In this document: positions 1 through 64,000 of the stretch, one piece after another
How positions within the stretch are numbered: the stretch's first letter is position 1
Layout: each line of letters opens with the position of its first letter
DNA from: Candidatus Kerfeldbacteria bacterium
GTDB taxonomy: Bacteria; Patescibacteriota; Patescibacteriia; UBA9570; XYC2-FULL-38-9
NCBI GenBank assembly: GCA_016182555.1
Contig: JACPGJ010000004.1
Location: 78,751-142,750 of the forward strand
Direction: 5' to 3'
DNA length: 64,000 nt
The notes under the pieces: model-generated
The model's database searches: none
The model's input: only the letters and a program-made list of their open reading frames with translations
What the model was told of the DNA's origin: nothing
Translations under genes and position numbers: made by a program

Positions 1-231
1 ATACGCTACTACTTTTTTAATATACCCTTCATACCCCACGTTGCCTTTCACCGGCGCGCCATAGCCAGGCACAATGACGGTGTGTTGTTCGTTAGTGTCG
101 GTGAGCGATACTTTAATATCTTTCGCGAAGCCGATCCATTCACCAAACGTATGGAACTGTGCTTTTGGCGAACATCCAAAAAATACGAGTGAAAATAGTG
201 GGAGGAGAGTGAGAAAAAATATTTTTTTCAT
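1..231 (-). CDS. Partial lipoprotein-like secreted protein. Starts MKKIFFLTLLPLFSLVFFGCS, runs off the 5' edge of the window.
   Basis: Reverse-strand translation from ATG (231..229) gives a signal peptide plus a lipobox-like FFGC. The ORF is open to position 1. Confidence 0.4.
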   Translation of the reverse strand, partial: MKKIFFLTLLPLFSLVFFGCSPKAQFHTFGEWIGFAKDIKVSLTDTNEQHTVIVPGYGAPVKGNVGYEGYIKKVVAY

Positions 232-278
232 ACACGTGTCTTTAGGAACTATTCATAGAGGCATTATACCATTATACA

Positions 279-1538
279 CTACCGTCTCCCACGCCCCCGA
301 GAAGAAGAGGTGCGAAATGGACGACGAGATCGTGGTGGTCGGCTTCGATTTCCACGACTCGGTGCAAATGCTTGCGGCGCTGCTTGTTCAGCCGTACTCA
401 ATGTATTCGTCACTTGTAGTGTCTTTCTGATCAACCGTTCAATATCGCGAATATCTCTTTTTTGGTCTGGTGTGGCCAATGAAATTGCACGCCCAGTATT
501 GCCAGCACGTCCAGTTCGCCCAATACGATGAACATAATCTTCCGAATTATCAGGCAAATCAAAATTAATCACCAGTTCAATATTATGAACATCAATGCCA
601 CGCGCCGCAATATCTGTTGCCACCAGTACCCGATATTTTCCTGATTTAAAACCTGCCAATGCTTCACGGCGTTGTGCAAGCGATCGATTCGAATGAATCT
701 CTGCCACATGGTGACCAAGGGCATGAATATCGCGTGTAATTTTTTTCGCTCCGTGTTTCGTTCGAGAAAACACCAACACCGTTCCGCGGTATTCATTCAA
801 TAATTTTTCTAATACTTCTCGCTTTTTTTCTTTTTTCACAATAATCATCTCTTGTTCCACTTGTTCTGATGAAGTCCCTGCTGGAGCCACTTCAATGCGT
901 ACGGGCAGTTGCATGTGCTTTGTGGCAATTTGCATAATGGCGTGCGGCATGGTAGCGGAAAATAGCATCGTTTGTCGTTGATCCGGTTTCGGCAAATGGG
1001 CAATAATTTTATTGAGCTGTGGTGCAAAACCCATATCAAACATTCGGTCAGCTTCATCTAATACAAAAATGGCTACCTGGTCCAATTTTACTGTGCGCTG
1101 TTGCAAGTGATCTACTAGTCGCCCAGGAGTGGCAATAATGACATGTGGGTGCGCGCGAAGGCTTCGTATTTGCCGCTGTTGGGGTTCTCCGCCAATTAAT
1201 ACTGTTGTGCGTATGCCAAGACTGCGGCCAATCTGCTGTAATGTTTCATCTACCTGCTGTGCCAGCTCGCGCGTTGGAAGAACCACTAATCCCATTTTGC
1301 CTTTATGGATACGGCCAAGACGTTGCAACATCGGAATACCAAAAGCAAGCGTTTTGCCTGTACCGGTTTGCGCGATACCAACAACATCTTTTCCATCAAT
1401 ACCCGCAGGAATGGCTTGATGTTGAATGGGGGTTGGTTGGATAAATTTATTGTGCGTCAACACCGCCAACAGTTTTGGCGCAATGCCTAAACCCTGAAAG
1501 CTTGTCGGTTGATTCGATTGTGTTAAATTGTTTTGCAT
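279..1538 (-). CDS. DEAD-box ATP-dependent RNA helicase with an RGG/RS-rich C-terminal tail
   Basis: Q-motif region, AQTGTGKT (motif I), PTRELA, DEAD, SAT and HRIGRTGR motifs. C-terminus is SRGRGRR rich. Confidence 0.9.
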   Translation of the reverse strand: MQNNLTQSNQPTSFQGLGIAPKLLAVLTHNKFIQPTPIQHQAIPAGIDGKDVVGIAQTGTGKTLAFGIPMLQRLGRIHKGKMGLVVLPTRELAQQVDETLQQIGRSLGIRTTVLIGGEPQQRQIRSLRAHPHVIIATPGRLVDHLQQRTVKLDQVAIFVLDEADRMFDMGFAPQLNKIIAHLPKPDQRQTMLFSATMPHAIMQIATKHMQLPVRIEVAPAGTSSEQVEQEMIIVKKEKKREVLEKLLNEYRGTVLVFSRTKHGAKKITRDIHALGHHVAEIHSNRSLAQRREALAGFKSGKYRVLVATDIAARGIDVHNIELVINFDLPDNSEDYVHRIGRTGRAGNTGRAISLATPDQKRDIRDIERLIRKTLQVTNTLSTAEQAAPQAFAPSRGNRSRPPRSRRPFRTSSSRGRGRR

Positions 1539-1644
1539 AACATGAATAAGGGGTAGAGTATACCAACTATTCTGAATTTGTCAAGCATTGAAATAGCGTT
1601 GAAATAGATTTTTTCTCGTATGTATTGGCAGCCAACGGAATCCC

Positions 1645-2595
1645 TTATCGTTTTCGACGCAGAATAAAAACCAACAAGAACAACCCTGCGACTGCAGTCA
1701 TTGTGATACCAACTGTAAAGAACACCGTGGCCACATGATTGCCCCCAATAATGACAGTATCTTTGATGAGCGGTTGTACTTGGCTCGGCAGATCGCTTTC
1801 TCGTAAGCGCTGCTGCACCACTGCTGGGAACCGGGAACGAGCCACCATACTTATTCCACTGATGATTATCCCTGGTGGTAGCAAAGCAAAACCCACCCAA
1901 TAAAGGATGCGCCACGGTTGATGATAGTTGATGGCGCTGAGTATCAATAACAAGATAACGCTTACCGTGACAAGAGCAATAAGAAGATAACGAACACGAT
2001 ATACAATCAGTCGAACTTGTTTCAACTGATCACGAACCCGTGCATCCTCTTTTACTTGTGTATTCAAATCAATCGAAGCTGGAATATTGGAAAAAATTTC
2101 ATCCACTTGCGTTTGCACTTCTGCTTCGTTTACCAGCGTATTCGGATTCGTTTGAAATTTTTTATGGATGACTTCCTGCAATTGTTGGCGCAATTTGTTG
2201 GAAACCTCTTTCAACGGGATTTGTAAACGCGGTGTCGTAAGATCACCGTGCAAATAGGCAAAAAAATCCTGAACTGCCTGTGTCACTTGCTGCCGTAAAA
2301 AATCTTCATCAATAGCATTAGTGATCACGATTTCACCATCAGCTTCATTCAATAAAGCTAACGGATTGCTTGCATGATCTGTCGTATCTCCATTGTTTTG
2401 TTGGTTCTGCAAATAATCAATCAATAACTGCGGAACAATGTGTATAGCTTCGTGGTAAACGTCAGCTTCATCCAATGTCGAGAGATACAGTTGTGGATAC
2501 AGTAATAAAAACCACGCGTTCACTCCAATAACCGTTGCCAATAGGAGTGGCCACAGGAACAATACCAAAAATGATGAACATACCCTCCTCAACAT
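1645..2595 (-). CDS. Hypothetical integral membrane protein (N- and C-terminal TM segments)
   Basis: Complete 316-aa ORF with hydrophobic helices at both ends. No recognisable catalytic motif. Confidence 0.45.
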   Translation of the reverse strand: MLRRVCSSFLVLFLWPLLLATVIGVNAWFLLLYPQLYLSTLDEADVYHEAIHIVPQLLIDYLQNQQNNGDTTDHASNPLALLNEADGEIVITNAIDEDFLRQQVTQAVQDFFAYLHGDLTTPRLQIPLKEVSNKLRQQLQEVIHKKFQTNPNTLVNEAEVQTQVDEIFSNIPASIDLNTQVKEDARVRDQLKQVRLIVYRVRYLLIALVTVSVILLLILSAINYHQPWRILYWVGFALLPPGIIISGISMVARSRFPAVVQQRLRESDLPSQVQPLIKDTVIIGGNHVATVFFTVGITMTAVAGLFLLVFILRRKR

Positions 2596-2638
2596 ATGCT
2601 GTACTGGTATTGTACGCTTTTTTGCTGAGGAAGCAAAT

Positions 2639-3757
2639 TTATTTCAGAGACAACACCTCGTCCAATGGTTCATCGTTCATAAATATCTCTACCTCTTTTA
2701 TATTCTCAAACTGCAAGGCGGTGTCTTCAAGCTGTGCTTTTACGCGCGGGCTATCGCATTCTCCACCCTGAATCAAGGTACCAGATAGATGAACAATCGC
2801 CTTCTCTCCTTCAATAGCCACACGATCGACCTTCAAATTCGATTGATATAATGCATTATATAATCCTGATTTGCCATAGAATTGATCTTTCAATGACAAT
2901 AATTTTTCTAATGCCGCAGTAATGGTTGGCACCGTAGAGGTGATGGTTGTTTCTACGGCTATACTACTATCACCACACCCAATTTTTTCTCCCGATTGTC
3001 CGTTATCTTCCTGCGCAATCAAATACAAATTCACGGTTGCTTGCTGATTTTCACCCGTTTGATTGGTAAAGACACTTGCATCACAGTTATTATTATCTGG
3101 CGTACAGCCAATCTGCATCCACTCATAGAATGCGGTAGGGTCTTCATTGATCGCATAGATCACTTTTTGCACACCACTAAATTGTTTGAGCGTAAGATCG
3201 GTAGAGGCAAAAAATTCCTGGCTAGCACAGCTGGCATTGGCATTCGGCAAAATGGTCCGAATATCATTCAGATCAACATAGGCCGTATAGTCTTGAATAG
3301 TCACTTGTTTGAGCATGTTCGCTGAACCTTCAGAAAAAAGAGACGTATACCCTTCAGCCTGCTCTCTCGTGGTTGGACCAGCAAATAGTTGGTTCAACGC
3401 TTCTTGCGCAAATGCAGCTGTCGTTTCATCTTCTGGCGTTGGAGCCGTGCGGTTTACACCATCCACGTTTCCACAATCTTGTTCGTTGGTATTATTATCG
3501 GGGTGCTGAAAAAAAACAGAAAAATGCATCGTCTTAATTGTATTCGTGTTATTGATATTTCCCGCATCATTCGTTGTATTCACGTTTTGGTTTGTCTGGT
3601 CAATGTTTGTTTGAGTGTTCCGACCAGATTGCTGCCATAGATATACTCCACCGCCGACAACAAGCGCGGTGGCCAAAATGGCGATAATCATTTTGAGCAT
3701 CATCATATTACGTTGTGAAGCATTTGTTGGTGTCGGTTCCATAGAAAAAATACTCAA
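2639..3757 (-). CDS. Membrane-anchored extracytoplasmic protein, possible GerMN-like domain at the C-terminus
   Basis: N-terminal TM anchor (MMMLKMIIAILATALVVGGGVYLW), low-complexity N/T-rich linker. The C-terminal region resembles sporulation/germination GerMN-type domains. Confidence 0.35.
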   Translation of the reverse strand: MSIFSMEPTPTNASQRNMMMLKMIIAILATALVVGGGVYLWQQSGRNTQTNIDQTNQNVNTTNDAGNINNTNTIKTMHFSVFFQHPDNNTNEQDCGNVDGVNRTAPTPEDETTAAFAQEALNQLFAGPTTREQAEGYTSLFSEGSANMLKQVTIQDYTAYVDLNDIRTILPNANASCASQEFFASTDLTLKQFSGVQKVIYAINEDPTAFYEWMQIGCTPDNNNCDASVFTNQTGENQQATVNLYLIAQEDNGQSGEKIGCGDSSIAVETTITSTVPTITAALEKLLSLKDQFYGKSGLYNALYQSNLKVDRVAIEGEKAIVHLSGTLIQGGECDSPRVKAQLEDTALQFENIKEVEIFMNDEPLDEVLSLK

Positions 3758-3867
3758 TAATAATATAATCTACTCTAGTAGTATGCTCCAAGATACACAT
3801 TGAAGCAACTGGTCGAAATAACCGCTTATTGATAGAATATGGATAATTATTATTAGGCGTATTTTCT

Positions 3868-6084
3868 ATGCCCACTCCTGTCTCGACATCTCCGTGGTTT
3901 GCCTTTCCACCAGATCAGCCCAGGTATCCTGTACTCAAAAAAGAGCTTTCTGCTGATGTGGTAATTCTTGGCGGCGGAATTGTTGGTGTAATGACTGCCT
4001 GGGAGTTAGCCAAACATGGAATGTCGGTAGTCGTGGTAGAAAAAAATGTCATCGCTTCTGGAGATACGGGTCTGACAACCGCCTTCCTCAGCCGTGTTCC
4101 AGACACATCGCTACCTGCCATAGCAAAACGGTACGGGCAAGGTATGGTGAATGCATTATTGAGCGCAACAAGCAGCGCACAGGAATCCCTCTTTAACACG
4201 ATTGAGCAAGAACAGATTGATTGTGATTTTGATCGCTGCAGGTCCTATACCTATTCCTATGAAGCCGGTGATAAACGAATGGATGACTTGTGGGCTGTTA
4301 TTCAACAAGCAGATAAACGAACTCAACGGGTGAATGCCACACATGCGGAAGCAACTGGTGCGCCCATAGCCGACGCCGTGTGTATGGAAAATGAAGGACG
4401 ATTTCACATTCGCAAATTTTTATTTGGTTTACTTGAACGACCACAAGCAAAAAAAATACACATCTTTGAAGAAACGGAAGCAACGGCTGTAACGGTCAAT
4501 GAACATGGAGTGATTGTGACCACACCACATGGCGCAGTGCGTGCAAAAAAACTCATTGTAACGACCGGGTTACCGCATGATGCATTTGCCGAATTGCGCC
4601 CGCTGTTTACCCATGTGCTCACCTATGTCATGTCGGTGCAGTTTGAAAAAAAAGTTCCGATTTCTGATGATTTATTCTGGGATATTCACCACCCGTATTT
4701 TTACTATCGAAGGCTAGATGACCATACGATGATTCTGGGTGGAGCAGATACCGAAGTCGCCACCATGGATCCAACACAAAAACCGTTCGCTGAATTATCA
4801 CGTTTTGTGACGAAATATTTTCCCGAAAAAAGCCACGTGACTCATACCTGGTCTGGAAGCCTCTTCTTGACCGAAGATGAATTACCGTATATCAGCGAGC
4901 ACCCACACTATGCTGATCGAGTGTATGTGGCGAGTGGTTTTTCTGGTAATGGCATGGTCATGGGCGCTATGGCCGGAACCATATTAGCAGACCTCGTTCG
5001 TCATGTTGCCAATCCTTACGCTACACTATTTTCGTTTACGCGAACTGGAATCCACATACCAAAACCGCAACCCTACCCGAGCGCATCTTCTCAACAACAT
5101 AGCCGCCAAAAAACACCACTCGTGCTGAAACGCTTCTTTCAAATACTGATTCCGCTATTCTATATTGCCATACTCATTCTGCCTGGATATCTCTTTTTCA
5201 CAAGTCGCGGTGGTCTTTCATTTCTTAATGGGTTAGAACCACCTATTGTGCTGTTGCTCATTTTTCCGCTTGTTGGTTTATACGCATTTACGATCTTGTG
5301 GGCACAATTTATGATGGGAACGAATATGCCCTATTTACGTCGTCTATTTCCGTGGATTCTTCGGGCCCATATTACCCAAGGCATTTTTGTGTTGTTATTT
5401 GCCCTCGCGCATCCACTCTTGCTGATCAACGGTATTGGATTCACCTCATATGTACATTATGAATTTGTAGGAAAAAAATTGATTCCGTATGCGGTTCTTG
5501 GTCAAATAAGCGTATTCATTTTAATGCTTACTATAGCAACTGGACTATTGCGCAAATCCAAATGGTTGCAAAATAAATGGTGGTATATTCACTTGTTGAA
5601 TTACGCACTCTTTGTATTCACCTGGATTCATTCGTGGAATATTGGGAGTGATACCCAAATCGGCAATATGAAATATCTGTGGTTATTTTTTGGAACCACG
5701 GGCGTATTGTCTATTCTGGTGCGGATTGGTCGAGCGCTACGGAAACGATTTCCAAAAACCGTATCTTCGGAAAAGCATGAAACATTTACCCGCGTCGCTA
5801 GTATCGGCGATGTTGTTGAAGGGAAGCCGCTGTGCGTTTCGTTCAATGGACGGAAAGTGGCATTATTTCATGTTGGTGACTACTACTATGCTATTGATAA
5901 TACTTGCACGCATGCTGGCGGGCCAATCTGCGAAGGCAAAATGGAAGGAACGACAGTGCAATGCCCGTGGCATGGCGCCAAATTTAATGTGACTACCGGT
6001 GAAGTGGTTGGCCCACCGGCAAAAATGCCACTAAAAAAATACCACGTCCGCGTTCGAGGCAACGATATTGTAGTGCGTCTTTAA
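3868..6084 (+). CDS. Three-domain fusion: FAD-dependent oxidoreductase (DadA/DAO-like), polytopic His-containing membrane domain, C-terminal Rieske [2Fe-2S] domain
   Basis: Rossmann fold [18 protein letters not shown] and DAO-type C-terminus [10 protein letters not shown]. About 6 TM helices follow, with conserved His (AHPLLL, WIHSWN). Rieske box [11 protein letters not shown]...CPWHGAKF. Confidence 0.6.
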
Positions 6085-6614
6085 AAAAGAAGAAATTTAA
6101 TTCCCATCAGTATCAACACTATTCCACCAAAAATTTCCGCTTTACTTTCTAACCATGTTCCACTCTGTTTTCCAATAAAAACACCACCCACACTAAAGAC
6201 AAAGGTAGTTGTTCCGATGACAAGACACGCGATATACGGATTGATTGCCAGTAACGTAAAACTGAAACCCGCAGCCATGGCATCAATGCTCGTAGCGATA
6301 GCAAGCATGAGCATGACTTTATTCGTCACATGCGAAATATCTTCTTCAATACCCTCTTGCAAACCTTCATAAAGCGTTTTTGTACCAATAAGAACCAATA
6401 AACCAAAAGCGACCCAGTGGGTATAGGCCTCTATCCAACCGAGAACACCCTTGCCGCCCAGATACCCAATGAGTGGCATAAAAGCTTGAAAAACACCAAA
6501 AAATACTCCTGCTTTGATTGCTTGATTTACTCCGTTTTTCTTGGCACCCAAACCAATAGATACAGCAAATGCATCCATGCTGAGCGCGATGGCGAGAATA
6601 ATAACTTCAAACAT
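6081..6614 (-). CDS. mntP: Manganese efflux pump MntP (DUF204 family)
   Basis: [11 protein letters not shown] at the N-terminus and the duplicated SIDAMAAG half. Length and TM pattern match MntP/YebN. Confidence 0.8.
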
Positions 6615-6700
6615 AGTGTTTTATGGTTTTTTTAAAAACCTCTGCAAAAATTATTCACGACTCATGATAGCCATTTTGATATTTCGTTATTCACCTCCAC

Positions 6701-7522
6701 TCAGGTAAAACTGATATTAACGCCCAAATCATTCAACAAGCTTAGACTAGCAGTTGCTGTTTTATTATGCAAATCTTTTTCCTCATGCCAAGCAGATACA
6801 GAAATAGCAACAATATTTCTGTTCGCCAATGATTCGAAAAGGGCTTTCATGTCTGAAAAACTTGGGCCGGATTTTACATGATATTTGAGAGCTGGCATTT
6901 CTTTTTCAGCATCAACGACGTCTGTATCCCAATGAAAATATATGCTTTCGTCTTGTCGTGGAAGATGTTTGGAGATATCCGCAATACGACATCGCGTTAC
7001 TTTTGAATTTTGCAACGCCTCCTTTTCTCCTGGGTCGAGATCTCGCCCATCAGCAAGAACGATTTGACCTTCGGGATAAGGTTTTAGCCCGGCCATCTCG
7101 ACGATTCGCTGGTCACCTCGTCCCACAAGCATCGCTAAAGGCATCCCACCGATATACTTTGTTTGTGTTGTTTCCCAAGTATGAAAATCGCCATGAGCAT
7201 CGAGCCAAAGTATTCGTTCTGGTTGTTTTCCAGCTTTTTGTAATCCAGCAAGTACACCGAGCGTCGAGACGCAATCTCCGGCGATACTTACCGGAATAAA
7301 ATCATCATTTACCATTTCTTTGATTTTTTCGGAAAGGAGGAAATATATTTTAGCCATTCTTTGAATCTTTTCGTCTGAGTTTGGAAGGATCACCTCTCTG
7401 CATTCAGGTACTTCCAGCACTTCCCAGGGGTTATAATCAATATCGCGAACACGGCAAAGCCCATCTCGCCACTGTCCCATTAAGAACGGTGTTATTATTT
7501 TTCGATACTTTTTCATAACCAT
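6701..7522 (-). CDS. Arginase/agmatinase/formiminoglutamase (ureohydrolase) family protein
   Basis: Motifs AGDCVS (GGDHS-like), LDAHGDFHTWETT (DAHxDxxT) and HWDTDVVD (SxDxDxxD) in the canonical order. Confidence 0.55.
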   Translation of the reverse strand: MVMKKYRKIITPFLMGQWRDGLCRVRDIDYNPWEVLEVPECREVILPNSDEKIQRMAKIYFLLSEKIKEMVNDDFIPVSIAGDCVSTLGVLAGLQKAGKQPERILWLDAHGDFHTWETTQTKYIGGMPLAMLVGRGDQRIVEMAGLKPYPEGQIVLADGRDLDPGEKEALQNSKVTRCRIADISKHLPRQDESIYFHWDTDVVDAEKEMPALKYHVKSGPSFSDMKALFESLANRNIVAISVSAWHEEKDLHNKTATASLSLLNDLGVNISFT

Positions 7523-8745
7523 GTTTCGGAATCCATTTTATATGCAAGCAAAGCCATCATTTCCCTAACTTCCTTTTGCTCTCCGATTTTGAGCATCTGC
7601 TTTTCTCTTTTTAACCAACGCCTTGCTTTTGGAGTTTCTATAGCCATTACAACGGGGAGGCTTATGGATCCTAACTCCCGTAAACCGAGGTAAGTAGTAA
7701 TTTGTTTTATCGTCTCTTTCGGTTCTGATAAGACTTGTTCAAAAGAAATTTGCAACTTCGACACTTTACTTTCAAGAATGGCCTCATGGGCAGACAGCCA
7801 TTGATTAAGACAAACATCTTCTAGCCTCGCGGTTGTGAATTCTTGCCAATTTGGAGGCAGATCAAACTTCCACCAATGCTTACCAAATTCAACCAAATCA
7901 GAATAACCCTTAATGTTCAAAGATATTCCCGCCCCTTTTAAATTGTGAGAAAAGAATCCTACCGGCGAGAGCCAACCATCCATAAGTCCGTTGACAGATT
8001 GAGCGTATCCACGAGTCAAGTGAATATATTTTATTTCAGCGTTTGGAAAAATTTGTTCGTACATCCCGATTCGGTATGCATCCGGAGGTGTTTTAAAAAG
8101 TAATGTTTTGTTTTCTACATCATCAGCTGTAAACGATCTTGCATAAAGTCGGGGGACAACAAAAGGTGGCTCCTCGATTTTCAACTCATCGAAAAAAAGT
8201 TTTGTGTCGGAAACTGTATAACCGTCGTAATAGCTCATTCTCCACGGTGAATTTCTAAAGATTTTCCTGAGAATGAGCTTTTGTAATTCTTTTTCTTCCT
8301 TAATATCCGATGCTTTTATTTTAGTGAAAACGCTATCGAGTAATTCGATAAGCTCTGCGTGTCCTTCTGTTCCAGAAAAGACTGCTGGGAATTGCAAAAG
8401 CAACCTCTTTTCCCAACGCTTCTTTAGAATCTCCGATGGAGGCAAATCTTCGAATGGTATCGTGAGGCCATCAAGGATATTACTGGCTAATTCATTTTTG
8501 TTCGATAAAATTTCGATCGCATCACTATTCGAGTTATAGCCAAATCCGTTTCTTGATAGGGTAAGGAGTGGTTCTATTTCTCCATCGAGGGAAGCAATGT
8601 CAGAATGCGTCCTCAAAATGCTTTTTACCAGACTCGATCCAGAACGTGGGCTCGTCAAAATAACTGCAACTTTTTTAACCGATTCGTTCAAGTTTGAATC
8701 AGAGACGTTGCGAAGCGCATTTATTTTTTTGATAAGGTCATCCAT
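7513..8745 (-). CDS. Hypothetical P-loop protein, possibly sulfotransferase-like
   Basis: VAVILTSPRSGSSLV resembles the PAPS-binding 5'-PSB motif of bacterial sulfotransferases. Weak; the rest is unassigned. Confidence 0.3.
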   Translation of the reverse strand: MDDLIKKINALRNVSDSNLNESVKKVAVILTSPRSGSSLVKSILRTHSDIASLDGEIEPLLTLSRNGFGYNSNSDAIEILSNKNELASNILDGLTIPFEDLPPSEILKKRWEKRLLLQFPAVFSGTEGHAELIELLDSVFTKIKASDIKEEKELQKLILRKIFRNSPWRMSYYDGYTVSDTKLFFDELKIEEPPFVVPRLYARSFTADDVENKTLLFKTPPDAYRIGMYEQIFPNAEIKYIHLTRGYAQSVNGLMDGWLSPVGFFSHNLKGAGISLNIKGYSDLVEFGKHWWKFDLPPNWQEFTTARLEDVCLNQWLSAHEAILESKVSKLQISFEQVLSEPKETIKQITTYLGLRELGSISLPVVMAIETPKARRWLKREKQMLKIGEQKEVREMMALLAYKMDSETWL

Positions 8746-8749
8746 AGTA

Positions 8750-9421
8750 TTATCTCGGCTTCAAGACAAACGCATAAAATACTTTTCCATCGGCAGACTG
8801 GCGACCGATTACTTTAATGGAAAATCTCGCCGCTTTTGCCAGTGTTTTTATCTCTTCTATCGCTCCGAAATTAGATTGAGCGAAATATATTCTTCCTTTT
8901 GGTCTAAGGTGTTTTCTTACCTCTTTAAAAAACTGTTTATTCGTTTTTAAACCGGTATCCCATTGAGATTTAGCCACTACATCGTGTGCCCGTTTATTTC
9001 TGAAAGGAAGATTTGCTGTAATAACATCAAATTGTTCTTTTCCAATGTTTTCAAAAAGGTTGGAGCGTTTGACCACAATCATTTTTTCGAAACCGTGCAT
9101 TTTAGCATTATGGCGCGTGCTCTTGATGGCCGCAGGATTTATGTCCACTGCGACAACTTTTTCCGCACCCCGATAACAAGCAAAAATGGCGATAACACCA
9201 GAACCCGTGCCCATATCCAAAACATGTTCGCCCTTTTTGATTTTGAAGTTTTTCACAAGAGGCTGGCTATCTCTAAACGGCCAAAACGTATTTTTATACA
9301 CGACAAATGTCTTTCCAAGGTACTGGATTATTTTTCCTTGAGCAGATACTGCCTTAAACATGCGTTGTCTCTCCTGCTGCCACTCATCTATTTTTGAGAT
9401 GTTTTTAGGCATGTACACCAT
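8750..9421 (-). CDS. Class I SAM-dependent methyltransferase (small MTase domain, HemK/RsmC-like)
   Basis: Motif I VLDMGTGSGVIAIF and motif IV-like ITANLPF. Confidence 0.55.
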   Translation of the reverse strand: MVYMPKNISKIDEWQQERQRMFKAVSAQGKIIQYLGKTFVVYKNTFWPFRDSQPLVKNFKIKKGEHVLDMGTGSGVIAIFACYRGAEKVVAVDINPAAIKSTRHNAKMHGFEKMIVVKRSNLFENIGKEQFDVITANLPFRNKRAHDVVAKSQWDTGLKTNKQFFKEVRKHLRPKGRIYFAQSNFGAIEEIKTLAKAARFSIKVIGRQSADGKVFYAFVLKPR

Positions 9422-9424
9422 AAA

Positions 9425-10132
9425 TCATTCTTTCCCTAAATCGTACTTGCCAACTATCCTTCTTGATGCTGGATGACATACCGCATTGCACGTAATCACC
9501 TGTACTTTTTCGACTTTGAATTTCCCAATTTTTACATCTCTCATCTTTTGAACTTCGTTAATAAAAGCAATTTGAGGATTTTTGGCAAAACGACAAATTG
9601 TTATATTTCCCCAAAATACAGAAGTTGAAAAATATTTTTTATTATCCGGTACACCAATTTTTTGTAGTCCTTCATCCAAAGCGTAAACCAATTTTTGAAG
9701 TGTCTCGTCTGAATAACCCATGATGGACAAACTTGTTGGGAACATTAAAACATCCTCAACAGTAAATTCAAAAATGGGAAATTGCGGAATTATCTCGTTA
9801 AATAATTCATTGACTTTATTGATATCTGTTTCTGAAAATACAGGTGGTTTATTTATCGTTCTGATATTCTTAATTGTTACATGCATTGATTCTGGCAAGT
9901 AAAAATAATGATGGGGTTCTGTCTTTTTCAATTTTTCAATGACATCTGACATTATTTTTTGTGAAATATCATCGGGAATAAAAACTACCGAAGTCAAACA
10001 AATTTGATCGTCATGTACATAATCTTTTTGCATCTCAACAACAGTCGATTTATGAACTCTGTTCATAAAAGAATCCTCAAGCTGTTTTACCAATTTCTTT
10101 TGTTGTAAAAAATAATCGCTGTTTATATACAT
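9425..10132 (-). CDS. Hypothetical protein with one HxTx motif (HVTI), weakly reminiscent of 2H phosphoesterases
   Basis: Complete ORF. Only one clear H-x-T-x motif, so the assignment is tentative. Confidence 0.25.
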   Translation of the reverse strand: MYINSDYFLQQKKLVKQLEDSFMNRVHKSTVVEMQKDYVHDDQICLTSVVFIPDDISQKIMSDVIEKLKKTEPHHYFYLPESMHVTIKNIRTINKPPVFSETDINKVNELFNEIIPQFPIFEFTVEDVLMFPTSLSIMGYSDETLQKLVYALDEGLQKIGVPDNKKYFSTSVFWGNITICRFAKNPQIAFINEVQKMRDVKIGKFKVEKVQVITCNAVCHPASRRIVGKYDLGKE

Positions 10133-10178
10133 TCTTACTGTAGTAAATCTTCAATTTCTCCAGTAATGAAAACCGGTT

Positions 10179-11684
10179 TTATTCAGCAACGCCAATGGTC
10201 ATTTCCGCACCTCCAATAATATTACGTGAACGAATTTTGTTTTTGCCCACTCCATACGCCACACGTCGACCCACTTGAATAGTAAATGTATCACCATCTA
10301 ATTTTTCCTGAGCCGCAGCATATGTTAATACTATAGCCTCTTTTGTTTCCACAATAGTTTGATCCACTTTTTCTCCATCGACGTACAAAATAAATGCATC
10401 ACCAATTTGTACATTATTTTTTGGAATACGCAATTCAAATTTTTCTCCAGCATTGATCATAGCATCAGCCGACGATGCGGTCGTGGATTCTAGTGATGAT
10501 CCCAGTTCGTCATTTTCTTCAATGATGTCATTTTCAATATCTGTTGTATCTGGTGAAAATGCTAAACCGTTTTCCAATAACAACACATAAATGTTACTCG
10601 GGTCAGCCTTTGTGCCGAATAATTGGACGGTGAATTGTTTATGGGCCCCTTGAATGGTTCTGTTGATGACACTCACTACTTCAGCATTAATGAGTGATGT
10701 GCTACCAAGACTGGGGTCTACGAGGTCAAAAACATTGAATTGTGGGTCCATCGCTTTAATATTGGTTCCTTCATCACCATTGGCCGTATACATGATTAAA
10801 TAATTCGTACCATCAATCTCTCTGCTGAGTTGCATTTTGTTCAGAATTTTATTTTGTTTACCAAAATCGTAAATATTGTTCCATTCGGTATTTGATCCGT
10901 CGTATTGAAAGAGCGATGCACCATTTTGCATATCTTGATTACCCACAAATAATTCATTATTGAACCATTCAATAGATGGTAAGTTTGGATTCGTTTCATC
11001 ATCCGCATTCATATTTTCCAAATACTGTTCACCGATGACCGTATAGGAAGAGCCATCAAAAAAAGTGACTTCGCCGCTGGTAAAAGAGAGTGCGATAGCA
11101 CCATTACGTTCTTTAGATGCTTCGAGTGGCGCTCCGGTCGGTTGGTTTTGTGCATTGGTGACATCTGTACATGTCCCTGTGGCATCACATTCCGTGTATC
11201 CCCCTTGAAAAAACATATAGAGCTTGTCATTGAGCACGGCGGAGGTTGGATACCCCGCATTGTCTCCAGTAGAATGCGTATGAATCAATGACACCGATTT
11301 TTTACCAGTGAGTATAAAAATTTGTCCGCCTTGATCGCATGTTCCACCAATATACATATCATCATTGTATAATTGCACACTATGGCGCCCCACTTGAGTA
11401 CAACCATAGCTGCTGAGTGGATTACTCTGGACTTGTTTCCATTTCAGCCCAAGTGGTCCGGAAATCCACCATTCCGCACCAACATCATTTGTGGTCATCG
11501 CAATAAAACCCGGTTGGTTTGGAAAATAGGTTACTACAGATTCAGTATTAGATCCTGTATTTGGTGTAAGATGTGCTGCTTTATATAATGCACCATAGAC
11601 AGATGTAGCCATCACTGGCGTGCTGCTTGAAAGCCAAATGAATGTACTGACAATCAAAGTAAATATAAACGTTTTTTTCAACAT
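10179..11684 (-). CDS. Secreted hypothetical protein (501 aa) with a signal peptide
   Basis: MLKKTFIFTLIVSTFIWLSSSTPVMA signal peptide. No enzyme motifs recognised. Confidence 0.5.
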   Translation of the reverse strand: MLKKTFIFTLIVSTFIWLSSSTPVMATSVYGALYKAAHLTPNTGSNTESVVTYFPNQPGFIAMTTNDVGAEWWISGPLGLKWKQVQSNPLSSYGCTQVGRHSVQLYNDDMYIGGTCDQGGQIFILTGKKSVSLIHTHSTGDNAGYPTSAVLNDKLYMFFQGGYTECDATGTCTDVTNAQNQPTGAPLEASKERNGAIALSFTSGEVTFFDGSSYTVIGEQYLENMNADDETNPNLPSIEWFNNELFVGNQDMQNGASLFQYDGSNTEWNNIYDFGKQNKILNKMQLSREIDGTNYLIMYTANGDEGTNIKAMDPQFNVFDLVDPSLGSTSLINAEVVSVINRTIQGAHKQFTVQLFGTKADPSNIYVLLLENGLAFSPDTTDIENDIIEENDELGSSLESTTASSADAMINAGEKFELRIPKNNVQIGDAFILYVDGEKVDQTIVETKEAIVLTYAAAQEKLDGDTFTIQVGRRVAYGVGKNKIRSRNIIGGAEMTIGVAE

Positions 11685-11778
11685 AACAATGAAATTAATA
11701 ATTTTTCAATTCTCTTTATTCAATAATATACACTATTTTTTATATAGGAGCAATAGCGATTTCGCTGAATGTAAAACT

Positions 11779-11868
11779 TGGCGGAGAGGGAGGGATTCGA
11801 ACCCTCGAGACCGTTTCGGGCCTAGTCGCTTTCGAAACGACCGCACTCGACCACTATGCGACCTCTCC
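11779..11868 (-). tRNA. tRNA-Ser (anticodon CGA), long variable arm, encoded CCA
   Basis: Reverse complement folds as acceptor GGAGAGG/CCTCTCC, anticodon stem GTCGT/GCGAC with loop TTCGAAA, T-arm GAGGGTTCGAATCCCTC, and 3' CCA. Confidence 0.8.
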
Positions 11869-11950
11869 AAATGTAAAATACGCTTACTGAGCGTACCGAA
11901 AAAAGTCACGGTTGGCAAGACAATGGCAACAGCAAGCAAGCCAGTATCAG

Positions 11951-13201
11951 CTAAAATAACGCGTGCTGTTTTGGTTGGAACGTTGCTCGCTCCGCTTCAG
12001 TAAATACATGCACGGTTCCGAACACGCCATCATATCCCGGATTGATGTGCAGTTTACCAGCACGCACTCGCAAAATCGCTTCGGCCACAATCGGCTGTGC
12101 AACACGCTCCAGCTCCGCGCGTGAAGCATCTAATAACACATGAAATTCATTACCAAGGCTATCAATAATTTTTTGAAATTCGGTGTGTACTTTTTTTGAC
12201 GCAACACCAACACCAAAACTATCGGCAATAATTTCCGGCAACGGCACAATACTGTTGAACGGAATTTTTGTACGCGGCGCTGCCTGTATAGTTTGGTCGG
12301 CTAATACTTCAACCCGATTCATCACACCAACGACTAATGGCAAGCCACATTTTGGACACACTCCTTTATGTTTTGCTGTTTGTTGTGGGGTGAATTGAAT
12401 ATGGCAAGCACGGTGGCCATCCAAATGATACTTTCCTTCCTCAGGGTAGAATTCAATAGTGTATGCTATATCCGTTTGATTTTTTATTGATTGATATAAT
12501 GCATGATATGTACGTGTTGCCCAATCAAAGACCGTCGCCTCACGACCGATTTTTTCTGGAGAATGCGCATCTGAATTTGAAAGAATCGTCACGTTGTTCA
12601 GCGCAGACACTCGCCAATTCATTTCTGGGTCAGATGATAAACCTGTTTCAATGCCATAAATATACGGCGTCATCTCTTCAAAACATTCTTCCAAAGAATC
12701 AAAACCAGACTTTGAGCCAAACACCGCAAACCACGGCGTCCAAATATGCGCAGGAATAATCAGCGCATCAGGGTCGGCATCCAGATAAATTTTCGCTAGT
12801 TCTTTTACATCCATTCCTACAATGGGACGACCATCGTACGCTAAATTAAAACCCGCATCAGTCAACCGTTTGTTTACTTGCCGAGCCGCGGCAATTGAGG
12901 AAACGCCGAATAATGTATGCACCCGACGACCACGCCCATGTTTCGTATACACACTCGCAATCTCGCCAAACAACGTAAACAGCACGGAAGAAGAACCATC
13001 ACGTAAACGAAAAAAACCAGAACCATCTTCTTCCAAATCACGTTCAATCTCATTCATCCATTTCGGATGAGTAATATCTCCGGTCGCGATGACATCCACT
13101 CCTTTTATGGCCGCATATTTTGCAATACCTGCTATGGTCAACTTTTTCGACGTTGCCCGCGAATAGTAGGAATGTATATGTAAATCGACAATCGTACGCA
13201 T
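11951..13201 (-). CDS. PHP-domain nuclease, EndoQ-like (TIGR00375-type), with C-terminal zinc ribbon
   Basis: N-terminal DLHIHSYYSRATS PHP signature. C-terminal C/H...CPKC zinc ribbon. About 416 aa, as for endonuclease Q. Confidence 0.5.
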   Translation of the reverse strand: MRTIVDLHIHSYYSRATSKKLTIAGIAKYAAIKGVDVIATGDITHPKWMNEIERDLEEDGSGFFRLRDGSSSVLFTLFGEIASVYTKHGRGRRVHTLFGVSSIAAARQVNKRLTDAGFNLAYDGRPIVGMDVKELAKIYLDADPDALIIPAHIWTPWFAVFGSKSGFDSLEECFEEMTPYIYGIETGLSSDPEMNWRVSALNNVTILSNSDAHSPEKIGREATVFDWATRTYHALYQSIKNQTDIAYTIEFYPEEGKYHLDGHRACHIQFTPQQTAKHKGVCPKCGLPLVVGVMNRVEVLADQTIQAAPRTKIPFNSIVPLPEIIADSFGVGVASKKVHTEFQKIIDSLGNEFHVLLDASRAELERVAQPIVAEAILRVRAGKLHINPGYDGVFGTVHVFTEAERATFQPKQHALF

Positions 13202-13240
13202 GAAAACAGTTTCTCATGCTTGCTCCCACTGGTCAACTCG

Positions 13241-14686
13241 TCATTTTTTACGTTGTTTCTTTTTTGTGGTCAATGTCACGGGTTCAGAAAATTTGGTTAA
13301 TTCATCGTTAATATAATGCGCACGTAGCTGTACTGTGTATGTATGTTGCGGGCGCATATTTCGCACAATACTTGCTGTAGTGGTATTTGGAATATTGCGT
13401 AATCTGCGAAACAGCTTCCCATTCTTTTTCTTTATTTGCAAGATATATGCAGATACAAAATCATCACTATTCCAACGAATAGTCGCTCGACGCGCCATGA
13501 TCTTCTTTTTAGGAACATGTGGTCGCGTATATTGTTGCTCTGAAATTCGCTGTGCATCTGTGGTTACTGTTGTGGATGACTGCGCCTCGGTTTCACACAC
13601 TGCTGTGGCAGCGATCACTTGTACAATATATTCCATATTCGTATCAAGATTCGTAATCAAATATTCCGTTTCTGGAAAAACAGATATCGTTTCTACCGTT
13701 GTTTCATCAACACTCTTCCACCATGATAGCGTATATGTCGTCGCACTATTCACTGCATCCCATTCCACAGCGATATTTGTTCCAAAAACATTCGCTGTCA
13801 GCCCATCAATAGTTTTTGTGGAACAATCAATACCATCCGTGATTTCAAATACAGCAGATGCCATATAATCCATATCGATACTAACGACAGGCGATGTCGA
13901 GATAGCAGCAACATAATTCCCTTCATCACCGGGGTTCAACACTCCTGATATCACCAAACGAACAGGGCCCGCTGGTATACTATTACTGATATGAATATGA
14001 CCAACAGTGCCATTCTGCTCAGGAATAAATTCCGCCCCTTCCATGATACCAAAATCAACAGTGACATTGGTCAAATCTATTCCCGATGCGGTCGGATTTG
14101 TATTGCCTTCTGGCAGAAGATAGAACCAGATGGTATCTTCTTGGCGAAGTTCTTCTGCTGTCACAAAATCAACTGTATAGGTGACGGGGGCATTATCTGC
14201 GTTGCGCGGAAGATAGGAAGAAGCAGAAAAATCAACGGACAAAATTCGATCATCGTTGACAGCACGTGTCTCTTGTTGGGTGAAAACCATAGCATTCACA
14301 AATGTTGCGCCGACAAGTACAAACGTGGTAGCAATGCCACTTAATCGTAAACCACGGGACCATGAACGATGGTGTGTATACGAATACGTGTAACCACTTT
14401 TCGAGGATGGTTGATGAAAATATTCAAAACTCTGTGCTGGCGATAATACCAACACCGCAAGAGAAAAACAACAAGCATAGATGACATAAAGAAAAAACAG
14501 TTCGATACTTAAAAATAAACGATGCAATGGAAAATGAGCGTGAACAATAGCCTGTTCACTATCAATAATATGGGCATAGACAAACTGCCGCAGAACAATA
14601 AAACCATGAATAATCCTCGACCTCCTCATGGAGTATAGTATATCATAGAGAACAGAAATATATGTACATCTTTCGTTCACTCGCAC
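13241..14686 (-). CDS. Membrane-anchored extracytoplasmic protein with fibronectin-III-like repeats and a short lysine-rich C-terminus
   Basis: TM anchor IATTFVLVGATFV followed by beta-rich repeats and the ending TTKKKQRKK. True start is probably internal (the ORF overlaps the divergent neighbour). Confidence 0.4.
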   Translation of the reverse strand: MRVNERCTYISVLYDILYSMRRSRIIHGFIVLRQFVYAHIIDSEQAIVHAHFPLHRLFLSIELFFLYVIYACCFSLAVLVLSPAQSFEYFHQPSSKSGYTYSYTHHRSWSRGLRLSGIATTFVLVGATFVNAMVFTQQETRAVNDDRILSVDFSASSYLPRNADNAPVTYTVDFVTAEELRQEDTIWFYLLPEGNTNPTASGIDLTNVTVDFGIMEGAEFIPEQNGTVGHIHISNSIPAGPVRLVISGVLNPGDEGNYVAAISTSPVVSIDMDYMASAVFEITDGIDCSTKTIDGLTANVFGTNIAVEWDAVNSATTYTLSWWKSVDETTVETISVFPETEYLITNLDTNMEYIVQVIAATAVCETEAQSSTTVTTDAQRISEQQYTRPHVPKKKIMARRATIRWNSDDFVSAYILQIKKKNGKLFRRLRNIPNTTTASIVRNMRPQHTYTVQLRAHYINDELTKFSEPVTLTTKKKQRKK

Positions 14687-15813
14687 GCGATTCTGCGTTA
14701 CACAAATTACTGTGGGTATGTTTTAGCATCAAATTATTGCACGTGCTCCTGATTATTGTTGTCTATTACTCGTTCGGTATATGGGAACTCGCACGGTCGT
14801 CCAATTTCCTTGCACAGCCTGATGAACTCCGTTCGTTATTGAGCGCATTCACCACCTGGGATGCTCAACACTATATTTTCCTGGCGCAACATTGGTATGC
14901 CCCTGCCCAGCAAAGCAATGCATTCTATCCACTCTTTCCATTGCTCATACGAATGATCACCTTCATTTTTCCACACGTTGCGTTGAATGGTATAGTACTG
15001 GCGAATCTTTTTTCCTGCGTGGCTGTCGTGTTATTCTATTTTTTTGTTCGGAAAATTTATGGAGAAAAAACCGCATTCCGTGCGACCGTGCTGCTGATGA
15101 CATTTCCGATGACCTATTATTTCAGCCTTCCCTATGTGGAGTCACTGTTTTTAACATGCATACTCTTCACATTCATTGGTATCTATACGCACCGGCTGGG
15201 ATTCATCATTTGTGCAGCACTCCTGTTACCATTGGCAAAGCCGCAAGGAATAATTGCTGCGATCCCCATTCTCTATGGTGTATGGGTGCAGTGGAAAGGA
15301 TATGGCCGACCACGATATATCGCCCTGCTACTCACGTTCATTGCATTTCTCATCTCTGCGGCAACATATTTTTTTCTCATGCACGTATTTGCCGGCTCAG
15401 CGTTGGCAGGGTTTGCAGCGCAACAATATTTTGATACCAATTATTCCGTAAACAATCTTTTACACCCACTGGCCTGGCTCCACCGTAATATATTCAACTT
15501 ACACCTCACTATCTATTTAGATCCAAACAACAGTGTGAGCAACCGCATATTCTTTTTCTGTTTTTTAACCTTGGTGTATGGCGCTGCTCGCTATACAGAC
15601 AAGATACAAACGTTCTATCTAGCATTCCTTGGTTGCTTTGCTGCGTTCACTGGCGACCTCGCCTCTTTCCCACGATATCTGCTTGTCTTATTCCCCATCT
15701 ATATTGTCCTAGCTCAACGCTACGAAAAAAAATATTGGGTGGTGGCGAGCACAATGTTCGTGTTGCAGCTGCTGTATCTCACGCTGCACAGCATGAATTT
15801 TTGGGTGGCATAA
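14662..15813 (+). CDS. Polytopic membrane protein, possible GT-C-fold glycosyl/mannosyltransferase
   Basis: About 10 predicted TM helices, with a conserved acidic loop near the N-terminus (TWDAQHY). Confidence 0.35.
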   Translation: MYIFRSLARDSALHKLLWVCFSIKLLHVLLIIVVYYSFGIWELARSSNFLAQPDELRSLLSAFTTWDAQHYIFLAQHWYAPAQQSNAFYPLFPLLIRMITFIFPHVALNGIVLANLFSCVAVVLFYFFVRKIYGEKTAFRATVLLMTFPMTYYFSLPYVESLFLTCILFTFIGIYTHRLGFIICAALLLPLAKPQGIIAAIPILYGVWVQWKGYGRPRYIALLLTFIAFLISAATYFFLMHVFAGSALAGFAAQQYFDTNYSVNNLLHPLAWLHRNIFNLHLTIYLDPNNSVSNRIFFFCFLTLVYGAARYTDKIQTFYLAFLGCFAAFTGDLASFPRYLLVLFPIYIVLAQRYEKKYWVVASTMFVLQLLYLTLHSMNFWVA

Positions 15814-15872
15814 GTGGCATAAAATGTGAGTAGCTTTGCCGCAGATGCAATAGCAGAAACATTCACCAAATG

Positions 15873-15898
15873 AAAAACCCTTCCGAAAAGGAAGGGTT
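15873..15898 (-). terminator. Rho-independent terminator downstream of 5S rRNA
   Basis: Hairpin CCCTTCC-GAAAA-GGAAGGG followed by a U-run in the - sense, immediately 3' of the 5S gene. Confidence 0.55.
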
Positions 15899-15904
15899 GA
15901 TCAT

Positions 15905-16013
15905 AAACTGGCAGCGACCTACTTTCACCCGAAAGCTATCATCGGCGCTAAAGAGCTTAACTGCTGTGTTCGGAATGGGAACAGGTGTGACCTCTTTGCT
16001 AGAACCACCAGAA
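15905..16013 (-). rRNA. rrf: 5S rRNA
   Basis: Reverse complement contains CCTGTTCCCATTCCGAACACAGCAGTTAAGC...GCCGATGATAGC...AGTAGGTCGCTGCCAG. Confidence 0.8.
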
Positions 16014-16388
16014 ATTCGGCGGCGTACAACATAAAATATGTTTTCACGTAGCGCGCACCGAGTTTCTGGTGGCTCTTATTTTGCTGCCAGTAACACTGTT
16101 GGTTGTACAAGAACGAATACGGTGCCAATGACGATGGTCAATGTGAGAAAGAGTCCCACAAATTTCCATGCCACGGCGTACGTTTTCAATGTCTTCATAC
16201 GGACAAGTAAAAATATTCTCTAAAACAAATACGGTGTAGTAGTACAGTATACATCAATTTTCGCCAAACGCAAGTGATACCCACTACGCGTCGGGAATAT
16301 GCTATTAGTACTCCTCAGCTTCACCCCTTGCGGGGCTTCTACTTGGAGCCTATCAACCTGGTCGTCTTCCAGGAGCTTACGAAATCTA

Positions 16389-16433
<45 letters not shown>

Positions 16434-16564
16434 AACCGAAGGTCGCTACCCGGCAATGCAGCTGGTGCTACAACCGGTACACGAGAGCTTCGTCCTTTTC
16501 GGTCCTCTCGTACTAGAAAAGGATCCCCTCAAATTTCAACGCCCGCAACGGATAGGAGACCGAC

Positions 16565-17331
16565 ATTCTGTTACTTTGCTAACCACATCAAGTACGGTGA
16601 GTGCGCGGTGGTGGATTGATGCGAATCAATCTCTGCATGTCGCCATGCAGTTCGGACTATATCTTTATCGCAGTTATTACTGCGACGTTTCGCGTATAGT
16701 CTCTGAGGATTCTACGATACGTATCAGATCTTGTTGCGCAACCTTTCTTCGCTTACCAGAGTCGTTCATCTGATACGCTGTTGTGATAATGCCTTTTGCA
16801 CCAACACCAGTTTGGTGTTTCCCTTCATTCATCATGTGCACTACTTTTGCAAAGAATTGAAAATCCTTAGCTTTCATAGTACGTAATGAATACTGTTGAA
16901 AGAATGGAATGATGCGTTTGAGCAAATCATCACGATTGCGGACAACATACACGTATGTATGATCTGTTTTGCTTCCACGATGGTTGACTTTGATATATCC
17001 GCATTGAAAAAATTGTTGCAATTCTTCCAATACGATTTTTGATGGGGAATTTTGTGATACATGAAATTCCGGTATCACTTTCAATTGTGTTTTCATCCGT
17101 TCATCTTTATACAAAGCGATATGAAAACTTCCTTCTCCATCTACCAAACCAACGATATACCATGGATGCGGTAATCGTAGCCTTTCCTGCTGGTTGTCTG
17201 CACTCAACACATTTTCACTTGCCATAATTGAATTATAGCAGAGTAGTGTGAGATTCACGAGTCCTCTATTTCTCCAATAGGACTCTTCAGAGTTTCCAGC
17301 ATATAGCGAAATTTATAGACAGCACAAATCT
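16565..17331 (-). mobile_element. Putative group I intron in 23S domain V (near E. coli L2593) carrying a homing endonuclease ORF
   Basis: The conserved exon block GATAGGGACCGAACTGTCTCACGACG is split by about 767 bp. The flanks rejoin into canonical 23S sequence. Confidence 0.7.
16677..17258 (-). CDS. LAGLIDADG homing endonuclease (intron-encoded)
   Basis: YIVGLVDGEGSFHI motif. The ORF lies wholly inside the intron on the rRNA strand. Confidence 0.8.
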   Translation of the reverse strand: MNLTLLCYNSIMASENVLSADNQQERLRLPHPWYIVGLVDGEGSFHIALYKDERMKTQLKVIPEFHVSQNSPSKIVLEELQQFFQCGYIKVNHRGSKTDHTYVYVVRNRDDLLKRIIPFFQQYSLRTMKAKDFQFFAKVVHMMNEGKHQTGVGAKGIITTAYQMNDSGKRRKVAQQDLIRIVESSETIRETSQ

Positions 17332-17375
<44 letters not shown>

Positions 17376-17953
17376 TGGCGAACAGCCAAACCCTTGGGAG
17401 CTGCTTCACCCCCAGGATGCGACGGGCCGACATCGAGGTGCCGAACCTGGTCGTCTATGTGAGCTATTGGACCAGACTAGCCTGTTATCCCCGGAGTAAC
17501 TTTTATCCGATGAGCTTCCGCCGTCCTATTTCGTACGGTCGGATCACTAAGTCCTACTTTCGTAACTGCGCGACTTGTAGGTCTTGCAGTAAAGCTGGCT
17601 TGTGCCTTTACACTATCGGTTCGATTTCCATCCGAACCTAGCCAACCTTTGTGAACGCCTCCGTTACCTTTTAGGAGGCATCCGCCCCAGACAAACTACC
17701 CACCAGACACTGTCCCCTCGCCGGATTCACGGCTAAAGGTTAGATATATCAATCCGTCAGGGTGGTATCTCACTGGTGACTCTGGAAGCGCCGAAGCGCC
17801 CCTTCAAAGTCTCCCACCTATACTGAGCAAACAAATTCATATACCAATCCCAAGTTGTAGTTAAGCTTCACGGGGTCTTTTCGTCATGCTGCGGGTAGCC
17901 AGCATCTTTACTGGCCCTGGAATTTCGCCGAGTCCCTCGTTGAGACAGTTTTC

Positions 17954-18006
<53 letters not shown>

Positions 18007-18007
18007 C

Positions 18008-18264
18008 AAATATTACATCACATTTTTAATAAAATGTCAATGTCTTCTTTCGAAGCTGCATATCGCTATGCAGATTGGACTATATCTTCTCTAAATAATT
18101 AGAGTTTGGCGTGTAGTCTCTGAGGATTCTTGCTTTCAATCAAGAAAACAAGTCTTTCCTGCTGATTGTCTGCACTCGACGCATTGTCACTGATATAAAT
18201 CAGTAGCGCGAGATACACAGATATTCCAGCATATAGCCAAATTTTACTAAGGCAGCATTTTTCC
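18008..18264 (-). mobile_element. Putative ORF-less group I intron at 23S L1931-like site
   Basis: Interrupts GGAATTTCGCT|ACCTTAGGAC. Shares conserved core elements with the other two introns (CTGCATATCGCTATGCAGxTxGGACTxTATCTTC and TAGTCTCTGAGGATT). Confidence 0.55.
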
Positions 18265-18274
18265 ACCTTAGGAC

Positions 18275-19039
18275 GATTCGTATTGTTACTCTTTTGAGGA
18301 GTCTCCGCATAGTACTACGGAACTGCATATCGCTATGCAGGTCGGACTCTATCTTCTTCGTTCTCTTCTTTATGAAGAGCGATGTCTAACGTATTAGTCT
18401 CTGAGGATTTTCTTGGCAGAACTGTTCATAGTCCTGTAATGCATATTTCCGTGTTCTTCCTTTCCCTTCATTTAGCTTTTCTCGTAATTCCATAATCTGC
18501 TGCAAACCATCACGCTCAAGATGTCTCTTATTCGTAACGAGTTGTGCAATTTGTTTGAAGATCATGAAATTTCGTTGTTTTTTCTGAGAACAAAAAGTAA
18601 ATCGTTCAAAAAAAGGAATGACCCTTTCCGTGATCGAACGCGGATTCACAACGACGTAATAATATACGCCGTCTTTTCTTGATTGAAGACGCCCACACCC
18701 GAGCAATTTTTTAAATTGCGCAAGAATGTATTCTTCCTTTTGAGAAACATTAAAACATAATTCTGTTTGCCAACCTATTTGATGATCTGGTCGTTTACGT
18801 ATGGATACGTTAAAACTTCCTTCACCATCAGTAAAGCCTGCAAAATAATGTCCCTTCTCTGGAGGAATGGTCTTCAACCATTCTTCTATTGTTGGTTGCA
18901 TATGTTCAAGAATCTTTCCTGCGGATTGTCTGCTGCTCTGGCATAGAGCTGATCATTGATTTTTACTGCCGTTTCAAACGACGAGTACAACGATATTAAG
19001 CAGAGTTTCCCGCAAATAGTTAGATTTTATAACTACAAT
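18275..19039 (-). mobile_element. Putative group I intron at 23S L1921/1923-like site (helix 69/71 junction) carrying a homing endonuclease ORF
   Basis: Splits GGAC|CGTTTTTATAGTTATCGCC (E. coli GGACCGTTATAGTTACGGCC). Separated from the previous intron by an approximately 10-nt exon. Confidence 0.65.
18386..18901 (-). CDS. LAGLIDADG homing endonuclease (intron-encoded)
   Basis: FAGFTDGEGSFNVSI motif. Contained within the intron. Confidence 0.8.
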   Translation of the reverse strand: MQPTIEEWLKTIPPEKGHYFAGFTDGEGSFNVSIRKRPDHQIGWQTELCFNVSQKEEYILAQFKKLLGCGRLQSRKDGVYYYVVVNPRSITERVIPFFERFTFCSQKKQRNFMIFKQIAQLVTNKRHLERDGLQQIMELREKLNEGKGRTRKYALQDYEQFCQENPQRLIR

Positions 19040-20489
19040 CGTTTTTATAGTTATCGCCGGCGTTCATCCGCGCTTCAGTTGCAAGCTTCGCCCCGAAGGG
19101 CTAACCCGCTTCCTTAACGTTCGGACACTGGCCAGGCATCAGCCCCTATACTTCAGCTTACGCTTTCGCAGGGACCTGTGTTTTTGGTAAACAGTCGCTT
19201 GAAATCTTTTACTGCGGCCTTGATTGCTCAAGGCAGGCCTTATCCCGAAGTTACGGCCGTTGTTTTGCCGAGTTCCTAAACGAGGGTTCTCTCGTACGCC
19301 TGAGGATACTCTCCTCGCCCACCTGTGTTGGTTTACGGTACGGTTACCATAGATCACGCGTGCGCACCTTTTCTTGGCCCATTGTCAACCTGTCTTGAGC
19401 TTGGGTTTCCCCGTACTCTTGTCACACTGTTTTGCAACAGCGCAAATGCCCCAGTCCATGAGGGCACACACACCTTCAACATGCGTCAGTACGCACAAAT
19501 CTATGGTAGGGACGGAATATTAACCGTCTGTCCATCGACTACGCCTTTCGGCCTCGCCTTAGGACCGCCTAACCCTAGGTCGATCATCGTTGCCCAGGAA
19601 TCCTTGGGCTTACGGCGTCATTGATTCTCACAATGATTTTTGCTACTCATGCCGACATTTTCGCTTCGCTACGCTCCATCGGCCCTCACGGGTCCAACTT
19701 CATTGCGGTAGCAAATGCTCCTCTACCGATTGTTCATCATAAATGATGAAGCAATCCCACAGCTTCGGTACTCTGTTTAGCCCCGTTACATTTTCGGCGC
19801 AAAGTAACTCGACCAGTGAGCTATTACGCTTTCTTTAAAAGATGGCTGCTTCTAAGCCAACTTCCTGGTTGTTTGAGTCACGATACCACCTTTAACACTT
19901 AACAGAGTTTAGGGACCTTAGCTGGTGATCTGGGCTGTTTCCCTTTTGACGTGTGAAGCTTAGCCCCCACAGTCTGACTTCGATAATAGTCTCTTCCGGC
20001 ATTCGGAGTTTGGTTAGGCAGGATATCTTGCGACTCCAAGCCCATTCAGTGCTCTACCTCCGGAAGGTAGTTTATCAAGCTATCCCAAAAGATATTTCGA
20101 GGAGAACCAGCTATTTCCGAGTTCGATTACAATTTCTGCGCTAACCACAGCTCATCCCCAGGCGTTACACGACCTGTGGGTTCGGGCTTCCCCTACCTGT
20201 TACGGCAGGTTCACCCTGGCCATGGCTAGATCACTCGGTTTCGGGTCTATAACGAACGACAATAATTCTACTCAATACTGGTTTGCGGCAAAGCCGCACC
20301 CAGTATTAAATAGAAAATCGCGCTATTCACACTCGGTTTCCCTATGACTTCTCCCTATGCGGGATTAATCGTGCCGTTCGTAATAACTCGTCGGCTCATT
20401 CTTCAATAGGCACACCGTGACACAGCCTTGCGGCCGTGCTCCGATTTATTGTAAGCACATGGTTTCAAATACTATTTCACTCCCCTTCC

Positions 20490-20532
<43 letters not shown>

Positions 20533-21343
20533 ATCATTATACGTATTTAGCCTTACCGCATAGTCGCGGCAGATTCACATAGGATTTCTCGTGTCCCATG
20601 CTACTTGAGGACAGAAACCATAGAGTAAGTGTGCATTTCATGTACGGGGCTATCACCGTCTTTGGCTAGGCATTCCAGCCTATTCTATTACACACACTTC
20701 TTTTTTCTCTATCTCCGGTAAACCGGAACGTCTCTGCCTCGCAACCCCACAAATGATTTAAAAAATTACTCATGGTTTGGGCTTCTCCCCGTTCGTTCGC
20801 CACTACTAAGGGAATGCAATTGTTGTTTCTTTTCCACCAGGTACTAAGATGTTTCAGTTCCCTGGGTCTACTCCTATACGCCTATGTATTCAGCGCATGG
20901 TTCTGCAGGTGTACTGCAGAGGGTTGCCCCATTCGGATATTCCCGGATCAAAGCTTGCTTGTCAGCTCCCCGAGACTTTTCGCAGACTGCTACGTCCTTC
21001 ATCGTCGTATAATGTCAAGGTATCCACCATATGCTCTTACTTCCCGACGCAAAGTTGATACTCTTGCGTCTAATCATTGTAGTTGTATCAGTATCTTCGC
21101 ACAATTTGGATTCGACGAAATTTTGATGTTGTCCTCTATGCGCAGGATGGGGCATAGAGAACGTCTGTATCTTCTATATATATGGCGCATGGCGTTAATA
21201 TGCCCATATATCAATTGATGTCTTTGAGAATATTCACTTGTCAATGAACAGGTGTGCTGAAACGGTGACTAATACAGTATTTTCAGCACAGATCTACCGC
21301 TCGTTGTTTGCGTGGAGGCAGGTCTGCGATGAAAATGGGGCAC

Positions 21344-21367
21344 AAAAAAACCGCGGCTCAAGCGCGG
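21344..21367 (-). terminator. Intrinsic terminator (- sense) inside the 23S upstream region
   Basis: CCGCGGCTCAAGCGCGG hairpin followed by a run of 7 U in the - sense. Confidence 0.45.
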
Positions 21368-21540
21368 CCCGTACAGAAAACTGGCGGTGGGCTATGCGCT
21401 TGTTTCGTTAAGGGGTAAATTCGTATATGTCATAGAAAATTTCGATCGATTTACACAGGTTTTATGCTTGACTGTGGACAAGATATGGAAAAACCTGCTT
21501 CAAACGCTCGTATCGGTGTTACTTTCTAAAGGTAACAAGA

Positions 21541-21569
21541 ATTATATACGTATCAAAAAATCTTGTCAA
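21541..21569 (-). promoter_or_regulatory. Consensus sigma70-type promoter (- strand): TTGACA-17bp-TATAAT
   Basis: Reverse complement of 21541..21569 is TTGACAagattttttgatacgtaTATAAT, with perfect -35 and -10 hexamers and a 17-bp spacer. Confidence 0.5.
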
Positions 21570-21786
21570 ATCTAAAAACTATGATAGGGTCAATATGGTT
21601 TATGGTTGCCCTGCCGAGGGCACAAAGGGGGTTTGAAAAACCAAGGTATTCGCAACTTTGCGAACCTTGTGCTTATTTTGAGCCAAGCCCCTGATTCGAA
21701 TGCGTTCTGTCGAGCTCATTCAGTGAACAACTGAATTGGTGCTCCCGACGCGTTTGGACAAAAAATGAGAAGGAGAAGGAGAACTA

Positions 21787-21834
21787 GGGGGTGAGTCACA
21801 TATAGCTTTCGAGCTTGAAAACGTGACTCACCCC
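21787..21834. terminator. Long perfect hairpin (12-bp stem GGGGTGAGTCAC/GTGACTCACCCC) between proS and the rRNA leader, likely a proS terminator
   Basis: Direct inspection. T-rich tract follows on both strands. Confidence 0.35.
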
Positions 21835-21856
21835 GCTTTATGTTTTGAAAAGAAAA

Positions 21857-23355
21857 TTAATACGCTCGAGCAAAGATAACTTGCTCAGAGGTTGCCGCAT
21901 TACAAATCATACACTTGCCATTTTGTTGCTGTTTTTCAAATGGAATACACCGAATAGTGGCTTTTGTTTCTTCTTTGACACGTGTTTCGCATTCCGCACT
22001 GCCACACCACAACGCCAAAAAGAACCCACCAGTTTCAATTTGTGTTTTGAAGGTTTCATAGGAATCCACCGTTACTGTACGTTCTTGTAGTCGCTGCTGT
22101 GAACTTGCAAATAGGGCTTTTTGCATCGCTTCAAGAACTGTGGAAATTTCTGAAGCCACCTGGTCAATTGCCACCGACTTTTTCTCGCCGGTATCACGCC
22201 GAGCCATCATCACCTGGTTCTGTGCCAAATCGCGTGGGCCAATTTCTATACGTACCGGCACACCCTTTTTCTCCCAGCCATATACTTTTGTGCCGAATGT
22301 TTCATAATCGCGAGCGTCTATATGCACACGAACACCAACGTGCTGCAACTGTTCACGCAATGCACTCACCTGTTCCATAACCGCTGCTTTCTCTTCTTCT
22401 TTTTTCCAGAGTGGCAACACCACCACTTGATACGGCGCGATTTCCGGAGGCAATACCAAACCCTTGTCATCACTGTGGGACATAATCAGTGCACCCATCA
22501 AACGGGTGCTTACTCCCCAACTCGTCATCCAACAATATTGTTGTTGGTTGTCTTGATCTAAAAATTTCACTTCAAATGCTTTGGCAAAATTCTGTCCCAA
22601 ATTGTGCGACGTTCCCGATTGCAATGCCTTGCCATCTTGCATCATGGCTTCAATGGTATACGTGCGCAGTGCTCCGGCAAACCGTTCAGATTCCGATTTT
22701 TCACCTGGTATCACTTCCATAGCCAGAACTTCTCGCGCAAACCACGCATACATATCTAACATTTTTCGTGCTTCCTCTTCGGCGTCAGCTTCTGTAGCGT
22801 GTGCAGTGTGTCCTTCTTGCCACAAAAATTCGCTGGTGCGTAAAAACAATCGCGTTCGCATTTCCCAACGCACCACATTTGCCCATTGGTTAATGAGCAA
22901 TGGCAAATCACGCCACGATTTAATCCAACGTGCAAATGCTGCATGAATCACGGTTTCAGAAGTTGGCCGCACAACCAATTCTTCCTCTAATTTCGATTCC
23001 GGGTCAACCACCACTCCTTCACCATTCGGGTTATTCATTAACCGATGATGCGTCACCACCGCGCATTCCTTCGCGAATCCTTCCACATGTGTTGCTTCAC
23101 GACTCAAAAACGACTTGGGAATAAACATTGGAAAATACGCATTCTGATGACCGGTTTCTTTAATTTTGTCGTCGAGGATGTGTTGCATCCGTTCCCATAT
23201 CGCATATCCGTAGGGTTTGATAATCATGGTGCCTTTCACATCACCATGTTCGGCTAAATCTGCAGCGGCAATAATATCTAAATACCACTGCGCATAATCT
23301 TGCGCGCGGGAGGTGATGGATTGTGCGTGTTGTGCTCGGGTGTGTTGAGTGACCA
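21857..23355 (-). CDS. proS: Prolyl-tRNA synthetase, archaeal/eukaryotic-like class II type with C-terminal zinc-binding domain
   Basis: Class II core motifs and a C-terminal CGSAECE...C..C zinc domain. The N-terminal 101 codons of the listed ORF are probably not translated (start MVTQHTRAQ at 23355). Confidence 0.85.
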
Positions 23356-23456
23356 TGCTTGTACTATACGTTGATGGATATTTTTTTTCAAGATGGGACA
23401 CACATTGACGATATTGTTCGTTTCTTCTATGGTGGGGAAAGAATAACAACCAACGT

Positions 23457-25697
23457 ATGCGCAAATATCTCTTTTTTTCTTTTATATTCGTGCTTTTTTT
23501 TACTGTGACGCCTACGGTTTCTGCGCAAGTATGTCTTAACCCATTAGATGAAACCATTGAAACAATCGACATCGGCACCGCCGTGGGTCTAGAAATAGCA
23601 ACAGGAACAACAGAAACAGAAACTAATGATGTCGTTGGTTCGTGTGGTGGGGATGACATGCCTGATGTGGCATTTTTATGGACAGCACCTTACGATGGAG
23701 AATACCAAATAGATACAGAAGGGTCATACTACAATGTGCTCATGTATGTCTTAGATAGCAATTCATGTTCAACGGCAATAGAGTTAGCTTGTTCAGACAA
23801 TTATGCGTCATCTACGTTCATTTCTTCGGTCAATATTACCGCTGTTACCGGTCAACAATTTATTATTGTGATCGATGGCTATTATGATCCTGCAGAAGGT
23901 GACCCGACTTTTGGGAAGGGGGCGTATGATTTGAACATTGAGCTCCTGCATGACCTGGATGAAGATGGATATGTGCATGTTGATTACGGTGGTAATGATT
24001 GTAATGATTCAGATCGAAATGTGCATCCGGGAGTGGCAGATGTCTATAATAATGAAGATGATGATTGCGATGGAACGGTGGACGAAGATAAGGTAGATGG
24101 TGATAGTGATGGGTATTATGATGGATATATACTTGATGCGGACTGTAATGATAGTGATGTAACTATTCATCCGAATGCCTCAGAAGTTGTGTATGATGGT
24201 ATTGATCAAGATTGTGATGGAATAGATGACTTCGATATGGACAATGATGGGTATGGTATTGATACTGTTACAACGGGTTATGACTGTAATGATAGTGATG
24301 TGACTATTCATCCGAATGCCTCAGAAGTTGTGTATGATGGTATTGATCAAGATTGTGATGGATTAACAGATGAAGATGATACGTTTGTTCTTTCTTCGGC
24401 CACGCCGGTTGCTGTTCCACCAGATGATGCATCGACTCCTGAGGTAGAAACCACGGGTACGACAAGCGTAACCTTTACTATTGATGAGAGTTACCCTATT
24501 ACGGATATTGATCTTCTTTTGGATATTACCCATACATATCTGAGCGATTTACAGATGCGGCTCATTTCTCCGCAGGGAACATCTGTATATCTGAGCTATC
24601 AAATATTGATGTCCGGAGAAGAATTGAATCAAATAGTATTTGATGATGCGGCCTATCGGAATATTGATGATGCCAGCACTCCTGCTTCTGGTGCTTTTCA
24701 ACCAGTTGAGCCACTTGCATTATTGAATGGTGAAATGAGTGCTGGCACTTGGACATTGGAGATTATAGATGTGGGTCAAGCTGATTATGGCACATTAAAT
24801 GAATGGGCACTGCGCATGAGTGTGGATACGGATGAAGATAATGATACCTATTTTACTACTCCCATGAGTGGTTCAGATTGTGATGATCATAATGCCCAAG
24901 TATATCCTGATGCAACGGAGATTCTTGATGGTATTGATAATAACTGTGATGGGGTGGTCGATAATATTATTGAAGTGCCCTCGGATCCGCCAATAGAAAC
25001 GCCCGTGGAAACACCGGCATCGGAAAACAATACCACCGTTGATGCCAATGAACCACCACCAAGTAATGAAACGCCCGGTGAAAATACGGAAAATGAATTA
25101 CCGGTAGAAAATGATGAGTCAGATGATGCGACTACTGGTACAAATACTTCGAAAGCGGAAACGATTTTTGTGACAACATTACGCCCAACGAAAAGAGGCG
25201 TTCGGGTATGGTATTCCAATGACACCTCTCATGTATTCAAGCTATTTAAACGTCGTGGGAAAAAACGTACGCGCCTGATAATCATGAACGATCGTTTGGC
25301 AATGGTTGTTCACGCTAATGGCAAACACGGAGTATTATTTCAATATGTGAAAGGGAAGATACGTTCTCGAAAAAAACTTTCTTCATTACGAGCAAAAAAT
25401 ACTCGTATAAAGAATGTTCGCATAAAGAAAAAACGATATATTGTTGTGACGGCAAAAAAGAAAAGGAAGATGCAGGCCAGTCTTTCTATTCTTCGCGTGA
25501 AAATGAAAAAAAAGCGGCTGGGCAAAGTTCGATTTATGGTGCTTCATCATGCAAAAGCAAAAAAAATCGCTCCAAAAAAAACGCGTATTCATAAACGATT
25601 TATCTATCTACGCAACAAACACGCCCATCGTTTATTTAGATTGAAATTCAAGAAAACAAACCGTTTATTCTTATTGCCAAAAAAACGCTCCTCCTAA
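23457..25697 (+). CDS. Secreted multi-domain protein: signal peptide, PPC-like domain, five or more MopE-type metal-binding repeats, proprotein-convertase P-domain, acidic linker, approximately 150-aa polybasic tail
   Basis: Signal MRKYLFFSFIFVLFFTVTPTVSA. Repeats CNDSDxxxHPxAxExxDGxDxDCDG. P-domain DIDLLLDITHTYLSDLQMRLISPQGT...GTWTLEI. C-terminus about 35% K/R. Confidence 0.6.
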   Translation: MRKYLFFSFIFVLFFTVTPTVSAQVCLNPLDETIETIDIGTAVGLEIATGTTETETNDVVGSCGGDDMPDVAFLWTAPYDGEYQIDTEGSYYNVLMYVLDSNSCSTAIELACSDNYASSTFISSVNITAVTGQQFIIVIDGYYDPAEGDPTFGKGAYDLNIELLHDLDEDGYVHVDYGGNDCNDSDRNVHPGVADVYNNEDDDCDGTVDEDKVDGDSDGYYDGYILDADCNDSDVTIHPNASEVVYDGIDQDCDGIDDFDMDNDGYGIDTVTTGYDCNDSDVTIHPNASEVVYDGIDQDCDGLTDEDDTFVLSSATPVAVPPDDASTPEVETTGTTSVTFTIDESYPITDIDLLLDITHTYLSDLQMRLISPQGTSVYLSYQILMSGEELNQIVFDDAAYRNIDDASTPASGAFQPVEPLALLNGEMSAGTWTLEIIDVGQADYGTLNEWALRMSVDTDEDNDTYFTTPMSGSDCDDHNAQVYPDATEILDGIDNNCDGVVDNIIEVPSDPPIETPVETPASENNTTVDANEPPPSNETPGENTENELPVENDESDDATTGTNTSKAETIFVTTLRPTKRGVRVWYSNDTSHVFKLFKRRGKKRTRLIIMNDRLAMVVHANGKHGVLFQYVKGKIRSRKKLSSLRAKNTRIKNVRIKKKRYIVVTAKKKRKMQASLSILRVKMKKKRLGKVRFMVLHHAKAKKIAPKKTRIHKRFIYLRNKHAHRLFRLKFKKTNRLFLLPKKRSS
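24141..24361 (+). repeat. Near-identical tandem duplication inside the MopE-repeat gene (two approximately 90-bp copies, 1 mismatch, 141-bp period)
   Basis: GACTGTAATGATAGTGATGT(A/G)ACTATTCATCCGAATGCCTCAGAAGTTGTGTATGATGGTATTGATCAAGATTGTGATGG occurs twice. Confidence 0.7.
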
Positions 25698-25818
25698 TGA
25701 TCACGTGACCCCAATATCCTTCCGAAATATCAAGGCATGGCTGTTGCATGGAAGGATGGAAATAGTAAAATCAGTTATTGAACAGTCAATGTGACAAAAA
25801 CCTGGTATACTATGGTGT

Positions 25819-26865
25819 ATGTATACCATCAAACGCATTCTTCCCAAAACCAAACCCTGGAAAACTGGGTTCACGTGGGTATTCGCTGCAGCGATTGGTT
25901 ATGGTACCTCTATCATCATTCAACGATTTAGCACATTTCCAACATATCGTACGCAACCGGTATTGGCAGAAATTTTTGGAGACACTATTCAATTACAACA
26001 CGCGCTCATCATCGCGCTGGTCATTATCAGTGTGGTTATCGCTCTGGAGCTACAACAAATACGCTTCTTCGCCAATCCGTATAGCCAGATTGTTCACGAA
26101 GAGTTGCGCAACTTTACCCGGCTGTTTCAATTACCCATCCAAACCAAACCGCATGTCGGCATTTCAAAAAAACAATTGCTCTTGCTCGGGTTTTTTCTAC
26201 CGATTGGTATTGTCGTGTGGGTGTCACCAAAAATATTTAACCGTATCGCGCTCGACCCTGGTATAACGCGCTATATCGCCGTGGCCGTTAGCATACTCTA
26301 TCTGCTCGGTTTAATCATTTGGTTTGTTTCGCTTTTTCGTAAACGCAAACAAGACGGAGTAACAATTTTGAATGATATCTGTGCACGCGTGCAAGGGAGG
26401 GATGGTTCAACACAATTGCATCCGCAAATGCTTGGCGATTATCATATACCACTGCGAAATTTTCAGCTGGCAGTTGACGGATTGTTCCGTGGACGGCGGG
26501 TGTTATGTAGCGCTCGCGTGAATGACACTGGGATAGAAGCACGGACAGCATTTAGCACGTATCACCAAATGCGCATACACCAACTCGCCATTCATGAGCG
26601 GAACCCAGAATGGAAAACACTGAAAGGACGTGATGTAAATGACTGTTTTCAGAAACGTTTTGAAGTGGTGGGCATGGAGGCGCAATATATTCCACAGCAA
26701 CTGAAAGAATTACTGGTTCGTGCACCGCAACCTATTCACCTCAATCTGAGTAACCAACAAATTATTTTTGAAAATACCCACGCTCTGCCGTTCTATTCTA
26801 TAGAAGGATTATTCGTTTGGCTCCATCTGTGCAACCAAATAGTTTCTTCGGTGGAACAGATATAG
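25819..26865 (+). CDS. Hypothetical membrane protein (4 or more TM) with an approximately 170-aa C-terminal soluble domain
   Basis: Hydrophobic helices at aa 15-35, 55-75, 125-145 and 160-185. No known motifs. Confidence 0.4.
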   Translation: MYTIKRILPKTKPWKTGFTWVFAAAIGYGTSIIIQRFSTFPTYRTQPVLAEIFGDTIQLQHALIIALVIISVVIALELQQIRFFANPYSQIVHEELRNFTRLFQLPIQTKPHVGISKKQLLLLGFFLPIGIVVWVSPKIFNRIALDPGITRYIAVAVSILYLLGLIIWFVSLFRKRKQDGVTILNDICARVQGRDGSTQLHPQMLGDYHIPLRNFQLAVDGLFRGRRVLCSARVNDTGIEARTAFSTYHQMRIHQLAIHERNPEWKTLKGRDVNDCFQKRFEVVGMEAQYIPQQLKELLVRAPQPIHLNLSNQQIIFENTHALPFYSIEGLFVWLHLCNQIVSSVEQI

Positions 26866-26883
26866 AATAATCAGCATGTGGTG

Positions 26884-27588
26884 CTATGCCTCGTTGTTCT
26901 GCATCAAGCGCAACAAAAACAACGTTTCGCTTTTCAATTTCGTTTTCGCCCAGGCTTTTTGTTTTGGGTCAAGAAGTTCACCCATGCCATCTAAAATTTT
27001 TGTGTCATCAAATTTTTCCAGCTTCACAATACATTTTTCTAAAAATTCTTTAAACGACAACCCCGACCGTTGCTCAACGAGCTGTGTATTGATTTCCCAA
27101 TTATTTTTTGCAAAAAACCACACATCAAAAATATCGCGATTTGATCTACCCATACGCTCAAACATCGCCATCAACTTATTCGCAAACATATCTTCTTGAA
27201 TCATGACCAGTAACGAAATGCCCATATACGATTTCAGTTCATACCGCGATCCAAAATTTCGTCGGTTAATTTCAACTTTCACATTCTGCGCATCTGTTTT
27301 TTTGCCATAATACGAAACGAGATAAAATAGATTGAACCGTTTTTTTTCTGCATTTTTGATGTTGCCAAATTGCTTTAAAATTTGTTCAACGCGTGCAAAT
27401 ACCTGGTCCTCTTTCGCCGAATCAAGCAAGTCAAAATCCAGATCAACCGAGTGACGATTCAATCCATAAAATAGATACGCCGCCGTACCACCCTTGAATC
27501 CTAAAAATGGACCAATAGTGTTGTCGGAATAAATTGCGGTCAATATTTGAATGAGAACACTTTTGTGAGTAGCGGGGTTGAGAACCAT
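26884..27588 (-). CDS. AbiEii/AbiGii-family nucleotidyltransferase toxin (type IV TA, abortive infection)
   Basis: GGTAAYLFYGLNRHSVDLDFD nucleotidyltransferase motif. Immediately downstream of an AbiEi-like gene. Confidence 0.7.
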   Translation of the reverse strand: MVLNPATHKSVLIQILTAIYSDNTIGPFLGFKGGTAAYLFYGLNRHSVDLDFDLLDSAKEDQVFARVEQILKQFGNIKNAEKKRFNLFYLVSYYGKKTDAQNVKVEINRRNFGSRYELKSYMGISLLVMIQEDMFANKLMAMFERMGRSNRDIFDVWFFAKNNWEINTQLVEQRSGLSFKEFLEKCIVKLEKFDDTKILDGMGELLDPKQKAWAKTKLKSETLFLLRLMQNNEA

Positions 27589-27591
27589 AAT

Positions 27592-28176
27592 TTATTTCGT
27601 CGCTTGATAATAATCATAATATTTTTGCACAGTCTTCACCATTTTTTTATTTTCATACAGAGGAAGTAGTGCAAATACTTTTTCCCAATCCAATGGAGAA
27701 AGATTGTCGAAATAATAATCTTTACTTCGGTAAATCGTATCAAGAAAAGCACGTTCCGTTATTGCTATTGGGTATTGTTCGCTTTGATCAATACCCGCAG
27801 GGTTGATAAGTGTGTCGAATTTGATTGTACGAAATGCGTATTCTTGTCCGTCGCAGATGATATCACGATTCACATAAGAAGCGACAAAAATTTGGCCGTA
27901 ATATTGAAAGGTGATACCCGCTGCACCAAGAACAGTTTCAAAACTGATATATGCTGGGCGAAGAATATTTGTTGCAAGTTCATATCTACTATATTCATAA
28001 TCTTTTGCATACACACCTTTGCGTACATGAATCAACTTTCCACTTTTTATATAAGAATGCAAACGAACACGAGCAGCGTTCATGCTTTTTTCGCGCCACA
28101 ATAACGCAATATCTTTGGTGGTAAAGATCGTTTTTGGCGAACGAAGCAGTATATCTAAATAATCCCCTCTCTTCAT
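27592..28176 (-). CDS. AbiEi-family antitoxin / transcriptional regulator
   Basis: wHTH N-terminus with the RKGVYA motif. 3-bp spacing to the cognate toxin. Confidence 0.6.
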   Translation of the reverse strand: MKRGDYLDILLRSPKTIFTTKDIALLWREKSMNAARVRLHSYIKSGKLIHVRKGVYAKDYEYSRYELATNILRPAYISFETVLGAAGITFQYYGQIFVASYVNRDIICDGQEYAFRTIKFDTLINPAGIDQSEQYPIAITERAFLDTIYRSKDYYFDNLSPLDWEKVFALLPLYENKKMVKTVQKYYDYYQATK

Positions 28177-28305
28177 AATTCTACTGAAAATTAGCTTAAT
28201 GCTAATATACAGTATAATTATATATCATTTCGTCATTTTATGCAAGTCCACTTGCTTTTTGCTGGTTAGGATATAATACATTTTTGTATGATATCTAACT
28301 GCTAT

Positions 28306-29151
28306 CTACAATTTTTCTTCAACTTCTCTTAAGATGATTTCTTTCATGTGCACACCAATGTTTTTACTAAATTGTTCATCTTCTATAAACGCTGCTAAAT
28401 CAAGCTGAATACTACGCGTATCAACCTTCCTCACTATCTCCAGCAACCGCTTTTTTAACTCGCTCAAATTTTCTATTCCCTGAATACACTCCATATTCGG
28501 TTGTACGCCTTTTTGCAAATACCACATCAAGTCAAAATAATCTCTGCCTTTTACGGTAATAATTGTTTTCCCCGATCGGTCTGTCTTCTCCCATTTGCGA
28601 TTCAACACCGCATTTATTTTTGACGCCATGAGTGTGGGCAAATCAAATGTCCGCACAATAATAGATTTATTTTCTATAAACAACGGCATGAATTGCATTT
28701 GATATTTTGGGCAATAATCAAATACCGGACAAATTTCTACTTTCACAAACAACTGGTCAGATTCACTGGCATCAGCCGCCCCCAGCTCATGCAAAATATC
28801 GAATTTCACATAGATACGAAATTTTTGAATTTTTGTTTTTACGCGCACATCGGTGTTCTTCGCAAAAAAGTGTTCAATGTCCTTTGCGAGCGTTGGTAAC
28901 GAAATACTCGCATTCATATCTACAAAATCTAAATCTTCTGACAATCGGGGCAGGCCAAAACAATGCGCTAAACAGGTACCGCCATAAAAATATAATTCAG
29001 TATATGGCGGTGTTGAATACAAAAAATCTAACAACAAAATTTGCAAATAGCGCTTGAGCTTATTTTTTGTGAATGCGGCATTGTGCGTACCAGATTCATG
29101 AATAATAGCACGCAAATTCGCCAATGTATTTTCCATAGATTTAATTTTCAA
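28306..29151 (-). CDS. AbiEii/AbiGii-family nucleotidyltransferase toxin (second copy)
   Basis: FYGGTCLAHCFGLPRLSEDLDFVD. Confidence 0.7.
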   Translation of the reverse strand: MKIKSMENTLANLRAIIHESGTHNAAFTKNKLKRYLQILLLDFLYSTPPYTELYFYGGTCLAHCFGLPRLSEDLDFVDMNASISLPTLAKDIEHFFAKNTDVRVKTKIQKFRIYVKFDILHELGAADASESDQLFVKVEICPVFDYCPKYQMQFMPLFIENKSIIVRTFDLPTLMASKINAVLNRKWEKTDRSGKTIITVKGRDYFDLMWYLQKGVQPNMECIQGIENLSELKKRLLEIVRKVDTRSIQLDLAAFIEDEQFSKNIGVHMKEIILREVEEKL

Positions 29152-29791
29152 TCATATATTTTCCGATATCTTGCAGGTGTTTTGACTGCGCTTGCTTGAT
29201 AAAGCTTCGAAATTCTTTTTTATCCTTTTGTGTCAGCTGATCGGTATTTATACGAAGCGCATCGATGGCGGTCGCATCAAAAAGCAGATGCTGTCGTAAG
29301 TAGAGAAAATCAAACAATGCTTTAGCTTTCGTTGCCTGTTGCACAGAGAAACCACCAATCATTTTTTTTGTGAACCCATGAAACAATCCGGACTTGATAC
29401 TGTGGTAGTTAAACTGACCAAACGCATTCTGGAATGTTTGCGTTTTTCGTGTGCTGATAGATGTGTAGTGCACCGGCATTTCGGTCAACAGATGATATTC
29501 AAACAACATATATTCCAGGCTCAAATATGACGGTTCATATAACAGATTTGCCAGGAATGATTTATACCCGTTGAAACGTTGTGTCTTTTCCAGTCTATCA
29601 ATATATTCGGGGGCAACGTAGAGCCCACGTTTTAATCGAACAAGTTTACCTTTTTTTGCATAACGCCCAAGAAGGATTTTGAGATACGTTGTATCCTGCT
29701 CTATGGGAGAAATATCTGCTAATGTAAAGGCTGGCAAATTTTTTACCACCTCATAAATTGTATGAATTCGTGAATTTCTATTGTTTCTCAT
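29141..29791 (-). CDS. AbiEi-family antitoxin (second copy)
   Basis: VRLKRGLYVAPEY motif. Overlaps the downstream toxin by 11 nt. Confidence 0.6.
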   Translation of the reverse strand: MRNNRNSRIHTIYEVVKNLPAFTLADISPIEQDTTYLKILLGRYAKKGKLVRLKRGLYVAPEYIDRLEKTQRFNGYKSFLANLLYEPSYLSLEYMLFEYHLLTEMPVHYTSISTRKTQTFQNAFGQFNYHSIKSGLFHGFTKKMIGGFSVQQATKAKALFDFLYLRQHLLFDATAIDALRINTDQLTQKDKKEFRSFIKQAQSKHLQDIGKYMIEN

Positions 29792-30066
29792 AATATACTT
29801 AAATAGTATACCAAAAGAAATGATTTGTCAAATGCGCCAACGCACTGCCACTTCGTGATGCGTTCGCGCTCAAACTGCCGTCACTGCAAGATTTTTCAAT
29901 AATTTCAAAAACGTGTATGCTGCATGGGGCCTCATGTAGACGCCCAGTTGTACCTGGTTATTCCGCCAGCTGCAGGCTGTATACGGCCGCCAGGGAATCC
30001 CCCCAGGCGCGCCCTGCCGTTCTCAGACCCTGTGGCGAGAATTTCCTCGTCACATTCTTAGGAGTG

Positions 30067-31218
30067 GATACCGTTACCTTTTGGGTGCGTGAATGATTGA
30101 TTTTTTGGCTAATGTATGCTAATATTTGATGGTTTAACTAGTTAAATAGCGTATAATGGTAAAAAAAACAGAATCCGTATTGTCCAAAATGTGAGAGCGG
30201 ATCAACAATCAAACGCGGGAGCCGTGGTGGTTTGAAACGATATTCTTGTCAGAGCTGCACAGGCTCTTTTTCAGTTGATCATCGACGAAAAGAAGCCGTA
30301 TTGTGGGTTCCGCATATTAATGGGATACCATTTCGAAAACTCGGTGATGAGCGAGGAATGTCAGGAAAGCAAGCATACACTCGTGTGTTTGTAGAACTCG
30401 GTACTCTTCCAGACAATACAGTGCTCACTCAAAAATACTGTACCTACACGTCAGGTATCCTCATCATTGATGGGAAATATGTGAAGGTGCGAGGATACAA
30501 ACAAAAGATTCCATTTATCTATGCCATAGATTATGAAACGCATGATATTTTGTTTGGTATCCTTGCAGCTTCAGAAGACACTGAAGCATTCTTGGAGTGT
30601 TTTCGTATATTGAAACAACTGAACTATCCATTACGTGTTGTGGTTGCTGATGATCGATCGAGCCTGCCAATAGCGCTGAAACAGATATATCCAGATATCC
30701 CGCTTCAACTTTGTCAGAATCACTATATTGAAAATATTAGAAAACTTCTTCACATTCGATCTGAGACAACACACCAGCATTTCTTCAATTCACTCAAGAA
30801 ACACGTCTTTGATGAATACTCCAATGATGAAAAATTGAATACTGCATTACACCATGTACTCACACAGAGGTGTGAAAACATGGAGATTCGTCAAACAATC
30901 GTTATGGAAATCGATCGAAGACGAACAGAACTCTTTACGTATCCCACAATCCCAAATTGTCCCAAAGACACCAACCTCATTGAACTATTCAATTCTCACT
31001 TCAATGCACGGATCAAATCGCTCAAGGGATTCAAAACTCTTCTCCATGCAACTCTCTGGCTCAATGGTCTTCTTATTCGTAGAAGAACAAAACCATTCAC
31101 TGATTGCTCCCCTAAATTCAAGCATCTCAATGGTAAATGCTCTCTCCAAATGTCTATCAAAAAACAGGCTCACTGGCCTGAAATTCTCGGTCTAAAAGCA
31201 CCCAAAAGGTAACGGTAA
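30067..31218 (+). mobile_element. Complete insertion sequence (about 1.15 kb) with approximately 20-bp terminal inverted repeats and a 10-bp target-site duplication
   Basis: IRL GATACCGTTACCTTTTGGGTGC versus IRR GCACCCAAAAGGTAACGGTAA (reverse complement matches 20/22). Flanking direct repeat CTTAGGAGTG at 30057-30066 and 31219-31228. Coordinates +/-3. Confidence 0.65.
30232..31212 (+). CDS. DDE transposase with N-terminal zinc ribbon
   Basis: Candidate DDE triad at IIDGKYV, VVVADDRS and CQNHYIEN. The CPKC..CQSC zinc ribbon begins upstream of the only in-frame canonical start (TTG), so the start is uncertain. Confidence 0.55.
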   Translation: MKRYSCQSCTGSFSVDHRRKEAVLWVPHINGIPFRKLGDERGMSGKQAYTRVFVELGTLPDNTVLTQKYCTYTSGILIIDGKYVKVRGYKQKIPFIYAIDYETHDILFGILAASEDTEAFLECFRILKQLNYPLRVVVADDRSSLPIALKQIYPDIPLQLCQNHYIENIRKLLHIRSETTHQHFFNSLKKHVFDEYSNDEKLNTALHHVLTQRCENMEIRQTIVMEIDRRRTELFTYPTIPNCPKDTNLIELFNSHFNARIKSLKGFKTLLHATLWLNGLLIRRRTKPFTDCSPKFKHLNGKCSLQMSIKKQAHWPEILGLKAPKR

Positions 31219-31233
31219 CTTAGGAGTGAAGCT

Positions 31234-31635
31234 ATGAATACGAAAACGAAGAGCCTATCGATGTCCACCTGTTCCCATCTCGACGCACTCAAAGCATCGC
31301 TCGAAGTCAGGAGGCTGGCGTTTGTCGGTCACCGGATCGACCCGGAGAACAATGCATTGTGCGCTCCGAGGCTCCCCGAGCCCAATCTCGTCCGCGTCTT
31401 CGGCCGACCAGCCAATTTCGATGAATTGGTAGATGTGTGGATGAGCGACGTGGGAACGTTTATCGTAGCCCCAAAGGGAACCACGATAAAGTTCGATAAA
31501 TACACGTGGGTTCAGGTGGATGGCGAGACGCTGGAGATGGCGGCCCGGTATGAGATCGGGTTGGTCACAAGCTTATACAACAGCACGTTCTGTACGATCA
31601 TGTGGTTGCCTCCCCACATGATCAATTTTTTCTGA
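31234..31635 (+). CDS. Hypothetical protein encoded in a GC-rich (about 57%) foreign-looking segment. Its RBS lies inside the IS target duplication.
   Basis: ORF starts 5 nt after the TSD CTTAGGAGTG. Composition is distinct from the flanking DNA. Confidence 0.3.
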   Translation: MNTKTKSLSMSTCSHLDALKASLEVRRLAFVGHRIDPENNALCAPRLPEPNLVRVFGRPANFDELVDVWMSDVGTFIVAPKGTTIKFDKYTWVQVDGETLEMAARYEIGLVTSLYNSTFCTIMWLPPHMINFF

Positions 31636-31947
31636 TGCGGGGAAGGTGTGAGCGTCAGCCTTTCTGGTGCTTCGTCTGCGTTGGTAAGGAGTCCGCCTGT
31701 GCAAGACGAGTTAAGCGACTCAAGTACACGCAAGCCAATCGCGTGTGCGAGGGGTGAATGAGATTGATGCATTTTGTATCTCTCTATCATCCCTTGGCTT
31801 CTGTGCTCATCTGTCGTTGCAGGTGAATAGAGAAGGGTTCACAAGAACATTCTTGTGAGTAAACACATTCCGCAGGAAACGAAAACGAGTTTCATCGATT
31901 ATTTGTCAGCGTTAACAAAAACGAACGAGGTACCTAGTAACTATCTG

Positions 31948-32032
31948 TGGTGCCGGGGAAGAGACTCGAACTCTTATGTCTTGCGACACCAGCTCCTAAG
32001 GCTGGCGTGTATACCAATTTCACCACCCCGGC
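31948..32032 (-). tRNA. tRNA-Leu (anticodon TAG), long variable arm, encoded CCA
   Basis: Reverse complement is GCCGGGG...CCAGC-CTTAGGA-GCTGG...AAGAGTTCGAGTCTCTT-CCCCGGC-ACCA. Confidence 0.8.
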
Positions 32033-32147
32033 GAAATAACGCGTTATCAGCGTATCAAGACATGGCATTCTTGACAACTTTTTTCTGCGGAGTATGATGC
32101 GTTGTAATGGACACCAGCTCTTCTTTTGGGAGAGCTTTTGTTATTTT

Positions 32148-34091
32148 ATGAAACAGACAAACCATTCTGCGCGGTGCTCTGTTCGTGTACTTTTTGGGCT
32201 CCTTGTCCTTTTTATATTTGCCTCTGTGCGCCCTACATTCGCATGCGAAGAAGAAAGTGAAACGACAACATCAACGACCACCTATTCTTCGGCTATGCAA
32301 CTATCGGAACTCTACCCACGGCCCGCGAGCGAAGACGAAGAAGAATTTATCGAACTGTATAATTCCAGTGATGCGGTCATCGATGTGAATGGTTGGAAGG
32401 TGGCTGATGCTTCGGGTAAAACGTATGCCATCAACAGTGAACAATTCATTTCGACATCCGTAAACGGGCACGGATATTTCGTGATCCCGCAAAGTATTTC
32501 TAAAATTTACCTCAACAATGATGAAGATAGTGTAACGCTATATCAACCCAATGACACCGCGCTGGATTCGACAACATACACAGATGCAACGGAACAACAA
32601 TCGTGGTCACAGTCTAGCGGGGATTGGCAATGGTCGACAACCGTAACAGAAGGCGAAAAAAATATTATTACGGCAGTCGCTGAAGATAAGAATACGGATG
32701 CAACCGACGATGATTCCGGTGATTCGACTGATAACAGTTCCAATGACTCCACTACCAACACGCCAGAAGCAAATAGCGACGATTTTGAAACATCTACTGC
32801 CGTGAGCTTAAGCGAACTCTTACCCGACCCAACCGGTGTCGATAGCACCGATGAATGGATAGAAATTGCGAATACCGGAGACGGCGCTGTATACATTGGC
32901 GGGTGGCAACTCACGGACCAAAGTACGTATTACACGATTGGCGACCTCACAATTGCGGCCGGTGAATATTTACTTTTTGAAATTGGCGAAACGGGGATGA
33001 GTTTGAATAACAGCGGCGACACCGTTTACCTGATTGATCCGTATGGCGATATTGTGAATGGAACGCAGTATGTAAATGCACCAGAAGGAGAATCGTGGGC
33101 ACGGTTTGGTGACGACTGGCAATGGACCAACGCGCTTACTCCCGCTGAAGCAAATGCCACAAGCACCACCAGCGACGAGGGAAGCTCGAACGACAGCGAA
33201 AGTAATGATGCCAGTTCAGATAATGAAGAAGAAACTGGAGATGTTGACGTTGTTTCGATCGAATTACTTCGTACACTCGAAGATGGCCAAGGAGCGACTG
33301 TAGAAGGTGTGGTCACGGTATTGCCGGGTGTTCTTGGTTCGCAATATTTCTATATTCAAGATGATACGAGTGGCGTACAAGTCTATTCCTATTCAAAAAC
33401 ATTTCCGGAGGGGTTGGCGCTGGGTGACCGTGTGCGCGTGACTGGCGAAAAATCTACGTCGCGCGGAGAAACACGAATAAAAACATCAACGGCAGACAAT
33501 TATGTAGTGGTTGGACATGGAGAAACCGTGACGCCTCGAGATGCATCCATACTCGATGAATCGCTGGAGGGATTATTGGTGCAAGTAGAAGGATCAGTGG
33601 TGGATAGTAGTAGCACAGAGGCAAATATCGACGATCTCATCACCGTTGTATTAAAATCTTCAGCCAATATTGATAGCAGCTTATTAGAAGAAGGAAAAAA
33701 TGTGGCGGTGGTTGGCATTGTTGGACAATCGGATACTGAATATCGCTTGATGCCACGAAGTAACGATGATATTACCGAACTGGCAAGCGACGATATTGCC
33801 CTGATTCAACCGGCACAAGCGGCGACAACGGGAAACCCAGCAGCACTTTCCAGCATTATCGCGGCAAAACAGCGTAAAAATACTACCTTACTGGTGGTTG
33901 TTATTATCGCGCTGCTCGCGGTTATTAGCGGTTTGAGTATTCGCTACAAAAAAACAATCGCGGCGGCGGTCGTGGGAATAAAAAAACAGGGCACAACTTC
34001 CACAACACCTAACGCAGCGACAACCAATACAGCGACCCCAAGTAAAACCACCACTATTTTCGACATCGCGCGCAAAAAGATAGAGCAGTAG
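32148..34091 (+). CDS. Secreted lamin-tail-domain (LTD) protein with two LTD repeats, an OB-fold-like domain and a C-terminal TM anchor
   Basis: Signal peptide after MKQTNHS. LTD signatures LSELYPRPASEDEEEFIELYN and LSELLPDPTGVDSTDEWIEIAN. C-terminal TM TTLLVVVIIALLAVISGL. The listed ORF starts at 32094, but M19 is the likelier start. Confidence 0.6.
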   Translation: MKQTNHSARCSVRVLFGLLVLFIFASVRPTFACEEESETTTSTTTYSSAMQLSELYPRPASEDEEEFIELYNSSDAVIDVNGWKVADASGKTYAINSEQFISTSVNGHGYFVIPQSISKIYLNNDEDSVTLYQPNDTALDSTTYTDATEQQSWSQSSGDWQWSTTVTEGEKNIITAVAEDKNTDATDDDSGDSTDNSSNDSTTNTPEANSDDFETSTAVSLSELLPDPTGVDSTDEWIEIANTGDGAVYIGGWQLTDQSTYYTIGDLTIAAGEYLLFEIGETGMSLNNSGDTVYLIDPYGDIVNGTQYVNAPEGESWARFGDDWQWTNALTPAEANATSTTSDEGSSNDSESNDASSDNEEETGDVDVVSIELLRTLEDGQGATVEGVVTVLPGVLGSQYFYIQDDTSGVQVYSYSKTFPEGLALGDRVRVTGEKSTSRGETRIKTSTADNYVVVGHGETVTPRDASILDESLEGLLVQVEGSVVDSSSTEANIDDLITVVLKSSANIDSSLLEEGKNVAVVGIVGQSDTEYRLMPRSNDDITELASDDIALIQPAQAATTGNPAALSSIIAAKQRKNTTLLVVVIIALLAVISGLSIRYKKTIAAAVVGIKKQGTTSTTPNAATTNTATPSKTTTIFDIARKKIEQ

Positions 34092-34116
34092 CACCTTCTC
34101 TTGGCTATGCTACAAT

Positions 34117-36900
34117 ATGGGCATGGCCAAAAAGAAAAAATTTTTACTGATCGATGCGCATGCGTTAATTCACCGTGCGTTTCATGCTCTTCCCCCTCTA
34201 ACAACAAAAAACGGACGGCTGGTAAATGCGCTCTATGGTTTTTTATTGATCACCATGCGGGCATTGAAAGACATGAAACCGGACTATGTCGCAGTGACAT
34301 TTGATAGCAAGGGCGACACCTTTCGGCATAAAATATATACGGCGTATAAAGCGAACCGTACCGAAACACCAGATGAACTCATTTCCCAATTTCCGTTGGT
34401 TCGCGAAATGATGGATGCATTTGGATTTCCAACATTTGCCGTGGCTGGATACGAAGCAGATGACTTGATCGGCACCATTTGCAAGCAATATGATAAACGT
34501 GCAGATGTCGAAACCATTATCGTGACTGGCGACATGGACTTATTGCAATTAGTAGATAAAAACACCAAGGTACTCAAGGTGCACAAAGGAGTAAAAGAAA
34601 CCATTGTCTTCGATGAGGCGATGGTAAAACAGCAACTTGGCCTACGGCCAGACCAAGTGATTGACTACAAAGCACTGCGTGGAGACGCATCAGACAATAT
34701 TCCTGGTGTGCGCGGCATTGGCGAAAAGACCGCGGTGGAATTATTGCAAAAATATGATACTGTCGAAAACGTCTTCCAACATGTAGCGGATATTTCTGGC
34801 CGAGCAAGCAAACCGTTGCAACAACCCAATGCAGAAAAAGATGCGCGCCTCTCAAAAGAATTAGCGACCATTGTTCAAGACGCGCCACTAAAATTTTCTC
34901 TACAAGATGCGGCCGTTGGAAAATATGACCGCGCGCGCATCACCAACTTGTTTCAGAAATATGAATTTACATCGCTCCTTGCACAGTTAAAAAACTTACC
35001 CGGCTTTGAACAACAGATGGGTTTGTTCGCTGAGACAATACAAGAAACAGAAAATTCTACTCCGATGAAAGAACGGGCGGCGAGAGCAAAAACAATACCC
35101 GTAACACAACGCGCGCAGGGTACTGAACAGTATGAATTAGTTGAATCTGAAGAAGACATTGCCCAGCTTGCCGCAACATTAACAAAACAACAGATATTCG
35201 CTTTTGATACAGAAACAACAGGATTGAACCCATTGGATGACGCGTTGGTGGGCATGAGCTTTAGTTGGAAAGCCGGTAGAGGGTATTACGTACCAGCAAA
35301 AAATGGTCGCGTACCAAAAGAGTTAAAACATGTATTTGAAAACCCACGCATTCACAAAACCGGGCACAACACCAAGTTTGATATTGAAGTGTTGCATCAT
35401 GCTGGCGTAAACATTTCCAGTGTCAGCTTCGATACCATGATCGCCTCTTATTTACTCAACGCGGGTTCCCGTGGGCACAGCTTAGACAACCTGGCGTTTG
35501 TTGAATGTGGTTATGAAATGCAACCGATTGAAGAACTCATTGGAAAAGGAAAAAACCAAATTTCGATGCGTGACGTACCTGTAGAAAAAGTGTCCTGGTA
35601 TGCGTGTGAAGACGCTGATTTTTCGTGGCGCTTGTATGAAAAATTTTTACCCCGTGTTGAAGACAAACGAACAAAAACAGCAACACTTTTACATGATATT
35701 GAATTACCAACAATGCATGTGTTAGTCGCCATGGAAGAAGCTGGGGTAAAAATTGATACTCGGTTTCTGGCAAAGATGTCTAAAAAAATGCATGTGCGTA
35801 TTGCCGAATTAAATGAGGAAATCCAAAACTTGGCTGGCATGGAATTTAATGTCGCATCGAACGTACAGCTCAAAGAAGTGCTGTTTAAAAAAATGAATCT
35901 TTCGACCACGAAACTCAAAAAAACAAAAACTGGTGTTTCTACCGCAGCCGATGAGCTGGAAAAGCTCCGCGGGCAGCACCCGATTATCGATTTACTCTTT
36001 GAATTTCGTGAGTTGTCGAAACTCACTTCAACCTATATCGATGCATTACCTCGATTGGTGAACAAACGCACTGGCCGCATTCATACCAGCTTCAACCAAA
36101 CCATTGCCGCCACCGGTCGCTTGTCTTCCACAGATCCCAACCTACAAAATATTCCTATTCGTACCGAACTCGGCCGTGAAATCCGCAAAGCATTTATTCC
36201 TGAACACGGCAACGCGCTGCTCTCGCTCGACTATTCACAAATTGAATTGCGCATTGTCGCACACCTGGCACAAGATCGCGTGATGATGAACGCATTCAAA
36301 AACCAAGAGGACATTCATGCGCGCACGGCGGCAGAACTCAATGATGTATCGCTCGAGCAAGTCACTAAAGATATGCGGCGCGCCGCAAAAGCCATTAACT
36401 TCGGTATTCTCTACGGCATGGGCGTGCAGGGCATTATGCGCGATTCTGGCATTTCTCGTGAAGAAGCGCGTGCCTTTTTAGATAAATATTTTACTATTCA
36501 CACCGGCATTCGCGATTATATTGAACAAATTAAAACCCAAACCCACAAAGATGGGTACGCAGAAACACTGTTCGGGCGACGTCGCTATCTTCCAGACATT
36601 CGCTCCAGCAACCGCATGCTCGCGGCTCGCGCCGAACGTGCTGCCGTGAACATGCCAACGCAAGGTACAGCCGCTGATATTATGAAGCTAGCGATGATCG
36701 CGGTGCATAAAGCGATTCAAGCCGGGAAAATTCACGCGAACATGATTTTGCAAGTACATGATGAACTGGTCTTTGAGGTGGAAACCAAGCATGTGGAAAC
36801 AGAAGCGAAAAAAATAAAGAAAATGATGGAAAACGTTTACATACTCAGTGTGCCGCTCACTGTTGAGGCCGAGTACGGTGATAATTGGGGAGAATTATAA
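34117..36900 (+). CDS. polA: DNA polymerase I (5'-3' exonuclease, 3'-5' exonuclease, polymerase)
   Basis: DYSQIELR, RRAAKAINFGILYGM and QVHDELVFE motifs. N-terminal FEN-like domain. Confidence 0.95.
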   Translation: MGMAKKKKFLLIDAHALIHRAFHALPPLTTKNGRLVNALYGFLLITMRALKDMKPDYVAVTFDSKGDTFRHKIYTAYKANRTETPDELISQFPLVREMMDAFGFPTFAVAGYEADDLIGTICKQYDKRADVETIIVTGDMDLLQLVDKNTKVLKVHKGVKETIVFDEAMVKQQLGLRPDQVIDYKALRGDASDNIPGVRGIGEKTAVELLQKYDTVENVFQHVADISGRASKPLQQPNAEKDARLSKELATIVQDAPLKFSLQDAAVGKYDRARITNLFQKYEFTSLLAQLKNLPGFEQQMGLFAETIQETENSTPMKERAARAKTIPVTQRAQGTEQYELVESEEDIAQLAATLTKQQIFAFDTETTGLNPLDDALVGMSFSWKAGRGYYVPAKNGRVPKELKHVFENPRIHKTGHNTKFDIEVLHHAGVNISSVSFDTMIASYLLNAGSRGHSLDNLAFVECGYEMQPIEELIGKGKNQISMRDVPVEKVSWYACEDADFSWRLYEKFLPRVEDKRTKTATLLHDIELPTMHVLVAMEEAGVKIDTRFLAKMSKKMHVRIAELNEEIQNLAGMEFNVASNVQLKEVLFKKMNLSTTKLKKTKTGVSTAADELEKLRGQHPIIDLLFEFRELSKLTSTYIDALPRLVNKRTGRIHTSFNQTIAATGRLSSTDPNLQNIPIRTELGREIRKAFIPEHGNALLSLDYSQIELRIVAHLAQDRVMMNAFKNQEDIHARTAAELNDVSLEQVTKDMRRAAKAINFGILYGMGVQGIMRDSGISREEARAFLDKYFTIHTGIRDYIEQIKTQTHKDGYAETLFGRRRYLPDIRSSNRMLAARAERAAVNMPTQGTAADIMKLAMIAVHKAIQAGKIHANMILQVHDELVFEVETKHVETEAKKIKKMMENVYILSVPLTVEAEYGDNWGEL

Positions 36901-36909
36901 TAGAACATT

Positions 36910-38667
36910 ATGATATACAAAAAAATCTTCTTCGCTATTGGTGCGCTACTGGTATGGTTCGTTCCGGTTGCCGTTGCCGCAGAAACCGCCGTTCCGCACT
37001 CAGAAAAAATTACATCGTTTCACAGCGACATTACTGTTGAGGAAAACAGCACACTTCGTGTAACAGAAACCATTACTGTCATCGCCAATGACATAAACAT
37101 TCGCCACGGTATTTATCGAGATTTTCCAACAGTCTACCCACACCCACGCATTCCATTTTTGCGCACCACAACTGGTTTTACTGTACAAAGCGTCACCAAA
37201 AATGGTATGCCCGAACCATATACGACACGAACCGCCCCTAATGGAAAACGCGTGTATATTGGTGATGAAGTGTTGACCCTAGATCCTGGTGAGTATACGT
37301 ATGCCATCACCTATACGACCAATCATCAACTCTATTTTGGCGTAGACCATGATGAACTTTTTTGGAATGTCACAGGCAATGGCTGGTCATTTCCCATCAG
37401 CGAAGCATCGGCCACTGTTCATTTACCCTCCACCATTTCAGAAAATGACACGCTTGTACTTGATGGGTTCACCGGCGCACAAGGTGCAACAGAAAAAAAT
37501 TTCACGGCAACAGTAAACAAAAGCGGGATTCCAACGTTTAAAACAACTACTCCGCTGCTGCAAAATGAAGGCTTCAGTATTATTATCCAGTTTCCGAAAG
37601 GGCACGTGCGTGCAGAAAATATTCTTTCTCCGAACAAACTTCTGCGCGACAACCCGGAATTGCTGATCACGATCATTGTCGTATTGTATTATCTTCTATT
37701 ATGGTTTGCGATTGGCCGAGATCCACACAAAACTACGCTCATTCCTCTTTATGAACCACCGCAGAATTTATCGCCCGCTGCTGCACGCTACATTATGCGT
37801 ATGTCACCAGGCTCTGAAGATAAACGTGGCGTCGCGGCAGCAATTATTAACATGGGAGTGAAAGGCTGGATTCAACTTTCCAAAGAAGGAAAAACGTATA
37901 CGCTACATAAAATATTGAATCCAAAAAAACAAACGCCACTCTCGGCAGATGAAGAAGCTCTGTTTAATGGGTTATTTAAAACTCTCTTGAACAAATTATT
38001 TCATAACGAAAATTCCGTTGTGTTACAACAGAGTAATCATCTACATATTAGTACGGCGATTGATGCCTTTGGTGACGTGCTGCGACACACCTACAAAAAA
38101 GAAAATTTTCGTACGCATACTGGCTATTGGTTGCTTGGGTTTCTGATTGCGAGCGCAGTTTGTATTGTTCCAATTACTCTGTTCCATTCAGTAACTGCTG
38201 GCACGGGCATCCTTACGGCATTTCTGTTTATACTCGTCATCATATTCCATTTTCTGCTCAAAGCCCCAACGCGCGCCGGGCAAAAACTGCGCAGAGAAAT
38301 TGAAGGTTTCAAATGGTTTTTATCAGTCACGGAAAAAGAACGGCTCGCCTTTGCTCACCCACCCAAAAAAACACCCGAGTTGTTTGAACAATTCCTTCCC
38401 TATGCGCTGGCATTAGGCGTAGAAAATAAATGGGCGCAGCAGTTTGCAGATGTGTTTGCACAAATGGAAAAAACTGGTCAATCTTCTGGGCTTTCGTGGT
38501 ATACCGGTATGCATCTTGCCGCATTCACCAGTGGCCATGAACTCTCTTCATTTGGTTCTGCGTTAACATCCACTATTTCTTCGTCTGCCGCAACACCATC
38601 TTCTGGTCGTTCGGGTGGCGGATCCTCTGATGGTGGGGGCGGCGGCGGTGGAGGCGGTGGTTGGTAA
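36910..38667 (+). CDS. DUF2207-family membrane protein with C-terminal poly-glycine tail
   Basis: Signal peptide, large extracytoplasmic domain, 3 TM helices, terminal GGGSSDGGGGGGGGGGW. Confidence 0.6.
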   Translation: MIYKKIFFAIGALLVWFVPVAVAAETAVPHSEKITSFHSDITVEENSTLRVTETITVIANDINIRHGIYRDFPTVYPHPRIPFLRTTTGFTVQSVTKNGMPEPYTTRTAPNGKRVYIGDEVLTLDPGEYTYAITYTTNHQLYFGVDHDELFWNVTGNGWSFPISEASATVHLPSTISENDTLVLDGFTGAQGATEKNFTATVNKSGIPTFKTTTPLLQNEGFSIIIQFPKGHVRAENILSPNKLLRDNPELLITIIVVLYYLLLWFAIGRDPHKTTLIPLYEPPQNLSPAAARYIMRMSPGSEDKRGVAAAIINMGVKGWIQLSKEGKTYTLHKILNPKKQTPLSADEEALFNGLFKTLLNKLFHNENSVVLQQSNHLHISTAIDAFGDVLRHTYKKENFRTHTGYWLLGFLIASAVCIVPITLFHSVTAGTGILTAFLFILVIIFHFLLKAPTRAGQKLRREIEGFKWFLSVTEKERLAFAHPPKKTPELFEQFLPYALALGVENKWAQQFADVFAQMEKTGQSSGLSWYTGMHLAAFTSGHELSSFGSALTSTISSSAATPSSGRSGGGSSDGGGGGGGGGGW

Positions 38668-38894
38668 TGGTATTCTTGTTTGTTGAGCTAGTTTTTTGCT
38701 GCGAAAAAATAATAGACGATCTATTGGACAGTTTTATGAATAAAAAGGTTTTTTATTAGCCAAAAATAGATAAGTAAAACGTATGATTTTTTTTATAATG
38801 AACACACCTTTAGTCCTTTTACAATTTCATGTTGTTCAAATCCTGAGTCAGGACGAAGGTTTTTTTGTGAAGAAAAAAACAGAGGGGGGTCTCT

Positions 38895-39788
38895 GTGGAG
38901 AATCAATCTATGTCACTTTACGTTCGATTGGCGGTTTTTTTTCTCATTTCTTTTTGTTTTTTTTATTCGGACATCGTTGCGGCGCAGGCCGTTCCAACTA
39001 CTGCTGGCGATGACTGCGCCAGCTATATAGGTACTCTGGAGAGACTTGAAAGTGAAAAGCAGGACGAAACGGTGCGGGCAGATAGGGCGGAACAGCAAAC
39101 GGTTAGCGCGCAAAAACAGATGCAAATCATGCGGCGTCGCCTGACTGAGATCACCCGTCTCAACGCGCAGCTGCGACAAGCTGCGCTGATTGGATACAGA
39201 AAGGGCAGGGCGGAAGAGTCCGCCTATAACGCTACACTTACTCCCGTCGAGCGGGAGGTATATCTGGGGGCCGAACAGGCCAACAACTCCGACTCCTCAT
39301 CTGCAAGTGAGCCGGATCTCTACCAACCCATTTCGGTCTATGGTCTTGGGGCGACTTCCTCAACGCCCCTCGAAAAAATGAAATCATCTACGCCTCCCGT
39401 TCGAGACAACATCATTTTTGCGTGTTTGGTTACGTTGTTCTTTTGTACTGTTCTTGCTTGGCGAGAACAGCATCACTTCCAGCATCGTGAGCTGAAGAGG
39501 GTAGTGACAGAAAATCGAAAGTTGAAGAAGATATCTGTACACGCCCTTCGTCTGAGCCATGCGCGCGCCGGGCACAATGGATTTTACCAGGATCTTGCTA
39601 GAAGTCTGCAAGCTATCCAGGCCACGGTTACCGAAGTGGCTTGTGGACTTCGGGGAAAAAATGAAATTTACGTTTTCAGGCAACGTATGGTCTGGGTATC
39701 CGCTACGCTCAACATTTGTGTTGAGCAAGTGACCACCCAAATACAAAAACTGGCTCCGGGTGGAGCTATTCCAGAGGAGGCGACATGA
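38895..39788 (+). CDS. Hypothetical secreted protein in a GC-rich block
   Basis: Signal peptide. GC about 55% from about 38990, versus about 42% in the flanks. Confidence 0.35.
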   Translation: MENQSMSLYVRLAVFFLISFCFFYSDIVAAQAVPTTAGDDCASYIGTLERLESEKQDETVRADRAEQQTVSAQKQMQIMRRRLTEITRLNAQLRQAALIGYRKGRAEESAYNATLTPVEREVYLGAEQANNSDSSSASEPDLYQPISVYGLGATSSTPLEKMKSSTPPVRDNIIFACLVTLFFCTVLAWREQHHFQHRELKRVVTENRKLKKISVHALRLSHARAGHNGFYQDLARSLQAIQATVTEVACGLRGKNEIYVFRQRMVWVSATLNICVEQVTTQIQKLAPGGAIPEEAT

Positions 39789-40031
39789 AGCAAAAATTCA
39801 CCGAAACCCTGAACAGGAGAAAGCATGAAAGAAAAAAACCGGCCAGGCGCCGGAGAGCATTAGAAAATTAGCGGAAAAAATAGCATCGGGCACCTATTCT
39901 TCCGCGCCCCGCCGTCTTGACCAACTGGACAAGTAGTGGGGATTTTTTTATATTTGATGAAACTATTTCGCTGAGAAAGAAAGACAAATATCCTAGAAAG
40001 TATCCTGTTTGTTGTGCTTAACTTTACTACT

Positions 40032-40487
40032 TCATAGATAATCTTTCAAACACACAACCTGAATATCTTTTACTTTTTTCAATGCTCTATCGTTCGTGAT
40101 GAATAGACTTGCACCGCTTCGAATACTACAGGCAAGATGTAATGCATCTGGTAGAAGTATACGATACTCTGCGCGAATCTGTGCAGCAATCTTTGCAACC
40201 GCATAATCAACATCGATAAGAGAAAACTGCGGCAACGCAGAAAATACTTGTTCATACAGCGCAATCGTTTCAATGTCTTTCTTCATAAACGGTTGAACAA
40301 ACACTTCGCTGACCAATAGGCTCGAAGCGGTAATAAAAATTTTTTCGCGTGTCAATAATTCAAAAATAACCGAACAGAGGGGCTCGAATTGTGGATGTTG
40401 TTCAAATTGATAAATAAAAATACTTGCATCAACACCAATATTTTTGTGTTTTGACAATACTCGTTTGAATGCGGCTATTTTTGCCAT
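40032..40487 (-). CDS. PIN-domain toxin (VapC-like)
   Basis: GVDASIFIY, ITASSLLVSE and DALHLACS..FITND acidic residues. Start taken at MAKIAAFK. Confidence 0.6.
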   Translation of the reverse strand: MAKIAAFKRVLSKHKNIGVDASIFIYQFEQHPQFEPLCSVIFELLTREKIFITASSLLVSEVFVQPFMKKDIETIALYEQVFSALPQFSLIDVDYAVAKIAAQIRAEYRILLPDALHLACSIRSGASLFITNDRALKKVKDIQVVCLKDYL

Positions 40488-40738
40488 TCTTTTTTCAGCT
40501 GCTTCAAATACATATCCGTATCTACACCTTCCCATACGCGTTTTCCAAGACCGGAAAGATGTTGTGCCCAATTTTTTGGGCGACGTGAAACCAAAACCAT
40601 TGGCTCTGCGTTTGTACGAATAATTTGCCAAATCAGTTCTTCGTGCATTTTGATTCCTAATTCTTGACGAATAGCCGCGGGAATCACCGTTTGATATTTT
40701 GTAGTAATGCTACTTTGTGAGGTAAGACTTTTTTTCAT
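40475..40738 (-). CDS. AbrB/SpoVT/MazE-type antitoxin (VapB-like)
   Basis: KYQTVIPAAIRQELGI swapped-hairpin motif. Start MKKSL at 40738. Overlaps the PIN gene. Confidence 0.55.
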   Translation of the reverse strand: MKKSLTSQSSITTKYQTVIPAAIRQELGIKMHEELIWQIIRTNAEPMVLVSRRPKNWAQHLSGLGKRVWEGVDTDMYLKQLKKEWQK

Positions 40739-40851
40739 ATGTCTTACTTTAACAAATCTAACGAGTTGTGTCAAAAAAAATCTCTCGGCCGAACGTGGTG
40801 GTGTTCGCGTTGGCTGCGTACATTTGTGTGCCGCAGCGCCGAGAGGTTGCT

Positions 40852-41430
40852 CTAAAACGTGATCTTCGCCCCGCCGAGCACGCGGAGCGAGGGGTCGTCG
40901 TGGCTGACCAAGGGCGCCAGCCAAAACGTGAAGCGCCCGGGGGTAAGCTGGAAACGCAAGCCGCTCCCAGCACCTGCACGGGACATGACACCGACCTTCA
41001 GCCACGTAAGCGGGGTATTCGCAAGAATCTGGCTATGATACCAGAAACCCGAACCGCCCCACTCGACCGTGGCGAACGCCGAGCCATAACGATTCCACAT
41101 TGCCGCCGAGGCATTCAACCTCAGCGGCATGCTCGCCTGCTCGAACCCTGCGCCGAGCGCGACCTGCGACCAGTTTGTGAGCGCAAATGTCGCACCACCA
41201 TACGCTTCCGCCCATTTCGGCGTAACGAGCACCCAACCGTAGGCGCCGATTCGCCCACGAGCCGGCTGGAACGTCGCATACACGTCCAGCATCGGTTTGC
41301 AGCCATCGGTTGTGCACAGCGTCTGCGCCTCGAACGACCACTTGGTTTTCGAGACGACCGGTTCTTCAGCACGGACGATGGTGGTGCAGGCGAAGAGCAG
41401 CACGAGAGCGAGAAAAATTTTTTTGGCCAT
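40852..41430 (-). CDS. Outer-membrane-protein-like beta-barrel (signal peptide, alternating amphipathic strands, C-terminal Phe) in a GC-rich block
   Basis: MAKKIFLALVLLFACTTIVRA signal peptide, terminal ...GGAKITF. GC about 60%. The antisense ORF 40768..41472 is judged spurious. Confidence 0.35.
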   Translation of the reverse strand: MAKKIFLALVLLFACTTIVRAEEPVVSKTKWSFEAQTLCTTDGCKPMLDVYATFQPARGRIGAYGWVLVTPKWAEAYGGATFALTNWSQVALGAGFEQASMPLRLNASAAMWNRYGSAFATVEWGGSGFWYHSQILANTPLTWLKVGVMSRAGAGSGLRFQLTPGRFTFWLAPLVSHDDPSLRVLGGAKITF

Positions 41431-41694
41431 TGCTGGCCTCCTTTCTCAAACGACTTTCTCCTCCGCAGCTGAGAACACCTCAACTACTAAAGAAGAACAG
41501 ATGAGATTACGTTAAAAATACAAAATTGTCAATCATTTTATGATGACAATTTTATTATGATTCATGTAAATGATCTAAAATTAGCCAAAAAGTTATCCAT
41601 ACGGAAAATTTTGACTCGACAAATAATACTTATTTTGCTATCATTAAAATAATGACAAAATAAAATTGACTAATCTTCGCCTAAAATCCCCTCT

Positions 41695-43719
41695 ATGAAC
41701 CTATCAGAAAAACTCATACAACTCGGTTTTACGAAAAACCAAGCCGCTGTCTACTCTTCTCTCATTGAGCTGGGTCAATGCAAGGCTAGCGAAATTATTA
41801 AAAAGACTGGCCTGCATAGAAATATTGTGTACGAAGCGCTCGATGAACTGGTACTGAAACGACTCGCTTTCAAAACGAGTAAGGGCGGCGTCGCACTGTT
41901 TCAACTTTCAGATGCAAACACACTGGTAAATGATGCTCAATCGCAATTAACAACAGCAAAAGATATTGCACAAGAGATCAACCACTTACGAAAAAAATCA
42001 ACTCATGAGATAAAACTCTATGAGGGAATGAATGGGCTCAAATCACATCGTGAAAGAGTGTTAGAAGATTTAAAAAATATCAATTCATCAGAAAAAGAAT
42101 TATTAATGCTCGGAACGACGCCAAAAGTATCTGGTGAGCCGTATGAATCCTTTTGGAAAAAATATCATGAACATCGTGCGAAAGAAGGAGTATCAGCGCG
42201 CATGCTATTTCCCGTAGAAAGTAAAAAACAAGCAGAAGCCCGCGCACAAATTCCCCTAACACAAACGAAATTGCTCCCTCAAGAAATGAAAAATCCAATC
42301 ATGATTGATGTTTGGAAAGATAATGCCGCATTTATGTTATTTGACGCTGATCCATTTATTATTTCTGTAAAAAACGCGCATCTTGCACAATCATTTCGAG
42401 AATATTTTGAAACACTGTGGCAACAAGACGCTACCGTGTATCGCGGAGTAGAGGGAATGAAAATAATTATGGAAGAATCGTTGAAGTATTCTGACAATTG
42501 GTTTATTGGTGGGAATGGAGGCATTGACCGTGTCATGCCAGAATATTGGGAAGAGTATAACAAACGCAGAATTGCAAAAAAAGTATGGTGGCACGATTTA
42601 GTAGATGTTGGATCACATTTACGTGGAGTTCAAGTATTACCGCCCGGGGTAAAAGATGAAGAACGATATATCGAATTTAAATATTTACCTGAGGAAGTGG
42701 GCTCAATATCAGTTATTTTTATTTATGGGAACTTTGTTGCAAATATTATTTGGGACGCCAAGCCAGAGCCCATTGCATTTGTGGTTGAAAATACAGATGT
42801 GGTAGAATCGTACAAAAAATATTTTAATTATCTGTGGAATCAGGATACGTTTGTCGTTACGGGTTTACCCGCCGTACAAGAACTATTTTATCGAAAAATG
42901 CGAGAACTAAAAGCAGGAGAAGAATATGTTGTGTTAGGAGCAAATTATGGTGTGGAAAGTAAGCAAGTACTGACGCAGTGGTTTATTGAATATCATGCGG
43001 AACGTAGCGCTCGAAAGATAAAAGTAAAATTATTAGGATTTGAAAATGACCAACAAAGATTAATGGAAGAAATTATTCAAGGCGGCGATCCGAAATTCGT
43101 TCATACAGAATTACGATTTTTGTCTGATGATTTTACTTCTCCTATGCAAATTAATATCTACCCAGATTCCATCATGATGGTGTACTGGGGGCTAGGTGAA
43201 AAAGCGGTTGCCGTTGAAATTCAACGAAAAGACATACAAAAATCAATGATGGCGTATTTTACCGGATTATGGAATCAAGATACGCATATCATCACCGGAC
43301 GAGAAAATGTGGAAAAATTACTACACAGAAAATTAGACGAAATGCATCCAGGAGAAAGGCATTATTGTTATGGTGGTCAATATGGAGAAAAAAATCCAGA
43401 ATATTTCTTTCGTTTTTGGAGTGATTTTAATGCAAAACGAAATGCAAAAGGAAATACAGTACAGTTAATTGGATTCGAGCATATTCGTAAAAACCTCTTG
43501 AAAGAAGTACAGGTTGGTGACACAGAAATGAAAAATGCTGAAGTTCGTTTTCTTGATCAAGAGCTACTCACTCCGACGCTAACAATGATCTACCCAAACA
43601 GCGCAGTAATTATTTTATGGGATTACGATGAAGCAATGGCCATTGAAACAACACGAGAATCAGCAAGAAAAATGCTCCTCAATCACTTTCAATCGTTGTG
43701 GAAAATTGCTAAACAGTAA
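41695..43719 (+). CDS. TrmB-family HTH regulator followed by four tandem approximately 145-aa C-domain repeats
   Basis: N-terminus LGFTKNQAAVYSSLIELGQCKASEI. Each repeat ends F..LWxQD(A/T) (FETLWQQDA, FNYLWNQDT, FTGLWNQDT, FQSLWKIA). Confidence 0.5.
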   Translation: MNLSEKLIQLGFTKNQAAVYSSLIELGQCKASEIIKKTGLHRNIVYEALDELVLKRLAFKTSKGGVALFQLSDANTLVNDAQSQLTTAKDIAQEINHLRKKSTHEIKLYEGMNGLKSHRERVLEDLKNINSSEKELLMLGTTPKVSGEPYESFWKKYHEHRAKEGVSARMLFPVESKKQAEARAQIPLTQTKLLPQEMKNPIMIDVWKDNAAFMLFDADPFIISVKNAHLAQSFREYFETLWQQDATVYRGVEGMKIIMEESLKYSDNWFIGGNGGIDRVMPEYWEEYNKRRIAKKVWWHDLVDVGSHLRGVQVLPPGVKDEERYIEFKYLPEEVGSISVIFIYGNFVANIIWDAKPEPIAFVVENTDVVESYKKYFNYLWNQDTFVVTGLPAVQELFYRKMRELKAGEEYVVLGANYGVESKQVLTQWFIEYHAERSARKIKVKLLGFENDQQRLMEEIIQGGDPKFVHTELRFLSDDFTSPMQINIYPDSIMMVYWGLGEKAVAVEIQRKDIQKSMMAYFTGLWNQDTHIITGRENVEKLLHRKLDEMHPGERHYCYGGQYGEKNPEYFFRFWSDFNAKRNAKGNTVQLIGFEHIRKNLLKEVQVGDTEMKNAEVRFLDQELLTPTLTMIYPNSAVIILWDYDEAMAIETTRESARKMLLNHFQSLWKIAKQ

Positions 43720-43794
43720 GCATCATAACTGTATAGTTGACGGGAACGCGGTTGTATTATAATATAGTACTGTACTATTAAATAATACAGCTAT

Positions 43795-44013
43795 ATGCGT
43801 TCTGTTATTACCATGAGCGTGCCTGAGGCAGTGAAAGCAAAAATTGATGCGATTTCGCGAAATGAACACCTCCCTCGAAGCCAGGTCATTCAATTGGCGC
43901 TGAACGAATTTTTTATCAAATACGAATTTGATCAAATTAGAAAATCTCTTGTTCCCAAAGCGCAAAAACTTGGTCTGTTTACTGATGAAGATGTCTTTGA
44001 ACGTCTGTCATGA
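43795..44013 (+). CDS. Ribbon-helix-helix (CopG/Arc-like) antitoxin
   Basis: Small basic N-terminal beta-strand plus two helices. 4-nt overlap with the downstream PIN gene. Confidence 0.5.
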   Translation: MRSVITMSVPEAVKAKIDAISRNEHLPRSQVIQLALNEFFIKYEFDQIRKSLVPKAQKLGLFTDEDVFERLS

Positions 44014-44438
44014 AAATCGTTTTTGATACAAATGTCATTATTGCCGCATTCATGACTCAGGGGTATTGTCATGAAATAGTGGAATATGCCTGTGAAAAAC
44101 ATCAAGTGATCGTGTCACCATATATTCTAAATGAATTAGAAAAAAAATTGGTGAAGAAGCTTCGTTTTCAACAAAAAGACGTGCGAAAAATTATTGGATA
44201 TTTGAATGAGCACTGTACACTGGCTTCTCGTGTACAAAAATTATCGCAACCTGCATCCAGAGACAAAACAGATGATCCGGTTATCGCTGTTGCGTTTCAA
44301 GAAAATGTTCATGCACTATTCAGTGGAGATAACGATCTATTAGTACTAAAAAAATATCAATACATTCCCATACTGGCGCCAAAAGCTTTTTGGGAATATG
44401 AATCTCAACAGCTCTTGGACACACATACTGTTGAATAG
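44010..44438 (+). CDS. PIN-domain toxin (VapC-like)
   Basis: MKIVFDTNVIIAAF start and conserved acidic residues. Confidence 0.7.
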   Translation: MKIVFDTNVIIAAFMTQGYCHEIVEYACEKHQVIVSPYILNELEKKLVKKLRFQQKDVRKIIGYLNEHCTLASRVQKLSQPASRDKTDDPVIAVAFQENVHALFSGDNDLLVLKKYQYIPILAPKAFWEYESQQLLDTHTVE

Positions 44439-44494
44439 CTGGGAGGGGCGCACGAGTTGATTCGATCAGTAATGTATGGCACAATAGCTCCACT

Positions 44495-45421
44495 ATGGTG
44501 ATATTTTTATACGGAGAAGATGGGTATCGGCGTGCACAGCGCGTTCAGGTGTTGCGTGATGCCTTTGTAAAAAAATTTGACTCGAGCAGCGTGAGCACAA
44601 GCGAGATCGCTGGCACGAATTTTTCCATAGACGAATTTCGAAAAGCGATACGCAGTGGTGGGCTGTTTACTCAAAAACGGTTTGTGGTATTGACCGATGT
44701 ATGGCATATTCCCTCGGACACTCAAAAACAATTGGCGCAAGAATTCGATAGTATCAGCGCAGATACGATCCTCTGCATCAGCGCAGAGACCCCGCCACGC
44801 AAAGACAATGCGTTATTCAAACGGTTGCTCACCGTCGATACCGTAGAGGCATACACGGCACTCACACAAACACAACTGCGTGGATTTATTCAAAAAACAT
44901 GTACAAAACTCAATGCGACTATCGATTCACGCGCAACTGAAAAACTGATGGTAACGTTCGGTAACGATCTATGGGCATTAACGCACGAAATTCACAAACT
45001 GGCCAATTACTCAAAACAGATTACGACAGACACGCTCGCCATATTCATTGATGAAGCACTGAACGATAATATTTTTCACCTCACGGATGCGCTGGGAAAC
45101 CGCAACGCCAAACGCGCAACGGAATTGCTGCATGATCAATTTGATTCTGGAGCGAATGCGCAATATCTCATTGCCATGCTTGGCCGACACATTGGTACCT
45201 TGCTCAAAGTAAAAAAAACCGCTGGCCGTGGATTGAAACTGCATTCATTCGTACTTGAAAAATCACTTGCTCAAGCAAAAAGATTTTCAGAACAAGAATT
45301 GGATTCACTGTATTGGCGATTACTAGAAATCGATCAAAAACTAAAAACAAGTAACACTTCAACGCCAATTCTCCTCGATCTCTATATCATCGACATCTGC
45401 CAAACAAAAACTCCCGCTTAA
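44495..45421 (+). CDS. holA: DNA polymerase III delta subunit
   Basis: Size and the N-terminal IFLYGEDGYRRAQ pattern of HolA. Lies upstream of rpsT, as in many genomes. Confidence 0.65.
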   Translation: MVIFLYGEDGYRRAQRVQVLRDAFVKKFDSSSVSTSEIAGTNFSIDEFRKAIRSGGLFTQKRFVVLTDVWHIPSDTQKQLAQEFDSISADTILCISAETPPRKDNALFKRLLTVDTVEAYTALTQTQLRGFIQKTCTKLNATIDSRATEKLMVTFGNDLWALTHEIHKLANYSKQITTDTLAIFIDEALNDNIFHLTDALGNRNAKRATELLHDQFDSGANAQYLIAMLGRHIGTLLKVKKTAGRGLKLHSFVLEKSLAQAKRFSEQELDSLYWRLLEIDQKLKTSNTSTPILLDLYIIDICQTKTPA

Positions 45422-45437
45422 TATGCGGGAGCTGCTG

Positions 45438-45704
45438 TTATTTCTTGAGTAGCGCGTTGAGTTTTCGTTGCAGCGCCGATTTATGTCGTGCGGCTTTGTT
45501 GCGGTGAATGGTGTTCGTTTTCGCTGCTTTATCAAGTGCTTGAATGACCTGCGAAATCATCGCTGCCGCATCTGCTGGGCTTGCAGCCAGGGCTTTCGTA
45601 AACTGCTTTGTCAACTCTTTAATTTTTTTCTTCTTTGCATCGTTGCGTGTAGTACGCTTTTTGGTTTGGCGCAATGCCTTTTTTGCCGCGTTAATATTTG
45701 GCAT
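45438..45704 (-). CDS. rpsT: 30S ribosomal protein S20
   Basis: MPNINAAKKALRQTKKRTTRN. Start taken at the internal Met of the listed ORF. Confidence 0.85.
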   Translation of the reverse strand: MPNINAAKKALRQTKKRTTRNDAKKKKIKELTKQFTKALAASPADAAAMISQVIQALDKAAKTNTIHRNKAARHKSALQRKLNALLKK

Positions 45705-45778
45705 GGTAAACAAATTTAATTCATGAAGTAAGTGAGAGCGAGTGTGAAGATACCATACGAACAAAATTTTGACAAGCC

Positions 45779-46171
45779 CTACGGCCGTATGAACGAACTT
45801 TTATAGCGTTCGGGCATATAGGCATCTACACGTACCACTTGCCACCCGCCTTCCGGTAACTGTGCCCGTTGGTCATACCCTAAACAGATCACATCTGGAG
45901 CAATGTCTTCCAACACCTGCAAGTGCTCCCCCCATTTTTCGTAACCAAGACGCGCTTCATCAACTGCAAAATATGTGGCGACGTTTGCCAGACGCGTGGC
46001 TTCGGTATCATGTGGGCGCTTGCCTTTGATACGTTCAACATTGTTGTCTCGCGCGACCACCACCACTAACCGCGTACCGTGTTTTTTTGCCTCGCGCAAA
46101 AAATATTCATGTCCTGGATGAAATACATCGTATGTGCCAAATGCGAGAACAGTTTTCGGTTTTGCCGTCAT
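45779..46171 (-). CDS. Cytidylyl/adenylyltransferase-like nucleotidyltransferase (HxGH class)
   Basis: AFGTYDVFHPGHEYFLREAKK motif. Start taken at M14 to avoid overlap with uvrB. Confidence 0.55.
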   Translation of the reverse strand: MTAKPKTVLAFGTYDVFHPGHEYFLREAKKHGTRLVVVVARDNNVERIKGKRPHDTEATRLANVATYFAVDEARLGYEKWGEHLQVLEDIAPDVICLGYDQRAQLPEGGWQVVRVDAYMPERYKSSFIRP

Positions 46172-46172
46172 A

Positions 46173-48194
46173 CTATCGTTTCTTCTTACGCGTGCTTTTC
46201 TTTTTTCCAAACAATCCGCTTGGGCGCTCTTTCTCTAATTGCTCAATTTGGTCACGCAACGTTGCCGCTTTTTCAAATTCCAAATTCTGCGCGGCCAACT
46301 GCATTTGTGCATACAAATCTTTCAACAAGTGCTCGTACTCTTCTTCGTGTAAATTTTTTGCGGCGTCCATTGCGGGGAATCCGACCGGTTCTTCTTCTTT
46401 TTTGCCGCCCAAACGATCATCACGAATGCGTTTTAAAATAGTTTGTGGCGTGATTCCGTGTTTTGTATTATACGCTAACTGAATCGCACGGCGGCGATTG
46501 ACTTCATCTATTGCACGCTGCATAGAACCAGTAATGGTGTCTGCGTACATAATCACGGTACCATCAATGTGCCGTGCAGCACGACCCATCGTTTGAATCA
46601 GTGAAGTGTCAGAACGCAAGAATCCTTCTTTGTCGGCATCAATAATGGCAACCAAAGACACCTCCGGCAAATCCAACCCCTCGCGCAACAAGTTAATACC
46701 CACCAACACATCATACGTTCCTAAGCGCAAGTCGCGTAAAATTTCGAGACGCTCTAACGTGTCCACTTCCGAATGTAAGTACTGCACTGCAACTCCTTTT
46801 TCGTTCAAAAAATCAGCCAGCTCTTCGGCCATGCGTTTTGTGAGTGTCGTCACCAATACGCGTTGCTTTTGATCCGTGCGTTTCACAATCTCTTCCAACA
46901 AATTCGGAATTTGTCCGCGGGTGGGGCGAATATCAATATGCGGTTCTGTAATACCGGTCGGACGAATAATTTGTTCCGCAATCACTTTTGCGCGTTCTTT
47001 TTCATAGGGCCCGGGAGTCGCGGAAATATAAATCGTCTGCCCCATGCGTTGCTCAAATTCTGAAAATTGTAACGGCCGATTATCAAACGCCGCTTGCATA
47101 CGAAATCCGTGTTGCACCAACATCTCTTTGCGAGAACGATCTCCGGCATACATGCCACGAATCTGCGGAACAGACTGATGAGATTCATCTATAAGCAGTA
47201 AATAGTCTTTTGGGAAATAATCAAATAGCGTAAATGGTGTTTCACCGGGGGTTCGCCCATCAAAATAACGCGAATAATTTTCAATACCATTCACAAACCC
47301 CACATTTTGAATCATCTCCAAATCGTATTTTACGCGTTGCTCTAAACGATGCGCTTCAAATTCTTTTCCCGCGGCTTTGAACGCCGCCACTTCTTTTTCC
47401 AAATCCATGCGCATCTGTTGCAACGCTTGTTCAAAGTGCACAGTTTGCGCCTGATACAATGTTGCTGGGTAAATATCTACCTCATCAAATTCATTGATCA
47501 CTTCTCCGGTGAGCGTGTCTACTTCTTGAATACGCTCCAGTGTTTCACCAAAAAAATCAAACCGGTGCGCGGTGTGTTCCGCCGATTTTTGAAACACCTC
47601 CACAATATCGCCACGTACACGAAATGTGCCACGGAAAAAATCGATATCGTTTCGTTGATAATTCATCTCTACCAACTTAATCAACATTTGTCGACGGTTC
47701 ACGCCGTTCTCTTTGCTCACATGAAAACTGGCGCGTTTATATTCTTGTGGTGAACCTAAACCGTAAATACACGAAACCGATGCAACAATAATCGTATCAC
47801 GGCGAGAGAGCACGCTTTGCACTGCCGCATGACGCAAACGGTCGATCTCTTCATTTAACTGCGTTTCTTTTTCTATGTACGTGTCAGATTTAGCAATGTA
47901 TGCTTCGGGTTGATAATAGTCGTAGTAGGAAACAAAATATTGCACGGCGTTGTGCGGAAAAAATTCACGAAACTCTGAAGCGAGTTGCGCGGCGAGTGTT
48001 TTGTTATGCGAAATGACGAGTGTCGGGCGTTGAAGTTTTTGAATCACTTGTGATGCTGTGTACGTTTTCCCGCTGCCCGTTACACCCAATAAAATCGAAT
48101 TCCGTTCACCTTTTTCCACAGCCGAAACCAGTGTTTTTATCGCTTCTGGCTGGTCTCCACTGGGTTTGAAAGGAGCTTCCAATTGAAATTTCAT
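46173..48194 (-). CDS. uvrB: Excinuclease ABC subunit B
   Basis: GVTGSGKT Walker A, helicase motifs, and a C-terminal UvrB/UvrC-interaction (UVR) coiled coil. Confidence 0.95.
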   Translation of the reverse strand: MKFQLEAPFKPSGDQPEAIKTLVSAVEKGERNSILLGVTGSGKTYTASQVIQKLQRPTLVISHNKTLAAQLASEFREFFPHNAVQYFVSYYDYYQPEAYIAKSDTYIEKETQLNEEIDRLRHAAVQSVLSRRDTIIVASVSCIYGLGSPQEYKRASFHVSKENGVNRRQMLIKLVEMNYQRNDIDFFRGTFRVRGDIVEVFQKSAEHTAHRFDFFGETLERIQEVDTLTGEVINEFDEVDIYPATLYQAQTVHFEQALQQMRMDLEKEVAAFKAAGKEFEAHRLEQRVKYDLEMIQNVGFVNGIENYSRYFDGRTPGETPFTLFDYFPKDYLLLIDESHQSVPQIRGMYAGDRSRKEMLVQHGFRMQAAFDNRPLQFSEFEQRMGQTIYISATPGPYEKERAKVIAEQIIRPTGITEPHIDIRPTRGQIPNLLEEIVKRTDQKQRVLVTTLTKRMAEELADFLNEKGVAVQYLHSEVDTLERLEILRDLRLGTYDVLVGINLLREGLDLPEVSLVAIIDADKEGFLRSDTSLIQTMGRAARHIDGTVIMYADTITGSMQRAIDEVNRRRAIQLAYNTKHGITPQTILKRIRDDRLGGKKEEEPVGFPAMDAAKNLHEEEYEHLLKDLYAQMQLAAQNLEFEKAATLRDQIEQLEKERPSGLFGKKKSTRKKKR

Positions 48195-48305
48195 AGGTGC
48201 TTGTACTATAATCGACTTTCACCCTTTTGCCAAAAATTCTTGGAACAGCTTGTTTCTTGACTGTTTACAGTTGACAGTAAACTGTAAACAGTCTATACTA
48301 AGTAT

Positions 48306-49292
48306 ATGAAAAATAGTATAGATGAAAAAATAATTGCTTATATTAGCCAAAAAAATCAAGCTTCTCCGATAGAGCTGGTGGGTTATTTGAGTATTTCTCG
48401 ACAAACCGTAGCTAAAAAGCTAAAAAAACTTATCGAACAGGGAAAGCTATCAAAAACCGGGGCTCCACCAAAAGTATTTTATTCTCTCGCCTCTCCAAAA
48501 GAGCTCACGGCGAACAAGGTAGTCACGGTTCTCGCGCCAGATATTGCTCGCATTATTAACGAACGCTATTTGTATACATCACCCGCTGGAGAAATGAAAG
48601 AGGGTGTTGCGGGGTTCAACTATTGGTGCAACAAAACCGGGCAGCCGGTAAAAAAAACAGCTCAAGAATATATTCACACACTCGCCAAATATGATGCATA
48701 TAAAAAACATGGGTATATCAACGGCATGAAAAAATTCCGCAGTACATTTACAGAAATATTTCTGGATGAAATTTTCTATCTTGATTTTTATAGCATCGAG
48801 CGTTTTGGAAAAACCCGTTTGGGTCAACTACTTCTCTATGCAAAACAAGGACAGAACCGGCGATTGATGAACCAATTGGTGAATGACATACGCCCACACG
48901 TTGAATATCTGATTGCAGAATACCGTATTGATGCCATCGGATTTATTCCACCAACCGTGAAGCGCGAAGTGCAGCTTATGCATGAATTGAAACGGCGCTT
49001 GGCAGTACCACAACGTAACATTGCTCTTACAAAAGTGACTAGCGATGTTGCGGTGCCACAAAAAACACTTTCCAAATTAGAAGATCGTATTGAAAATGCG
49101 AATAAAACAATTCTACTCACAGAAAAACAACCGGAAAAAAATATTTTACTTATCGATGATGCCGTTGGTTCTGGCGCTACACTCAATGAAGTCGCTCAAA
49201 AACTACGCACACAAAATTTGTGTACCGGAAAAATTATTGGCCTCGCCATTACCGGCAGCTTCAAAAGATTTGATGTAGTTAGCGAAGTATAG
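48306..49292 (+). CDS. wHTH domain fused to a type I phosphoribosyltransferase domain
   Basis: N-terminus LVGYLSISRQTVAKKLKKL. C-terminal PRPP-binding loop ILLIDDAVGSGATLNEV. Confidence 0.5.
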   Translation: MKNSIDEKIIAYISQKNQASPIELVGYLSISRQTVAKKLKKLIEQGKLSKTGAPPKVFYSLASPKELTANKVVTVLAPDIARIINERYLYTSPAGEMKEGVAGFNYWCNKTGQPVKKTAQEYIHTLAKYDAYKKHGYINGMKKFRSTFTEIFLDEIFYLDFYSIERFGKTRLGQLLLYAKQGQNRRLMNQLVNDIRPHVEYLIAEYRIDAIGFIPPTVKREVQLMHELKRRLAVPQRNIALTKVTSDVAVPQKTLSKLEDRIENANKTILLTEKQPEKNILLIDDAVGSGATLNEVAQKLRTQNLCTGKIIGLAITGSFKRFDVVSEV

Positions 49293-49313
49293 ACTATTCA
49301 TCCGATCATCACT

Positions 49314-49892
49314 ATGAAACAGTTTGACCCACATCGCTATCACATCATCGGCATGAGTCCGGGAAACAGTTACTTCAAAGATGAAGAGGTACATTATTTG
49401 CTCAAAAGTATCGTTGATCGTTTCGGCAGAGTCGCTATTCTGATTGCTGATATTCCTGCAGTCTCTACATGTGTCGCTTTAGGGTACCCAGAAAACCGAG
49501 CACGGCGTGACAAAGCTTTGCCAAAAGGAAATGCGTTAAAAAACCGGGTTCGCAAAACGATTGCGGGTGTTGATTTTCCGCACAACCGTCAAGTCTACGT
49601 TCCGCAACTCTCTGACAATATGGAAACGCTGCGCTTTGTTGCTGACGGACGTGCGGATTTTACATTTGTTGAACCATTTCTTGCTGAATATTTTAATACT
49701 TGTTCTCATCTGAAGGTCACGTCGTGTTCAACAACGCCGATTCGAATGTATGAGAATACGTTTATGCTTAAACGAAACGAGCAGCGATTGAAAGAGTTGC
49801 TTGATAGGGAAATTCAGTCTATCAAACAGAGTGGTTTTCTGAAAAAATTGATCAAAAAATATACCAAATCAGAGGATACGTTTGTGTTTTAA
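49314..49892 (+). CDS. Cyclodipeptide synthase (CDPS)-like protein, short form
   Basis: YHIIGMSPGNSYFKDEEV matches the CDPS catalytic-Ser motif (compare AlbC/YvmC GISxxNSxFS). Following FGRVAILIAD and KGNALKNRVRK blocks parallel AlbC. About 45 aa shorter than characterised CDPSs. Confidence 0.45.
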   Translation: MKQFDPHRYHIIGMSPGNSYFKDEEVHYLLKSIVDRFGRVAILIADIPAVSTCVALGYPENRARRDKALPKGNALKNRVRKTIAGVDFPHNRQVYVPQLSDNMETLRFVADGRADFTFVEPFLAEYFNTCSHLKVTSCSTTPIRMYENTFMLKRNEQRLKELLDREIQSIKQSGFLKKLIKKYTKSEDTFVF

Positions 49893-49924
49893 TCCGTGCT
49901 GGAAATTTCAGCCGCTCTATTCTG

Positions 49925-50293
49925 ATGCAAACAAAATTACTGCGTACATTGAGTGTAAATAAACAAGGGGCCGCACTTATTCGAAAAGCAAAAAAGATTT
50001 TTATTGATAACACCACATTGTTGTATGCAATCAACGGTGAGCTAGGAAAGCAGACAAATGTCGGAACACAGCGGGAATTGTTTGTGCTCAATCAGTTACA
50101 GAATGCGGGATACGTGCCCACCCATAGTACCAGCGGGGATATAATAGTAAATAAAATAGTTCTAGCGGTTGGAGGAAAAAATAAAGATCGATCTCAAATC
50201 GCTCACACCAATCATGCATATCTTGTTCTCGATGATATACTCATTGGAGATAAATACACTATTCCCTTGTACTTGTTCGGATTTCTGTATTAG
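49925..50293 (+). CDS. Hypothetical protein
   Basis: Complete ORF downstream of the CDPS-like gene. No recognisable motifs. Confidence 0.3.
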   Translation: MQTKLLRTLSVNKQGAALIRKAKKIFIDNTTLLYAINGELGKQTNVGTQRELFVLNQLQNAGYVPTHSTSGDIIVNKIVLAVGGKNKDRSQIAHTNHAYLVLDDILIGDKYTIPLYLFGFLY

Positions 50294-51048
50294 GATTTCA
50301 TGCTCACGTTCCAGAGAAAATCGAAAATGTGGCGGAAGGAGAAAGCGAGGTCTGGGGAATAGATAATAAATGCGGCGGATTCTTTTTTGGTGGAGATCAC
50401 AGCGATATTATTTTCGTAGATGTATATGGAAGATTTTAAATCCACATACGCTGGCAAATAGCGAATTTGTCGTAAATATTTTTCTTCTTCCATAAATATT
50501 GCTTCACCGCGCACGTCACGGCCCTTCACGCGGAGGGACTTTGATTGAATGCCTTTTTTCACACGCCGGGCTACCCAAGTTTTCATGTACGCCTTGTCCA
50601 CCATCGAATAGGTAAGGTTCTGGGGAGATAAATAACAATATTCTTTTTTGGTCACCGCTAAAATATCTTCAAACACTTCGCGAGCTGCATGAGTACCCGT
50701 GAACATTTGCACAAACGGTTGCTTCCCTTCTTCGGCATAGAGTGCTAAAAAATCAGGCAATAGGTCTTTCAACTGTTGCTTCTGTTGATCGAATTTTTTA
50801 TACAGTTCTTTGGGGTGCAGCGGTACAAATATTTTCCGCTTTCCTTCGTGCAGCGTATGCATATAGCCACGCTGTTCCAATACACGTAAATTGTCATATA
50901 CCGCAGTACGCCCCAACCCAACTGTATCCGCAATCTCTTTTGCCGTTGCTTCACCCAGCGACAATGTAGCCAAATAGACCTGCGCCCGCTGTTCATCCAA
51001 CCCTGTTGTTATAAGCCATTGGAGTAATTGTGTATTCATATTTTTCAA
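50290..51048 (-). CDS. TrmB-family HTH regulator with a single C-domain (paralogue of the 41695 gene)
   Basis: N-terminus RAQVYLATLSLGEATAKEIADTVG. C-terminus FDFLWNVS. Confidence 0.5.
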   Translation of the reverse strand: MKNMNTQLLQWLITTGLDEQRAQVYLATLSLGEATAKEIADTVGLGRTAVYDNLRVLEQRGYMHTLHEGKRKIFVPLHPKELYKKFDQQKQQLKDLLPDFLALYAEEGKQPFVQMFTGTHAAREVFEDILAVTKKEYCYLSPQNLTYSMVDKAYMKTWVARRVKKGIQSKSLRVKGRDVRGEAIFMEEEKYLRQIRYLPAYVDLKSSIYIYENNIAVISTKKESAAFIIYSPDLAFSFRHIFDFLWNVSMKS

Positions 51049-51206
51049 TTTTTTTTGACATCTTATTTATTAAAAAGTATTTATTATTAGCCAAAATATT
51101 CACTTCGCGTATTATTCTTCATTTTTATTTTATACTCTTTTGTTGTCGCTGTACAGTAACTTCGTTAATCGCTCTTCACAACTTATTTCTTATTTGGAGG
51201 AACCCC

Positions 51207-51641
51207 ATGAAAACGCTCATCATTTTCTTTTGTGTTGAGTCTAAGGAGAGCAATCCTTTGACCGAAGATGATTGTAAAGAGGTTAGTCACATTGCTGAAA
51301 AGCTGGGGACGATAGTGAACACTGTACCAACTATTCTTTCTCCCAGCGGTCGTCGTTCGTCAGATAGCGCACAAATCATCGCTTCTGCATTCTCAACCAC
51401 CGCTGAAGAATCCAAAACTCTCTGGAGGGAAAGCCATCACGAAGTGCTTGATTTGGTACTCTCTCAAAAAACTGAAACGGTGATTCTGGTCAGTGACAGG
51501 GAGGTGTCAGCGTTAGGATTCTTCTTTCATTTTTGCAGAAATAATTTTTTGTTACAAAGCGTAGCGGCGCTTCCATCACGAAAACCCAAAGCAGTGGTTA
51601 TAGACTGCACACAGAGGTTGGTCACTATCGTTCATTCCTAG
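51207..51641 (+). CDS. Hypothetical protein, SixA/histidine-phosphatase-like fold lacking the RHG catalytic motif
   Basis: GGAGG RBS 8 nt upstream. ILSPSGRRSSDSAQI and VILVSDREVSAL parallel SixA blocks, but the N-terminal RHG is absent. Confidence 0.3.
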   Translation: MKTLIIFFCVESKESNPLTEDDCKEVSHIAEKLGTIVNTVPTILSPSGRRSSDSAQIIASAFSTTAEESKTLWRESHHEVLDLVLSQKTETVILVSDREVSALGFFFHFCRNNFLLQSVAALPSRKPKAVVIDCTQRLVTIVHS

Positions 51642-51674
51642 GGGACAACCATCTCAATTACAACGAGGGGATAC

Positions 51675-51992
51675 ATGGACGCAACACAGGTAGAGCAGTT
51701 GAAATCTGCGGGTATTGAAGTTTGGGAAAACCCTTCAAATCACGAAAGTGGAGGGCGCATTGGATCCGCATGGTTGTTTGAGTGGCGACCGAGCAACGGG
51801 ATTTGGTTCGCCAGACCACAATGCGGATGGCCAAGCTCGAATGACCTCCCTCTGGACATTGATGGATTCCTATGCCGAGAAGGTTCGGGAATTCAGAGGG
51901 ATGGGTGGACACGCGCATTTCTTGTTGAGAATCATGCTCTGGCCACCTTCAAAGTGGCAGTAGAAATTGTTATGTTTTTTAAAAAAGCATAA
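51675..51992 (+). CDS. Hypothetical protein in a short GC-rich patch. Ends inside a perfect 12-bp hairpin.
   Basis: ORF only. Alternative overlapping frames exist. Confidence 0.2.
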   Translation: MDATQVEQLKSAGIEVWENPSNHESGGRIGSAWLFEWRPSNGIWFARPQCGWPSSNDLPLDIDGFLCREGSGIQRDGWTRAFLVENHALATFKVAVEIVMFFKKA

Positions 51993-51999
51993 CAATTTC
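51963..51999. terminator. Bidirectional terminator-like hairpin (GAAATTGTTATG...CATAACAATTTC) between convergent genes
   Basis: Perfect 12-bp inverted repeat with a palindromic TTTTTTAAAAAA loop. Confidence 0.45.
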
Positions 52000-52054
52000 A
52001 CGCACACGCCCGCATCATTCTTTGGAGGACGAGATGCGGGATTTTTTTATTCTT

Positions 52055-52885
52055 TCACGCCGTTTTCTTTTTTATCACAAACGCCGTTCCGTACTTACCC
52101 CTATTACCAATATCTATTTCTATAGGGGCACCTGTTGGCAACTCTTTTTTCATGTGTTGAATTTTTCCAAAATCTCGAGCATGCACCGCTGCAACATACA
52201 GCTCTCCACCCGGAAGCAACTTTGCAATTGCCGCACGAAGAACATCTGAAAAATAAGGCAAATTCGTGGCATAAATATCTCCTTGACCTGAATACAAAAA
52301 TTCTCCGTTGGTGTCAATAATTAAATCAAACTCCTCAAAATCTCTCATTTCTAAAATACTGCGAAGTTTTCTATCGTTCGGATGAATCGTGTCATTTAAT
52401 TGTTCTGTGCTTCCTGGGGGTAGTGATAATTCTTTTTTACAAACCGCGTTAACAATCGCTCGTTTCTGCTTTGTCGCCACTTCAGGCTGAACGAGGTTTT
52501 CAATAGACGTGCCAAACACCACAACATCCTTACCAAATTTTTTTCTTATCTGGTCAGTAAAAAATCCAAAACCGCAACCCATATCCAGAATTCTCACTGG
52601 TCGATGGTCATTTTCCTGACGAACCCGTTCAATGATGCGTGGAATAATATCTTCCATAAAATTGACGCCATGCTCGGCGTTGATTCCAATAGATTCTCCA
52701 TCTTGATTCAAAGAAATGATTCCCTCAGCTAAACGACAACGCTCAACGCGTCTATTGGTGATTCTTTCTGCGTAATGTGCTCGTACCGCCGGATTCCATT
52801 TTTCTGTGGCAAGGTTCTTCCACCCTGGCCACGGTTTTTTTGCAAAGGGCTCTCCTCCACGACCACGAATTCTATTTTTTGGCAT
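52055..52885 (-). CDS. Class I SAM-dependent methyltransferase
   Basis: Motif I ILDMGCGFGFF. Confidence 0.55.
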   Translation of the reverse strand: MPKNRIRGRGGEPFAKKPWPGWKNLATEKWNPAVRAHYAERITNRRVERCRLAEGIISLNQDGESIGINAEHGVNFMEDIIPRIIERVRQENDHRPVRILDMGCGFGFFTDQIRKKFGKDVVVFGTSIENLVQPEVATKQKRAIVNAVCKKELSLPPGSTEQLNDTIHPNDRKLRSILEMRDFEEFDLIIDTNGEFLYSGQGDIYATNLPYFSDVLRAAIAKLLPGGELYVAAVHARDFGKIQHMKKELPTGAPIEIDIGNRGKYGTAFVIKKKTA

Positions 52886-52895
52886 AGTAGTACAT

Positions 52896-54014
52896 TTATA
52901 TCAACCCTTTCAAAAATGCTATTGCGGGCGCAACTCGAATCTTGTCCGTTATATAATTCTTTTTTCCGATAGCACTAATCTGCCACATTTCACACTCAGG
53001 AAACCGTGCTTGAAAATACCGCAACGTTTGGCTGACATCTGCATCTTGCCATTTACATTCTATGGCTTGAGTGGGTTTGCCATTGCGAGTAATGATAAAA
53101 TCTATTTCTCGTTTATCAACATCACGGAAATAACGCAGATCAACATCTTCTCCCTTCACGTCTTGTTGAAACTGTACCCATTTCAATAAATGCCCGGCCA
53201 CCATATTTTCAAAGCGAAATGATTCGTCTTGCACCAATGTCCAATCTACCTGATAGTGTTTCTGCGCTTGTTTGTTGGCACGCACTTGCGGTGCGCCAAA
53301 GGGCGACAAACGGAATATTGCATACAGCCGTTCGAGAATTTCAATCCAATGTTCCACTGTTTTGTGCGCCACTTGTAAATCTGCACGTAACGCGTTCAGT
53401 GAAAGCGGTGAACCAACCAAATCCGGCAAACGCAACATGAGTAACTCGAATTGACCAATGTCTTGCACGCGCTCGAGTGTACGGATATCTTCTTCAAGAA
53501 GACGGGTGCGATATTCACGCAACCATCGCTTTGCTTCCACCGCACTGCTACTAAAAAACGGTTCGGGAAAACCGCCCAAATTCAACAATTCCAACAATTC
53601 TTTTTGTGTAGTCATTTTGAGCTCCGCCACAGACAATGGATGAAGGTGCAAATAATGGTAGCGCCCTTGCAATGAATCACCGCCGTACCGATAAAAACCC
53701 AAATGCGCGCTGCCAGTAACGAGAATTTGTTTTTGTTGGTGATATTGATCGTACACACCCTTGAGTAAATCTCGCCATTTTCTATATTTATGAATTTCAT
53801 CAAATATCCAAAGCGTTCCTGTTGGTAACTCGCGCTTGAGAATACGTTCGCGATCTTCCGGAATATCCCAATTCAAATACCCACCCGTGCGCTTGCCAAG
53901 GAGCTGTCGTGCGATCGTTGTTTTACCCACCTGTCGCGGGCCACCAACAAAAACCATCTTTTTTTGAAGATCGTTATGGATTTGGTCGAACAAATAACGT
54001 TTAGTCGGTTTCAT
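52896..54014 (-). CDS. AAA+ ATPase of the COG1373/DUF4143 family
   Basis: VFVGGPRQVGKTT Walker A. Typical length and C-terminal region. Confidence 0.65.
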   Translation of the reverse strand: MKPTKRYLFDQIHNDLQKKMVFVGGPRQVGKTTIARQLLGKRTGGYLNWDIPEDRERILKRELPTGTLWIFDEIHKYRKWRDLLKGVYDQYHQQKQILVTGSAHLGFYRYGGDSLQGRYHYLHLHPLSVAELKMTTQKELLELLNLGGFPEPFFSSSAVEAKRWLREYRTRLLEEDIRTLERVQDIGQFELLMLRLPDLVGSPLSLNALRADLQVAHKTVEHWIEILERLYAIFRLSPFGAPQVRANKQAQKHYQVDWTLVQDESFRFENMVAGHLLKWVQFQQDVKGEDVDLRYFRDVDKREIDFIITRNGKPTQAIECKWQDADVSQTLRYFQARFPECEMWQISAIGKKNYITDKIRVAPAIAFLKGLI

Positions 54015-54122
54015 AGAGGAACTGTGTGATTTTGTCTATTTCTATGATACTATAAATTTCGCCTAGTGTCAAAATTACTCGCGAGTATTTTTGCCCGTGG
54101 GTGAAATTACGTGTTTCGTCAA

Positions 54123-54374
54123 TTATGCGTATACTCCTTGCCGATGATTGATATCAATAACGAAGACCATCAACTTTTGTGCATAGACTGTGTAGATAAT
54201 GCGATATGGCCAGACGCGTAAGGAATAAAAACCAGCGAATTCCCCTTTGAGCGGTTTTCCCAAATACGGTTCTGTTTCTAATACACACAACGCGCTCAAA
54301 ATACGTTTACGATAGCGGTTATCTATTTTTTTGAGATTTTTGTGTGCGGATTTTTTGACGACGACTTCGTACAT
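54123..54374 (-). CDS. RelE/ParE-family toxin
   Basis: MYEVVVKKSAHKNLKKI...LRVWPYRIIY. Confidence 0.65.
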   Translation of the reverse strand: MYEVVVKKSAHKNLKKIDNRYRKRILSALCVLETEPYLGKPLKGEFAGFYSLRVWPYRIIYTVYAQKLMVFVIDINHRQGVYA

Positions 54375-54672
54375 CTATTCTATCTTTAGGAATGACGCGC
54401 TCTTCCTCCTCCAGAATCGCTCGTAATGAAATAAAATCTTTTTTCGCAAATACTTTCCGTGCAGATCGTATGGTTCGAACAAGGCGTGGGTTGCTTGCGA
54501 TGTCGATCGTCTCTATCCAGGAATCAAACTCATCAGCAGATATAACGACCGCACACGCACGCCCGTGTTCTGTTAACGTACTGTACTGGCTTCCTTTTTG
54601 GACAAATTTGGCAATATCAAAAATACGTTTTCTGGCTTCTGTGATAGAAAGTGTTTTAAGTGAGGTATTCAT
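54319..54672 (-). CDS. Phd/YefM-like antitoxin, C-terminally extended, overlapping the toxin by 56 nt
   Basis: N-terminal LSITEARKRIFDIAKFV antitoxin fold pattern. Confidence 0.45.
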   Translation of the reverse strand: MNTSLKTLSITEARKRIFDIAKFVQKGSQYSTLTEHGRACAVVISADEFDSWIETIDIASNPRLVRTIRSARKVFAKKDFISLRAILEEEERVIPKDRIDVRSRRQKIRTQKSQKNR

Positions 54673-54807
54673 ACTAGGTACAGAATAACGTACGTTTTTA
54701 TACTTGTCAAATTTTCGCGAATGCCTGGAACAATTTTTTCAAAAACAGCACGGCTTTGCGAAGCAAAACACACCCCTGGCGATGGTTGTTTTACCCGCTT
54801 ACCGCTT

Positions 54808-56028
54808 TTATCTTGGTTTAGAGAAATGCGGTTTCATTTTTTTTAACAACTCTACTCCAATTCTTCTATAAATTTGTGCAATTTTTTCAAAATCATCTTC
54901 AGTAAAATATCTTCTTGCAGAGACAAATACGTCATCATGATTTTCATCATCTGAATTTTCAGCCTCCTTAATTAAATCTTCTATAATGCCTGTAGGGTTG
55001 TGATAACCTTTTTGTTTTAATACGTGCTCCATTGCATGTTTTTGTACCTGATAGCTGTACCAATACCTGTCATTTTCTGCTGTTATTTTTACTTTTTGAT
55101 AGTACTCACTATTTGGATCCATGGCATAAAGTGGGTTGAAAAATCTAAAATACACTCCGTTTTTACCACCAATAACCCACTCAGAAACATCGGATAAAAA
55201 TTCTGCTGCTTGTGCATTGTTCTTAAACGTTAAACCCGGTACTTCCGTCGTAAAAGATTTGAATGGTTCATCTAACCGTTGATGATCATTTTCTAAAAAA
55301 AGTGAGGGGAAATATTTATATTGAATTTCATGAGTGATTTCATTTGCTACAGTGCCGTCAAATGCACTTTGAGTATCTACTGTATACCCTGCTTTTTGGG
55401 CTGGTGACATGAACCAATCATCTAACTCCCCCGTATATGCTTCTATTCCCATAACGATTTCAGTTTTTCCTCCATATCTATGTCCTTCTCTATACATTCC
55501 TCCACTTCTACCATCAGGAACTTCCAACCAATCAATTTTCTCTCCTTCTAACTGTATTCCAGCATCTTGGAAAATGTGTTCCAGTGGGTGCGAATGATCG
55601 AGTGTTGTTTGATGATGTTTGCAACCCAATTGTTCGGCAGCTAAAAAAGTTTTATCCCTGCCATTTCTTAAAAAATAATGGTGTATGCGAACTTTTGGTG
55701 TAAGTGTAAAATACTCTTTATTAGGAACAGTTGGGGAAAAGCTTGGGTTTAGTAATTCTGAATTTGTGTATAGCCTATCTCCATATAATCCTGAAAATTT
55801 TTGAGCATAATCTTCATAAAAACTTTTTTGTCTTAATTCTTCTAGCTTTTTTTCTTGTTCTTTTTGTGCGTTCACAACTGTTTCTATTCCGGTTAATCCT
55901 TGACTGGCCAAGGCCGCAGCTGTAATCACTTTGGTGGTTTTTATTAAAAAATCTCTTCTACTCATACCGTTACCTTCAGAAGATTCTTGTGGAATACGTG
56001 TTGGAAATTTTTCTGACATGTATATCAA
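54808..56028 (-). CDS. Tat-signal secreted protein with an HExxH motif (possible zinc metallopeptidase)
   Basis: SRRDFLIKTTKVITAAALA twin-arginine signal. ANEITHEIQ contains HEITH. Confidence 0.4.
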   Translation of the reverse strand: MIYMSEKFPTRIPQESSEGNGMSRRDFLIKTTKVITAAALASQGLTGIETVVNAQKEQEKKLEELRQKSFYEDYAQKFSGLYGDRLYTNSELLNPSFSPTVPNKEYFTLTPKVRIHHYFLRNGRDKTFLAAEQLGCKHHQTTLDHSHPLEHIFQDAGIQLEGEKIDWLEVPDGRSGGMYREGHRYGGKTEIVMGIEAYTGELDDWFMSPAQKAGYTVDTQSAFDGTVANEITHEIQYKYFPSLFLENDHQRLDEPFKSFTTEVPGLTFKNNAQAAEFLSDVSEWVIGGKNGVYFRFFNPLYAMDPNSEYYQKVKITAENDRYWYSYQVQKHAMEHVLKQKGYHNPTGIIEDLIKEAENSDDENHDDVFVSARRYFTEDDFEKIAQIYRRIGVELLKKMKPHFSKPR

Positions 56029-56052
56029 ATCACAAGATTAAACGGTTGAATA

Positions 56053-57330
56053 TTATTTTCTTAGCGTAATAAATTTGCGTTTACCGACTTGAACCGTGTC
56101 GCCATCTGCAAATGCAAGTGCCGTGTGCGCATCGTTCACTTTCTTTCCATTCAACTTCACGCCACCTTGTTCAATCAACCGCCGTGTTTCTGCTTTTGAA
56201 ACCGCCAACCCCGCACGCACAATCACATCCACTATGCTCACATCTTCCACAGCAAGATGGTACACTGGAATATCTGTTGGTGCGCCTTTTTGTTGAAACA
56301 CCTGAATAAATTCTTTTTCTGCCGCGTTTGCCGCTTCCACAGAATGATATAACGCAATAATTTTGCGCGCTAAACACATTTTCAAATCGCGCGGATTCTC
56401 TCCCTTACTCAATGCATGCTTCACGCCTTGCACATCTTGTACTGAAGAATTTGTACAGAGCCAAAAATACTCCGGTATCAATTCATCTTTCAAAGACATC
56501 ACCTTTCCAAACATATCATTTGGTGAATCATCCACGCCAATCACATTTCCAAAACTTTTACTCATTTTGCGACCATCCAACCCGGGTAATAATTCAAACG
56601 TCACCACCACCTTTTCTTTCTTGTTCATCATTTGCTGCAGGCTACGGCCAGTGAGCATATTAAACAACTGGTCATTCCCACCAAATTCTGCGTCCACATC
56701 CATCGCGACCGAATCATACCCTTGCATAATTGGATACAAAAATTCATGCACATGGATCGGTTTCCCTTCTTGCATCCGTTTTTCAAACATGTCGCGCTCC
56801 AACATTTGCTGAACCGTGAAACGCGCAGACAATTCAATGACATCCGAAAAACGTAACTTGTCTAGCCATTTCGCATTAAATTCTAAACGTGCGGGGTTTG
56901 ACGCGCTATCAGAAAAATCTAAAATCTTTGCGGCCTGTTCTTTATAGGTCGCCGCATTGGCGAGCACCTCTTCATGCGTCAGGGTCGTCCGCGCTGCAGA
57001 ACGATCGGTAGGATCACCAATACGTGCAGTAAAATCGCCAATCAACAAAATAATTTCATGCCCCAAATCTTGCAACTGACGCATTTTTCGTAAAATAACG
57101 GCATGACCAATATGAATAACCGGACCAGTAGGATCTACCCCTAAATACAAACGCATCCGTTCACCGGTTTGTAACTTTTTGGTAAAAATATCCTTTGGGA
57201 TAATACCTGCAACACCGCGAGTCAGTAAATCTTCCAACATCATTGGGTCGTCTACTTTCTGTGCTTGATTTTTTACTTGTTTTTCTGGCATAATAAGCAT
57301 ATTGTAACATAAAATAGACAACTCAGCCAC
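56053..57330 (-). CDS. tyrS: Tyrosyl-tRNA synthetase
   Basis: HIGH (VIHIGHAV) and KMSKS motifs, C-terminal S4 domain. Start may be M14 (57291). Confidence 0.9.
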   Translation of the reverse strand: MAELSILCYNMLIMPEKQVKNQAQKVDDPMMLEDLLTRGVAGIIPKDIFTKKLQTGERMRLYLGVDPTGPVIHIGHAVILRKMRQLQDLGHEIILLIGDFTARIGDPTDRSAARTTLTHEEVLANAATYKEQAAKILDFSDSASNPARLEFNAKWLDKLRFSDVIELSARFTVQQMLERDMFEKRMQEGKPIHVHEFLYPIMQGYDSVAMDVDAEFGGNDQLFNMLTGRSLQQMMNKKEKVVVTFELLPGLDGRKMSKSFGNVIGVDDSPNDMFGKVMSLKDELIPEYFWLCTNSSVQDVQGVKHALSKGENPRDLKMCLARKIIALYHSVEAANAAEKEFIQVFQQKGAPTDIPVYHLAVEDVSIVDVIVRAGLAVSKAETRRLIEQGGVKLNGKKVNDAHTALAFADGDTVQVGKRKFITLRK

Positions 57331-57347
57331 TCACAAACCATACCCCT

Positions 57348-59975
57348 ATGCCCATACCTCAATTAGAGAAAAAACACTCGAAAAATGATGCTCCGCACGT
57401 GCGCAGCGCCGCTAGTGTACGCAGAAAACGAATGGCTTCCAGAGAAGAAAAGACAGCCAACGGCTCGGCTCGGGAACAGCGTAAAACCGGTAGCCGGTGG
57501 AAACGCTTTTCCATTAAAAAAAAGATTCTTGTTATTGTCGCATTCTTGGGTGTTGTTGGTCTGGGCCTGGGAGCAACGGCGGTTGGCGCGGCGTATATGT
57601 GGGTATCGAAAGACTTGGCGGATATTAGCGATTTAGAACAACGCGCGACAGATGAAAGTACAAAAATTTATGCGCGTGATGGAGAAACTCTTCTGTATGA
57701 AGTGGGTGATAACCGACGCATTGATACGCCAATCGACCAAATCGATAAGCACATTCAACAAGCCACGGTAGCGATTGAAGACCGCCGTTTTTATGAACAT
57801 TCCGGTATTGATATTAAGGGTATTTTCCGGGCGGTATTCAAATTCCGTGGTGTGGGAAGCGCACAAGGAGCGTCCACGCTTACCCAACAACTGGTGAGTA
57901 ATACCATTCTTTCCAAAGATCGAAACATCAAACGAAAATTGAAGGAGTTGATTCTGGCTATCCGCTTGGAACAAAAATATAGCAAGGATCAAATTCTTGC
58001 TATGTATATGAATGAAGTCTACTATGGGCCGAATTATCAAGGGGTGGGGATTGCAGCGCAAGAATATTTTGGACACTCCGCTGCTCAGGTAAGCATTGCA
58101 GAGGCCGCAACACTCGCTTCGTTACCAAAATCTCCCTCGGCGCTACCATACAATCCAGACCGACTCAAAACTCGGCGCGATTACACACTCTCGATTATGA
58201 AAGAACAGGGATATATTACGGCAGCAGAAGAAGAACAAGCAAAGGCGGAGCCGGTAGTGATGAATACCGAATTTGATACGCCGATTAAAGCTGCGCATTT
58301 CGTATTTTATGTCAAAGATTATTTAGAAGAAAAATACGGCCAAACAACGGTGAATAACGGTGGGCTGCGCGTGGTCACTACCCTCGAGTGGGACAAACAA
58401 CAAAAGGCTGAGAAGGCCATAAGCAATAATATTGCCAATATTGAAAACTATGGCGGCGATAATGCTGCGCTCGTTTCGATAGATGCACATAATGGTCAAA
58501 TCTTAGCCCTGGTTGGTTCACGTGGATTTTTTGATGATGAGCACCACGGACAAGTTAACGTTGCGACCAGCCCGAACCAACAACCCGGCTCTTCGTTTAA
58601 ACCATTGGTGTATTACACCGCATTTACGAAAGGGTATATTCCCGAAACACGCATCTATGATTTGGAAACAGATTTTCCAATCGAAACAGGCGTGTATCAT
58701 CCGCATAACTTTGATGGACATGAACATGGTTTACTCACCTTGCGCACAGCACTCGACCAATCGTATAACATTCCCGCGGTTAAAATGATGTATCTTGCTG
58801 GCAAAGATGAGGTGATTAATAATGCGGAAAAAATTGGCTACACAACGTTTGGTGATCGCAACCGTTTTGGATTATCCATGGCCTTGGGCGCCGGCGATGT
58901 GTCCTTATTGGAACATACGGCAGCCTACGCCACCTTTGCCCGCGAAGGGGAATATCATCGCCCTGGTGCGATTTTGAAAGTCATGGATCGAGAGGGTAAT
59001 ACATTAGAAGAGTGGCAAGACCGTGCTGAACAAACGCTCGACCAAAACGCTGTACGGACACTCAATAATGTCCTTTCTGATGCTGCTGCTCGGGGAAGTA
59101 TTTTCCGTGGGCTGAACCTCTCTGATCGGCCTGTCGCTGCAAAAACCGGCACAAGCAATGAATTCCGTGATGCCTGGGCAATGGGCTACACCCCATCAAT
59201 TGCTACTGGTGTATGGACCGGACGCAATGACAATGCGCCGATGAATAACTATGCTGATGGTATTGTGATTGCGGCGCCACTCTGGCATGAATATATGGAA
59301 TCCATTCTGGGCGGCTCTCCGGTAGAAACATTTAACAGCCCGTCGTATAAAGCCGGCAACGAAGTACTGGGTGGAAATTTGGATACAGAAAAAGAATATT
59401 CCGTAGACAGCATCACTGGTGAAATTATTCCCGATGAGTGTGTGAGCACTTACCCAGCAGAATATGTGACTAAAAAAACACTAAAAGAAACTCACACTAT
59501 TCTCCACTACATCAATCGTGAAGATCCAACCGGGTCCGCTCCGGAAGACCCCACCAAAGACCCTATGTACAATTCGTGGGAAGCGGCCGTGCAACGGTAT
59601 GCCGAAAGTAAACCAACTGAATACGTGACCGATAAAACACCGCGTGCTGATTGCCACATGCGAGATGTCAACCAACAGCCAACCGTACATATTGCATCAT
59701 TAGAAGAAGGAGAAACCTATCTTCGACGACAGTTGATTATTTCCGCCGAAGTCACCCCAGGAAGCGGAAGAACAATTACCACTATTCGCTATTTAATTGA
59801 CGATTTTCTGGTTGATACAGATGAAGGAGAATCAATAACCGGAAAACAAAGCGTCACGTCACAATATACTCCACGAAATCTCACGGCTGGTCGACATACG
59901 GTTTCTGTTGAAGTTATCGATGACCGTGGAAATACGAACACGGATTCGGTCAACATTACCTACCTACGGGATTAG
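57348..59975 (+). CDS. Class A penicillin-binding protein (glycosyltransferase GT51 + transpeptidase) with a long C-terminal extension
   Basis: GT51 motifs EDRRFYEHSGID and STLTQQL. Transpeptidase motifs SSFKP, SYN-like and KTGT. Confidence 0.9.
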   Translation: MPIPQLEKKHSKNDAPHVRSAASVRRKRMASREEKTANGSAREQRKTGSRWKRFSIKKKILVIVAFLGVVGLGLGATAVGAAYMWVSKDLADISDLEQRATDESTKIYARDGETLLYEVGDNRRIDTPIDQIDKHIQQATVAIEDRRFYEHSGIDIKGIFRAVFKFRGVGSAQGASTLTQQLVSNTILSKDRNIKRKLKELILAIRLEQKYSKDQILAMYMNEVYYGPNYQGVGIAAQEYFGHSAAQVSIAEAATLASLPKSPSALPYNPDRLKTRRDYTLSIMKEQGYITAAEEEQAKAEPVVMNTEFDTPIKAAHFVFYVKDYLEEKYGQTTVNNGGLRVVTTLEWDKQQKAEKAISNNIANIENYGGDNAALVSIDAHNGQILALVGSRGFFDDEHHGQVNVATSPNQQPGSSFKPLVYYTAFTKGYIPETRIYDLETDFPIETGVYHPHNFDGHEHGLLTLRTALDQSYNIPAVKMMYLAGKDEVINNAEKIGYTTFGDRNRFGLSMALGAGDVSLLEHTAAYATFAREGEYHRPGAILKVMDREGNTLEEWQDRAEQTLDQNAVRTLNNVLSDAAARGSIFRGLNLSDRPVAAKTGTSNEFRDAWAMGYTPSIATGVWTGRNDNAPMNNYADGIVIAAPLWHEYMESILGGSPVETFNSPSYKAGNEVLGGNLDTEKEYSVDSITGEIIPDECVSTYPAEYVTKKTLKETHTILHYINREDPTGSAPEDPTKDPMYNSWEAAVQRYAESKPTEYVTDKTPRADCHMRDVNQQPTVHIASLEEGETYLRRQLIISAEVTPGSGRTITTIRYLIDDFLVDTDEGESITGKQSVTSQYTPRNLTAGRHTVSVEVIDDRGNTNTDSVNITYLRD

Positions 59976-60289
59976 TACCCTTCTCGTGGTTGTTTCGTAA
60001 CAAACACAAAGCGGAGAATCTCTGGCCGACCGAGACGGTTGTTCATTTCGGAAATCAACGCCTCTTCACAGCGCTGTATCTCTTCAGCAACAGCGGGGTG
60101 AGCAATTTCAATAGCGAGTGTTCTATTTTTTATTGAACGCGGGTGAGCATGTGATGCGACCCCTTCTCCAAAACGTTCTCGCAGCACTTCGGCGGCGAGT
60201 GTGATCGTACGGAAACCCTCCACTTGTTGGTGAATACCAGCACGTTTGAGGTTTTGATTGAGAAAAGAATAACTAACTTTACGAAACAT
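59972..60289 (-). CDS. DUF721 / DciA-like protein downstream of dnaN
   Basis: Pattern A.HA.P..I....L.IEIAHPAVA.EIQ......I..MNNRLG. Position adjacent to dnaN. Confidence 0.55.
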   Translation of the reverse strand: MFRKVSYSFLNQNLKRAGIHQQVEGFRTITLAAEVLRERFGEGVASHAHPRSIKNRTLAIEIAHPAVAEEIQRCEEALISEMNNRLGRPEILRFVFVTKQPREGY

Positions 60290-60319
60290 GCGAAAAATAG
60301 ATAATGAAGTGTAAATGAT

Positions 60320-61441
60320 TTACTGCTTTATAGGCATGATAATATAGAGATATTCCTCTACCGCGCTCCCTTCTGCGGCTGGCCGGAAAACACCTGGGTT
60401 TGTGGCATCAATTAACGATAGTTTTGTTTTGCTCGTAGAAATATGGGCCAAGCCATCTAACAAATAACGGTGGTTAAAGACCGCGCTATTCGATTCACCA
60501 GTAATTTCTGCCGCCACCTTTGTCACATTTTCTCCAACCTGATTATTCACCGTAGTGATAGTGATTGTTTGTTGCTCGGGAGAAAAATGTAAGTTGACAT
60601 CATGAATCCCAGATTTTGAAAATAACCCCGCAGCCTTCACCGCTTTACTAAAAGATTCCCGGTCAACCAACACTGTCGTTTGTTCGCTTTGAGGAATAAT
60701 CTGTTCATAGTCTGGAAATGCTCCTTCAATCAAACGACTCGTCATATCAAATTCATTTGTGTGAAATAACACCTGGCTATCGCTCATGTAAACGATAACC
60801 GGTTCGTTTGTGTCTGGCAAAATACGCACCAGTTCAATTAACGCGCTTGCGGGAATAATCAGCTTCTTCTCTGGAGCTGCAATATACGGCTGCTGCGTGG
60901 TCAGTTTGCGTTCGGTTAACCGATAGCTATCTGTGGCTACAAAAACGACTGTACGGTCTTTAACGACGCAGAGAACACCCGTCAGCTCTGGACGAGAGTA
61001 ATCATGGGATACGGCGAAAAAGGTTTGTTTCAAGGCTTCTTTTAGTGTGTTTGACGGAAGAGTAAAGGAATCTGTTTTTTCTACTTCAGGAATCAGTGGA
61101 AATTCACTCGCGGCCTCTCCGCGTATTTTTGTATGTTGGCTTCCCGCTTGCACCACTAAATCTTTATCTTCTTGCGCGACATCCACACGTTCTGAAGAAA
61201 CTAGATTCATGTAGTTGGAAAAAATTTGTGCCGGGATGGTAAATGAACCCAGTGTTTCTACCTTGCCACGAATATGCATACGAATACCAATTTCTAAATT
61301 CGTTGCCACCAAATCAATCCCTTCTTGTTTTGCATCAATGAGAATGTTGTGCAAAATTGGTAAATGTACATTTCGTGAAGTAATGTGCCCAACGACACTC
61401 AGCCCATGATTAATATTTTCTTGTGTGCAGGAAAATTTCAT
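60320..61441 (-). CDS. dnaN: DNA polymerase III beta sliding clamp
   Basis: MKFSCTQENINHGLSVVGHI. Three-domain length. Confidence 0.9.
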   Translation of the reverse strand: MKFSCTQENINHGLSVVGHITSRNVHLPILHNILIDAKQEGIDLVATNLEIGIRMHIRGKVETLGSFTIPAQIFSNYMNLVSSERVDVAQEDKDLVVQAGSQHTKIRGEAASEFPLIPEVEKTDSFTLPSNTLKEALKQTFFAVSHDYSRPELTGVLCVVKDRTVVFVATDSYRLTERKLTTQQPYIAAPEKKLIIPASALIELVRILPDTNEPVIVYMSDSQVLFHTNEFDMTSRLIEGAFPDYEQIIPQSEQTTVLVDRESFSKAVKAAGLFSKSGIHDVNLHFSPEQQTITITTVNNQVGENVTKVAAEITGESNSAVFNHRYLLDGLAHISTSKTKLSLIDATNPGVFRPAAEGSAVEEYLYIIMPIKQ

Positions 61442-61745
61442 ATTAATAATTTAATTAAATTTATAGAAGTAGTAATAGTAATAATAAGGGCTGTGGAGAG
61501 AGTGGATAATTGATATAGTCGTTTATTTACGGATACGAAATAATTTTCTCTCTGTGCATGGGTGGTGGCGTTTTCAGGTGGATAGTGATTGAAAGAACTG
61601 TGGAGAAAAATTTTCAAACGGCTGACGAAAATTTGGGGGCGACGTTTAACACGTTTTATGAACAAGTTTTCCTAAATTATTTTTTGTTTTATACCTGCTT
61701 TACTCACTGTTTATTCACAGCTTACTCACGAAATGGCCGTAGTGT
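61442..61745. promoter_or_regulatory. Putative oriC: AT-rich unwinding element plus DnaA boxes in the dnaA-dnaN spacer
   Basis: TGTGGAGAGAGTGGATAAT (contains the TTATCCAC complement), GGTGGATAG, TTATTCACA, and a 45-nt A+T tract (TTAATAATTTAATTAAATTTATAGAAGTAGTAATAGTAATAATAA). Confidence 0.5.
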
Positions 61746-63197
61746 TTAATTGTACAACCGCTGTTTAATCATATTCACATCATTTTCTATCCGTTCATCA
61801 TCATGAACCATCTTCGTAATTTTTTGGCACGCATGCATCGCTGTCGTGTGGTCTCGTCCGCCGAGTTCTTGACCAATGTTTGGATAAGAAGCATGGATCT
61901 CTTCTCGCATTAAATACATGGCGATTTGGCGTGGCACAACGAGTTCTTTTTTTCGGCTATTTCCCACAATATCTTTCATATCCACTTCATAAAATTCCGC
62001 TACGGTGTTCAATATTTTCTTTGTGGTGATCGCGCCACGTTTTGGTGATTGTGACAAGGTCGAAAGCAGCGAACGTACAGAATCCAGAGTCGGTTCAGTT
62101 TTGTGGAGTTGATGGAATGCGACCACCCGATTCAGCGCCCCTTCCAATTCCCGAATATTACTTTGTACATTTGACGCCATGAATTGAGTGATTTCTGGAT
62201 TGAGTGTATACCCGCGCTCTGCACACTTTTGTTTTAAAATAGCGATGCGAGTTTCCAAATCAGGAATATTCACATCGACCATCATACCGGCCTCTAAACG
62301 AGAGAACAAACGTGGTTCCAGTGTTGGAATGGCGCGCGGCGGTCGGTCGGAAGAAACGAGCACCTGTTTATTATATTGATGCAGGTGATTAAATGTGTGA
62401 AAAAATTCTTCCTGCGTGCCCTCTTTCCCAGCTAAAAATTGAATATCATCGACCATGAGTACATCCACCGAACGATATTTATCTTTAAACTCTTTTGCTC
62501 TGCCATCTTGCACAGCTTTAATAAATTCATTCGTAAATGCTTCACAGGTGACGTAGAGAATTTTTTTGTTCGGGTCTCGTTTTAATACAGCGTGTCCCAC
62601 AGCCTGCATTAAATGTGTTTTTCCAAGACCAACACCACCATAAATAAATAACGGATTATAGACAATGCCCGGTCGCTCCGCAATTGCTAAACAGGCCGCA
62701 TGGGCCAATTCATTTTTTTTGCCAACAATAAAGTGTTCGAATGTATACCGTGGATTGAGACCAACCGCGTCTATTGGCGGCAAGGTATTTCCATCGCTAT
62801 TTGGTGTTGGAGTTGCTGTTTTAATAGAAGTGTTGTTCTGATTTATTTTCGTTTTTTGTTCAGCTGCCGCGGTCGTATTTCCACTTTCGACTGGTGACGT
62901 GGCCGTTTGTGATGCACTAATCGCTTGCTGTAACTGAGATGAATTTTTTCGTGTCGCAATGGTGTACACAACGGTACGAATGTCATCATCAGAGATACGG
63001 CGCAATGCTTTTAGAATAGAATGGTGATATTTGCCCTCAAACCACTTTTTTGTAAAGTCGTTTGGCACACCAATGGTAATTTTCCCCTCACCACTTTGTA
63101 AAATAAACGTATCTTTAAACCACGTAATAAAATTGGCTTTGGAAAGCTCAAGTTCTAATTCTCCTAAGGCCGCGTTCCACAATTGATCAGGGGACAT
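61746..63197 (-). CDS. dnaA: Chromosomal replication initiator DnaA
   Basis: GGVGLGKTHLMQA Walker A, AAA+ box, C-terminal DNA-binding domain. Confidence 0.95.
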   Translation of the reverse strand: MSPDQLWNAALGELELELSKANFITWFKDTFILQSGEGKITIGVPNDFTKKWFEGKYHHSILKALRRISDDDIRTVVYTIATRKNSSQLQQAISASQTATSPVESGNTTAAAEQKTKINQNNTSIKTATPTPNSDGNTLPPIDAVGLNPRYTFEHFIVGKKNELAHAACLAIAERPGIVYNPLFIYGGVGLGKTHLMQAVGHAVLKRDPNKKILYVTCEAFTNEFIKAVQDGRAKEFKDKYRSVDVLMVDDIQFLAGKEGTQEEFFHTFNHLHQYNKQVLVSSDRPPRAIPTLEPRLFSRLEAGMMVDVNIPDLETRIAILKQKCAERGYTLNPEITQFMASNVQSNIRELEGALNRVVAFHQLHKTEPTLDSVRSLLSTLSQSPKRGAITTKKILNTVAEFYEVDMKDIVGNSRKKELVVPRQIAMYLMREEIHASYPNIGQELGGRDHTTAMHACQKITKMVHDDERIENDVNMIKQRLYN

Positions 63198-63385
63198 AAG
63201 TGAAATTCATTAATCGTATTGCCTATCATAGCATAGATACTCCATTTTCTAAATGAATTTGGTCTTGCACAGGATGTTTACAAGATGTGTACACGTTGTG
63301 CATGAGTATGTATTGAATAGTTGAATCAGTTGACTACGAGACGTTCATTTGATATTCTACACGGGCTTTATTGTTAATATCAAAT

Positions 63386-63532
63386 ATGCCGAAGAGAACA
63401 TTTCAGCCGAATACTCGTAAACGCAAAAAGAAGCATGGTTTTCGCGCACGACAGAAACAAGCGAAGAAATCTAATGCCTCTAATGCAGTGAAGCGTCGGC
63501 GAACAAAAGGACGAAAGCGATTAACGGCGTAA
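63386..63532 (+). CDS. rpmH: 50S ribosomal protein L34
   Basis: [23 protein letters not shown]... 48 aa, below the ORF-track cutoff. Confidence 0.85.
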
Positions 63533-63538
63533 TTATTC

Positions 63539-63886
63539 ATGTTGCCAGCGCTATTTCGTTTACGGAAGAAGAAAGATTTCGATGGGGTGTACCATTCAGC
63601 GGCGAGCAAAACCCTTCATACCGCTTTGTTTCGCATAAAAACGGCGCCAAATACCCTTAATCATCCCCGTTTTGGGATTGTTGTTCCGAATAAATTGATC
63701 AAAAAAGCGGTGGAGCGTAATAAAAAACGGCGCCAAATACGGGCGGTGCTTGGGAGCCTCCTTCCAGATATGCAGGCGCATGGATATGATATTATTCTTT
63801 TAGGACAGCCACGGTTGTGTCATGCAGAATTTCTGGACATCAAGAATGATTTAGTTGCCGCGCTTACAAAAATTCGCTTTATTTAG
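63539..63886 (+). CDS. rnpA: RNase P protein component
   Basis: Basic protein with the RNR-like motif KKAVERNKKRRQIR, immediately after rpmH. Confidence 0.85.
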   Translation: MLPALFRLRKKKDFDGVYHSAASKTLHTALFRIKTAPNTLNHPRFGIVVPNKLIKKAVERNKKRRQIRAVLGSLLPDMQAHGYDIILLGQPRLCHAEFLDIKNDLVAALTKIRFI

Positions 63887-63911
63887 CCAAATATTCACTA
63901 AACTGGTTCGT

Positions 63912-64000
63912 ATGAAACGCCCATTGATTACCATGATTCGGCTCTATCAACGTGTGTTTTCTCCAGACCACGGTCTTTTTTCGGGGTATACGATGGCCGG
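63912..64000 (+). CDS. yidD: Membrane protein insertion efficiency factor YidD (partial, runs off the 3' edge)
   Basis: MKRPLITMIRLYQRVFSPDHG. Confidence 0.55.
   Translation, partial: MKRPLITMIRLYQRVFSPDHGLFSGYTMA

Follow-up and report, generated by a model that had tools for sequence, protein, structure and literature searches.

The gene is a single open reading frame on the forward strand (3868..6084) of the window, the whole 64-kb stretch of Candidatus Kerfeldbacteria DNA analysed here, and runs from an ATG at 3868 to a TAA at 6082-6084, i.e. 738 codons and a stop, with no stop inside. Its exact product is held by NCBI as MBI2410554.1 ('MAG: FAD-dependent oxidoreductase [Candidatus Kerfeldbacteria bacterium]'); the source organism of this 738-residue protein is a tiny-genome groundwater bacterium. 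An earlier note on this DNA had read the order flavoenzyme, membrane domain and Rieske domain in one polypeptide, which is borne out by a Pfam DAO match at residues 30-376, six transmembrane (TM) helices and a Pfam Rieske match at residues 642-725 (the parts of the gene given below all lie on the same, +, strand). [quoted passage not shown] An uninterrupted fusion frame is present in at least 40 homologues from different lineages and projects; NCBI labels of 'Gammaproteobacteria' or 'Actinomycetota' on some carrier MAGs were not counted as a wider host range. Since the same order and all ligands recur in 40 independently assembled homologues, a frameshift or chimeric assembly is ruled out, confirming that the fusion is real. 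The grounds for doubt named in the note, a frameshift or assembly error and ligands that vary among homologues, are answered by a frame intact in two assemblies and by invariant His and Cys ligands. No respiratory complex was found among the genes of the window, as had been remarked.

The N-terminal domain (residues 30-376; 3955..4995) is a DAO-type FAD-dependent dehydrogenase domain, predicted to be cytoplasmic and with no signal peptide found. PF01266 (DAO) is matched over the whole model (1-353 of 353, E 5.7e-53), and Foldseek pairs the domain with glycine oxidase, sarcosine oxidase, L-proline dehydrogenase and L-amino-acid deaminase (LAAD) at E 1e-19 to 1e-21 and with TM-scores to the targets of 0.75-0.82, i.e. 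the two-domain DAO fold. In the dinucleotide (FAD)-binding motif GGGIVG (3970..3987) the GxGxxG glycines, G35, G37 and G40, are invariant in all 40 homologues. Among the curated NCBIfam DAO subfamilies tested (ThiO glycine oxidase, SoxB, DadA, pipecolate oxidase, PuuB-like) no cut-off was reached, the best score being that of pipecolate oxidase (100 bits, cut-off 600), with ThiO at 80.7 against 250.8 and DadA at 46.7 against 383. The nearest sequence relatives are electron-passing dehydrogenases, the L-proline dehydrogenase beta subunit and membrane LAAD, and the label 'oxidase' first given to the domain does not hold up well: as an acceptor chain of Rieske centre and haem is built in, a dehydrogenase is indicated rather than an enzyme reducing O2 at the flavin.

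At the position where the glycine oxidase of G. kaustophilus has WSGIRP, the Arg of which we take from the ThiO literature to be the substrate carboxylate binder, the Kerfeldbacteria domain has WSGSLF. No steady neighbour gene indicating a substrate was found among the homologue loci, and what the neighbour genes do show is suggestive of amino-acid metabolism, inconsistently across loci. An arginase-family gene is found near the Kerfeldbacteria fusion, and asparaginase-like and 2-hydroxyacid dehydrogenase genes are among the neighbours in a Kerfeldbacteria clade. A glutamate dehydrogenase gene overlaps a stand-alone gene for the ferric-reductase domain (FRD, described below) at two loci (L030, L065), and at four others it is found at a distance of 5-7 kb.

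At the other end of the chain is a Rieske-type [2Fe-2S] ferredoxin domain (residues 640-738; 5785..6081), predicted to be cytoplasmic and of the low-potential type. PF00355 is matched at residues 642-725 with E 1.1e-17 (64.1 bits, gathering score 20.3), and PDB sequence matches are to the ferredoxins of biphenyl (BphF-type), naphthalene and carbazole dioxygenases (E 3e-18 to 3e-15), matches to b6f Rieske proteins being weak (E 1e-7 or worse). The motifs quoted in the earlier note, C680-T-H-A-G-G and C699-P-W-H-G, are present as the first (C680-T-H682; 5905..5913) and second (C699-P-W-H702; 5962..5973) cluster-binding loops, in which the ligands C680, H682, C699 and H702 are invariant in 40 of 40 homologues, as is P700. 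The disulfide cysteines of bc1/b6f proteins (CTHLGC and CPCHGS) are absent, the sequence having CTHAGG and CPWHG in their place. Rieske domains that lack the bc1-type disulfide cysteines and resemble dioxygenase ferredoxins have low potentials, fit for a place between a flavin and a haem b, and both features here imply a low potential.

Between the two soluble domains lies the membrane domain (residues 418-627; 5119..5748), a six-TM ferric-reductase domain predicted to carry two b haems. The AlphaFold2 model places its helices at residues 418-446, 458-485, 497-523, 536-560, 565-592 and 601-627 with pLDDT of about 90-94 (93.9 for a model of the TM part alone), and hydropathy agrees on six. The Kerfeldbacteria TM domain matches PF01794 below the gathering score of 28, at 21-23 bits (21.4-23.1; E 8e-5 to 3e-4), and this is the sole recurrent family, matched by 21 of the 24 TM domains of the family (best E 1.3e-7). 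A profile of the TM domain searched against all PDB sequences gave no match even at E 10, and we therefore relied on comparison of folds. The best Foldseek matches, at weak E-values of 0.04-0.6, are STEAP1, STEAP2 (TM-score 0.62), SpNOX (rmsd 4.0 Å over 192 columns), cytochrome b561 and the TM domain of NOX5. The Pfam matches across the family and the predicted fold, from the searches and modelling that had been proposed, bear out the guess of a ferric-reductase-like membrane part, and on profile and model together we assign it, with its predicted haems, to the NOX/FRE/STEAP/YedZ superfamily.

Paired histidines had been pointed out as candidate b-haem ligands, and the family upholds them. His501 (5368..5370) and His515 (5410..5412) lie in TM3 at i and i+14, His575 (5590..5592) and His588 (5629..5631, within WIHSWxIGSD) in TM5 at i and i+13. 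All four are invariant in 40 of 40 homologues, and their spacing is kept in 76 of the best 82 library matches; the WIHSWxIGSD motif served as the query for finding further FRD relatives. NOX2 binds its inner and outer haems through His 101/115 and 209/222 (PMC3591440), and the spacings here, 14 and 13, are those of NOX2. By this correspondence the inner residues His501 (equivalent to NOX2 His101) and His575 (His209) are candidate ligands of the haem near the cytoplasm, and the outer residues His515 (His115), which aligns with an invariant His of MsrQ-like FRDs, and His588 (His222) of the outer haem, making the four good candidates for b-haem ligands.

The domain is joined to its neighbours by two flexible linkers with pLDDT below 50 over most of their length. 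Linker 1 (residues 401-417; 5068..5118; low pLDDT at 405-415) is rich in K/R at its end, with five such residues, and linker 2 (residues 628-639; 5749..5784; low pLDDT at 628-637) is a short, K/R-rich tether that would keep the Rieske domain close to the membrane on its cytoplasmic side, with seven K/R in residues 622-645. Mean column conservation is 0.56 in the DAO, 0.60 in the TM and 0.59 in the Rieske domain, against 0.18 and 0.23 in the first and second linker. As the TM part is conserved like the soluble domains and the linkers are not, it is a functional module and not an anchor. That separate genes were joined by frameshift or mis-assembly, or that the TM part is a mere anchor with incidental histidines, is accordingly extremely improbable: although a natural split does exist, at a locus (L035) where a separate DAO frame overlaps an FRD-Rieske frame by 4 nt, the Kerfeldbacteria frame is unbroken in both assemblies and in the homologues, the four histidines do not vary, and the TM domain is conserved as much as the catalytic domains.

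Counts of K plus R follow the positive-inside rule (5, 3, 3 and 7 in the inner segments, 1, 2 and 1 in the outer loops), and together with the even number of helices they place the DAO and Rieske domains on one side, giving a predicted N-in/C-in topology with both in the cytoplasm. This does not support the description of the protein as a self-contained trans-membrane module, since with both soluble redox domains in the cytoplasm the outer haem would have to pass its electrons to an acceptor outside this polypeptide.

The same modules occur in other combinations. A soluble DAO-Rieske form of about 510 residues without FRD is found in CPR relatives (P0042-P0046), which match our DAO domain at 46-47% identity and in the DAO tree are interspersed with the membrane forms; a 144-residue unannotated gene that follows the soluble form in Ryanbacteria was considered as a split FRD and rejected, having no His pairs. 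A permuted form, DAO-Rieske-FRD, has its FRD after the Rieske domain, and this is a different, MsrQ-like FRD: it matches NCBIfam MsrQ at 3e-10, has Arg in place of His501, and aligns with our FRD at an hhalign probability of only 20%. In some of the permuted proteins there is a seventh TM helix, with a DM13 domain on the outside. FRD-Rieske proteins of about 330 residues and FRD alone also occur. The Rieske domain is the part common to the DAO-containing and FRD-containing forms, as expected for a go-between.

The reading we favour, and hold to be on balance the probable one, is that the gene encodes a membrane-integrated dehydrogenase acting as a one-polypeptide electron conduit, from substrate through FAD, [2Fe-2S] cluster, inner haem and outer haem to an external cupredoxin, O2 or a metal. 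It builds on the observed domain order, ligand conservation, FRD fold and spacing, topology prediction, recurrence of the modules and adjacency of cupredoxin genes; cofactor occupancy, direction of flow, the order FAD to iron-sulfur to haem, the substrate and the acceptor are predictions from sequence and models. The cytoplasmic DAO-fold flavoenzyme would oxidise a small amine or amino-acid-type substrate, and the two electrons of the FAD would pass singly to the tethered low-potential Rieske cluster, which the linker of about 10 residues may hold at the inner face of the membrane. The Rieske centre would reduce the inner haem b (His501/His575) of the NOX-type FRD; from there a trans-membrane step would bring the electron to the outer haem b (His515/His588), which would release it to an extracytoplasmic acceptor, most likely a small exported cupredoxin where one is encoded; alternatively, O2 or Fe(III)/Cu(II) could be reduced directly, as by NOX, FRE and STEAP. 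It counts against the conduit that electron export would dissipate, not build, membrane potential.

Should the outer haem pass electrons directly to O2, with superoxide or H2O2 formed on the outside, the protein would be a NOX-like oxidase in which DAO-Rieske replaces the NADPH/FAD dehydrogenase of NOX, with no need of a protein partner, and with a role in electron disposal, O2 scavenging or the production of reactive oxygen against host or competitors. The four-His pattern is that of the NOX/FRE 'long forms' and not of the three-His YedZ type, SpNOX and the NOX5 TM domain are among the best fold matches, and the nearly invariant Arg447 is found with other conserved residues on the outer face. 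The two membrane faces are nevertheless conserved alike (0.60 vs 0.59), by which the outer face was rejected as a docking site marked by stronger conservation and no outer reaction centre is singled out. We consider this oxidase unlikely: exported cupredoxins are repeatedly linked to the FRD in operons, and the permuted form has its DM13 domain on the outside, both of which suggest a protein or metal acceptor.

That linkage is seen in 9 of the 45 non-redundant FRD loci with upstream sequence, where a cupredoxin gene lies directly beside the FRD gene: in eight it is on the same strand and either overlaps or lies within 100 bp on the upstream side, and in one (L003) it is adjacent but divergent. 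The other 36 of these 45 informative loci (80%) have no adjacent cupredoxin, which speaks for the oxidase and against the conduit. Three of the nine carry the full fusion, namely L014 (4-bp gap), L046/L077 (82 bp) and L003. All the cupredoxins adjoining FRD genes bear signal, lipoprotein or anchor sequences. They are heterogeneous (type-1, CuA-like, and Cys-less and His-rich), another point against the conduit, those beside the full fusions (L003, L014, L046) having complete type-1 H...C..H..M ligand sets. The Kerfeldbacteria locus itself (L001) has a CuA-motif lipoprotein cupredoxin 4.5 kb upstream, encoded on the opposite strand, a placement that may be fortuitous. Further copper links exist at L078 (type B, 1.8 kb), L076 and L075, the last with a CopA/CopZ/CsoR cluster.

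The copper neighbours bear also on a reading in which the FRD is a metal reductase, reducing extracellular Fe(III)/Cu(II) for uptake or for the loading of cuproproteins, the cupredoxin-fold neighbours being metal-presenting or chaperone proteins. FRE and STEAP, which are related FRDs, reduce ferric and cupric ions (PMC3591440), STEAP1 and STEAP2 are the top fold matches, and the operon-linked cupredoxin-like proteins of Saccharibacteria, His-rich and with no Cys ligand, are atypical for electron carriers. Directly next to the permuted form at L075 are HMA chaperones, a repressor of the CsoR type and a CopA with the CPC motif. Copper export by P-type ATPases was rejected as a wider theme: CPC together with an N-terminal CxxC was seen in no enzyme but that of L075, and as the other P-type ATPases nearby are without CPC the link is confined to that one locus. 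This narrowness tells against a metal reductase, as do the type-1 sets beside the full fusions, which are typical of electron carriers, and the harm that Cu(I) made outside the cell normally does; we regard this reading as quite unlikely.

A fourth possibility leaves the electrons within the membrane: the haem domain would exchange them with a membrane quinone and not across the membrane, the fusion being an amino-acid:quinone oxidoreductase and the FRD of stand-alone FRD-cupredoxin operons a quinol:cupredoxin oxidoreductase. In its favour, quinone is the usual acceptor of DAO-family dehydrogenases, DadA and GlpD among them. MsrQ, itself an FRD, has been reported with a ubiquinone cofactor (PMC12525009), a 2025 study credits some Patescibacteria with genes for quinone synthesis and a cupredoxin but no complex III (PMC12931201), and genes for UbiA (L002), UbiD/UbiX (L003) and a UbiE-like protein (L075) lie near three homologues. 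Such neighbours recur in no other of the 76 loci, however, and a quinone-biosynthesis link was dropped as a general feature. Most CPR and DPANN organisms, moreover, are without quinone synthesis and electron-transport chains (PMC7507113), and the four-His di-haem design suits transfer across the membrane. Quinone coupling is therefore, in our estimate, very unlikely.

The conduit reading has a wider, tentative and rather doubtful extension. CPR (Patescibacteria) and DPANN are widely held to be without electron-transport chains (PMC7507113), and a 2025 survey describes nitrite-reducing Patescibacteria with cupredoxin and NirK and without complex III. The four-His FRD subfamily, whether alone, as FRD-Rieske or in the full fusion, might be the missing membrane link that feeds exported cupredoxins in CPR/DPANN, and through them NirK or other copper enzymes, in place of complex III. 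The fusion would then supply, in one protein, the complete 'input arm' of a minimal respiratory chain that starts at an amino-acid-type substrate and ends at an extracellular copper protein. The family, a predicted di-haem membrane domain largely confined to CPR/DPANN, repeatedly encoded beside exported cupredoxins and in this window hard-wired to its own flavin dehydrogenase and iron-sulfur relay, is in any case a concrete and testable candidate for the missing role of complex III. If this is true, some 'purely fermentative' lineages have unrecognised membrane electron transport, common to both radiations via horizontal transfer. Public annotation labels these proteins 'FAD-dependent oxidoreductase' or 'dioxygenase ferredoxin subunit' and misses the membrane module, so that metabolic reconstructions of these genomes overlook it.

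Searches of the literature on the fusion, FRD-cupredoxin systems, CPR/DPANN and Anstonella found no description of such a protein. The earlier note's remark that the domain order is unlike that of characterised proteins stands as to the order itself, but its kind has precedents. A DAO-Rieske fusion is known in YhfW of B. subtilis (PMC7317962), in which, as in ours, the DAO domain is N-terminal and the Rieske domain C-terminal within a single chain; YhfW-type proteins are soluble, of about 500 residues, and pass directly from DAO to Rieske, a layout that P0042-P0046 fit, whereas ours has a 210-residue six-TM insert between. The FRD architecture 'M4', as catalogued in 2013 by Zhang et al. (PMC3591440), likewise has a Rieske domain fused to a bacterial FRD as an electron-transfer extension, and is described with an FMN module in the place of DAO; the main text of that paper makes no mention of 'DAO', nor do its supplements of 'Rieske' or PF01266.

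As for the flavin domain, LAAD of Proteus and the beta subunit of the dye-linked L-proline dehydrogenase of Pyrococcus are, like ours, DAO-fold dehydrogenases, whose electrons go to a membrane cytochrome or a partner subunit and not to O2. In sequence and in fold they rank with the best matches, yet they are only 15-21% identical to our DAO domain, and their acceptors are separate proteins, unlike the fused chain here; LAAD has a single N-terminal anchor where MBI2410554.1 has a fused haem domain. MsrQ/YedZ shares the logic of the proposed hand-off from FRD to cupredoxin, being a bacterial FRD through which electrons from the cytoplasmic side reach a second redox protein, MsrP, in the periplasm. 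It has three His and an Arg where ours has four His, the Arg appearing only in the permuted relatives; our TM domain gave no NCBIfam match, the MsrQ model included, and no Oxidored_molyb (MsrP-type) gene was found in any annotated neighbourhood.

A close likeness is also to NOX/FRE, including SpNOX and NOX5, with which the protein shares a six-TM FRD of similar fold, a pair of His 14 apart in TM3 and another 13 apart in TM5, a predicted N-in topology, and an arrangement in which a cytoplasmic flavin module would feed the inner haem and electrons leave at the outer haem. Sequence similarity to these is sub-threshold, and ours is without an NADPH site: neither FAD_binding_8 nor NAD_binding_6 was found by Pfam in MBI2410554.1, in which the Rieske domain follows the FRD. 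Ours has instead an N-terminal DAO-fold substrate dehydrogenase and a C-terminal Rieske domain, an extra iron-sulfur relay. The fusion would also serve as nature's own test of how modular FRDs are, its NOX-type haem domain being driven by a DAO-fold dehydrogenase through a Rieske centre and not by NADPH.

The gene at window 3868-6084 (+) is one ORF with 738 codons and a TAA stop, whose product is identical to MBI2410554.1 ('MAG: FAD-dependent oxidoreductase [Candidatus Kerfeldbacteria bacterium]') from a member of the Candidate Phyla Radiation (CPR); the gene is also present on an independently assembled Logan contig. Pfam detects a DAO-type FAD domain at full model length (residues 30-376, E 5.7e-53) and a Rieske domain (642-725, E 1.1e-17) separated by six hydrophobic helices, confirming the three-domain single polypeptide proposed in an earlier note, and the AlphaFold2 model from a 40-sequence alignment is confident (mean pLDDT 90.4). 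A search of 5.8 billion clustered proteins shows the same fusion in other genomes, as about 40 full-length homologues (682-778 aa, 36-50% identity) that share its domain order and cover ~99% of it. The FAD-binding glycines G35, G37 and G40, all four transmembrane histidines H501, H515, H575 and H588, and the Rieske ligands C680, H682, C699 and H702 are invariant in their alignment, so that every candidate His/Cys ligand of the earlier note is retained and the alternative of separate genes is excluded; homologue order and ligand conservation likewise rule out a frameshift or chimeric assembly. Mean column conservation of the membrane domain (0.60) is like that of the DAO (0.56) and Rieske (0.59) domains and unlike that of the two linkers (only 0.18 and 0.23), so the membrane part is a constrained functional module and more than an anchor.

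Several lines of evidence identify this part as a ferric-reductase domain (FRD). Its histidines are spaced by 14 residues in TM3 and by 13 in TM5, just as are the pairs in human NOX2, where His101/His115 and His209/His222 are ligands of the inner and outer FRD haems (PMC3591440). The ferric-reductase-like character put forward for HMM testing was borne out in relatives, as 21 of the 24 family membrane domains scanned singly match Pfam Ferric_reduct (best E 1.3e-7) and no other family recurs among them, but the fusion's own match (residues 470-585), at 21.4 bits, falls short of the gathering score of 28. Modelled alone (AF2; pLDDT 93.9, pTM 0.88), the domain finds its best PDB matches by Foldseek in the FRD superfamily, namely STEAP1, STEAP2 (TM-score 0.62), Streptococcus pneumoniae NOX (rmsd 4.0 Å over 192 columns) and the NOX5 membrane domain, with the analogous di-haem cytochrome b561 also among the matches. 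An MsrQ identity is ruled out, the fusion's FRD having no NCBIfam model match and all four histidines, whereas YedZ-type short forms have three and an Arg (PMC3591440).

Motif and domain mapping sorted the search matches into five forms: A, the DAO-FRD-Rieske arrangement of the fusion; B, soluble DAO-Rieske proteins of about 510 aa with a YhfW-like arrangement; C, DAO-Rieske-FRD (about 750 aa, or about 900 aa in variants that add a seventh helix and, C-terminally, a DM13 domain predicted to be extracellular); FRD-Rieske (about 320-345 aa); and FRD alone (205-260 aa). The long type-C variants (proteins P0053, P0063 and P0067; locus L076 6001-8709) have an MsrQ-like FRD before the seventh helix, and one DM13-bearing permuted relative, MBI2427049.1, also comes from a Kerfeldbacteria MAG. 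The type-C FRD matches that of the fusion weakly, in register (profile-profile, hhalign probability 20%), has Arg at the H501 position and invariant His aligned to H515, H575 and H588, and matches NCBIfam MsrQ at 3e-10. It belongs to a different lineage, so fusion with a DAO-Rieske unit has involved two distinct FRD lineages. A natural split form exists in locus L035, where a DAO ORF and an FRD-Rieske ORF overlap by 4 nt. The Rieske domain is the part that DAO-containing and FRD-containing forms share, as would suit a mediator between DAO and FRD. In a crude neighbour-joining tree of DAO domains, built without support values and indicative only, B forms nest several times within A forms, C forms make one clade and an archaeal sequence falls amid bacterial ones, a pattern consistent with a membrane module that was gained, lost or exchanged repeatedly and with CPR-DPANN transfer. 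This archaeal homologue (P0028, locus L003), VVB58223.1 of Candidatus Anstonella stagnisolia (DPANN), looks like an inter-domain gene transfer; its NCBI name, '3-phenylpropionate/cinnamic acid dioxygenase ferredoxin subunit', looks like a misannotation from the Rieske domain alone.

Lys and Arg residues number 5 before TM1, 3 between TM2 and TM3, 3 between TM4 and TM5 and 7 after TM6, against 1, 2 and 1 in the alternate loops, and neither a signal nor a twin-arginine motif is present at the N-terminus. This charge bias over six helices predicts that the DAO and Rieske domains are both cytoplasmic, and that H501/H575 lie in the inner and H515/H588 in the outer membrane half, the same arrangement as in NOX. 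The description of the module as self-contained is thus not upheld; it would be a complete cytoplasmic donor side plus a trans-membrane wire, with no acceptor domain outside.

By Foldseek the DAO fold resembles glycine oxidase, sarcosine oxidases, L-proline dehydrogenase and L-amino-acid deaminase (E 1e-19 to 1e-21, 15-21% identity); the solved relatives nearest in sequence, the Pyrococcus L-proline dehydrogenase beta subunit (1y56_B) and Proteus L-amino-acid deaminase, pass electrons to other carriers and not to O2. The fusion scores far under the cut-off of every curated DAO subfamily, and has WSGSLF at the site of WSGIRP in G. kaustophilus glycine oxidase, the Arg of which we take, from the ThiO structure, to bind the substrate carboxylate. 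By analogy with the fold family, the substrate of this candidate dehydrogenase may be of amine or amino-acid type. The Rieske domain is similar to the small ferredoxins that serve ring-hydroxylating dioxygenases (BphF, E 3e-18), and its loops, CTHAGG and CPWHG, are without the additional cysteines of the high-potential bc1/b6f Rieske proteins. Rieske proteins without these cysteines have low-potential clusters, and their absence here implies a putative low-potential cluster suited as a one-electron relay from flavin to haem b.

The best-supported reading of the architecture, ligands, predicted topology and gene associations established here is a five-step path, for which we infer cofactor occupancy, electron direction, carrier order, substrate and acceptor: electrons would pass from a cytoplasmic substrate to FAD, from FAD to the tethered Rieske cluster, from there to the inner and then the outer haem, and finally to an acceptor outside the cell, for which a cupredoxin is the most plausible candidate in genomes that encode one. 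Outward flow is favoured by the presumed downhill order of potentials from flavin and low-potential FeS through haem b to a copper protein, by the outward operation of NOX and MsrQ, and by the type-C relatives, which put their additional domain outside. A difficulty is that electron export dissipates membrane potential, so that the benefit would lie in redox balancing or in the reduction of O2, nitrite or metal, and not in energy conservation. On rival readings the fusion may reduce O2 directly, as NOX does, may reduce Fe(III)/Cu(II), as FRE and STEAP do, or may be coupled to quinone.

The path ending on a cupredoxin draws on gene neighbourhoods, searched for recurring genes by ORF clustering over 31 loci and then with a locally built profile over 76 loci, which collapse at 90% identity to 57 groups, 45 with usable upstream sequence. 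In 8 of these 45 a cupredoxin gene lies <=100 bp upstream of the FRD gene, or overlaps it, on the same strand, and in one further group, Anstonella (L003), it is adjacent and divergent; conserved gene order was otherwise not found across the homologue loci compared. The full fusion accounts for three of the nine linked groups (L014, at a distance of 4 bp; L046, at 82 bp and in agreement with independent annotation in L077; and L003), stand-alone FRDs for the other six. Every cupredoxin found has a signal, lipoprotein or anchor sequence, and those beside full fusions have complete type-1 copper ligand sets. Four operon-linked ones, from Saccharibacteria MAGs (L027 5296-5805, L028 6571-7017, L030 885-1313) and a metagenome contig (L065 6033-6470; L065/L066 are unlabelled), are membrane-anchored, His-rich cupredoxin-fold proteins without cysteine. 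This family has conserved motifs DPHPxHTDD ... WGYHxH, and each of its genes runs into the start codon of a stand-alone FRD gene of the four-His type; the stop of that FRD gene is in turn overlapped by a glutamate dehydrogenase gene in L030 and L065. In our organism's contig (L001) a 164-aa lipoprotein cupredoxin is encoded at 5014-5508 (-), just outside the window (625-1119 bp before position 1), 4.5 kb upstream of the fusion and on the opposite strand. It has an LFVGAGC lipobox and a CuA-type C-x3-C-G-x2-H-x2-M motif (read as C-N-V-V-C-G-A-G-H-T-E-M), with Pfam matches to Cupredoxin_1 (5e-17) and COX2 (1e-7); this CuA-like protein stands alone, no cytochrome oxidase being visible nearby. Further afield, a 336-aa anchored cupredoxin is encoded 1.8 kb downstream of one soluble type-B gene, a cupredoxin-domain protein lies 5 kb from a DM13-bearing type-C gene, and another type-C gene abuts a complete CopA/CopZ/CsoR copper-homeostasis cluster (L075 8234-13433) of a CPC-motif P-type ATPase with HMA, small HMA proteins, an HMA-DsbD_2 protein and a CsoR-type repressor. 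The cupredoxin-FRD association, present in one fifth of loci and loose in this genome, is far above chance for so rare a gene class.

Four genes on the opposite strand (6081-9421, -) come directly after the fusion. The first encodes the manganese exporter MntP and overlaps the fusion gene by 4 nt at the stop codon of the latter; the next three encode an arginase-family protein (6701-7522, -), then a sulfotransferase-like protein (7513-8745, -) and finally a methyltransferase (8750-9421, -). The arginase-family neighbour, not conserved in other homologue loci, could be related to an amine substrate. As the earlier note had it, the 64-kb window holds no respiratory complex, though with a genome of roughly 1 Mb this says little of the whole; its remaining genes are housekeeping (dnaA, dnaN, polA, uvrB, ProRS, TyrRS, class-A PBP) or mobile. 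The replication origin is probably close to the window end, since dnaN and dnaA lie side by side there (60320-63197, -). The rRNA region (15906-21050) comprises a 5S rRNA (15906-16012, -) and a 23S rRNA of about 3.75 kb, against a 2.9-kb model (17297-21050, -), that carries a group I intron (18056-18297, -) and a LAGLIDADG ORF (18386-18901, -); a second LAGLIDADG ORF (16677-17258, -) separates the 5S from the 3' end of the 23S. The operon appears unlinked, because 16S rRNA is absent from the window. A proprotein-convertase P domain occurs together with four putative copper-binding motifs of the MopE type (PF11617, E 1.5e-38) in a 746-aa protein (23457-25697, +); about 200 nt of its ORF lie over the 5' end of the convergent/divergent ProRS gene (21857-23659), so translation probably begins further downstream. 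At 26884-27588 and 28306-29151 (-) are two genes for AbiEii-type nucleotidyltransferase toxins, each paired with an unannotated ORF (27592-28176 and 29141-29791, -), presumably the antitoxin; a Mutator-family transposase is encoded at 30232-31212.

The family is rare: among 1.84 billion representative proteins only 82 clusters match the membrane-domain profile at E <= 1e-30, rising to 358 at E <= 1e-10; the top 82 include about 18 full fusions and 13 FRD-Rieske forms, and 76 of them keep the four-His spacing. Named carriers are Kerfeldbacteria, Saccharibacteria, Andersenbacteria, Curtissbacteria and 'Patescibacteria group' among bacteria, and a Nanoarchaeia MAG, Candidatus Anstonella stagnisolia and another Micrarchaeota MAG among archaea; some carrier MAG records are Gammaproteobacteria or Actinomycetota by database label only. 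The fusion matters because CPR and DPANN are regarded as being without electron-transport chains (PMC7507113), and because a 2025 study posits an unidentified non-classical reductant of cupredoxin in nitrite-reducing Patescibacteria without complex III (PMC12931201), for which the four-His FRD family is a concrete candidate. Our literature search found no published DAO-FRD-Rieske protein or FRD-cupredoxin operon, and public annotation names the fusion proteins by one soluble domain only. The building blocks were already described, as were the principle of modular FRD extension, a Rieske-bearing form included (PMC3591440), and soluble DAO-Rieske proteins of unassigned function (PMC7317962).

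Follow-up and report, generated by a model that had tools for sequence, protein, structure and literature searches.

In the cyanobacterium Synechococcus sp. C9, the 23S rRNA gene carries group I introns at positions L1917, L1931, and L2593, all three containing endonuclease genes (Haugen et al. 2007, PMC1995217). IB4 introns occupy two of these sites, L1917 and L1931, in the plastid rrl gene of the diatom Navicula vanseea (PhytoKeys 2024, PMC11019260). In Coxiella burnetii, the intron sites are L1917 and L1951 (PMC1995217, PMC11019260), and a 2007 report, known here from its title as cited in PMC11270868, describes a 34-bp exon that lies between two self-splicing 23S introns. For bacteria of the Candidate Phyla Radiation (CPR), a survey (J Bacteriol 2024, PMC11270868) lists, in the passages drawn on here, positions 1917, 1931, 1952, 2593, 2604, and 2657 of the 23S rRNA as recurrent sites of LAGLIDADG_1 group I introns, describes multiple insertions in many rRNA genes, and states, citing Brown et al. 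2015, that the rRNA insertions of the CPR are excised from transcripts. [quoted passage not shown]

The locus analyzed here, in a 64-kb window (the whole stretch of DNA that was analyzed, 64,000 nt) from Candidatus Kerfeldbacteria, a member of the CPR, is a new instance of this described arrangement that differs in its ORF-less L1931 intron and in a third intron at Ec2604 (Ec, Escherichia coli numbering). In all likelihood, two independent mobile group I introns lie side by side in this gene, a LAGLIDADG-bearing one after U1917 and an ORF-less one after U1931, with a 14-nt exon divided between them. As in Synechococcus sp. C9, the same two sites are occupied, and hence the exon is the same 14-nt segment, Ec1918-1931; both genes also have a third intron in domain V, single-motif LAGLIDADG enzymes, and an L1917 ORF that begins in P6 and extends into the ribozyme core (PMC1995217). 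However, whereas endonuclease genes are present in all three introns of C9, the L1931 intron of the window consists of only 258 nt and lacks an ORF, and the third intron is inserted after Ec2604 in a CPR host rather than at 2593 in a cyanobacterium. The Navicula vanseea gene has the same pair of sites but is a diatom organellar gene in which both introns encode LAGLIDADG proteins. The Coxiella gene resembles the window in combining an L1917 intron with a second group I intron close downstream across a very short exon, but, as far as the cited title and site list go, its second site is L1951 and its exon is 34 nt long, compared to L1931 and 14 nt in the window. Unlike the organellar mini-exons, which are found mostly in mitochondrial protein-coding genes, the exon in the window belongs to a bacterial rRNA gene. 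All three sites in the window are on the list of the CPR survey, whereas the survey passages drawn on here contain no mapping of splice junctions, no guide pairings, and no mention of the 14-nt spacing (PMC11270868).

For position numbering, the unspliced gene was aligned with MAFFT to rrlH of E. coli K-12. Another E. coli record, a 2.9-kb "plasmid" annotated as 23S, was rejected as the reference; its start is unlike that of rrl and it gives wrong numbering. Compared to rrlH, the gene contains three large insertions, of 768, 258, and 768 nt (Table 1). In addition, it lacks the segments equivalent to Ec1536-1565, Ec1709-1731, and Ec2797-2816, and has small added segments, 66 nt after Ec284 and 45 nt after Ec655. 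The bacterial LSU model of Rfam (LSU_rRNA_bacteria, RF02541) matches 17297-21050, and the 3' part, beyond the third intron, reaches 16299; thus, because of the third intron, the whole-window Rfam match ended the gene at 17297, although its true end is at about 16299. The exons align over the full length of the model, and Rfam places a 5S gene downstream. The 64-kb window contains no 16S gene; the rRNA genes are thus not linked.

Table 1. Features of the 23S rRNA locus (positions counted from the first letter of the window; Ec, E. coli numbering)
Feature	Position	Strand	Basis and details
23S rRNA gene, unspliced, with three group I introns inside	16299..21050	-	Rfam RF02541 and alignment to E. 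coli rrlH
5' exon AACUAU (Ec1912-1917, helix 69 loop), ends with U1917	19047..19052	-	P1 5' strand of the L1917 intron
Group I intron L1917, 768 nt, last base G at 18279	18279..19046	-	Insertion after Ec1917
L1917 guide ACGAUU, P10 partner of micro-exon nt 1-6	19042..19037	-	Intron nt 5-10, directly 5' of the P1 guide
L1917 guide GUAGUU, P1 partner of AACUAU	19036..19031	-	Intron nt 11-16
Single-domain LAGLIDADG homing endonuclease gene, 171 aa, in the P6 loop	18386..18901	-	Pfam PF00961, E = 2.7e-20
Micro-exon AAUCGUCCUAAGGU, 14 nt, Ec1918-1931	18278..18265	-	rrlH alignment
ORF-less group I intron L1931, 258 nt, last base G at 18007	18007..18264	-	Insertion after Ec1931
L1931 guide UGCU, candidate P10 partner of AGCG	18257..18254	-	
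L1931 guide GCCUUAG, P1 partner of micro-exon nt 8-14	18253..18247	-	Intron nt 12-18
3' exon start AGCGAAAUUCCUUGUCG (Ec1932 onward)	17990..18006	-	
Third group I intron, 768 nt, after E. coli U2604	17331..16564	-	P1 AGACAGU/GCUGUCU; terminal G before UCGGUC
193-aa LAGLIDADG_1 gene of the third intron	ORF 16677-17258	-	

A preliminary description of this DNA had singled out the decamer ACCTTAGGAC at 18265-18274 of the plus strand (GUCCUAAGGU in the RNA sense), inside the minus-strand 23S gene, as a conserved segment of the helix 69-71 region left as a micro-exon with an adjacent 23S intron on either side, an ORF-less one of the L1931 type downstream and one with an endonuclease gene upstream. 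The rrlH alignment bears out the micro-exon, the 258-nt insertion after Ec1931 with its Rfam match confirms the downstream intron, and a PF00961 ORF lies in the upstream one. However, since the two insertions end at 18279 and start at 18264, the micro-exon spans 18278..18265, that is, 14 nt, four bases more than the approximately 10 nt that had been estimated; the outer limits of the pair are 18007..19046 rather than 18008-19039 (off by 1 and 7 nt); and the upstream intron, which had been likened to L1921/1923 introns, occupies L1917. Mapping the junctions on a 23S alignment, one of the checks that had been proposed, thus upheld the island itself but not its length or the upstream site.

The alignment can slide by up to 2 nt at the L1917 junction because intron 1 and the micro-exon both start with AA. 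The junction is nevertheless settled by the group I rule that U precedes the 5' splice site and that the intron ends in G, with which only the Ec1917 placement agrees, by homologous introns that start with G or T and show the same junction without ambiguity, and by helix 69, which requires U1920 and C1921 to be supplied by the micro-exon. Both introns of the pair keep the U at -1 and the terminal G. The 14-mer occurs once in the window and is matched in none of 100 shuffles.

The L1931 intron matches the Rfam group I model (Intron_gpI, RF00028) over its full length (1-253) with 76.3 bits, against a gathering score of 50. RNAalifold, applied to 14 homologues, independently arrived at the P1 of this intron (CUAAGGU/GCCUUAG; duplex energy -7.6 to -9.9 kcal/mol), which shows compensatory changes at three exon positions, for example, CUAUGGU paired with GCCAUAG, and UUAAAGU paired with GCUUUAG or GCUUUAA. 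The RNAalifold consensus of the 14 ORF-less homologues (alignment A3) contains P1, P3, P4, P5, P6, P8, and P9, with compensatory changes in 34 of the 47 pairs; P7, the pseudoknot partner (GACUA/UAGUC), was seen by eye only, and the candidate P10 amounts to 3-4 bp. Thus, by the covariance score, by a P1 with the U-G wobble and a terminal G, and by a covarying core, this insertion is a group I intron. The limits of the Rfam match, 18056-18297, were not accepted as splice sites, being at odds with both the E. coli alignment and the covarying P1: they overrun the micro-exon on the 5' side and end 49 nt before the 3' splice site. The nearest relative found of this particular intron is about 34% divergent; no close relative was found.

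The L1917 intron yields two split Intron_gpI matches that flank the ORF (25.3 and 17.3 bits), below the gathering score of 50, because the ORF of about 500 nt in P6 breaks up the match to the model; the low scores reflect a limit of the test and do not count against membership. The other features of a group I intron are in place: a P1 with the U-G wobble, a P10, a terminal G, and a covarying core. The RNAalifold consensus of 67 homologues, with the ORF removed, contains P1, P3 across the ORF, the P5 helices, P8, and P9, with compensatory changes in 26 of 37 pairs; P4, P6, and P7 are missing from this automatic fold and were assigned by eye via similarity to intron 2. P1 itself (AACUAU/GUAGUU, -2.8 kcal/mol) is invariant among 57 distinct loci and, as it never varies, is uninformative for covariation. 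P10 (AAUCGU/ACGAUU, -3.9 kcal/mol), by comparison, is 82.7% paired in the same 57 loci, with compensatory changes in three of its six pairs. In about one in ten of the homologous L1917 introns, the last base is A rather than the canonical G (for example, ...CAACAAUA followed by AAUCG); these are L007, L019, L023, L026, L029, L042, and L054 (column 28 of alignment A2, see below), and also L083 and L084, and sliding the junction in these introns yields no terminal G. The title of the Coxiella paper, as cited in PMC11270868, likewise mentions one element without a canonical omegaG.

The endonuclease encoded in the L1917 intron is 100% identical to an NCBI protein from a Candidatus Kerfeldbacteria metagenome-assembled genome (MAG) and has 1359 homologues at E <= 1e-10. 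With one PF00961 domain and an intact acidic motif (family motif GF.DGEGSF), it belongs to LAGLIDADG_1; within the motif, YFAGFTDGEGSF, residues D25, G26, E27, and G28 are invariant in 27 homologues. Its relatives in the PDB include I-SmaMI, the halves of I-OnuI, and I-CeuI. By reading the sequence, the last approximately 10 codons overlap P6', P7, and P3'. The enzyme is presumably active. In the CPR survey passages drawn on here, activity is demonstrated only for I-ShaI, a CPR enzyme of a different insertion site (PMC11270868); from the order of sites given there, we take its site, 23IS7, to be position 1931, so that it is not a member of the L1917 family.

The micro-exon is divided between the two ribozymes in a 6+1+7 pattern without overlap: nt 1-6 belong to P10 of the L1917 intron, nt 7 is unpaired, and nt 8-14 belong to P1 of the L1931 intron. 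The same segment serves the ribosome, with nt 3-7 (UCGUC) pairing with GGCGA (Ec1906-1910) to form the stem of helix 69 (-4.2 kcal/mol). In a fixed-register alignment (A2; 69 sequences including the window, 57 distinct rows), helix 69 is 100% paired in all 57 distinct loci, with compensatory changes in four of the five pairs, despite the intron of about 750 nt between its strands. The covariation score was reached in none of 500 shuffles, and slid registers were only 16-53% paired.

These pairings suggest how the exon would be used. AAUCGU (nt 1-6) would pair with the P10 guide and define the 3' splice site of the L1917 intron, and CUAAGGU (nt 8-14) would form P1 with the internal guide of the L1931 intron and define its 5' splice site at the U1931-G wobble. 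Upon completion of both ligations, nt 3-7 would pair with Ec1906-1910 and close helix 69, giving a spliced 23S rRNA with the order ...UAACUAU, AAUCGUCCUAAGGU, AGCGAAAUU. Because all recognition elements lie within the intron concerned or within 7 nt of exon, either intron could splice first, and the order of splicing is presumably free. Both introns probably splice in the organism from which the window comes, and, as stated earlier, two precise splicing events a few nucleotides apart are needed. Skipping of the micro-exon is disfavored because the P10 guide of the L1917 intron mismatches the exon after L1931 (-0.7 kcal/mol, against -3.9 kcal/mol with the micro-exon).

For the comparative survey, a profile of 27 endonuclease homologues (A1) retrieved 80 loci in species-representative genomes, of which 75 were analyzable. 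In each of the 75, an intron follows UAACUAU and is itself followed by AA, five further bases, and (C/U)(U/A)A.(G/A)GU. The L1917 intron is alone in 50 of these loci, where the 14-mer class adjoins AGCGAAAUUCC / AGCGAAAU directly, and the other 25 have a second insertion at L1931 after the 14-mer; 19 of these 25 insertions are shorter than 450 nt, too short for an endonuclease ORF. The closest relatives by the endonuclease, L083 (86% identity) and L084 (72%), have the L1917 intron and lack the L1931 intron, with AATCGTCCTAAGGT adjoining AGCGAAATTCC; in L085 (73%), the L1931 site holds an insertion of another kind. Scanning metagenomes for L1931 introns of the window's type gave at least 80 loci. 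Among the 80 matches listed, at least 57 lack the L1917 intron, as indicated by an uninterrupted UAACUAU(A/G)A... upstream; in at least 17 the L1917 intron is resolved upstream; at least four more end upstream like an L1917 intron, on contigs too short for confirmation; and two are unclear. Each intron therefore exists alone at these very junctions, and the pair is a frequent combination, seen in 25 of 75 loci from related genomes and, among the 80 metagenome matches listed, in about one in four. The preliminary description implied a rarity that is not borne out: this pair with its 14-nt spacing has been published (PMC1995217, PMC11019260) and is found in a quarter to a third of the related loci.

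A rule of one endonuclease per pair showed no clear pattern, with all four combinations of ORF-containing and ORF-less introns represented among the metagenome doubles listed. As to whether the two introns travel together, a Mantel test of intron 1 versus intron 2 distances across 14 double loci gave a weak and technically unreliable signal: r was 0.30, and the partial r controlling for exon distance was 0.25, with implausibly high exon distances (0.25-0.39) that probably reflect an alignment disturbed by other insertions.

That the two introns and the sequence between them constitute one composite, twintron-like element (19046..18007) that is excised whole, with the 14-mer being intron sequence that happens to resemble rRNA, is suggested by the mere 14 nt between the introns and by the Rfam match to intron 2 (18056-18297), which crosses the island into intron 1. 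The overhang of that match is, however, a low-confidence alignment of the 5' end of the model that disagrees with the covarying P1, and the region contains two complete sets of core helices. Excision of all 1040 nt would also take out Ec1918-1931 and thereby the 3' strand of helix 69, which covaries perfectly with the 5' strand upstream, and the upstream P10 guide is unfit for the far exon. Single-unit excision is further disfavored because each intron occurs alone at its own site in many genomes and the closest endonuclease relatives have no L1931 intron. We consider such an element very improbable. The term twintron, which implies that no exon lies between the introns, does not fit either: 14 nt of genuine rRNA, covarying with helix 69, separate them. 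Thus, as far as can be judged from sequence, neither of the findings named earlier as contrary to two separate introns, namely, excision of 18008-19039 as a single unit and a mature 23S rRNA devoid of the decamer, appears to apply.

Another way to account for the locus is that one or both introns are no longer spliced and are either retained in the rRNA or cut by RNase to leave a fragmented 23S rRNA. The ORF has been lost from intron 2, and an L1931 intron of Simkania has been reported as unspliced, according to a title cited in PMC11270868. Against this, removal of rRNA insertions from CPR transcripts is reported in the same source (PMC11270868), and the U at -1 and the terminal G are intact in both introns of the window. 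Moreover, in both intron families compensatory changes maintain the pairing of the guides and core helices, which indicates selection for ribozyme function. Helix 69 forms an intersubunit bridge, and retention of more than 1 kb within it would be difficult to accommodate. Loss of splicing is, therefore, quite unlikely. An assembly artefact or a pseudogene copy of 23S might also be suspected, given that the source is a MAG and that rRNA regions are prone to mis-assembly. But the same architecture and junctions recur in dozens of independent assemblies, including records labeled "complete genome" or "chromosome", the exons span the full bacterial LSU model with 5S downstream, and the contig is 146,769 bp long, so that we regard an artefact as extremely improbable.

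Two separately spliced introns on either side of a genuine exon thus remain the preferred reading of the locus. It could be extended to propose that the 14-nt spacing is near a functional minimum (a 6-bp P10, one spacer nucleotide, and a 7-bp P1), such that the two ribozymes would dock on neighboring helices, perhaps stacked coaxially, and their splicing would be coupled or ordered, with the closure of helix 69 as a late checkpoint of large-subunit assembly; or else that the ORF-less L1931 intron spreads by co-conversion with homing of the L1917 endonuclease 14 bp away. We deem these extensions unlikely.

As a discovery, the locus is of small value, being one more intron-rich CPR 23S gene with a pair of intron sites that is already in the literature. 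Its 6+1+7 exon partition, with the covariation behind it, offers a compact test system for the splicing of closely spaced group I introns. In addition, because automatic rRNA and intron callers mis-place boundaries (here, Rfam shortened the 23S gene at the third intron, and its match to intron 2 crossed the micro-exon), correct junctions are needed for the annotation and phylogeny of CPR rRNA.

Several of the surveyed loci have peculiarities of their own. A second, unrelated class of insertions occupies L1931 in L003, L007 (from the other Kerfeldbacteria genome), L024, L040, L076, and L085; their 5' end differs, a GCCUUAG guide is absent within 35 nt, and the terminal G is often missing. In L039 (2583-3609), the arrangement is reversed relative to the window: it is the L1917 intron (237 nt) that lacks an ORF, and the endonuclease, a homologue of the window's L1917 enzyme with 59% identity, is encoded in a 775-nt L1931 intron. 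This suggests either that endonuclease genes move between neighboring introns or that the site assignment of L039 needs checking. Two metagenome loci, L109 and L162, show the L1931 guide pattern, and upstream of CUAAGGU their sequence fits neither the surroundings of helix 69 nor the end of an L1917 intron (for example, ...GUCUAUGUUC followed by CUAAGGU); these contigs, which are short upstream, could have an intron inserted elsewhere close by and a still shorter exon. Finally, endonuclease-bearing 23S contigs are present in MAGs labeled as Bathyarchaeia, Pseudomonadales, Bdellovibrionales, Gammaproteobacteria, Planctomycetia, Rickettsiales, or Woeseiaceae (L008, L011, L014, L024, L026, L027, L038, L040, and L041). 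The junction sequences of L008 (Bathyarchaeia) are identical to those of L009 (Moranbacteria), and at least some of these short, oddly labeled contigs are probably mis-binned CPR sequence.

Follow-up and report, generated by a model that had tools for sequence, protein, structure and literature searches.

Two separately acquired AbiE operons beside a tRNA-Leu gene in a Candidatus Kerfeldbacteria genome

A stretch of 64,000 nucleotides from a Candidatus Kerfeldbacteria bacterium, a member of the CPR (GCA_016182555.1, JACPGJ010000004.1:78751-142750; hereafter the window), carries two intact AbiE operons of independent origin, lying side by side next to a tRNA-Leu gene. The interpretation that we favour, and hold to be fairly probable as a whole, is that these are separately acquired toxin-antitoxin operons that repress their own expression, are controlled by phosphorylation, modify tRNA and act through abortive infection.

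All five open reading frames described for this locus in an earlier note were confirmed at their coordinates, and an independent per-run assembly (L001) was 100% identical across 7,684 bp (window positions 24333-32016) and contained the same ORFs. A membrane protein of 348 aa (25819..26865, plus strand) lies next to the AbiE modules without belonging to them. On the minus strand, pair 1 consists of the toxin AbiEii-1 (26884..27588, 234 aa) and the antitoxin/repressor AbiEi-1 (27592..28176, 194 aa), and pair 2 of AbiEii-2 (28306..29136, 276 aa) and AbiEi-2 (29141..29791, 216 aa), both toxins being DUF1814 nucleotidyltransferases. Both operons are bicistronic and antitoxin-first with abutting genes, a layout shared by the homologous loci (L017-L022 and L031-L033), and none of the four genes falls short of its homologues in length. 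An alternative TTG start at 29151 would extend AbiEii-2 to 281 aa (ORF 28306-29151); the ATG at 29136 is most likely the start used, because the 120 best homologues are mostly 275-276 aa long and the public annotation likewise gives 276 aa. With this start, the distance from antitoxin stop to toxin start is similar in both operons, 3 nt in pair 1 and 4 nt in pair 2.

The toxins were identified with PADLOC (AbiEii-1: PDLC02324, E 6.5e-72, residues 6-231; AbiEii-2: PDLC02293, E 1.3e-32, near full length) and with Pfam PF08843, where both scored above the gathering cut-off of 22.5 bits (67.6 bits, E 2e-18, and 76.8 bits, E 3.3e-21, respectively). Motifs I-II (hG[G/S]...R..DhD) correspond to G33G34 and R45-x-S47-x-D49-L-D51 in AbiEii-1 and to G52G53 and R64-x-S66-x-D68-L-D70 in AbiEii-2, followed by K104-x-E106 and K132-x-E134. 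Motif III (K...R) was found as K138..A141..R145 and K173..A176..R180, and motif IV (+DxxD) as R151-D152-xx-D155 and R198-D199-xx-D202. Judged from their sequences, both toxins thus retain every catalytic motif of the DUF1814 nucleotidyltransferases. In the AbiEii of S. agalactiae, toxicity is lost on mutation of G49, R63, D67, D69, K173, R180 or D192 (PMC3985639); all seven residues have counterparts in both window toxins, invariant across 60 homologues. The position equivalent to the phospho-acceptor (R-x-[S/T]-x-D-h-D), set two residues after the motif-II arginine by the S. agalactiae register R63-x-T65-x-D67, is occupied by serine in both toxins (S47 and S66), and this serine and the motif I/II residues are invariant in the 60 homologues, which span both AbiE subtypes.

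AbiEii-1 has 5,844 homologues with E<=1e-10, of which the best, at 71% identity, comes from Patescibacteria; AbiEii-2 has 1,650, the best at 86% identity, with one at 61% in another Kerfeldbacteria genome. The window toxins are related only distantly to characterised ones: plasmid-borne AbiEii proteins reached at most 27% identity to them, and matches in the PDB were only to unnamed structural-genomics proteins. A pattern scan of IMG/VR for AbiEii relatives found none.

For the antitoxins, PADLOC AbiEi profiles covered nearly the whole length of both proteins (AbiEi-1: PDLC02255, E 1.4e-55, residues 5-187 of 194; AbiEi-2: PDLC02241, E 2.7e-48, residues 13-214 of 216). Scores were below cut-off for the winged-helix family AbiEi_4 of Pfam (E 4.8e-4 and 2.8e-4; 20.6 and 21.4 bits, cut-off 25) and for TAA_AbiEi of NCBIfam (E 4.9e-7 and 1.7e-7; about 30 bits versus a cut-off of 150). 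Single-sequence phmmer searches and searches with a six-sequence profile gave no match of either protein to solved AbiEi structures in the PDB, and an AF2 model of AbiEi from a two-sequence input had a pLDDT of 37. Neutralisation by the S. agalactiae antitoxin requires the loop residues D85/E86/I87, for which a conserved Y-x-S-x-E-x-x-L at AbiEi residues 76-83 is the only candidate counterpart. The profile searches thus place the toxins in AbiEii by PADLOC and Pfam and the antitoxins in AbiEi by PADLOC, with Pfam and NCBIfam below cut-off. The earlier note's description of two complete, divergent cassettes arranged head-to-tail is borne out by PADLOC E-values of 1e-32 to 7e-72, by the PF08843 scores and by the 22-29% identity between the pairs.

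Each operon is preceded by its own promoter and palindrome on the minus strand. In pair 1, a perfect TATAAT -10 element (28217-28222) is separated from the start codon by the candidate AbiEi-1 operator ACTG-N4-TTAGC-N5-GCTAA-N4-CAGT (28183..28213), which occurs once in the window (0 matches in 100 shuffles), was also detected as a 21-nt inverted repeat, and retains its half-sites upstream of two homologous operons (L017 and L033). In pair 2 (promoter and candidate operator, 29794..29831), a TTGACA element at 29826-29831 scored 10/12 in the promoter scan, and a different motif, GTATACT-N5-AGTATA (29794-29811), runs into the ATG. This second motif also occurs once in the window (0.06 expected). 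It is near-invariant in front of four operons with toxins of only 61-73% identity, and their sequences farther upstream are unalignable. AbiEi proteins autoregulate through inverted repeats in their promoters (PMC3985639; PMC7319586). The conserved, window-unique palindromes match this pattern, and both would be expected to be bound by AbiEi.

By analogy with characterised systems, the following mechanism may be proposed. Two AbiE operons were gained separately and ended up as neighbours within a short variable stretch. The first gene of each encodes AbiEi, which would be of the COG5340 type and contain a winged-helix DNA-binding domain. This protein most likely represses its own promoter via the palindrome that separates the -10 element from the start codon, and most likely keeps the toxin in check by triggering auto-phosphorylation of the toxin's motif-II serine (Ser47 or Ser66). 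The second gene encodes AbiEii, a pol-beta-type nucleotidyltransferase of the DUF1814 family, which in its unphosphorylated form most likely extends the 3' ends of tRNA with nucleotides and so stops translation. A phage that disturbs the antitoxin would then bring about growth arrest and abortive infection. Auto-phosphorylation of the toxin induced by the antitoxin is reported in a 2026 preprint in which AbiE is reclassified as type VII (bioRxiv 10.64898/2026.01.19.700257); the label 'type IV' used in the earlier note follows the 2014 classification and is dated in this respect. A defence function or phospho-control should not be taken for granted in each AbiE system, because S. agalactiae AbiE expressed in E. 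coli gave no protection against any of 32 coliphages and MenT4 is not phosphorylated (same preprint).

It is possible, if rather doubtful, that the same two modules are maintained as selfish cassettes, through addiction or stabilisation by post-segregational growth arrest, and play no part against phages in this host. Such a role would agree with the stabilisation of plasmids by AbiE (PMC3985639), with the 0/32 phages noted above, with the scattered, single occurrence of both subtypes among housekeeping genes in many lineages, and with a groundwater survey in which AbiE was not enriched in defence islands (PMC12259885). However, phages are affected by AbiE of L. lactis as well as by the related systems RlegTA and SanaTA, the CPR reportedly face intense pressure from phages and have AbiE as one of their commonest defence families (PMC12259885), and addiction and defence are not mutually exclusive roles.

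Returning to the reading of two functional, separately acquired operons, the genomic setting identifies them as accessory. They lie within a variable stretch, 6 kb long, to the 3' side of tRNA-Leu(UAG) (31948..32032, minus strand; ARAGORN and Rfam), whose 3' end faces the stretch, and share it with an intact insertion sequence and a high-GC orphan ORF. The AbiE genes have a GC content of 0.36-0.38 versus 0.428, and in the closest relative found (L023, PolA 61% identical), the one useful relative from a PolA scan of metagenomes, the tRNA-Leu/LTD/PolA locus lacks them. This relative keeps tRNA-Leu(tag), the LTD protein and PolA, and differs from the window on the other side of the locus. A ProRS scan of GTDB species representatives returned only Bacteroidota-like ProRS (47-71% identity) and no Kerfeldbacteria. 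No integrase was detected among the window genes by Pfam, PADLOC or NCBIfam, and no significant tRNA-derived direct repeat (att) was found; the stretch thus shows neither mark of a tRNA-integrated genomic island, which would combine an integrase with a far repeat of the tRNA 3' end.

The insertion sequence (30067..31219, plus strand) belongs to the IS256 family and has perfect 20-bp terminal inverted repeats (30069-30088 and 31198-31217; 0 expected) and a 9-bp target duplication, TTAGGAGTG, at 30058-30066 and 31220-31228. Its transposase (30232-31212, plus strand) matched IS256 (E 4.6e-15) and the Zn-binding variant IS256_Zn_var (E 1.8e-11) in NCBIfam and Transposase_mut in Pfam (E 5.7e-10), and an exact look-up found no record of it. 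The element was inserted in the Shine-Dalgarno region of the orphan ORF (31234..31635, plus strand, 133 aa, GC3 0.70), which had no match in Pfam, NCBIfam, PADLOC, PHROGs, PDB, plasmids or phages. The GC-rich spacer at 29840-30066 had no Rfam match and structured-RNA z-scores of 0.17 and -2.15. It is very unlikely that one or both cassettes are decaying, non-functional relics: the insertion sequence lies about 275 bp upstream of pair 2 and CPR genomes are streamlined, but the element stands beyond the pair-2 promoter, the four genes are of full length, and all invariant residues and both promoters and operators are intact.

The flanking genes examined (ProRS, a MopE/P-domain surface protein, an LTD protein, PolA and DUF2207) were all housekeeping or surface-protein genes, so the locus is not a multi-system defence island; in place of several different systems it holds only AbiE, twice. 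PADLOC gave nothing meaningful for the genes scanned on both sides, where PolA matched a polymerase model and UvrB helicase models. The earlier note had suggested accretion in a defence hot-spot and a PADLOC search of the region. Accretion in a hot-spot is partly supported. The independent acquisition, the foreign-like GC and the variable stretch with its insertion sequence and orphan ORF speak for it; against it, the genes scanned on both sides held no defence system besides AbiE, and AbiE was not enriched in defence islands in the groundwater survey (PMC12259885).

The 348-aa membrane protein had been put forward as a further defence component, which the evidence does not support. It is a real gene, unrelated to AbiE, from a rare, unannotated family: 1.84 billion cluster representatives include 29 distant homologues, which match it in length. 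Its AF2 model (pLDDT 84.5, pTM 0.80) has four TM helices and a beta-rich C-terminal domain, predicted to be cytoplasmic. Foldseek searches against PDB and BFVD gave no match at E<=1e-3, and a Pfam scan of 23 family members gave only scattered noise. That the family is new and perhaps an AbiE-linked membrane sensor or effector, and, separately, that the tandem AbiE modules might cross-regulate, are ideas to which we attach very little weight. A working partnership of this protein with the two AbiE pairs is hardly credible: adjacency (an 18-bp gap, in convergent orientation) and its uncharacterised state, with no known fold match, are what favour it, but the gene is convergent to the AbiE block and hence not co-transcribed with it, its GC is host-like (0.446, compared with 0.36-0.38 for AbiE), and it matched nothing in PADLOC or PHROGs. 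Recurrent linkage was also lacking, the co-occurrence test having already failed: five homologue neighbourhoods contained housekeeping genes (transaldolase; acyltransferase; OMP decarboxylase/DnaJ/EamA; ClpB; IMPDH) and no AbiE or defence genes, and the AbiE homologue loci were without the protein.

The two pairs were acquired separately and did not arise by duplication, because the toxins are only 22% and the antitoxins 29% identical, each pair has its own palindrome, and in the other genomes sampled each AbiE type is found on its own, amid unrelated housekeeping genes. Local duplication followed by divergence, which the same orientation and immediate adjacency of the pairs might suggest, was rejected as practically untenable given this identity, the different best PADLOC subfamilies, the unlike operators and the far closer relatives of each pair in other organisms (71% and 86%).

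The locus is two unrelated copies of a common and well-known module, a correct but ordinary finding that matters little beyond its correct annotation. It documents a streamlined CPR genome with two independently acquired AbiE modules and an active-looking insertion sequence beside a tRNA gene, in line with published surveys that rank AbiE with the most frequent defence families of groundwater MAGs. Two by-products may be of use: the type VII model gains a wider sequence basis from the conserved operator motifs and the invariant serine at the acceptor position of two CPR-rich AbiE subtypes, and a small membrane-protein family without annotation or detectable fold relative has been flagged.

Among known elements, the insertion sequence resembles the Zn-binding variant of the IS256 family in its transposase profile matches, terminal inverted repeats and 9-bp target duplication, and differs in its score (55 versus an equivalog cut-off of 150 bits) and in a length of only 1,153 bp. 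The AbiE pairs share with those of S. agalactiae and L. lactis the bicistronic antitoxin-first operon, a DUF1814/COG2253-type toxin with motifs I-IV, a hydroxyl residue at the phospho-acceptor site and promoter palindromes. They differ in that the window proteins are very distant, with no phmmer or profile match to solved AbiEi and an NCBIfam equivalog score of about 30 against 150 bits, in the acceptor (Thr, T65, in S. agalactiae; Ser here), in operators placed between the -10 element and the ATG in an almost leaderless layout, and in a CPR host. SanaTA and RlegTA, DUF1814 toxin-antitoxin systems with an anti-T7 phenotype, likewise have an upstream antitoxin and Ser/Thr at the equivalent site (SanaT S65, RlegT T71), although SanaA, likened here by description, is much shorter at 136 aa than the window antitoxins (194 and 216 aa). 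MenAT3 and MenAT1 of Mycobacterium tuberculosis belong to the same DUF1814 toxin superfamily, a resemblance that comes from shared motifs only, as no direct sequence match was obtained; MenT3 has a serine phospho-acceptor (S78), at the position where the window toxins also carry serine, and a COG5340 antitoxin, the type proposed for AbiEi, and the MenT papers describe modification of tRNA acceptor ends by these toxins.

All five open reading frames (ORFs) described in the earlier note were found at the coordinates claimed for them in this metagenome-assembled genome (MAG) of Candidatus Kerfeldbacteria, candidate phyla radiation (CPR), and four of them make up two AbiE pairs on the minus strand. 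Nearly full-length matches to PADLOC profiles were obtained for AbiEii (26884–27588, E 6.5e-72) and AbiEi (27592–28176, E 1.4e-55) of pair 1, and for AbiEii (28306–29151, E 1.3e-32) and AbiEi (29141–29791, E 2.7e-48) of pair 2. Both toxins scored well over the gathering score of Pfam PF08843 (AbiEii), and both antitoxins matched the short Pfam AbiEi_4 wHTH model and the NCBIfam AbiEi equivalog at sub-cut-off scores only; the ORFs were thus placed in the DUF1814/AbiEii and AbiEi families. For the pair-2 toxin, the ATG at 29136 is favoured as the probable start, based on homologue lengths of mostly 275–276 aa and the public gene call. With this start, both operons consist of the antitoxin gene, a gap of 3–4 nt and the toxin gene. 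Positions 24333–32016, which take in both cassettes and the adjoining insertion sequence, were 100% identical to the same locus in an independent per-run assembly (SRR12113422, L001), which rules out misassembly of the MAG as the source of the arrangement.

Local duplication of one AbiE pair was excluded, since identity between the pairs is 22% for the toxins and 29% for the antitoxins, and much closer relatives occur elsewhere (71% for AbiEii-1, 86% for AbiEii-2). The central reading of two divergent cassettes was correct. Toxin homologues number in the thousands across Patescibacteria lineages, Gracilibacteria, Babeliales, Elusimicrobiota, Armatimonadota and others. In the homologous loci examined, each AbiE pair stood alone amid unrelated housekeeping genes, and the other AbiE type was never seen as a neighbour. 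As GC content is also low in the AbiE genes (0.36–0.38 vs 0.428 for the window), the locus is most simply read as the product of two separate acquisitions. Within 1–16800 of L020/L022 (loci of Kerfeldbacteria RIFOXYA2_FULL_38_24 and related contigs), a type-2 AbiE pair sits within an array formed by some eight unannotated paralogues of 550–600 aa; ~7 kb away, a 68-aa ORF precedes another AbiEii gene.

Upstream of pair 2, TTGACA-N16-GTATACTATTTAAGTATATT-ATG varied hardly at all among four loci with just 61–73% toxin identity, and sequence farther upstream did not align; its core, GTATACT-N5-AGTATA, occurs once in the window. Pair 1 is preceded by a perfect TATAAT and then by ACTG-N4-TTAGC-N5-GCTAA-N4-CAGT, which is unique in the window and has half-sites conserved at two homologous loci. 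By analogy with the promoter inverted repeats bound by AbiEi, both motifs are good candidates for AbiEi operators. The lack of relationship between the two motifs speaks for each operon being regulated independently. Between the operons, at 28242–28255, is a GC-rich hairpin, GCAAGTCCACTTGC, that overlaps the pair-1 -35 region; it is terminator-like on the plus strand only (TTTTT follows it), and the flanking operons are both on the minus strand.

To the right of pair 2 is an intact, 1,153 bp IS256-family element with a Zn-variant transposase (30067–31219, or 30058–31228 with the target duplication). Its terminal inverted repeats, 20 bp long, are perfect, and it is flanked by a 9-bp target duplication, TTAGGAGTG. 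The element is present in a single copy within the window and is inserted in the Shine-Dalgarno/ribosome-binding region of a downstream 133-aa ORF (31234–31635). This orphan ORF has a GC3 of 0.70 vs ~0.40 in its neighbours, had no match in the protein, structure, plasmid and phage libraries searched, and looks like foreign DNA between the element and a tRNA-Leu(UAG), the 3' end of which is turned toward the variable stretch.

The fifth ORF (HYV32_01555, 25819–26865, plus strand) encodes a membrane protein of 348 aa. Among 5.8 billion proteins, searched by word index, only the protein itself was returned, and HMMER, run exhaustively against 1.84 billion representatives, returned 29 relatives (19–37% identity, mostly 300–380 aa). 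Judging from their end-to-end alignment, the gene is real and belongs to a family that is rare and has no annotation. From the family alignment, AlphaFold2 built a confident model (pLDDT 84.5, pTM 0.80) in which four transmembrane helices are accompanied by an amphipathic helix and, at the C terminus, a beta-rich domain; by the positive-inside rule, the placement of Lys and Arg residues suggests that both termini are cytoplasmic. An invariant Glu, usually with Lys next to it, lies in the amphipathic helix, and the C-terminal domain conserves I-x-E-K...W..I.G...DDCF..RF ... PFYS.EG..LFLDFL. Foldseek found nothing significant in PDB and BFVD, and the Pfam, NCBIfam, PADLOC and PHROGs libraries contained no matching model. 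GC is host-like (0.446), and the gene is convergent with the AbiE block and hence not co-transcribed with it. Five homologue neighbourhoods contained transaldolase, an acyltransferase, pyrimidine-biosynthesis genes with DnaJ and EamA, ClpB, and IMPDH, but neither AbiE nor any other recognised defence system; the sole toxin-like neighbour was a lone PIN-domain gene in one relative's locus (L013). The suggestion of a further defence component was therefore unsupported, and we concluded that this is a resident gene bordering the insertion site by chance.

The locus does not qualify as a defence island as the term is usually understood. The flanking genes examined (ProRS, MopE/P-domain surface protein, LTD protein, PolA, DUF2207, UvrB and others) were all housekeeping or surface-protein genes, with no defence genes among them. 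The closest relative found (L023, PolA 61% identical) retains tRNA-Leu(UAG) together with the LTD protein and PolA and has no AbiE, and neither an integrase nor a tRNA-derived repeat was found at the locus, which is thus a small variable region with two AbiE modules and an insertion sequence. Two random insertions side by side are unlikely in a genome of ~1,000 genes, so a locally permissive insertion site is a reasonable inference; accretion in a hot-spot, as previously proposed, is plausible but modest. In a groundwater MAG survey (PMC12259885), AbiE was among the five commonest defence families, CPR genomes had a high defence-system density, and islands were not enriched in AbiE.

Elsewhere in the window, within 15906–21050, the 23S rRNA gene spans 3,754 nt vs 2,925 nt in the model and contains a group I intron (18056–18297) and a LAGLIDADG endonuclease ORF (18386–18901); a second LAGLIDADG ORF (16677–17258) is located in the 5S–23S spacer, and the window has no 16S gene. 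The prolyl-tRNA synthetase (21857–23299) has its nearest counterparts in the GTDB species representatives in Bacteroidota (58–71% identity), which hints at possible horizontal acquisition or shared ancestry. In the region 48306–50293, a 328-aa protein without a Pfam match aligns with the PADLOC PsyrT model over that model's C-terminal half (E 2.4e-17), and the next gene matches the cyclodipeptide synthase family (PF16715, E 6.6e-15) over the N-terminal half of that profile.

The two AbiE pairs are a system of a very well-known kind, and both toxins are already auto-annotated in the public record as 'nucleotidyl transferase AbiEii/AbiGii toxin family protein'. When 30 homologues per toxin subtype were aligned jointly, the columns that stayed unchanged throughout were exactly the mutagenesis-defined motifs of S. 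agalactiae AbiEii (PMC3985639): GG (motif I), R-x-S-x-D-L-D (II), K-x-E, K..A...R (III) and R-D-x-x-D (IV), all present in AbiEii-1 and AbiEii-2. [quoted passage not shown] The invariant Ser two residues after the motif-II Arg (S47 in pair 1, S66 in pair 2) occupies the position of this T65 and of S78 of MenT3.

Follow-up and report, generated by a model that had tools for sequence, protein, structure and literature searches.

What is encoded by a 192-aa open reading frame (ORF) that the public record annotates as 'tRNA-dependent cyclodipeptide synthase', in a metagenome-assembled genome (MAG) of Candidatus Kerfeldbacteria (CPR), where it lies immediately behind a gene that joins a winged HTH to a phosphoribosyltransferase-like domain (HTH-PRT)? 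A preliminary description of this DNA had proposed a minimal or divergent cyclodipeptide synthase (CDPS), or a new aminoacyl-tRNA-using enzyme, associated with the HTH-PRT gene. The analysis of the whole 64-kb stretch (the window) leads us to a different answer: the ORF is very probably an in-frame internal-deletion remnant of a gene that fused a CDPS to an SBP_bac_3 domain (the CDPS-SBP fusion), pseudogene-like and unrelated to its neighbour. Both ORFs were found where they had been reported (Table 1), and their close adjacency was confirmed, although the spacer measures 21 nt and not 22 nt.

Table 1. Positions in the window of the two adjoining ORFs, their parts and the intervening sequences
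Feature	Position	Strand	Description or basis
Two sigma-70-like promoter matches	48183-48212 and 48271-48299	+	11/12 consensus each, upstream of the HTH-PRT gene; consensus matches only, with a total count not above the shuffled expectation
HTH-PRT gene, 328 aa	48306..49292	+	ORF list; winged-HTH, conserved middle region and type-I phosphoribosyltransferase-like domain
Intergenic spacer, 21 nt	49293..49313	+	actattcatccgatcatcact
Chimeric ORF, 192 aa	49314..49892	+	Very probably derived from a CDPS-SBP_bac_3 fusion gene by an internal deletion that kept the frame
Residues 1-82, N-terminal NYH-type CDPS fragment	49314..49559	+	beta1, helix, beta2 and start of a long basic helix
Deletion junction, codon 82 (ACG, Thr)/codon 83 (ATT, Ile)	49557..49562	+	DNA comparison with L008/P0121
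Residues 83-192, last ~110 residues of an SBP_bac_3 (type II periplasmic-binding-fold) domain	49560..49889	+	Pfam, tblastn and PDB match

The CDPS annotation reflects a significant profile match, in agreement with the first reading of the sequence. The 192-aa protein scores 55.9 bits with the Pfam CDPS model PF16715 (cut-off 27) and 59.2 bits with TIGR04539 (cut-off 45), and the motif GMSPGNSYF is present at residues 13-21, Ser15 (codon AGT at 49356-49358) being aligned with the nucleophile S37 of AlbC and N18 with N40 of AlbC. The PF16715 match is restricted to profile positions 20-111 of 220, and residues 1-82 correspond to the N-terminal 40% of an NYH-type CDPS. The blocks downstream of the motif had also been considered to parallel AlbC and YvmC, but the similarity to CDPSs ends at about residue 82-100, and from there on the protein resembles the C-terminal portion of SBP_bac_3 proteins. 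This second similarity was detected with PF00497 at positions 97-131 of 132 (E 1.5e-3; 18.7 bits, under the gathering score of 26.4) and by a PDB sequence match to residues 162-241 of YtmK (E 1.4e-5).

According to a tblastn comparison of a full-length fusion with the whole 64-kb window, there are exactly two matches, which are collinear and both in frame +3: fusion residues 6-78 match 49338-49556 and fusion residues 355-469 match 49539-49883 (53% identity), and the middle of the fusion has no match anywhere in the window. In a 479-column alignment with intact fusions the 192-aa protein occupies columns 1-82 and 365-474, and the 282 columns in between (83-364) are absent. They comprise about 125 of the roughly 207 residues of the CDPS domain and some 155 residues from the linker and the SBP domain, a far larger loss than the 45 or so residues initially thought to be lacking. 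The family-invariant motifs HYLLSEF (H156-Y157-L-L-S-E161) and YxYHKNW (Y179-x-Y181-H182-x-N-W) fall within the deleted columns. Also absent is the first SBP half, which holds the invariant arginine of 'WPTPER' (family R316). Active CDPSs are defined by four conserved catalytic residues (Ser, Tyr, Glu, Tyr) together with the N40/Y202/H203 signature (PMC7613923). The catalytic Tyr, Glu and Tyr-His are gone from the 192-aa protein, and the only CDPS active-site residues left are the Ser and Asn of GMSPGNSYF.

At the junction the ancestral gene has lost about 282 codons (~846 nt), and the join is clean and in frame, with a microhomology of at most 2-3 nt. In L008/P0121 the left flank reads NRVKKT followed by MHELGY and the right flank NDITDS followed by IAGVDFPKNR, while the peptide across the junction of the 192-aa ORF is ...NRVRKTIAGVDFPH.... 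An exhaustive HMMER search among 1.84 billion representatives returned no other protein with this junction. All of the two-piece matches from that search were 444-500 aa long, with the exception of P0390 (124 aa), an independent in-frame chimera of an N-terminal CDPS and a C-terminal SBP part whose junction differs. P0365, which is also 192 aa long, was considered as a second protein spanning the junction and discarded, as inspection showed it to be the SBP fragment of a broken fusion with a spurious cross-junction alignment.

The organism might nevertheless possess an intact fusion of roughly 470 aa, the deletion being a mis-join or a minority variant fixed in the consensus. Such an artefact would fit the metagenomic origin of the assembly, and the broken copies found in other assemblies (L001 and L078) could partly be sequencing errors. 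However, an independent Logan assembly of SRR12113422 has the locus without a single base difference, the reading frame continues exactly across the join, and repeat collapse is not expected because the junction microhomology, of 3 nt at most, is far below any assembler k-mer. We consider this explanation very unlikely.

The structure models agree with the sequence comparisons. The AF2 model of the 192-aa protein (pLDDT 73, pTM 0.40) has two strands only, with an active-site loop below 50, and when it was compared to YvmC or AlbC using Foldseek just 58-60 columns were aligned with a TM of ~0.22. In the preliminary description a superposition on AlbC had been put forward as a check: the catalytic Ser does align, but the CDPS fold is not formed, with two of its five strands present, and the lack of this fold in a model had been named there as a result that would refute the proposal. 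On the contrary, the model of the intact fusion P0124 shows the five CDPS strands and a complete SBP domain, the latter with a TM of 0.82-0.89 to amino-acid-binding proteins. In this intact model, neither of the fragments retained in the 192-aa protein forms a folding unit by itself.

P0124 comes from another Kerfeldbacteria genome and belongs to a family of intact CDPS-SBP fusions with at least 120 proteins (436-500 aa, with PF16715 and PF00497), 118 of which were used for the alignment and conservation comparison, a number that is a lower bound on the family. The fusion is present in about 43 species-level genomes and occurs widely across CPR, Melainabacteria and Bdellovibrionota-like MAGs. 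Its layout consists of an NYH-type CDPS domain, a linker of roughly 20 residues and a cytoplasmic SBP_bac_3 domain that has neither a signal peptide nor a transporter context. The intact SBP domain has retained the Arg of 'TPER' and, where the Asp that binds the alpha-ammonium group would stand, an acidic residue. Both are putative ligand contacts, at the clamp positions for the alpha-carboxylate and the alpha-ammonium group, and a gating of the synthase by amino acids is conceivable for the family. ORF clustering over the 43 fusion loci gave no gene family present in more than six of them, and conserved tailoring or partner genes were not found. CDPSs with a C-terminal 'ABC transporter domain' were listed, uncharacterised, by Gondry et al. 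2018 (PMC5816076, main text and supplementary file 7), including OGY85379.1 from Candidatus Kerfeldbacteria RIFOXYA2_FULL_38_24, which is P0124, and OGI43181.1 from Moranbacteria. Beyond that work, we found nothing in the literature on CDPS-SBP fusions or on CDPSs in Kerfeldbacteria.

Further decayed copies of the fusion exist: a frameshifted one (L001), a split one (L078) and a 39-aa stub (L077). Several long matches break at GYGVIADGL, an apparent shared 'frameshift hotspot', and the break in L001 is a real frame change at the DNA level. The in-frame TGA of the L002 fusion was considered as a nonsense mutation or a read-through site, and both were rejected, as this genome reads TGA as sense (code 25).

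Taken as a remnant, the 192-aa ORF would derive from a single gene of ~470 aa with an N-terminal NYH-type CDPS, a flexible linker of roughly 20 residues and a C-terminal cytoplasmic SBP_bac_3 domain. Illegitimate recombination or slippage, the mechanisms that we favour, would have removed ~846 bp (fusion residues ~83-364), and the reading frame would have survived by chance. The leftover ORF would then contain beta1-alpha-beta2 and a portion of the helix that follows; this piece includes the nucleophile Ser and the NYH Asn and is fused to the last ~110 residues of the SBP domain. With three of the five strands, half of the SBP domain and the Tyr, Glu and Tyr-His residues gone, the remnant should be able neither to fold as either domain nor to make a cyclodipeptide, and the cyclodipeptide-making activity has presumably been lost. 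The 192-aa ORF is most likely a dead gene.

The retained halves are conserved. There is a single deviation at 55 columns that are conserved at 90% or more, Cys53 (TGT, 49470-49472) in place of a Tyr that is present in 118 of 118 intact relatives (Y53C), and the ratio of C-terminal to N-terminal identity is 0.693, compared to 0.679 +- 0.046 in intact members. The test for relaxed selection on both halves thus gave no excess divergence, a result that does not separate a recent deletion from a chimera still under selection. Because the retained pieces show no extra divergence the deletion is probably recent in evolutionary terms; equally, halves as conserved as those of intact relatives make a continuing purifying selection on the chimera possible. 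The second independent in-frame chimera (P0390) also counts against the remnant reading, as does the extent of the survey of the organism's own genome, which covered 64 kb.

The frame has been kept and the ORF starts 21 nt behind a gene that looks expressed, so translation of the 192-aa ORF may well occur. It is nonetheless very doubtful that the chimera is translated and partly functional as a decoy or regulator acting on aminoacyl-tRNA or a small ligand, with chimeras like P0390 being selected and, separately, with the parent family being an amino-acid-gated CDPS. The more specific proposal of a neo-functionalised small protein, expressed with the HTH-PRT gene and having partial activity (aminoacyl-tRNA binding through the region of the basic helix, or a role as regulator or decoy), would account for the preserved frame, the lack of excess divergence, the tight spacing and the existence of P0390. 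It is highly improbable, however, as neither fragment is a folding unit by itself and the remnant model is of low confidence, no orthologue with the same junction exists among the representatives searched, and a Tyr that is 100% invariant has already been lost (Y53C). Moreover, a random deletion keeps the frame in one case out of three. A functional minimal or divergent CDPS, or another aminoacyl-tRNA-using enzyme, can scarcely be maintained in spite of the significant HMM match, the GMSPGNSYF motif with its nucleophile Ser and the good conservation of the residues kept, given that the match is confined to profile positions 20-111 of 220, the deletion has taken three of the five strands along with the catalytic Tyr, Glu and Tyr-His motifs, the fold is not formed in the model, the C-terminal half comes from a different domain of which it is a fragment, and the architecture is a singleton among the 1.84 billion representatives. 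The remnant reading is the one that we retain.

We have also analysed whether the upstream gene is related to the CDPS sequence. The preliminary description had presented it as a fusion of a winged HTH to a PRPP-binding domain: the HTH (residues 3-51; Pfam HTH_DeoR/HTH_24) and the PRPP-type loop, ILLIDDAVGSGATL, are indeed there, whereas the assignment to Pribosyltran (PF00156; residues 224-313, E 1e-5) is borderline, with 25.2 bits just under the gathering score of 26.3. Within the loop, D284, D285, A286, G288, S289, G290 and T292 are invariant in the HTH-PRT family (18 members compared). There are 3972 homologues at E<=1e-5, of about 325 aa and 53-61% identical over their full length, distributed CPR-wide. 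Like PurR-type and ComF-type phosphoribosyltransferase-domain proteins, the HTH-PRT protein combines a winged HTH with a putative type-I PRT domain and an intact PRPP loop, an architecture that we take to be reminiscent of B. subtilis PurR; unlike them, it has a conserved middle region of ~170 residues without a Pfam match. Profile searches gave weak ComF and GntX matches, and identity with ComF was rejected, the score with TIGR00201 (25 bits) being far under the cut-off of 233. A PDB sequence search with this protein returned nothing at E<=1.

Homologues of the HTH-PRT gene were found by tblastn within +-10 kb in none of 76 CDPS-bearing loci, in L003 the Kerfeldbacteria fusion has an unrelated gene upstream, and the genes located 3' of HTH-PRT homologues elsewhere are unrelated too. 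On these results a functional link between HTH-PRT and CDPS was rejected, and an aminoacyl-tRNA enzyme acting together with HTH-PRT is not supported. Judging from its homologues, HTH-PRT is an independent, conserved CPR-wide family that adjoins the remnant only by accident of gene order. Both genes are probably co-transcribed. The 21-nt spacer between them contains no sigma-70-like match, nor is a Shine-Dalgarno sequence obvious there by eye.

The other window neighbours of the remnant are housekeeping or unknown genes together with one methyltransferase-like ORF below threshold, and P450, CDO or 2OG oxygenase genes were not found among those scanned, in line with the initial observation that P450 and CDO tailoring genes are absent. 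Neither Pfam nor NCBIfam gives a family for the downstream orf122 (49925-50293), and no homologue of it was found in the window or at any of the loci. Orthology of the window to the intact Kerfeldbacteria locus L003/L011 was considered and rejected: the TrmB and AAA_14/DUF4143 genes match at 27-28% identity, which indicates paralogues and a locus that is not orthologous.

The result is mainly an annotation correction, as the ORF encodes 40% of a CDPS welded to a fragment of another domain, and genome-mining tools keyed on the CDPS HMM could count such a remnant as a CDPS cluster. It also provides a clean, datable case of a gene decaying through an in-frame deletion in a CPR bacterium with a reduced genome. 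Of more use is a by-product of the analysis, the parent family, a CDPS with a cytoplasmic amino-acid-binding-protein domain and no conserved partner genes. The question of why cyclodipeptides are made by ultra-small symbionts is better approached from an intact member, P0124 for example, than from the remnant. Should the chimera be functional, recurrent in-frame N-CDPS/C-SBP chimeras (the remnant and P0390) would represent a selected outcome.

Finally, the 192-aa protein can be compared to known systems. A close counterpart is P0124 (OGY85379.1), from the same candidate phylum, with which it is 69% identical over the aligned residues, collinear at both ends and alike in its NYH-type N-terminus and SBP C-terminus; it differs in length (192 vs ~470 aa) and in the 282 internal residues that contained the catalytic motifs, the linker and the first SBP half. 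With the solved structures of the NYH subfamily (AlbC, YvmC, Rv2275 and BtCDPS) it shares GxSxxNS, with the Ser and the Asn, and a first beta-alpha-beta unit that superposes, but the superposition is limited to ~60 residues, and the ORF has no coding sequence for what remains of the Rossmann-like fold or for the other conserved catalytic residues. The stretch from residue 104 to 184 can be aligned to the last third of SBP_bac_3 proteins, AncCDT-1 and cyclohexadienyl dehydratase (5t0w, 5jos, 9e2b, 1xt8, and YtmK 2o1m), although, unlike in amino-acid-binding SBP_bac_3 proteins, only the C-terminal part exists and there is no two-lobed fold. One CDPS from CPR has been biochemically characterised, ParcuCDPS of Parcubacteria bacterium RAAC4_OD1_1, which makes cyclo(His-Pro) (PMC7613923), and CDPS genes are therefore not unexpected in this group. 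ParcuCDPS and the 192-aa ORF are both CDPS sequences from CPR, but the former is a complete stand-alone enzyme of the XYP subfamily, whereas the gene in the window is a fragment of an NYH-type fusion.

Both ORFs of the preliminary description were recovered at the positions it had given, separated by a 21-nt spacer with no obvious ribosome-binding site upstream of the 192-aa ORF. NCBI holds both exact proteins, from a metagenome-assembled 'Candidatus Kerfeldbacteria bacterium', under the names 'tRNA-dependent cyclodipeptide synthase' (192 aa) and 'DeoR family transcriptional regulator' (328 aa). The match of the 192-aa protein to cyclodipeptide synthases (CDPSs) is significant in both Pfam (PF16715, 55.9 bits) and NCBIfam (TIGR04539, 59.2 bits), and in both cases it is confined to residues 10-103, which cover profile positions 20-111 of 220. 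The end of SBP_bac_3 solute-binding proteins is matched by residues 113-185 (PF00497, E 1.5e-3), with further matches to the EhuB and cystine-binding protein models. A PDB sequence search aligned residues 104-184 with YtmK and Lmo2349, in each case with the last third (E 1e-5), and residues 7-66 with YvmC. According to these matches, the 'downstream blocks' that had been read as CDPS-like belong to another domain, SBP_bac_3. In the alignment with AlbC, S15 corresponds to AlbC S37 and N18 to N40.

The first homology search returned one class of ~207-aa proteins aligned to the N-terminal 40-50% of the query alone, another of SBP_bac_3 proteins aligned to its C-terminal 60%, and some longer proteins in which a CDPS leads directly into an SBP domain. 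One such CDPS-SBP protein, at locus L002 of a genome that reads TGA as sense, is a single frame of 473 aa when translated accordingly; code 25 also makes other genes of this locus whole, with the TPP-enzyme, aldehyde dehydrogenase, PheT and the fusion each forming one ORF. Used as a query, this translation retrieved at least 120 intact proteins (436-500 aa), which all have PF16715 and PF00497 and come from Uhrbacteria, Kerfeldbacteria, Nomurabacteria, Parcubacteria and others. Furthermore, a scan of species-representative genomes contained ~43 full-length fusions, mostly in CPR bacteria, together with ~22 CDPSs of ~207 aa that stand alone; the fusion-bearing MAGs with non-CPR labels were Obscuribacterales/Melainabacteria, Bdellovibrionota, Alpha- and Gammaproteobacteria and Bryobacterales. 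Neighbour clustering revealed no recurrent partner gene around the 43 intact fusions.

The AlphaFold model of P0124, the fusion from Kerfeldbacteria RIFOXYA2_FULL_38_24 (pLDDT 85), has a CDPS domain with five strands (8-14, 40-44, 93-96, 176-181 and 204-208), a disordered linker (212-228) and a binding domain with both lobes complete (234-466), which superposes on amino-acid-binding proteins (AncCDT-1, a Trp-binding SBP and CjaA) with TM 0.82-0.89. The family is of the NYH type, and its invariant H156-Y157-L-L-S-E161 and Y179-x-Y181-H182-x-N-W motifs lie opposite the EYVIAE and LAYHRPW segments in the YvmC alignment. CDPSs have conserved catalytic Tyr, Glu and Tyr plus Tyr-His signature residues (PMC7613923), and from this alignment we take the two motifs to hold them. 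The C-terminal domain keeps the 'TPER' Arg and has E402 at the position of the alpha-ammonium-binding Asp of amino-acid-binding proteins; these retained residues make it plausible that the intact fusion would be a cytoplasmic amino-acid (or product) sensor joined to a synthase.

When the full fusion was compared with the entire 64 kb by tblastn, only two matches were obtained, both in frame +3: fusion residues 6-78 at 49338-49556 (62% identity) and residues 355-469 at 49539-49883 (53% identity), with no counterpart of residues 79-354 anywhere in the window. In the multiple alignment of 479 columns, the window protein likewise occupies columns 1-82 and 365-474, 282 columns being missing. In the DNA, the breakpoint falls between codons 82 (ACG) and 83 (ATT); relative to P0121, another fusion protein, the left side stops at 'NRVKKT/MHELGY' and the right side restarts at 'NDITDS/IAGVDFPKNR' (slashes mark the breakpoints), with a junction microhomology of at most 2-3 nt. 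From the CDPS domain, the deletion has taken three of five strands and the motifs with Tyr, Glu and Tyr-His; the linker is gone as well, and so is the first half of the binding domain, where the invariant 'WPTPER' arginine lies. The AlphaFold model of the remnant (38-sequence alignment; pLDDT 73, pTM 0.40) has only two strands, and its active-site loop, residues 17-21, has pLDDT below 50. Foldseek aligned it to CDPS structures over a fragment of only 58-60 residues (TM ~0.22, E 0.02). The serine is aligned, but the CDPS fold that the preliminary description had asked for is not formed in the model. Overall, that description is confirmed in part: its proposal of a minimal or divergent CDPS or a novel aminoacyl-tRNA-using enzyme holds for homology, whereas the proposed function is unsupported.

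The retained halves are not decayed: among 55 columns with at least 90% conservation across the family, the window protein departs at one (Y53C, where 118 of 118 intact relatives have Tyr), and the divergence of one half relative to the other, 0.693, is within the usual range for intact members (0.679 +- 0.046). Judged from the sequence, this fits a recent deletion; formally, continued selection on the chimera would also be compatible with it. That neither fragment is a folding unit argues against a selected function, as does decay elsewhere in the family, at L001, L078 and L077 (see the table) and in P0390, an independent 124-aa in-frame chimera with a different junction that joins CDPS residues ~1-26 to the last ~98 SBP residues. 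Moreover, when 1.84 billion representatives were searched exhaustively with HMMER, no second protein with the same junction came up. For these reasons the 192-aa ORF is very probably a pseudogene-like remnant. An assembly artefact is unlikely as the source of the junction, because the locus is base-identical in an independent Logan assembly of run SRR12113422 and any repeat at the junction is too short to have misled an assembler.

In the upstream 328-aa protein, a winged HTH (residues 3-51) precedes a conserved middle region with no Pfam match and a type-I phosphoribosyltransferase (PRT)-like domain; no PDB relative was found by sequence. Its family is very large, CPR-wide and strongly conserved (3972 matches, the best 120 at 53-61% identity over almost the full length; mean column identity of 67% across 18 members), with an invariant PRPP loop and invariant middle-domain motifs. 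Its adjacency to the CDPS-like gene, which had been given prominence, is coincidental: none of 76 CDPS loci has a homologue within 10 kb, and in other genomes (L080-L083) different, unrelated genes follow after 21-30 nt. Two copies (A2233_03005 and A2233_03465) are present in Kerfeldbacteria RIFOXYA2_FULL_38_24, with locus tags distant from A2233_04950, the CDPS fusion of that genome.

Other neighbours in the window encode UvrB, S20, HolA, a cytidylyltransferase-like protein, a PIN toxin, TrmB-type regulators, an AAA_14/DUF4143 ATPase and TyrRS. One of the two TrmB-type HTH proteins near the remnant is unusually long (674 aa), with a known-domain match in its N-terminal 58 residues only. No Pfam or NCBIfam family matched the 122-aa ORF that begins 32 nt past the remnant (spacer 49893-49924), nor was a homologue of it found in the window or any fetched locus. 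A 276-aa methyltransferase-like ORF carries a class-I SAM-type glycine motif (ILDMGCGFGFF) with a sub-threshold Pfam match (Methyltransf_23, 19 bits), and no homologue of it was found near other CDPS loci. TyrRS lies ~6 kb from the remnant, and at L001 (1-5910) ArgRS, IleRS and a class-Ib aaRS gene stand beside the fusion; this proximity may be fortuitous or reflect a loose connection with the supply of aminoacyl-tRNA, and did not recur in neighbour clustering. Group I introns are common in the rRNA genes of CPR bacteria, and one (RF00028, 76 bits) interrupts the 23S rRNA gene of the window, whose length (3754 nt vs 2925 nt in the model) suggests further insertions or an intron ORF.

Features of the window and of fusion loci elsewhere
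Feature	Position	Strand	Remark
5S rRNA	15906-16012	-	
23S rRNA	17297-21050	-	
Group I intron	18056-18297		within 23S rRNA gene
TrmB-type HTH protein	41695-43719	+	
HTH-PRT gene	48306-49292	+	ORF, 328 aa
CDPS-like remnant	49314-49892	+	ORF, 192 aa
122-aa ORF	49925-50293	+	
TrmB-type HTH protein	50290-51048	-	
Methyltransferase-like ORF	52055-52885	-	
TyrRS gene	56053-57330	-	
L001	6001-7426		frameshift near 'GYGVIADGL'
L002 (Logan SRR30246832)	5995-7497		CDPS-SBP fusion
L077 (Sungiibacteriota)	9971-10090		39-aa N-terminal stub
L078	5001-6585		fusion copy split over two frames, ~130 extra nt
L011-L051, L076	e.g. L011 5019-6455		intact CDPS-SBP_bac_3 fusions, ~470 aa

Finally, CDPSs of CPR bacteria were already known, ParcuCDPS having been characterised (PMC7613923), and the supplementary table of Gondry et al. 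(2018; PMC5816076) lists a Moranbacteria protein and Kerfeldbacteria OGY85379.1, which comes from the same genome as P0124 and is evidently the same protein. Our literature search found no later study of CDPS-SBP fusions. What is most useful here is that the annotation can be corrected and that attention is drawn to the intact CDPS-SBP family as a worthwhile object of study, the window gene being a degraded member of a fusion family that has been catalogued yet unstudied.
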